From Trueperaceae bacterium (GTDB lineage Bacteria; Deinococcota; Deinococci; Deinococcales; Trueperaceae): 17,179 bases of DNA. The DNA lies in contig DASSXV010000006.1 in NCBI GenBank assembly GCA_035703635.1, positions 1 through 17,179 of the forward strand. The letters are read 5' to 3'. Positions 1 through 17,179 of the stretch are shown piece after piece. A model generated the notes under the pieces. It did not search any database and was not told the origin of the DNA. It was given only the letters and a program-made list of their open reading frames with translations. Numbering within the stretch: position 1 is the stretch's first letter; each line of letters opens with the position of its first letter. A program made the position numbers and the translations under genes.

Positions 1-117
1 GACGCGCAAGTAGTAGCCGGCTACCCAGCCGGCCTGATGCCCGCCTACGCGGGCGTGATGAGCACCGACGAGGTCAACGCCGTCGTCGCCTACATCCGCT
101 CCTTGGAGAACCCATGA
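1..117 (+). CDS. Partial (5'-truncated) class I cytochrome c domain protein, probable electron-donor partner of NorB
   Basis: Frame 1 reads DAQVVAGYPAGLMPAYAGVMSTDEVNAVVAYIRSLENP* (not in the ORF track). The MP (distal Met heme ligand) plus terminal helix 'DEVNAVVAYIRSL' is typical of class I cytochrome c C-termini. TGA at 115-117 overlaps the norB ATG (ATGA). The CxxCH motif lies outside the window. Confidence 0.8.
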   Translation, partial: DAQVVAGYPAGLMPAYAGVMSTDEVNAVVAYIRSLENP

Positions 118-1802
118 TCAAGTACGGAACGCAACGCCTCAGCCTGCGGTTCTTCGTACTCATGCTCATCTTGTTCCTGGTGCAGGTAGCCATGGGTGTG
201 CTCCTGTCCATGCAGCAAGCCGACCCCACCCTCCTGTCTGGCGTCCTCAATTTCAACATCGCCCGCTCAGAGCACGTCAACATGGGCGTCCTCTGGATCC
301 TCTCCGGCTTCATCGGCACCATCCTCTTCGTCGGCCCGCTCCTTTCGAAACGTGAGTTGGCGGCCCCGTGGCTCATCCACGTCCTCTTCGTAGCCCTCAT
401 AGCCGTGACGGTGTGGAACTCCGTCACCATCTACTTCGCCCAGGAGGGCGTGGCTGGCTGGTGGCTAGGGCAGCCGTGGCTGCAGGAGGGCCTCGAGTAC
501 CTGGAGGCCGGGCGCGCGGCCGACATCATCATCCTCGTCGGCTTCGTCATCCTCGCGTACGTCGTGCTGCGCACCTTCCCTCACCCGCGCGAGTGGAACG
601 AGATCCAGTGGGGTCTCGCCATCGGCGTGTCGGCGTTGACCGTCATGTGGGTGTTCGGCATGTTCTTCATCGGACGCATCGACCTGCAGGAGTACTTCCG
701 CTGGTTCGTCGTCCACTACTGGGTTGAGGGCGTGTGGGAGGTCATCCACATCAGCCTCATCGGCATCCTGCTGGTGCTGATGTTCAAGGCGGACATCAAG
801 GCCGTCGGTTACGCCGTCTTCTGGGGCGTCACGCTCGTGTGGCTCTCCGGGCTGCTCGGGAACGCGCACCACTACTTCTGGATCGGCACCCCGTCGTTCT
901 GGCAGTTCTGGGGCTCGCTCTTCAGCGCCCTCGAGCCGCTGCCGCTCATCTTCTGCTTCTGGCACATCTACATGGACGCCCATCACGACCGAAAACCGCT
1001 GGAGAACGCACCGGCCTTCTACTTCATCCTCGGTTCGGCCGTGCTCGAGCAGGTCGGCGCAGGCATCCTCGGCTTCACCATGACTTTCGGCCTCACCAAC
1101 GTCTGGTCGCACGGCACGTGGGTGACGCCTAGCCACGCGCACCTCGCCATGTTCGGCACCTTCGGCATGCTCGGCATCGGCGCGGCCTACTTCGTCATCC
1201 CCGCCGTCCGCAAGGTCAAGGACTTCGACCAGCGCTTCGGGCAGCTCTCGTTCTGGCTCGTGTTCATCGGCATGCTTGGCATCGCCTTCGCGTTCGCGCT
1301 CGGGGGCACCGTGCAGGTGTTCGTGTACCGCACCCTCGGCCTCGACTGGTTCGGCGGTGACGTCTTCCCCGCCATGGGCCTGTACAAGGCCATGCTGCCG
1401 ACCTTCGGGTTCCTGTTCCTCGTGGGAGCGCTGCTCATAACCTTCGACCTACTGACGCTGGGTCACCGGGTGCGCCTGCCGGAGGCCGCGCCGTCCCCAG
1501 CCACCTACGTTGCGCCTACTTCTGGGTGGGGCAAACGGCTAACCGGCTTCGAGGCGGGCATCTGGCTGACGATGATGTGGGTGTTCGGGTTCATCATCAC
1601 GTTCGGCCTGCTTAGCTTCAACCTGCCGCGCGTCCAACTCGGCGACCCCACCCTCCCCTACCTAGCTGCGGGCGTGGGCTACCCAGGACTGCTGCTGACG
1701 ACCGTTCTCTTCGTCTGGCGTTTCCTCGCGTCGCTCGGAGCGCGGGCGCGGACCTCGGAAGTGGCCATGGAACGCGCGGTGGGGGCGGCAAGCACGGATT
1801 GA
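114..1802 (+). CDS. norB: Nitric oxide reductase catalytic subunit (heme-copper oxidase superfamily, NorB-like) with C-terminal extension, 562 aa
   Basis: All NOR metal-ligand motifs are present: RSEH54VN, EYLE (E128/E131), WFVVH201YWVE205GVWE209, GNAH252H253YFWIG, FSALE274PLP, HGTWVTPSH341AH343LAMFG. Glu rather than Tyr four residues after the helix VI His indicates a NOR rather than an O2 reductase. There is no N-terminal qNOR periplasmic domain, and a cytochrome c gene lies directly upstream. Confidence 0.92.
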   Translation: MIKYGTQRLSLRFFVLMLILFLVQVAMGVLLSMQQADPTLLSGVLNFNIARSEHVNMGVLWILSGFIGTILFVGPLLSKRELAAPWLIHVLFVALIAVTVWNSVTIYFAQEGVAGWWLGQPWLQEGLEYLEAGRAADIIILVGFVILAYVVLRTFPHPREWNEIQWGLAIGVSALTVMWVFGMFFIGRIDLQEYFRWFVVHYWVEGVWEVIHISLIGILLVLMFKADIKAVGYAVFWGVTLVWLSGLLGNAHHYFWIGTPSFWQFWGSLFSALEPLPLIFCFWHIYMDAHHDRKPLENAPAFYFILGSAVLEQVGAGILGFTMTFGLTNVWSHGTWVTPSHAHLAMFGTFGMLGIGAAYFVIPAVRKVKDFDQRFGQLSFWLVFIGMLGIAFAFALGGTVQVFVYRTLGLDWFGGDVFPAMGLYKAMLPTFGFLFLVGALLITFDLLTLGHRVRLPEAAPSPATYVAPTSGWGKRLTGFEAGIWLTMMWVFGFIITFGLLSFNLPRVQLGDPTLPYLAAGVGYPGLLLTTVLFVWRFLASLGARARTSEVAMERAVGAASTD

Positions 1803-1830
1803 GGCCAACGAGTCACAGCGCGTAACGAAC

Positions 1831-1859
1831 GGCCCCGCGGCATGATCAACCGCGGGGCC
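1831..1859. terminator. Hairpin, probable bidirectional intrinsic terminator between convergent norB and HdeD-like genes
   Basis: GGCCCCGCGG (1831-1840) and CCGCGGGGCC (1850-1859) form a perfect 10-bp stem with a 9-nt loop. It is followed by TTCACTT on + and GTTCGTT on -; the U-tracts are weak. Confidence 0.75.
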
Positions 1860-1872
1860 TTCACTTCACTAG

Positions 1873-2439
1873 TTACCTAGCCGCTGCTTGACCAGCGCGG
1901 TCCTTGCGCCCATTCAAGCTCCTGAGGCGCAGCGAGAACCCGATCAACGAGATCCCTCCGGCGATTCCGAAGATACCCAACAGCCACACCAGCGCCAACA
2001 TGCCCGCTCCCGGCTGCACGGCGAGCACGACGCCGAAGGCGATCGAGATGATGCCAGCGAGGATCAAGAGCCACTCGTTGTCGATCTCCTTGCGCAGTGC
2101 TATGGCCACGACGATGTCCATGATGCCGCGGACGAATGCCCAACCAGCGATGAGGTAGAGGAGCGCCATGGCGGTGATGCCCGGCAGTACCAGCGCGATC
2201 ACCCCAGCGGCCAAGCTAAAGAGGCCGCCCAACAACTGCGCCCACCACGGGCCCCTATTCCAGCGCCCGATCAACCCGACCAGCGAGAAGATGCCCTCTC
2301 CCAGGGCGAAGAACGCGTAAACGTAGATGAGGGCGAAGAGCGTGATTCCTGGCCAGACCAGGGCGACGACGCCGAGGAGCACGAACAGGATCCCCCGTAG
2401 GAGAACCGACCACCAAGCACTTGCCAACACATCGAGCAT
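1873..2439 (-). CDS. HdeD/DUF308 family integral membrane protein, 188 aa
   Basis: N-terminal 'WWSVLLRGILFVLLGVVALVWPG' and repeated 'G..S...G....PG' hairpin units with about 6 TM helices. GGAGG SD at 2448-2452 (minus). Confidence 0.9.
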   Translation of the reverse strand: MLDVLASAWWSVLLRGILFVLLGVVALVWPGITLFALIYVYAFFALGEGIFSLVGLIGRWNRGPWWAQLLGGLFSLAAGVIALVLPGITAMALLYLIAGWAFVRGIMDIVVAIALRKEIDNEWLLILAGIISIAFGVVLAVQPGAGMLALVWLLGIFGIAGGISLIGFSLRLRSLNGRKDRAGQAAAR

Positions 2440-2551
2440 CTCGCTGACCTCCCGAGCAGAGCTGGTTCGCCTACCGGCCCAGCCACTGCGCTAGCGAGCG
2501 CTCGCGTCGCGGGCACTCGGCGGAGCCCAGCAGTACTTCCACTCTCACTCA

Positions 2552-2587
2552 CTTATAACCGATGCATAACCACGCGCCCTCTACATT
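2552..2587 (+). promoter_or_regulatory. 11-bp-period direct repeat (TATAAC 2554-2559, CATAAC 2565-2570) followed by candidate -10 TACATT (2582-2587), upstream of the protease
   Basis: Sequence CTTATAACCGATGCATAACCA. The same motif recurs at 14426-14446 (minus). The repeats occupy the -35 region, which is SARP/OmpR-type activator geometry. Confidence 0.6.
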
Positions 2588-2674
2588 CCTTTGCGAGGGC
2601 GGCCCAGGCCGCCAGCCGAGCTGGCGCTCCACCCGCTGCGGCGGAGGGACCAGCAGACCACGAAGGAGGCGCAC

Positions 2675-5332
2675 ATGCGCACCAAGGTGAGAACGGTAGC
2701 GCTTACGCTACTCACGCTGTTACTACTGAGCGTCCTCGGCGCTTGCGGGCAACCGGCGGGCCCCGGCGACCTGTTCGTCGAGGAGAACGCCTGGACAACG
2801 AGCGTGCCAGTGGACGCCACCATGATCGGGGCGGACGAGTTCCGGCGCATGGTCGGCGCTGGGCAGCTCACGCTTAGAAGCACGGCGGACGTGGACGACC
2901 AGGTGGCCTCGCGCGCCGCCGACTTCTCCTCCAACCGCGCGCTGCTAGCTGGCCTGACCAACCCGAGCGCCAACGTTACCGACCTCCTCGCGGCAACTGC
3001 GGACGCTTCCGCTTACAGTGGCGACGTGCGCATCGCCGTTGGCGGCGCCACCGTGAGGTTGGAGGGGCTGGGCACGAGCCTGGCGAACGCCGCAGCCAGT
3101 GCCCAGTTGGCGACCAGCGCCGCCAACGCACTCAGCGCCTACCAGCTCTCGTACGACCTCGTCCCGGCGGACTTGCGCGCGCAGTTGCCGACCCCAGCTA
3201 GCCTGCAGGGTGCGGCCATCGGCGCCATCGATGCGGCCCTCGACCAGCTGAACACGCTTCTCGAGACGGTAGACAACCTCGACCTAACGCACGTCGAGGC
3301 GGTTCCGGTAGCGCCCGGCTACGTTGGCCTCGAGCCGCAGTCGGCGGGCGCAGGGCTCGACACCGACGCGGCGTGCGCGGGGCCGAGCAACTTCGCTTCC
3401 CGACTCTGGTTCCCACTCAAGTCGTTCATCTCGCCCATCAGAAACCAAGCGAACCGCGGCACCTGCTGGGCGTTCACCGCCATCGGCGCCATCGAGAGCC
3501 GCGAGCTGGTGCAGAACGGCCTAAGCGTCAACCTCTCCGAACAGTTCCTCGTGAACAAGGTCAAGGAGGACTGGGACTCCGAGGATTACTCCGAGGGCTA
3601 CAACGCGCGCGTGGCCTTGAACACGGCCGTCAGCAAGGGCCAGAGCCTTCCGAACGAGTCTAGCTGGACCTATAACGGCTCCCCTAACCGCGCCAGCACC
3701 AAGGACGGTTCGGCCGCCGACTTCGCCGGCGCGTGCAACCCATACGGCCAAGGGCCGAACGCGGGCTGGTGTTCAGAAACGGCCCACCAGAGCCCCACTT
3801 ACTGCACGACGTTCGTCTTCACCTTCTGCGGTTACAAGACCATCACCTTTAGCGGCGCTGGCGTGCCGGCTAGCAAGGCCGTGCAGGTCTGGAGCAGCGG
3901 CCAAGCTTTCAACCTCGCTAACTATCGCAACCTCCTCGCCCAGGGCCACGTGCTCCTCGCGAGCTTCCCCGTCTACGAGGGCTTCATGACCGCGGCGGGC
4001 GGCGTCGTGACCGACTACTCCAAGCAGTACAGGAACGGCGAGGGCGCCCTAGTTGACGGAAGTTACGGCGGCCACGCGGTGCAGATCGTGGCGTTCTTGA
4101 GCAACGAGCAGCTCTCGACACCGTCTTACACCTACAACATCGGAGGCGGCGGCTACTTCCTGGTCAAGAACTCGTGGGGTTGCGGCAGCGGCGACGGCGG
4201 TTACTGGTACGTGCCTGCCGACTACGTGCGGACGCGCTTCAACAGCCTCGACGTCATGCAGTTCGATACGCGCCGCAGTTCGAGGTGGACGGGCGAGCAG
4301 GCCAACCCTGGCAGCACCGAGGCGCCGGCCGTCAGCATCAAGATCCCCAGCACCACCATCGACCTGAGGGTACCGAAGGACCTGGCTTTCTCCTTCGGCG
4401 TTTCGCACTCGGTGGCCGCCTCGGTCAACTTGGTGGTCAGTTCCTCGGTGGATGGCACCCTCTACAGCGGCGCCTGGAACACCGCTCCCTACTCGTTCCC
4501 TGCCAGCCTCGTGCGCACCTTCACTTCCGTCGGCCAGCGCACCATCACGGTCAAGGCAACGTACGCAGGTAATGTCACTCAGCGCACTTTCACTGCCAAC
4601 GTCGTCAACTCGGCGCCAACCATCGCTTTCTCGGGCGGACCAACGGCCTACCAGGGCGAGGCCTACGCGCTGACAGCCAACGTGCAGGACATCAACGACG
4701 CGGGCACGACGGGACTATGCAGCAGGATGACCTGGACGGTAACGGCGCCGGATACGCTTACGCCAACCAGTGGCTGCCAAGTAGCCGTCACGTTCGGCAC
4801 GCAGGGCGCCCGCACCGTCACTGCCACCACCACAGATGCCGACGGCCTGCGCACGACCCGCAGCACCACCCTCAACGTGCAGCCGCCCCCGCCCAATCCC
4901 TACCCACGAGTGACCGCTTTCGGCATGCAGGCCCGCGAGTTCAGGGACCTGGGCGGCGGCGCCTACTTCTGCCTGAACACCTCGGTAGCCTTGGGGGCGA
5001 CCATCCGCCTCATGGACAACGGGTGCCGCTTCGTCGGGGAGACGACGGATTCGCGCAGGCACTCGGCTTACGTGACCGTCGAGAACCCAGACAACGAGAC
5101 GCTTGCCTACGACTGGCGCCTGTACGTCTACTACCAGGGCGCGTACCACCCGATCTCGTCCACCATCGGCTCGAGTAGCAGCGATTGGGTGCCCGGCATG
5201 CCTGGCAACACGGGCGAGGCCACCGACCCGTGTTACGTGAGCGTGACCGTGAGGGCGCCCGAGGCGGCGCGCAACAAGTCACTGACCGTCTGGACTGGGT
5301 CATGCACGTACTACGCCATCAGACTCAACTAG
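2675..5332 (+). CDS. Lipoprotein C1 (papain-family) cysteine protease with N-terminal pro-region and C-terminal Ig/PKD-like domains, ~885 aa
   Basis: Start reassigned from 2591 to ATG 2675, which has an AAGGAGG SD at 2663-2669 and is followed by a signal peptide with lipobox LGA-C24. Catalytic motifs: IRNQ258ANRGTC264WAF, LSEQ, GGH467AVQIV, FLVKN499SWG..GDGGYW. Thr/Val-rich beta repeats 'TFTSVGQRTITVKAT' and 'TFGTQGARTVTATTT' follow. Confidence 0.9.
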   Translation: MRTKVRTVALTLLTLLLLSVLGACGQPAGPGDLFVEENAWTTSVPVDATMIGADEFRRMVGAGQLTLRSTADVDDQVASRAADFSSNRALLAGLTNPSANVTDLLAATADASAYSGDVRIAVGGATVRLEGLGTSLANAAASAQLATSAANALSAYQLSYDLVPADLRAQLPTPASLQGAAIGAIDAALDQLNTLLETVDNLDLTHVEAVPVAPGYVGLEPQSAGAGLDTDAACAGPSNFASRLWFPLKSFISPIRNQANRGTCWAFTAIGAIESRELVQNGLSVNLSEQFLVNKVKEDWDSEDYSEGYNARVALNTAVSKGQSLPNESSWTYNGSPNRASTKDGSAADFAGACNPYGQGPNAGWCSETAHQSPTYCTTFVFTFCGYKTITFSGAGVPASKAVQVWSSGQAFNLANYRNLLAQGHVLLASFPVYEGFMTAAGGVVTDYSKQYRNGEGALVDGSYGGHAVQIVAFLSNEQLSTPSYTYNIGGGGYFLVKNSWGCGSGDGGYWYVPADYVRTRFNSLDVMQFDTRRSSRWTGEQANPGSTEAPAVSIKIPSTTIDLRVPKDLAFSFGVSHSVAASVNLVVSSSVDGTLYSGAWNTAPYSFPASLVRTFTSVGQRTITVKATYAGNVTQRTFTANVVNSAPTIAFSGGPTAYQGEAYALTANVQDINDAGTTGLCSRMTWTVTAPDTLTPTSGCQVAVTFGTQGARTVTATTTDADGLRTTRSTTLNVQPPPPNPYPRVTAFGMQAREFRDLGGGAYFCLNTSVALGATIRLMDNGCRFVGETTDSRRHSAYVTVENPDNETLAYDWRLYVYYQGAYHPISSTIGSSSSDWVPGMPGNTGEATDPCYVSVTVRAPEAARNKSLTVWTGSCTYYAIRLN

Positions 5333-5353
5333 TCTGAGGATCACCTCTCGTTC

Positions 5354-5362
5354 TGTTATGCT
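5354..5362 (+). promoter_or_regulatory. Candidate extended -10 promoter (TG-t-TATGCT) for the ABC-F gene
   Basis: TGTTATGCT matches TGnTAnnnT in the 161-nt intergenic region. It would give a leader of about 125 nt. Confidence 0.45.
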
Positions 5363-5428
5363 CCTAGGCGCCCGCGCCGGATAACCAGCGCCGGTCCCTC
5401 ACCCCATTGCGGAAGGCCTACCCTGATA

Positions 5429-5446
5429 ATGCGCAACGCACACTGA
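5429..5446 (+). CDS. Putative regulatory leader peptide (uORF) MRNAH
   Basis: ATG CGC AAC GCA CAC TGA, with purine-rich GGAAGG at 5411-5416 (spacing 12 nt, somewhat long). It sits in the leader of an ARE-like ABC-F gene. Confidence 0.35.
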   Translation: MRNAH

Positions 5447-5493
5447 AGACGAGAACCCCACCGGTACTTCGTTCACTCCGTTAGGAGATCAGT

Positions 5494-7083
5494 GTGAGTT
5501 TGCAGTTAAGGGCCGTAGCTAAACGCTACGGCGATACCACCGTTTTTTCCGATGTCAACTTGAAAGTGGGCCGCGGCCAGAAGGTCGCGCTCATCGGGCC
5601 TAACGGGAGCGGTAAGACGACGCTCCTACGCATAGCGGCAGAGGTTCTCGCGCCCGACTTCGGCAGCGTCACGGCAGAGGGACGCGTCGCCTACCTCGAG
5701 CAATCCGCCACCGCGGGTGAGGACGGCCTGCTAGCTGCGCTTACCCCCCCGGAGTTGCAGTCCGCGACGACAGAGCTGACCGCGGCGCAGGCCGCCCTCG
5801 AAGACCCGAGCGCGGCGGCCCTCGACCGCCATGCCGAGGCCGAGGAGCGCTTCCGCATGCTCGGCGGTTACGACTTCGCGGCGCGCGTCGAGGCCGTGCT
5901 CGCGGGCATTGGCCTGAGCGCAACTGGGCGGGTGAACGAGCTATCTGGCGGCCAGGCGCGGCGCTTGGGCCTGGCAAGGCAACTCTTGGCGCCAGCCGAC
6001 GTCTACCTCCTCGACGAGCCAACCAACCACCTAGACGCCGCCGGGCTTACCTGGTTGGAGGAGTGGGTGCGCGCAAGCAAGGCCACTATGTTGATCGTCT
6101 CTCACGACCGCGACTTCCTAGATGCCACCGTTAGCGCGGTCGCCGAGTTGGAGCGCGGCGGCATGACGGTGTGGCCGGGCACGTACACGGAGGCCATGAG
6201 CGCGAAGGCGGCCGAGTCGGCCAACCAACTGAGGCTGTACGAGGCGCAGGTCCGCACCAAGAAGCGCCTCGAGGAGGAGGCGGCAAGGCTCGCCTCGCAG
6301 AGCCGCAGCGCGGACAAGTTCAACCACAAGCGGGCGGGCAACCAGGCACTCATCCTGGCCAAAGCGAAGTCCGAGAACGTGGCGCGCACCCTGGCGCGGC
6401 GCGCTAAGGCGCTCGAGGCGCGCAGCGACAAGCTGGAGGTGGTGGCCAAGCCGTTCGAGGACGGCGCGCTTCCCACCATCCCGCTACCCGAGGTGCCGCT
6501 GGGCCCCACGGACGTCGTGCGCCTCAGCGACGTCAGCGTCATGCGGGGCGGGCACACGCTCGTGAGCGGCCTCGACCTGCTGTTAAGGCGCGGTGAAAAG
6601 CTAGCCATCACCGGACCCAACGGCAGTGGCAAGAGCAGCTTGTTGAAGACCGTGTTGGGCGAGTTGGCACCCGCGGCAGGCACGGTGACGTTGGGGGTCG
6701 ACACCCCGTTCGTCCTCACCCAGGACGGCTCGGAGTTGAGTAGCTTCGTCAGCCTCGAGGACGCCGTGCGGGCGGCGCAGCCTTTGCTGCAACGTCAGGA
6801 CCTCCACCATCTGCTGGCGCGCCTTGGGCTACCCAACGACCCGAACGCGCCGCTCGCGACGCTGTCTGGCGGGCAGCGCACCCGCTTGGCGCTCGCGCGC
6901 CTGGCGGTCACGCGCGCCCCACTGCTGGTGTTGGACGAACCCACGAACCACCTCGACTTGAAGATGGTCGAGGCGCTCGAACGGTTGCTGGTCGAGTACC
7001 GGGGAGCCGTGCTACTCGTCTCGCACGACAGGCGGCTGGTCAAAGCCGTTGCCGGTCGGGTAATGAGGTTAGGCGGGTCTTGA
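5494..7083 (+). CDS. ABC-F family ATPase (ribosome-associated; possible antibiotic-resistance/ribosomal protection type), 529 aa
   Basis: Two NBDs (GPNGSGKTT / LSGGQ / LLDEPTNHLD / SHDR and GPNGSGKSS / LSGGQ / VLDEPTNHLD / SHDR), no TM segments, a helical arm in NBD1 and a long charged helical linker. GTG start with AGGAG SD at 5483-5487. Confidence 0.93.
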   Translation: MSLQLRAVAKRYGDTTVFSDVNLKVGRGQKVALIGPNGSGKTTLLRIAAEVLAPDFGSVTAEGRVAYLEQSATAGEDGLLAALTPPELQSATTELTAAQAALEDPSAAALDRHAEAEERFRMLGGYDFAARVEAVLAGIGLSATGRVNELSGGQARRLGLARQLLAPADVYLLDEPTNHLDAAGLTWLEEWVRASKATMLIVSHDRDFLDATVSAVAELERGGMTVWPGTYTEAMSAKAAESANQLRLYEAQVRTKKRLEEEAARLASQSRSADKFNHKRAGNQALILAKAKSENVARTLARRAKALEARSDKLEVVAKPFEDGALPTIPLPEVPLGPTDVVRLSDVSVMRGGHTLVSGLDLLLRRGEKLAITGPNGSGKSSLLKTVLGELAPAAGTVTLGVDTPFVLTQDGSELSSFVSLEDAVRAAQPLLQRQDLHHLLARLGLPNDPNAPLATLSGGQRTRLALARLAVTRAPLLVLDEPTNHLDLKMVEALERLLVEYRGAVLLVSHDRRLVKAVAGRVMRLGGS

Positions 7084-7108
7084 CACTTCGCGCAGCGGCG
7101 TGCAATCT
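7080..7108 (+). promoter_or_regulatory. Candidate sigma70-type promoter for the iron-uptake operon
   Basis: Perfect -35 TTGACA at 7080-7085 overlaps the ABC-F stop codon. The -10 is imperfect (CAATCT at 17-nt spacing, or TGCAAT at 15). Confidence 0.55.
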
Positions 7109-7109
7109 T

Positions 7110-7138
7110 CTAATCCTGAGTGCTTCACTCAGGATTAG
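7110..7138. promoter_or_regulatory. Perfect 13-bp inverted repeat, probable repressor operator (Rrf2/IscR/RirA-like)
   Basis: CTAATCCTGAGTG-CTT-CACTCAGGATTAG is AT-richer than its surroundings, lies over the predicted transcription start and contains TGA-N9-TCA. No U-tract follows, so a terminator role is less likely. Confidence 0.7.
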
Positions 7139-7230
7139 CCACTGCACCGATGCTAGAACTTCAGCCCAAGCGGGCGAGTCCAAGATAACCCACGCGCAAC
7201 CGGCCTGGCCGGGAGCGCAAGGAGGATGTC

Positions 7231-8136
7231 ATGAGCAACACCCTAAGGCGGCTGTTCGCCGCCACCATCACGGCCGCGGTCATCGGGCTTGCCTCCGCGC
7301 AGACAGTCACCGTACAGACCGCGCGTGGCGAAGCGACGGTGCCAACCAACCCAACGAAGGTCTTCGCGTACGACTACGGCACCATCGATACCCTCCATGC
7401 GCTTGGCGTCACGGTTGACGGCGCCCCGCCGATCAACGGACGCGCGCCCGCGTGGGCGCCGACCAATGCCATCGCCATCGGTTCTCTCTTCGAGCCTGAC
7501 TACGAGGTAGTGAACGCCGAGCAACCCGACCTCGTGGTCGTGGCAGGCCGCTCCGCTCCGGCTTTCGACGAGCTCGCGAAACTCGCGCCAACCATCGACC
7601 TCACCTCCTCCGGCGACCTGGTGGCGGACCTCAAGCGCAACGTCACCACCCTGGCAGCCATCTTCGGCAAGGAAGCCGAAGGCGAGGCCGCGCTGGCCGA
7701 CCTGGACGCCAAGATCGCGGCCGTACGCGCGTCGCTCTCCAACGTCAGCAACGGCATGTTGCTCATGGTCACCGGCGGCAGCCTCACCATCGTGGCGCCA
7801 GATAACGCCCGCGCCGCGCTCCTCTACGGCGTCCTCGGGGTAACCCCGACCGTCGACGACGTGCAGTCCGCCACCCACGGCGAGCCGATCAGCTTCGAGT
7901 TCCTCCTGCAGCACGACCCGCAGTGGCTGTACGTGATCGACCGCGACGCCGCCATCGGCACCGAAGGCGCGCAGCCCGCCGCCGCCGTTCTCGACAACGA
8001 GCTCATGCACCGCACGACGGCCTGGAAGGCGGGGCAGGTCGTGTACCTCGACCCGTTCGACTGGTACATCGTCTCGGGCACCGGCATCGGCTCCCTCAAC
8101 GCCATGCTCGACGAGCTCGCCGCCGCGCTGCCGTAA
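7231..8136 (+). CDS. Iron-siderophore ABC transporter substrate-binding protein (FatB/YclQ/CeuE-like), 301 aa
   Basis: Motifs IGSLFEPDYE...PDLVVVAGRS, THGEPISFEF, LYVIDRDAAIG and YLDP..WY. Sec signal ending ASA-Q with no lipobox Cys. AAGGAGG SD upstream. Confidence 0.93.
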   Translation: MSNTLRRLFAATITAAVIGLASAQTVTVQTARGEATVPTNPTKVFAYDYGTIDTLHALGVTVDGAPPINGRAPAWAPTNAIAIGSLFEPDYEVVNAEQPDLVVVAGRSAPAFDELAKLAPTIDLTSSGDLVADLKRNVTTLAAIFGKEAEGEAALADLDAKIAAVRASLSNVSNGMLLMVTGGSLTIVAPDNARAALLYGVLGVTPTVDDVQSATHGEPISFEFLLQHDPQWLYVIDRDAAIGTEGAQPAAAVLDNELMHRTTAWKAGQVVYLDPFDWYIVSGTGIGSLNAMLDELAAALP

Positions 8137-8142
8137 GCCTGC

Positions 8143-9132
8143 GTGTCGTTAGGTGAGGCGAGACATCACGGCTTGCTACTCGCCGGCGGCGCCCTGGTGG
8201 TGCTGGCGTTAGCCGTCCTGAGCCTCACGGTGGGGGTCTTCGACCTCTCCTGGCGCGGGATCTTCGAGGGCGGCGAGAACCGCACCGACGCGCTGGTGCT
8301 CCTCGCCAGCCGCGTGCCTCGCACCATCGCCGTGCTACTGGTAGGCGCCTCCATGGGGGTCGCTGGCCTACTCATGCAACTCCTGTCCCGCAACCGCTTC
8401 GTTGCGCCCTCCACGGCAGGCACGGTCGAGTCGGCCAGCCTCGGCATCCTCGTCGCCATGCTGCTCGCGCCTGCCGCGCCCATCATGGTCAAGATGCTCA
8501 TCTCGGCGGCGTTCGCCCTGGCGGGCACCGCGCTCCTCATGGCCATCGTCAGCCGCACGCCGCTCAGGTCGCCGCTCGTGGTGCCGCTGATCGGGCTCAT
8601 GCTCGGCGGCGTCATCGGTGCAGCCACCACCTTCATCGCCTACCGCTTCGACCTCTTGCAGTCCCTCGCCAGCTGGACGACCGGCGACTTCTCGCGCGTC
8701 CTGCGCGGCCGCTACGAGCTCCTGTGGGTGGCGGGCGGCCTGACGGCGCTTGCGTACTTCGCCGCCGACCGCTTCACGGTGGCAGGCATGGGCGAGTCGT
8801 TCACCAAGAACTTGGGCCTCAACTACCGCCGCGTGATGGCTCTTGGCCTCGTCATCGTGGCTTTGGTAACGGCCGTCAACGTCGTAACGGTAGGCGCGGT
8901 GCCGTTCATCGGCCTCGTAGTGCCGAACGTCGTCAGCCTGCTGGTAGGGGACAACGTCAGGCGCGCGGTGCCGTGGATCGCCATCTTCGGCGCTGGCTTC
9001 GTGCTCGCATGCGACCTCATCGGCCGCACCCTGCGCTACCCGTACGAGGTGCCGGTCGGCACGGTCATCGGCGTGGTCGGCGCGGCGCTCTTCCTCTTCC
9101 TCCTCTTCAGGCGGTCGGCTCGTGTCGGCTGA
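8143..9132 (+). CDS. Iron chelate ABC transporter permease, FecCD family (FatD/YclN/CeuB-like), ~329 aa
   Basis: SRVPRT, MQLLSRNRFVAPSTAGT, GDFS, LGLNY, IPFIGLVVPN-like (VPFIGLVVPN), CDLIGR..RYPYEVPVG motifs. The GTG start is uncertain. Confidence 0.93.
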   Translation: MSLGEARHHGLLLAGGALVVLALAVLSLTVGVFDLSWRGIFEGGENRTDALVLLASRVPRTIAVLLVGASMGVAGLLMQLLSRNRFVAPSTAGTVESASLGILVAMLLAPAAPIMVKMLISAAFALAGTALLMAIVSRTPLRSPLVVPLIGLMLGGVIGAATTFIAYRFDLLQSLASWTTGDFSRVLRGRYELLWVAGGLTALAYFAADRFTVAGMGESFTKNLGLNYRRVMALGLVIVALVTAVNVVTVGAVPFIGLVVPNVVSLLVGDNVRRAVPWIAIFGAGFVLACDLIGRTLRYPYEVPVGTVIGVVGAALFLFLLFRRSARVG

Positions 9133-10159
9133 AGCCACTCGCACCCGCCCGCAAGCGGGAGCAGGCGCGCTAGTCGGCCGCCGCCAGCTCGACCGCCGGC
9201 GCTGGGGTCGGTTCTCGCCAACCGCCGTGCTCGTCATACTCGGCTTGCTCGTGCTCGTCTCCATCTACCTCTTCATGACCTTGGGCGCGCGCGGTTCATG
9301 GGAGTTCATCCTCCAGTTCCGAGGCCGCAAGGTGATCGGCATGCTCCTCGTCGGCACCGCGATCGCCACCTCGACCGTCATGTTCCAAACGGTGACGAAC
9401 AACCGCATCCTCACCCCATCGATAATGGGGTTCGACGCGCTCTACGTCCTGCTCCAAACGTGCCTGGCGTTCTTCCTCGGCGCGGCAGGCCTCACCCAGC
9501 TAGACAGCCGCATGCTGTTCGCCGCGGAGACGATCGGCCTCATGATCTTCGCCGGCGCCCTCTACTACTGGCTGTTCGTAGTCGGGCACCGCAGCCTCCA
9601 CCTGCTCGTGCTGGCGGGCATCGTGCTTGGCGTCATGCTGCGGAGCTTCACCAGCCTGCTGCAACGCGTGATGGATCCGCTAACGTTCGCCGTCTTGCAG
9701 GACGCGACCTTCGCCAGCTTCAACACGTTCGACGCGCGGCTGCTGGCCCCAGCAGCGATCCTCGTGGGGCTGGCGCTCTTCGGCGCCTGGCGCCTCCGCT
9801 ACCAGCTGGACATCCTCGCCCTCGGCCGCGAGATGGCCATCGGGCTGGGGGTCGATTACCGCCGCACCGTCATCCAGGCGCTGCTGATCATCACGGCGCT
9901 CGTTGCCGTGTCGACGGCGCTCGTCGGTCCAGTCACGTTCTTCGGGTTGGTGGTGGCGAACCTCGCCTACGCCCTGGTGCGCTCGTACCGTCACCAGGTC
10001 ATCCTGCCAGCCGCCGCGCTCCTAGCCGCCGTCGTGCTCATCCTCGGGCAGACGGTGCTCGAGCGCATGCTCGGCCTGGGCACCAGCCTCTCGGTCATCG
10101 TCGAGTTCGTAGGAGGCCTACTCTTCATCTATCTCGTGTTAAGAGGTGTAGTCAGATGA
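9122..10159 (+). CDS. Iron chelate ABC transporter permease, FecCD family (FatC/YclO/CeuC-like), ~345 aa
   Basis: FQTVTNNRILTPSIMGFDALY, FASFN, LGRE.AIGLGVDY, STALVGP..FFGL.VANLAY and VEFVGG motifs. Overlaps the upstream stop; exact start uncertain. Confidence 0.93.
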   Translation: MSAEATRTRPQAGAGALVGRRQLDRRRWGRFSPTAVLVILGLLVLVSIYLFMTLGARGSWEFILQFRGRKVIGMLLVGTAIATSTVMFQTVTNNRILTPSIMGFDALYVLLQTCLAFFLGAAGLTQLDSRMLFAAETIGLMIFAGALYYWLFVVGHRSLHLLVLAGIVLGVMLRSFTSLLQRVMDPLTFAVLQDATFASFNTFDARLLAPAAILVGLALFGAWRLRYQLDILALGREMAIGLGVDYRRTVIQALLIITALVAVSTALVGPVTFFGLVVANLAYALVRSYRHQVILPAAALLAAVVLILGQTVLERMLGLGTSLSVIVEFVGGLLFIYLVLRGVVR

Positions 10160-10914
10160 TCACCGCACAGAACCTCACCAAACGTTATGGCAATACGGTC
10201 GTTCTCGACGAGGTGAGCGTCGAGATACCGCGCGGCGGCATCACGGCCATGATCGGCCCGAACGGCGCAGGCAAGTCGACCCTCCTGTCGCTGATCGGGC
10301 GCCTGCTCAAGCCGGACAGCGGCGTCGTGACGATAGACGGCGTGCCAACCACGGGCATGAAGCAAGCCGACTTCGCCAAGAAGGTCGCCATCCTCAAGCA
10401 GGACAACCACCTTGCCGTGCGCCTCACCGTCGAGGACCTAGTCACCTTCGGCCGCTACCCCCACTCGCACGGGCGGCCGACCATGGAAGACCGCAGGCAC
10501 GTCGAGAACGCCATCGAGTACCTCGAGCTTGGCGACCTGCGCAAGCGTTTCCTAGACGAACTCTCCGGCGGCCAGCGCCAACGCGCGTTCGTGGCCATGG
10601 TCTTGTGTCAAGGCACCGACTACGTGCTGCTGGACGAGCCCCTCGCAAGCCTGGACATGCGCCACGCCGTCGCCATGATGAAGCGCATGCGGGGCGTGGC
10701 TCAGGACCTAGGCAAGTCGGTCGTCATCGTGCTGCACGACATCAACTTCGCCGCGTCGTACGCGGACACCATCGTCGCGATGAAAGACGGGCGCATCATC
10801 CAGCACGCGGTCGTCGACGAGGTAATGACGCCGCACGCGCTGCGGGCCATCTACGACGTGGACGTCCACGTGCAGAACATCGGCGGCAAGCCCATCGGCG
10901 TGTACTACAGCTGA
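10156..10914 (+). CDS. Iron chelate ABC transporter ATP-binding protein (YclP/CeuD/FatE-like), 252 aa
   Basis: The true start is ATG 10156 (ATGA overlap with the permease stop, AGAGGT SD), not 9298. Motifs GPNGAGKST, FGRYPHS.GR, LSGGQRQRAF, LLDEP and LHDINFA. Confidence 0.94.
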   Translation: MITAQNLTKRYGNTVVLDEVSVEIPRGGITAMIGPNGAGKSTLLSLIGRLLKPDSGVVTIDGVPTTGMKQADFAKKVAILKQDNHLAVRLTVEDLVTFGRYPHSHGRPTMEDRRHVENAIEYLELGDLRKRFLDELSGGQRQRAFVAMVLCQGTDYVLLDEPLASLDMRHAVAMMKRMRGVAQDLGKSVVIVLHDINFAASYADTIVAMKDGRIIQHAVVDEVMTPHALRAIYDVDVHVQNIGGKPIGVYYS

Positions 10915-10948
10915 ACCCTCGCGCTTACGGTCAGGCATGGGTGCGCGC

Positions 10949-13900
10949 CTAGCGCCCACGCCGCAGCCCCGTGACAAGCGCTGCCGGGGTGGCGGGCAAC
11001 TCGACGCCGACTTCCTCGAAGCGCCGCCGCGCACGCTCGAGAGCAGCGCTGGCGCCGTGCCCGTCATCCTTGTGGAGGTGGGCGCGGACCTCAAGCGCCA
11101 CTAGCGCCTCGTCGTACGGCGCCGCCTCCTGTAGCCAGCGCGCCACGCGCGCGCAGGAGTCCGGGTGTTCGCTGGCGCTGGCTGACGCCAACTCCACGGC
11201 GCGGTCGGTGACGAGCGCAGCGAGCGCGCCAGCCTCAACTTCTGGTGCGTCTTGGAGGAACGGCCCGCGCCAGGCTAGCAGGGCCGCACCCTGCCCTGGC
11301 TCCGCCGTGGCGGCCAGGAACTCCTCGACATCGGACTTGACCGCCGCGCCAAGCGCGTAGCCCTCACCCGTGCGTGCCACGACCTGCTGCCCGTACTTGC
11401 GCCTGACCTGATACACGAGCTGTTTGAGGTCGCTGTGGGCGCCTGCGTCTTGGCGCTGCGGGTAGAGGGCGTCGCTAAGCCGCATGTCGCTCACTCCCGG
11501 CTCTCCAGCCAGGCGTGCGAGGAGAAGTAGCGCTAGCAGGCGCCTGCGCTGCTCGCCCTTCACTCCCTGCGGGGCGCCGGGTGGGCCGAGGCGCATCTCA
11601 CCGAGCACCTCGAGGCGGCGCTCAGCTTCGGTAACGTGGCCGACCGCGACTGGCGCCGCGGCTGACCGCGGGAAGGCCCGAGCTACCAAGATGCGGCCCA
11701 ACCCGAGGCCGTGCTCGTCGAACCACGCCAGCGCCTCGGTAGCCACGCGCGGGTTCTTCGTCACGCGGCCAAGGTCGATGGCGATCTTGTTGGCCTCCAG
11801 CTCTTGCCCGCCCTGCCTGGCGGCCGCCAACGCCCCCGCCAGCGCCTCGGCCGCCGCCTGGCGCGCGCCTTGGGCCTCCAACGTAAGTCCCGTCACCCAC
11901 TGCGTCCGGCAGTCGTCGGCGGGGGAGGCGCCAGCCGCCGCGCCGAGCGCTGCCATCTCATTCGCCTGCGCCTGGGCGGCCGCGGCGTTGCCGAGCCGAG
12001 CGTTGGCAGAAGCCGCGTCGAAGAGGATCTCGCGGACGAGGCGCGGAGCCCCAGCCTCGCGGGCGAGGAGCAACGCGCGTTCACCGAAGCTGACCGCCGT
12101 GACGTAGTCGCCTTTCGCGAGGTGCAGGGAGCTCGTCATGGCGATGGTGTTGATGAGGAAGCGCGACGGCCCGTAGAGCTCAAGCGTCTCGAGCGCCTCG
12201 ATGAGGAGGTCGTCGGCCTCCTCGAAGCGGCCCTGGTCTATGCGCAGCTCGGCGAGCGCGGCCTGCGCGAAGGCGTAGGAGCGCCCCTCGCTCCCAGACC
12301 TTCGCAGTGAGAGGCACTCCTCGAGGGCGTCGTTCATCTCTGCGTAACGCCCCAACTGCTTGAAGAACGCCGCCTGGTTGAGCCGCACCGTGCTGAGCGC
12401 GCGCAGGGAACCGAGCTCCTGCAGGTCATGCGCCGCCTCCGCGATGGTGGTGAGAGCGACGTTGTAATCGCCGCGGTGGAAGGCGGTTAGGGCCTTCACG
12501 GAGAGGAACTCGCAGCGCAACTGACGGCTGACCGTCGGGAGGCCGATGCCGCGGTCGAGGAGTTCAGTCGCCAACTCCATGCCGCCACTAGCCAACGCCG
12601 ATGCGGCAGCGGCGCGCAGCCAACTCGCGTTGCTCGCCGCCTGCAACTCCGGGTAGGCGTTCCAGAGCTCGAGGGCTTCGCCGTGGCGCCCGGCAGCGTT
12701 GTAGCTCGTGAGGAGCAGGCCGGCAACGGCGGCCTCGCTGGCACCTCGGCGTCGATACTCCTCCGCCAGCTCGCGCACCTCGTCAAGCTGCCCGGTGCCC
12801 GCCAGCGCGTGAGCGTAGCTCGTCACCATCTCCACGTCGGCCGTCGGTTCGGCAGCCGCCGTTCCTAGGAGGGCTAGTGCCGCGTCGAAGTCGACGTTCA
12901 CGAGCACCAAGCCCGCCTCGAACGCCAAGCGCGCCCGCTCCGCCCCCACCGCATGGCTGCTAGCTGCTGCGCGCAGGCGGGCGGCGGCCACCTTGTTCGG
13001 CGCCGCCGCGACCGCGGCCATCAGCAGCTCGAGCGCGTCCCCGCCCGTCAGTCCGGCGGCGTCGACGAACGGCGCCGCCGCGACCGGGTCGTGGCGCAAC
13101 GCAGCTAAGGCGCGCAGCGCCAACTCGCGGAGGCGCGGCGCACTCAGAGCGGCTCGCGCCACGTCGCGCACCAGTCCATGCGCGAAGTCGCCGCCGCGCA
13201 GCACCCCCTGGCGCACGAGCCGCTCGGACGCAGCGGCCAGCACCTCGGGGCTGACGTCCGCCACCACCGCCCACAAACCAGCGTCCAAGGGTCCGGCGGG
13301 TAGCACCGCGCGCGCCTCGATCAGCGCCGCCGCCCCCTCGCCCAAGGCCTTGGCGTTCGCAACCATGTGCTCGATGACCGCGCCAACACGCGGCGGCCGC
13401 AAGGCGGGCGCGGGTTCGCGCCAGTTCCAGCGGCGGCCGTCGCTCCACAAGTGCCCGGCGCGGCTCAACTGCCTCAAGTACTCGAGCGTGAATAGTGGGT
13501 TGCCTGCCGCGCGCGCGAAGATCCAGGCGCACGCTGGCGCGGGGAGTTGCCCGCCAGCCGTTGCCTCGAGCAGCGCGGTGGCGGACTCCTCGCCCAGAGG
13601 CTCGAGCCATACCTGGTCGAAGGTTGGAGGAGCCTCGTGCCTGCTACCCACCACGAGCACGACCCCACGAAGGCGCTTCACGCCGTCGGCTAGCTGAACG
13701 GCGAAGCTGCTCACGTCCGGTTGGGCGTCCTGAAAGTCGTCGAGGTGCAGCACGAACGGCGCCAGCTGCTTAAGCAGCGCGTTCACCGCGGCGACCAACG
13801 CCCCCGTCTCAACCTGCTGGGCGTCGGCTGCGGCGTCAAGGGTGCCTTGCGCCCAGGAAGCCAACTTGGGGGAGGCCGGTAGCGCCGCGACGATCTGCGC

Positions 13901-14077
13901 CAACGGCCACGTTGCCGAGCAACTCGCGGAACGGCACGCCAACTGCGCCAACGCTTGCGTAGCAAGCCACGACTTCCCGATGCCGGGCCCGCCGAGCAAC
14001 GCTAACGCCACGCCGGAACGACCGGCGATCGCCCCCCGCAACTTGTCGGTCAGCTCCACCAACCTGAGGTCCTGCAT
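10949..14077 (-). CDS. STAND-type AAA ATPase / TPR / C-terminal SARP-like (OmpR wHTH + BTAD) transcriptional regulator, ~1042 aa
   Basis: Walker A GGPGIGKS, Walker B FVLHLDD, GNPLF, FAHGLVR, and an Ala/Leu-rich TPR-like middle. The C-terminus 'RLEVLG...RRLLALLL...LSDALYP...LKQLVYQVRR...RTGEGYALG...SDVEEF...WRGPFL...APYDE' follows the SARP pattern. Start is ATG 14077 (GAGG just upstream) or GTG 14089. Confidence 0.85.
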   Translation of the reverse strand: MQDLRLVELTDKLRGAIAGRSGVALALLGGPGIGKSWLATQALAQLACRSASCSATWPLAQIVAALPASPKLASWAQGTLDAAADAQQVETGALVAAVNALLKQLAPFVLHLDDFQDAQPDVSSFAVQLADGVKRLRGVVLVVGSRHEAPPTFDQVWLEPLGEESATALLEATAGGQLPAPACAWIFARAAGNPLFTLEYLRQLSRAGHLWSDGRRWNWREPAPALRPPRVGAVIEHMVANAKALGEGAAALIEARAVLPAGPLDAGLWAVVADVSPEVLAAASERLVRQGVLRGGDFAHGLVRDVARAALSAPRLRELALRALAALRHDPVAAAPFVDAAGLTGGDALELLMAAVAAAPNKVAAARLRAAASSHAVGAERARLAFEAGLVLVNVDFDAALALLGTAAAEPTADVEMVTSYAHALAGTGQLDEVRELAEEYRRRGASEAAVAGLLLTSYNAAGRHGEALELWNAYPELQAASNASWLRAAAASALASGGMELATELLDRGIGLPTVSRQLRCEFLSVKALTAFHRGDYNVALTTIAEAAHDLQELGSLRALSTVRLNQAAFFKQLGRYAEMNDALEECLSLRRSGSEGRSYAFAQAALAELRIDQGRFEEADDLLIEALETLELYGPSRFLINTIAMTSSLHLAKGDYVTAVSFGERALLLAREAGAPRLVREILFDAASANARLGNAAAAQAQANEMAALGAAAGASPADDCRTQWVTGLTLEAQGARQAAAEALAGALAAARQGGQELEANKIAIDLGRVTKNPRVATEALAWFDEHGLGLGRILVARAFPRSAAAPVAVGHVTEAERRLEVLGEMRLGPPGAPQGVKGEQRRRLLALLLLARLAGEPGVSDMRLSDALYPQRQDAGAHSDLKQLVYQVRRKYGQQVVARTGEGYALGAAVKSDVEEFLAATAEPGQGAALLAWRGPFLQDAPEVEAGALAALVTDRAVELASASASEHPDSCARVARWLQEAAPYDEALVALEVRAHLHKDDGHGASAALERARRRFEEVGVELPATPAALVTGLRRGR

Positions 14078-14115
14078 GGGGCCTCGCACCCCCGGAAAAT
14101 GGCAACTCGCCAGCG

Positions 14116-14121
14116 ATTATA
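14116..14121 (-). promoter_or_regulatory. Consensus -10 element (TATAAT) for the STAND regulator gene
   Basis: The plus strand reads ATTATA, a perfect TATAAT on minus, in a GC-rich gap about 40 nt upstream of ATG 14077. No recognisable -35. Confidence 0.6.
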
Positions 14122-14156
14122 CGCAGGAGGCCAGCGGCAGCGAGGGAGCCGCCAAG

Positions 14157-14405
14157 CTACCCCTCCTCAGCAAGTTGGGCCCCGCAGTTCGCGCAGAACT
14201 CACCGAACGGCGCAAGGATCGCGGAACCGCAGCGCGGGCAGCCAGTGAGCATCCGCGCGCCGTCGTTAGGGCAGAAGTTCTCCCCCACCGTCGCGGGCGT
14301 AGCGCGCAGGCAGCACGGGCAGACGTGGTAAGAGACGGCAGGTGGTTCCTGCCCCGACGACGCACCCTTCACGGGCCCATCCGAGTGGTCCTGGCTGAGT
14401 GGCAT
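14157..14405 (-). CDS. Small double zinc ribbon (DZR-like) protein, 82 aa
   Basis: Four knuckles: CPCC, FCPNDG, CPRCG, FCANCG. No SD before ATG 14405, so possibly leaderless; the start could also lie further downstream. Confidence 0.82.
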   Translation of the reverse strand: MPLSQDHSDGPVKGASSGQEPPAVSYHVCPCCLRATPATVGENFCPNDGARMLTGCPRCGSAILAPFGEFCANCGAQLAEEG

Positions 14406-14425
14406 GCAGCATGTTCACCGGACGT

Positions 14426-14446
14426 TAGTTATAGGGCGGTTATAGG
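14426..14446 (-). promoter_or_regulatory. Perfect 8-bp direct repeat CCTATAAC x2 with 11-bp period upstream of the zinc-ribbon gene
   Basis: Plus-strand GTTATAGG at 14428-14435 and 14439-14446; the minus strand reads CCTATAACCGCCCTATAACTA. Confidence 0.7.
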
Positions 14447-14463
14447 ACGGTGCGACACCGTCT

Positions 14464-15315
14464 CTAGCGTTCCGCGTCACTGAGCACCCGACGCGCCTGT
14501 CGCATGACGGCTTCGTCGACCATCATCCCATTGACTCTGTTGGCCCCGCCAGCCGCACCCGCAGCGATGATTGCTTCGGCCCGCTCGACCTCTAGCTCGT
14601 TCGGCCGGAATCCACTATGCAGCGGCTCGATCTGACCCGGGTGAACCGCGAACTTGGCAGTAAACCCGCCTGCCCTTGCCCTTGCACTGGCTGCCCGCAC
14701 CAACTCCGAATCACCGAGTTGGATGGTGGGCGTATCGATACGGAGTGATACACCCGCACCTGCCGCTGCCAGGATGACGCGGGCGTTGGCCGCGTCCATT
14801 ACGGCCCGACGCGCGGAGTCAGAAGGTTCCCCGGGCACTTCGAAAGGCAGTCCAAGGTCGGCAGCGAGGTCTTCACCACCCACGGCAACGCCGCCTACCG
14901 AAGGGTGCGCCGTAAGGATCTCGAAGGCGTTTCTCAAACCTGCGGCCGACTCGATCAACGGCACAACTAGCGCGTGACCAAGCCCTAGCCGAGACAAGGC
15001 CTCTCCCACTTCCTCAACCTCGGCACCCGAGGCCACCTTTGGTAGGACTAGCGCGAAGAGTGCCGGGCCAAGGGCATCTAGATCTGCCGTGAAGTCGGAC
15101 GTGCCAACGGCGTTCGTACGCACGGCAACGGGCGTGGTCACGGAGGTGCTACGAGATAGCGCCAGCGCCACGCGCTTTCGGGCCTCCGGACGCTCGGCTT
15201 GCGTCAGTCCATCCTCAAGGTCGAGGACGGCAACGTCCGGCTTGGCAACACGCAGCTTCTCCATGAAGCGCTGCGCCGCACCGGGCACAAACAACCAGCT
15301 AACGAGCCGCGGCAT
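14464..15315 (-). CDS. CitE-like CoA-ester lyase (HpcH/HpaI aldolase-citrate lyase beta family), 283 aa
   Basis: LFVPG, LDLEDG, VRTN, LPKV, LIESAAG, GGEDLAADLG, GFTAKFAVHPGQ and GMMVDEA motifs. Starts 6 nt after the GGT-family stop. Confidence 0.9.
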   Translation of the reverse strand: MPRLVSWLFVPGAAQRFMEKLRVAKPDVAVLDLEDGLTQAERPEARKRVALALSRSTSVTTPVAVRTNAVGTSDFTADLDALGPALFALVLPKVASGAEVEEVGEALSRLGLGHALVVPLIESAAGLRNAFEILTAHPSVGGVAVGGEDLAADLGLPFEVPGEPSDSARRAVMDAANARVILAAAGAGVSLRIDTPTIQLGDSELVRAASARARAGGFTAKFAVHPGQIEPLHSGFRPNELEVERAEAIIAAGAAGGANRVNGMMVDEAVMRQARRVLSDAER

Positions 15316-15321
15316 TGGCTA

Positions 15322-16929
15322 CTACCTGGCGATCGCCACGGCACCGCCATCCTTGCGCGGGTCGGAAGCGCCCGCGTAACCGCTGGCAGTGCGGGCAGCG
15401 ATCTGCACTTTGGCGAACGTGCGCTCATAGTTCCTGAGCGACTGCTGCACGTTCATGCCGCGGCGCCGCAGCTCCTCGACGGTGCGTTGTGGCACGCGCA
15501 ACTCGCAGTAGACTGGGTCACCCTCGGAGTGGAAGCGCGGGGCGCTGACGGCCTCTACGGGGGTCATACCGAAGTCGATCATGTTGCTAATAGCCTGTGA
15601 GACGGCTGAAGAGATCGACCATCCTCCCGGTGCGCCGACTGCGGCCCACGGCTTTCCGTCCTTGAGGATCACGGATGGCGAGATGGCGCTGGCCCGCGCT
15701 TTGCCCGGCTCGTAAGAATTGGGTCTGCCAGGGATTGGATCCATCAAAGACACGCAGTTATTCCAAGTGAAGCCAGTGCCGGGAACGACGATGCCTGCGC
15801 AGGTTGTGAGGGTGTGCGTGATCGAGACGCAGTTGCCGTCCTCGTCAATGACCGAGATGTGCGTGGTGAAGCCGGGCTTGTTGAGCATCTTGCGGTCAGG
15901 TAGCTCGTGGCGCCTGATTGCATCGGCGACCTCGGCGGCGTACTCCTTGGACAACAGGTGGTGGACGGGAACGTCGGCGAATCGCGGGTCGGCCAAGTAT
16001 TTGCCGCGCGTCACACCAGCCCAGGCTAGGGCGGCCGCGACAATGTAACCGTGCTCCGGACCGTTGTGGTCGAGCTGGCTGAGGTCGAACTGCTCCAGTA
16101 CATTGAGTATCTGGAGCGTAAGCAAGCCGCCGCCGGGTACGGCTGAGCTGGCCACCTCGTGGCCGCGGTATGTGATCTTGAGCGGTGGCTCGACTACCGG
16201 TCGGTAGTTCGCCAGGTCCTCACGCGTAACGAACGCGTCATTGGCTTCGAAATCGGCCAGGATGCGCTCTGCCAGGCCGCCGGTATAGAAATCCCTAGCG
16301 CCGTTAGTGGCGATACGCTCGAGCGACTGCGCCTGGTCAGGGTTGCGGTAGAAGTGGCCCGTCTCGAGCATGTAGCCGTCGTCGCCATGGAAGAGGTCGC
16401 GGGCGGCCTTGTTGACAGCGTACTTGTCTTTGGGATGAGGTAGTTCTGGCAGCATGGGCAGCCGCACGTGCTCGGCCACGTACTCAGGGATTCGGAACCC
16501 GTCTCTTGAGACGGCTATGGATGGCGCCAGCAACTCCGCCCACGGCTTGGTCGCGTAGCGGCTATGGATCTCGCCGAAGCCTGCCACCGTGCCCGGCGTC
16601 ATTATCGAGGTGTAGCCGCGCAGGCTGCGGTGGTCGTCGAAGAGCGGGAAGCGCCATAGATCAGTGAAGCCCTTGACGTCGTCGACCCACATGTCAGGGC
16701 GCATCTTCGCGCCGATGCGTGCCCAGAAGCCGATGTGCTCGAACTTCCCGGTTTCCGCCTGGTAGACGGTGGCCGAACCCCAGCCCCCCAGACCACACAT
16801 GAACGGGTCGGTAACCATCTGCATGAAGCCTGCTGCAACTGCGGCGTCGAAGGCGTTTCCACCTTCCTCCATGATTCGTGCGCCGAGCTCGGCCGCCGCC
16901 GGTTGGGGTGCTGCAACGATGCCTTTCAC
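15322..16929 (-). CDS. Gamma-glutamyltransferase (Ntn-hydrolase, T3) family protein with divergent acyl-binding pocket, ~535 aa
   Basis: GGNAFDAAVA, CGLGGWG, TPGTVAG, FYTG, autoprocessing TTHISVID and GAPGG, APRFH and GASDPRKDG motifs. Start reassigned from 17007 to GTG 16929 (AAGGAGGT SD at 16939-16946). Confidence 0.9.
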   Translation of the reverse strand: MKGIVAAPQPAAAELGARIMEEGGNAFDAAVAAGFMQMVTDPFMCGLGGWGSATVYQAETGKFEHIGFWARIGAKMRPDMWVDDVKGFTDLWRFPLFDDHRSLRGYTSIMTPGTVAGFGEIHSRYATKPWAELLAPSIAVSRDGFRIPEYVAEHVRLPMLPELPHPKDKYAVNKAARDLFHGDDGYMLETGHFYRNPDQAQSLERIATNGARDFYTGGLAERILADFEANDAFVTREDLANYRPVVEPPLKITYRGHEVASSAVPGGGLLTLQILNVLEQFDLSQLDHNGPEHGYIVAAALAWAGVTRGKYLADPRFADVPVHHLLSKEYAAEVADAIRRHELPDRKMLNKPGFTTHISVIDEDGNCVSITHTLTTCAGIVVPGTGFTWNNCVSLMDPIPGRPNSYEPGKARASAISPSVILKDGKPWAAVGAPGGWSISSAVSQAISNMIDFGMTPVEAVSAPRFHSEGDPVYCELRVPQRTVEELRRRGMNVQQSLRNYERTFAKVQIAARTASGYAGASDPRKDGGAVAIAR

Positions 16930-16972
16930 TTGGGTATTACCTCCTTGGTTCGGTGCATGGCGCGGGCGCTGA

Positions 16973-17179
16973 TCACGCCACGACGCCAGCTTGGAAAAGC
17001 GCCTCAAGGTCTCGTTCGCCGAGGTCGGTCAGTTCCTTCAGGACCACAGCGGTGTGTTCACCTAGCCGCGGTCCGGGAGTTGCGGAACGCTGGCCAGCAG
17101 AAGTCTGTACGGGGCTAGCAACTTGGCGCACGGTCCCGAACTCTTTGTGCTTGAAGTCAACGATTAAGCCGAGCGCCTC
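16973..17179 (-). CDS. Partial (C-terminal end) family III CoA-transferase, CaiB/BaiF-like
   Basis: Not in the ORF track. The minus frame from the window edge reads EALGLIVDFKHKEFGTVRQVASPVQTSAGQRSATPGPRLGEHTAVVLKELTDLGERDLEALFQAGVVA*. The 'H..FG.VRQVASP...P.LGEHT..VL.E...L...GVV' pattern is the characteristic CaiB/BaiF C-terminus. Confidence 0.85.
   Translation of the reverse strand, partial: EALGLIVDFKHKEFGTVRQVASPVQTSAGQRSATPGPRLGEHTAVVLKELTDLGERDLEALFQAGVVA

Follow-up and report, generated by a model that had tools for sequence, protein, structure and literature searches.

How do two genes on one stretch of DNA, one for a surface protease and one for a small zinc-ribbon protein (DZR), come to share a direct repeat in their promoters, and which protein reads it? 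A preliminary description of this stretch (the window; 17,179 nucleotides from a Trueperaceae bacterium) had taken the repeats for operators of a regulator encoded beside one of them, a STAND-type ATPase with a SARP-type DNA-binding module. That overall reading is supported, and every proposed check that could be made by computation came out in its favor. We consider it likely that the adjacent STAND-SARP regulator is a class-II activator of the SARP type and that the boxes are its operators. The argument turns on the following features:

2552..2572, plus strand: candidate operator box of the protease promoter, CTTATAACCGATGCATAACCA, with repeats TATAACC (2554-2560) and CATAACC (2565-2571) at an 11-bp period
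2582..2587, plus strand: -10-like hexamer TACATT (TANNNT), 11 nt past the second repeat of the protease box
2675..5332, plus strand: gene for a predicted lipoprotein of 885 aa with lipobox LGAC and a papain-family cysteine protease domain (Peptidase_C1) at residues ~246-516, read from the profile match and the translation
10949..14089, minus strand: regulator gene, 1046 aa from a GTG start, with matches to AAA_16 and TPR_12 and a predicted C-terminal SARP module
10952..11620, minus strand: predicted SARP module of the regulator (residues ~824-1046), an OmpR-type winged helix plus BTAD, from profile and fold matches
14116..14121, minus strand: TATAAT, a perfect hexamer in the spacer between DZR and regulator genes, candidate box-independent promoter of the regulator
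14157..14405, minus strand: DZR gene, encoding a predicted double zinc-ribbon protein of 82 aa whose N-terminal tail varies and whose Cys-rich core is conserved (Pfam DZR, Zn_ribbon_3)
14411..14416, minus strand: weak -10-like hexamer GAACAT, 11 nt past the second repeat and 5 nt ahead of the DZR ATG
14446..14426, minus strand: candidate operator box of the DZR promoter, CCTATAACCGCCCTATAACTA, with repeats TATAACC (14444-14438) and TATAACT (14433-14427) at an 11-bp period

A letter-by-letter recount confirmed the sequences and coordinates of both boxes, their identity at 15/21 positions, the 11-nt distance between hexamer starts within each box, and the -10-like hexamers TACATT (2582-2587) and GAACAT (14416-14411), each starting 11 nt past the second hexamer. 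Allowing up to one mismatch, YATAAC-N5-YATAAC matches the window twice where 0.01 matches are expected, and none of 200 shuffles gave two or more; a chance origin of the pair is excluded. The genome-wide scan that the preliminary description had called for (2,895,446 bases in 88 contigs) returned two matches in total, the boxes themselves, both on the 17-kb contig, and none for the reversed control. There are 909 copies of ATAAC in the genome, counting both strands, which form six same-strand pairs within 40 nt; the two pairs at a spacing of 11 are again the two boxes. Scored with a weight matrix derived from the genus (15 distinct sites), the boxes reach 29.4 and 29.1 bits, and the genome's runner-up, a site within an apparently coding stretch of contig C40, reaches 19.0 bits.

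The same box recurs in relatives. Our genus sample comprised 18 genomes, the closest named relative being a Truepera MAG, and TATAACC-N4-YATAAC has 19 matches in seven of the 18 (G000, G008, G010, G013, G014, G015, and G016), while the reversed control gave none in 18/18; these seven genomes are related and not independent. The 19 matches sit in 18 promoters, which belong to only three types of gene: DZR beside the regulator (6), the Peptidase_C1 lipoprotein (8, in seven genomes), and a secreted 226-aa protein (4) that was not found in the genome studied here. The box is kept upstream of orthologous protease and DZR genes despite diverged flanks, the DZR-promoter box being retained in G010, G013, G015, and G016. 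In promoter alignments the invariant columns concentrate in the repeats and the -10 element (for the protease promoter, 18 of 29 invariant columns, at a mean column identity of 56%). One genome, G022, has regulator, DZR, and protease genes, and no box was seen there by eye or by a relaxed repeat search.

The geometry is as constant as the letters. A hexamer begins exactly 11 nt past the second repeat in all 18 promoters: TANNNT in 12, comprising every protease and third-gene promoter (12/12), and GA[AC]CAT in six, in each case a DZR promoter in which GCATG follows 5-7 nt on (6/6). If this hexamer occupies -12 to -7, about -40 to -19 would be covered by the pair of 11-bp units. What is expected of a SARP-type target, namely direct repeats with an 11-bp period that cover the predicted -35 region and keep a constant distance to the -10 element, is present in 18/18 promoters from seven genomes.

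What would these promoters express? The 885-aa protein is a predicted protease of family C1 (papain): Peptidase_C1 scores 51.2 bits (cut-off 20.7), and the motifs QxxxGTCWAF, GHAV, and KNSWG, which would supply the catalytic Cys and His and the helper Gln and Asn, align with their counterparts in falcipain-2. The signal and lipobox are visible in its translation. Transcription of this gene is predicted to start near 2594, giving a 5' UTR of ~80 nt with GGAGG ahead of the ATG. The -35 position at 17-nt spacing reads CCGATG, and a consensus scan called no sigma-70 type promoter at this site. On the 82-aa protein, Pfam DZR scores 25.0 bits, below its cut-off of 27.3, and Zn_ribbon_3 also matches; seven Cys residues are invariant in eight homologues (C29, C32, C45, C56, C59, C71, and C74), the first ribbon consisting of CxxC and a single Cys followed by NDG and the second of CxxC...CxxC. 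Since the -10-like hexamer stands only 5-7 nt ahead of the DZR ATG, a leaderless mRNA is predicted. An RNA-library contig (X16, 13889-14511) spans the DZR box into the upstream gene, although such contigs cannot show transcription starts.

From the N-terminus, the regulator is predicted to carry a P-loop NTPase (residues ~10-145), a helical/TPR sensor region (~400-780), and the SARP module; an alternative ATG start at 14077 would give 1042 aa and agrees with the start in G010. AAA_16 matches at 33.8 bits (cut-off 32.6), TPR_12 falls below threshold (26.3 bits; cut-off 30.1), and the Walker A motif GGPGIGKS and an hhhhDD motif are present, with G33, G36, I37, G38, K39, and D118 invariant. Matches to the TPR region include the STAND sensor PH0952. 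By this arrangement, a Walker A/B P-loop NTPase followed by a repeat-type sensor, the regulator is a predicted STAND NTPase.

The C-terminal winged helix and BTAD of the preliminary description stood up to profile and fold comparison, although Pfam alone is insufficient to establish them: in the regulator, BTAD reaches 16.4 bits (E 0.012; cut-off 22.1) and Trans_reg_C is not matched, and among 11 homologues only five have a BTAD match at E <= 0.1. A profile built from 11 regulator C-termini matches AfsR (1.2e-10) and EmbR (3e-6) over both winged helix and BTAD. The AlphaFold2 model of the C-terminus has a pLDDT of 87.6, and in Foldseek its ranks 1-6 are EmbR and AfsR, with probability 1.00 and E from 4e-9 to 7e-8. 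With a winged helix directly before a BTAD, the modeled C-terminus is that of a predicted SARP family member. Five aligned regulators from box-bearing genomes have in common the recognition-helix motif LKQLV[YH]QVR[RH]KYG, which differs in six others. The gene probably also has a basal promoter of its own, independent of the box: TATAAT occurs only 16 times in the whole genome on both strands, and TATAAT or TATCAT is kept in the DZR-regulator spacer in 5/5 genomes. With such a promoter in place, the box would drive DZR first.

How does this protein compare with known regulators? AfsR of Streptomyces coelicolor, at the afsS promoter, likewise has a SARP module (by the profile match above and by fold) and an NTPase and TPR region within one protein, and has as a target the gene for a small protein beside it (afsS there, DZR here). 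According to PMC10936776, the afs box consists of two 11-bp direct repeats that span about -40 to -19, as predicted here, in a promoter whose -35 is poor, and the first 8 bp of each repeat are contacted by one protomer. The differences are also plain: AfsR has the order SARP-NOD-TPR, reversed here to NTPase-TPR-SARP; the NTPase here matches AAA_16, with no NB-ARC match at E <= 0.01; the SARP parts are only ~20% identical; the half-site here is TATAACC; a surface protease takes the place of secondary metabolism as the second target; and the host belongs to Deinococcota, not Actinomycetota. In a review (PMC10972967), the SARP domain is N-terminal in every class that is described, and large SARPs are stated to be confined to actinobacteria. 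We therefore did not place the regulator, with its AAA_16-TPR-SARP order and Deinococcota host, in the large SARP class (N-terminal SARP, central NB-ARC/NOD, C-terminal TPR). Small SARPs such as ActII-ORF4 and RedD also use direct repeats that are spaced by one helical turn and set close to the -10 element at a constant distance. Their spacing rule as given in PMC10936776, with repeats 11 or 22 bp apart and 8 bp between the 3' repeat and the -10, covers actinomycete antibiotic clusters; in the present system 10 nt separate the end of the 7-bp core from the -10 hexamer, and the protein has large sensor domains. LAL/MalT regulators share the layout of N-terminal P-loop NTPase, helical/TPR sensor, and C-terminal DNA-binding domain, and were rejected as the class of this protein because its C-terminus is a SARP winged helix and BTAD, not a LuxR-type HTH, with no GerE match at E <= 0.01. 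EmbR of Mycobacterium tuberculosis, which ranks first in Foldseek for the C-terminal model (E 3.9e-9 over 254 aligned columns), differs in having an N-terminal SARP module and a C-terminal FHA domain, without NTPase or TPR.

A major question is whether the boxes belong to this regulator or to another protein. OmpR/PhoB regulators act at pho-box promoters, in which tandem direct repeats with an 11-bp period take the place of the -35 element. The boxes could then be genuine activator sites of another winged-helix protein, an OmpR/PhoB-family response regulator encoded elsewhere, and the STAND-SARP protein could have other targets; the regulator here differs from that family in having no receiver domain and a BTAD after its winged helix. 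Because the geometry fits OmpR/PhoB-type response regulators equally well, assignment to the STAND-SARP regulator rests on co-occurrence and adjacency in seven related, non-independent genomes. Box and protease are found in the identical 7 of 18 genus genomes, six of which have a close regulator homologue (E < 1e-70), a single patchy distribution of box, protease, and regulator within one genus; a genome outside this set, G004, has a 41%-identical regulator homologue and neither box nor protease. The seventh, G008, has boxes and no regulator that we could find, which would suit another binding protein, but this is weak evidence since its protease contig is cut at the end and the genome is 91% complete. 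In G014 the box stands at the protease only and not at its regulator, which also points that way. Against this, the box adjoins the regulator module in five genomes and has moved with it in rearrangement, facing an iron-uptake operon in G015 and G016 and following an aldolase gene in G000 and G010. The proposed adjacency was borne out in G015 and G016, where protease, DZR, and regulator are clustered with ABC-F as the sole gene between protease and regulator. In another family (G028, G032, and G040), a regulator homologue of 32-33% identity again adjoins a protease homologue (37-38%), whose promoter reads TAACC-N6-AAAC[CT]-N10-CAATCT, with the period and the distance to a NANNNT hexamer unchanged; this deeper linkage is no more than suggestive. 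On balance, a separate winged-helix protein is an unlikely owner of the boxes.

The neighborhood also qualifies two parts of the preliminary description. The ABC-F and iron genes, called unrelated, bear no box, but they are conserved beside the system in relatives, so their unrelatedness is not established. The three-part system stands in so far as protease, DZR, and regulator are linked, and has to be amended for the third target in relatives and for G014, in which DZR was not detected.

Could DZR itself bind the box, or be an obligatory co-factor for binding, with the STAND protein merely its partner? DZR is single-copy and adjoins the regulator in all five genomes with a match, in either gene order and across three families, and its own promoter bears the box. 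G014, by contrast, is 97% complete and has regulator, protease, and protease box, yet a profile that scored 5/5 positive controls found no DZR there, and a search at E <= 0.01 over 1.5 kb around the three regulator-protease loci of family f5 gave no DZR. Moreover, tandem direct repeats that cover the -35 region are characteristic of a winged-helix activator, and it is the regulator that has such a domain. We regard DZR as a very improbable reader of the box. Just as hard to sustain is the notion that the TATAAC hexamers are themselves -10 elements of tandem promoters with no operator: they agree at 5/6 positions with the TATAAT-like -10 found, according to PMC4007540, upstream of 94% of Deinococcus deserti transcription starts with no general -35 motif, but all 38 hexamers of the 19 sites end in C and never in the T that a -10 requires, a further C follows 17 of the 19 downstream hexamers, the copies keep their 11-bp spacing and their 11 nt to a separate TANNNT or GA[AC]CAT in 18/18 promoters, and in DZR promoters it is this downstream hexamer, not TATAAC, that stands 5-7 nt from the ATG.

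Returning to the STAND-SARP regulator as the activator, we infer a scheme that builds on what the analysis shows: the features in the sequence, the way they are conserved and occur together, and the fold of the DNA-binding module. A pair of C-terminal SARP modules would sit next to each other on the TATAACC repeats, which are offset by one helical turn and would lie at about -40 to -19. The promoters in question have a usable -10 but no -35, and RNA polymerase would be recruited to them by the bound protein. At the N-terminus, the P-loop NTPase and TPR region would act as a STAND-type switch that gates binding or activation on a signal. The regulon in this genome would have two members, the leaderless DZR mRNA and the 885-aa protease lipoprotein; the DZR transcript may read through into the regulator gene, which would otherwise draw on its basal promoter at 14121-14116.

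The STAND-SARP family appears under-annotated. Named homologues of the regulator come from Deinococcus, Meiothermus, and Thermaceae, and among the best 34 homologues none has a Pfam call for BTAD or Trans_reg_C, those with names being mostly labeled hypothetical, TPR protein, or AAA ATPase; the Pfam family TPR_MalT (PF17874) is assigned to some homologues. In open-access papers and preprints on SARPs in Deinococcota, we found no paper on such a family, and the review (PMC10972967) presents SARPs as actinobacterial proteins that activate antibiotic clusters and bind DNA through an N-terminal module. What differs here is a predicted C-terminal SARP module on a STAND-type NTPase, in Deinococcota and outside actinobacteria, and a compact operator readable from the sequence that would serve a regulon of two or three genes for exported proteins. 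The candidate box offers a concrete operator for EMSA, DAP-seq, and reporter assays, and the locus a small, clean system for how an NLR-like ATPase would turn on a SARP dimer. Tentatively, Deinococcota may possess a family of ~1000-aa 'reverse' STAND-SARP regulators, whose DNA-binding module present domain libraries miss and which together with a dedicated zinc-ribbon protein could form an NLR-like switch for surface cysteine proteases; its operator grammar (AACC cores at an 11-bp spacing, with 10 nt from there to a NANNNT -10) would be kept between families, and the leaderless zinc-ribbon gene might either be the first output, like AfsS, or feed back on the sensor as its partner.

The two related 21-mers that the preliminary description had placed upstream of a surface protease gene and a small zinc-ribbon gene (DZR) were found exactly as written, at 2552-2572 (+) and 14446-14426 (-). 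Each of these boxes consists of two YATAAC hexamers whose starts lie 11 nt apart, and the -10-like hexamers reported 11 nt past the second repeat are there as well (TACATT at 2582-2587, +; GAACAT at 14416-14411, -). The window is all of contig C24 and encodes the following features:

3-1802, + strand, COX1
1873-2439, - strand, DUF308
2675-5332, + strand, 885-aa lipoprotein with a Peptidase_C1 domain (the protease)
5494-7083, + strand, ABC-F ATPase
7231-10914, + strand, iron-type ABC uptake system (Peripla_BP_2, FecCD, ABC_tran)
10949-14089, - strand, 1046-aa AAA_16/TPR protein (the regulator)
14157-14405, - strand, 82-aa double zinc-ribbon protein (DZR)
14464-15315, - strand, HpcH-type aldolase
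15322-17007, - strand, gamma-glutamyltranspeptidase

With at most one mismatch allowed, YATAAC-N5-YATAAC matches twice in the window against 0.01 matches expected, and none of 200 shuffles reached two. In all 88 contigs of the assembly (2.9 Mb, 66.4% G+C) these two are the only matches, with none for the reversed control. The genome has 909 copies of the pentamer ATAAC, which form only six same-strand pairs within 40 nt; the two pairs at spacing 11 are the two boxes. A weight matrix derived from 15 distinct sites in the genus scored the boxes at 29.4 and 29.1 bits and the next genome site at 19.0 bits; this site, on contig C40, was rejected since it lies inside an apparently coding stretch and has no TANNNT at the right offset, and the matrix scan gave no other candidate in this genome. 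Chance does not explain the pair of boxes. A consensus scan called no sigma-70-type promoter at either box, and at the protease promoter the -35 position at 17-nt spacing falls within the box and reads CCGATG.

Scanning relatives, as the preliminary description had suggested, gave 19 matches to TATAACC-N4-YATAAC in 7 of the 18 genomes of the genus (the window's own genome G000, G008, G010, G013, G014, G015, and G016), while the reversed control had no match in 18/18; the seven are relatives, not independent trials. We inspected the DNA 3' of every match and assigned target genes from Pfam matches or from their resemblance to proteins of the window. The 19 matches represent 18 promoters: six of DZR (G000, G010, G015, G016, and two contigs of G013 with identical sequence), eight of the protease (all seven genomes, with two tandem paralogues in G016), and four of a third gene (G008, G013, G015, and G016) whose product, a secreted protein of 226 aa, has no match in Pfam or NCBIfam. 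No NCBIfam model matches the regulator, DZR, or the protease either, and tblastn (E <= 1e-3) found no homologue of the third gene in G000. The third-gene box of G016 (locus L052, G016:C125, ~3985-4030, -) has three full repeats and a degenerate fourth, 11 bp apart; further box promoters of this gene lie at loci L054, L055, and L060.

Each promoter (18/18) has a hexamer starting exactly 11 nt past the second repeat. This hexamer reads TANNNT at the 12 protease and third-gene promoters (TACATT, TAACGT, TAGGCT, TACCCT, or TAACCT), and GAACAT or GACCAT at the six DZR promoters, where 5, 6, or 7 nt separate it from GCATG, which holds the DZR start codon. On alignment of the protease promoters the flanks have diverged (mean column identity 56%), and 18 of the 29 invariant columns fall in the repeats and the -10 hexamer; the DZR promoters show the same pattern of invariance.

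The protease, whose catalytic Cys, His, and Asn motifs line up with those of falcipain-2, is present in exactly the 7/18 genomes of the genus that have the box. A close homologue of the regulator (E < 1e-70) is encoded in six of these (G000, G010, G013, G014, G015, and G016) and in G004, where it is 41% identical and accompanied by neither box nor protease; the G004 contig stops within the regulator gene, so there is no upstream DNA to scan for a box. In G008, a 91% complete genome in which a contig end cuts the protease gene, no regulator was found, and the remaining 10 genomes have no box, no protease, and no close regulator homologue. A DZR profile detected one copy, always adjoining the regulator gene, in 5/5 genomes (G010, G013 on two contigs of identical sequence, G015, G016, and G022) and none in G014, G008, G004, G003, or G012 (0/5). 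In G014, then, the regulator is present and the protease carries a box, but no DZR is detectable, and a plain TATGAT promoter precedes the regulator gene instead. Two contigs of G013 (C12 and C19; loci L056 and L058) carry the DZR promoter, DZR, and regulator start in identical sequence, and protease fragments also lie on its contigs C12 and C20, by duplication or an assembly split. A second regulator paralogue, 40-41% identical, is encoded in G016 (C126:2168-5194) and in G004 (C106:3316-6084), where it is possibly the sole copy.

Is the regulator a STAND-SARP protein, as had been proposed? Pfam alone does not say so, since BTAD scores 16.4 bits (E 0.012) at the C-terminus against a cut-off of 22.1 and Trans_reg_C is absent. 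The SARP assignment is upheld by three other lines of evidence. A profile of 11 relatives' C-termini (alignment A1) matches AfsR (1.2e-10) and EmbR (3e-6) over the winged helix as well as the BTAD; residues 781-1046 were modelled with AlphaFold2 at a mean pLDDT of 87.6; and a Foldseek search of the PDB with this model returned EmbR and AfsR chains as the top six matches (probability 1.00, E 3.9e-9 to 6.6e-8), the seventh reaching only E 0.064. At the N-terminus, Walker A (GGPGIGKS) and Walker B (hhhhDD) motifs are conserved without variation in 11 homologues. Because the Walker motifs are N-terminal and the SARP module C-terminal, the predicted architecture is NTPase-TPR-SARP, opposite to the domain order in large SARPs of the AfsR type and in all SARP classes that one review distinguishes (PMC10972967). 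A complex prediction for regulator residues 1-790 (A2) with DZR (A3) gave scores of 0.00 and 0.01, where the mark is 0.32, and we draw no inference from it either way.

If the hexamer serves as a -10 element (-12 to -7), the two 11-bp units would span -40 to -19. This layout is the same as that described for AfsR at afsS, where a 22-bp afs box at -40 to -19 comprises two 11-bp direct repeats (PMC10936776), and we infer by analogy that the boxes are used in the same mode. An OmpR/PhoB-type winged-helix regulator would suit the box geometry equally well. The reading that we favor, and hold to be quite probable, is that the box is the predicted operator of the SARP-type regulator, which would bind it and activate transcription. 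In an HMM alignment that is distant, both base-contacting residues of AfsR, T88 and R92, align with Q in the Truepera regulators of box-bearing genomes, and the residue at the R92 position reads K, T, D, or S in regulators of genomes without the box. As far as so distant an alignment can be read, the Q/Q pair agrees with a changed specificity.

The short distance from hexamer to start codon predicts a leaderless DZR mRNA, which fits the phylum: 60% of mRNAs are reported as leaderless in Deinococcus deserti, where 94% of transcription starts have a TATAAT-like -10 immediately upstream (PMC4007540). Between DZR and the regulator gene, the spacer contains a perfect TATAAT (14121-14116, -), a hexamer with only 16 copies genome-wide; in 5/5 spacers examined (G000, G010, G013, G015, and G016) TATAAT or TATCAT is present. 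The regulator probably has its own basal promoter in this spacer, so the box would primarily control DZR, an arrangement resembling the AfsR-afsS pair. In the DZR-regulator spacer a consensus scan called no terminator, and folding is unremarkable (z = -0.33). Four RNA-library runs were aligned to the window as assembled contigs of low depth, in which starts, strands, and levels are unreadable and gaps meaningless. One contig of run X16 (13889-14511, 623 nt, one differing letter) covers the regulator start, DZR, the box, and the aldolase end; either read-through from upstream or library DNA could account for it.

As for adjacency of protease, DZR, and regulator in related genomes, which the preliminary description had proposed to examine, the three lie close together in G015 and G016: a box, the protease gene(s), and ABC-F run toward the regulator gene, DZR, and a second box in the opposite orientation. 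In both, the iron-uptake operon lies beyond the DZR promoter, divergent from DZR, whereas the regulator-DZR-box module of G000 lies on the opposite side of the iron genes (7231-10914) and follows the aldolase gene. Compared with loci L051 and L053 of relatives, the G000 order reads as one local rearrangement that shifted the module as a unit. Because the module moves relative to the iron and aldolase genes, the box belongs to it and not to these neighbors. The intervening ABC-F and iron genes, taken earlier to be unrelated, carry no box; they are, at the same time, conserved neighbors in relatives. ABC-F follows the protease in G000, G015, and G016, and its product barely reaches the NCBIfam 'ribosomal protection-like ABC-F' equivalog (382.8 bits, cut-off 380). 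A GATAAT at 5424-5429 may be its own promoter; in the spacer between the protease and ABC-F a consensus scan found no terminator and folding is not unusual (z = -1.41).

The association extends to more distant loci. In three genomes of another family, f5 (G028, G032, and G040), a regulator homologue (32-33% identity) directly adjoins a protease homologue (37-38%). In G035, a genome of another family (L069, G035:C48, 4353-10000, +), a regulator of 44% identity is followed by DZR and then by a lipoprotein (at least 698 aa) that weakly matches Peptidase_C39_2 (23.8 bits, cut-off 24) and would represent another kind of cysteine-peptidase-like lipoprotein in this setting. Since it is also seen in f5 and G035, the link between the regulator and a surface cysteine protease would be older than the genus. 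The three f5 protease promoters read TAACC-N6-AAAC[CT]-N10-CAATCT, with AACC cores at an 11-bp period and a NANNNT hexamer at the distance seen in the Truepera boxes; the likeness is suggestive only, as these genomes are AT-richer and mutually close. No box was found at the protease paralogue of G028:C13, nor at the regulator or protease of G022 (by eye, by an exact 7-mer period-11 search, or by a relaxed AACC-type search).

Exact-pattern matches outside the genus lie in lower-GC genomes in which reversed controls match too; 4 of the 17 sites examined have a TANNNT at the right offset, and we rejected the matches as mostly chance, G035:C4 excepted. A site at G028:C17, which precedes a WD40-like secreted protein, was set aside for want of an evident link. 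At G035:C4 (L027, ~1500-1517, -), in the genome with the 44% identical regulator, TACCTT follows CATAACGCCGGTATAAC after 11 nt, and a 63-aa ORF without a Pfam match lies downstream; this site has the geometry of the Truepera box, and may do so by chance. In G021, of another genus in the Truepera family, ten exact-pattern sites (e.g. L029 and L045), nine of them starting TATAAC, mostly read TATAACG[CG]T[GC]ATATAAC, several identically, and suggest a repeated element or another regulon.

By its closest named relative, a metagenome-assembled genome labelled Truepera radiovictrix, the regulator locus places the window in Deinococcota. A search for the regulator family gave 37 proteins at E <= 1e-3 among 8000 scored candidates; the named ones among the best 34 of the 37 belong to Deinococcus, Meiothermus, and Thermaceae, and not one of the 34 has a BTAD or Trans_reg_C Pfam call. 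A Deinococcus CheY-SARP response regulator has been described (PMC3564903), and in open-access papers and preprints on SARP in Deinococcota we found no paper on an NTPase-TPR-SARP family. The SARP module, the STAND NTPase, and tandem-repeat class-II operators are already known as parts; what appears to be new is the reversed architecture, the presence of the family in Deinococcota, the operator sequence, and a regulon of exported proteins.
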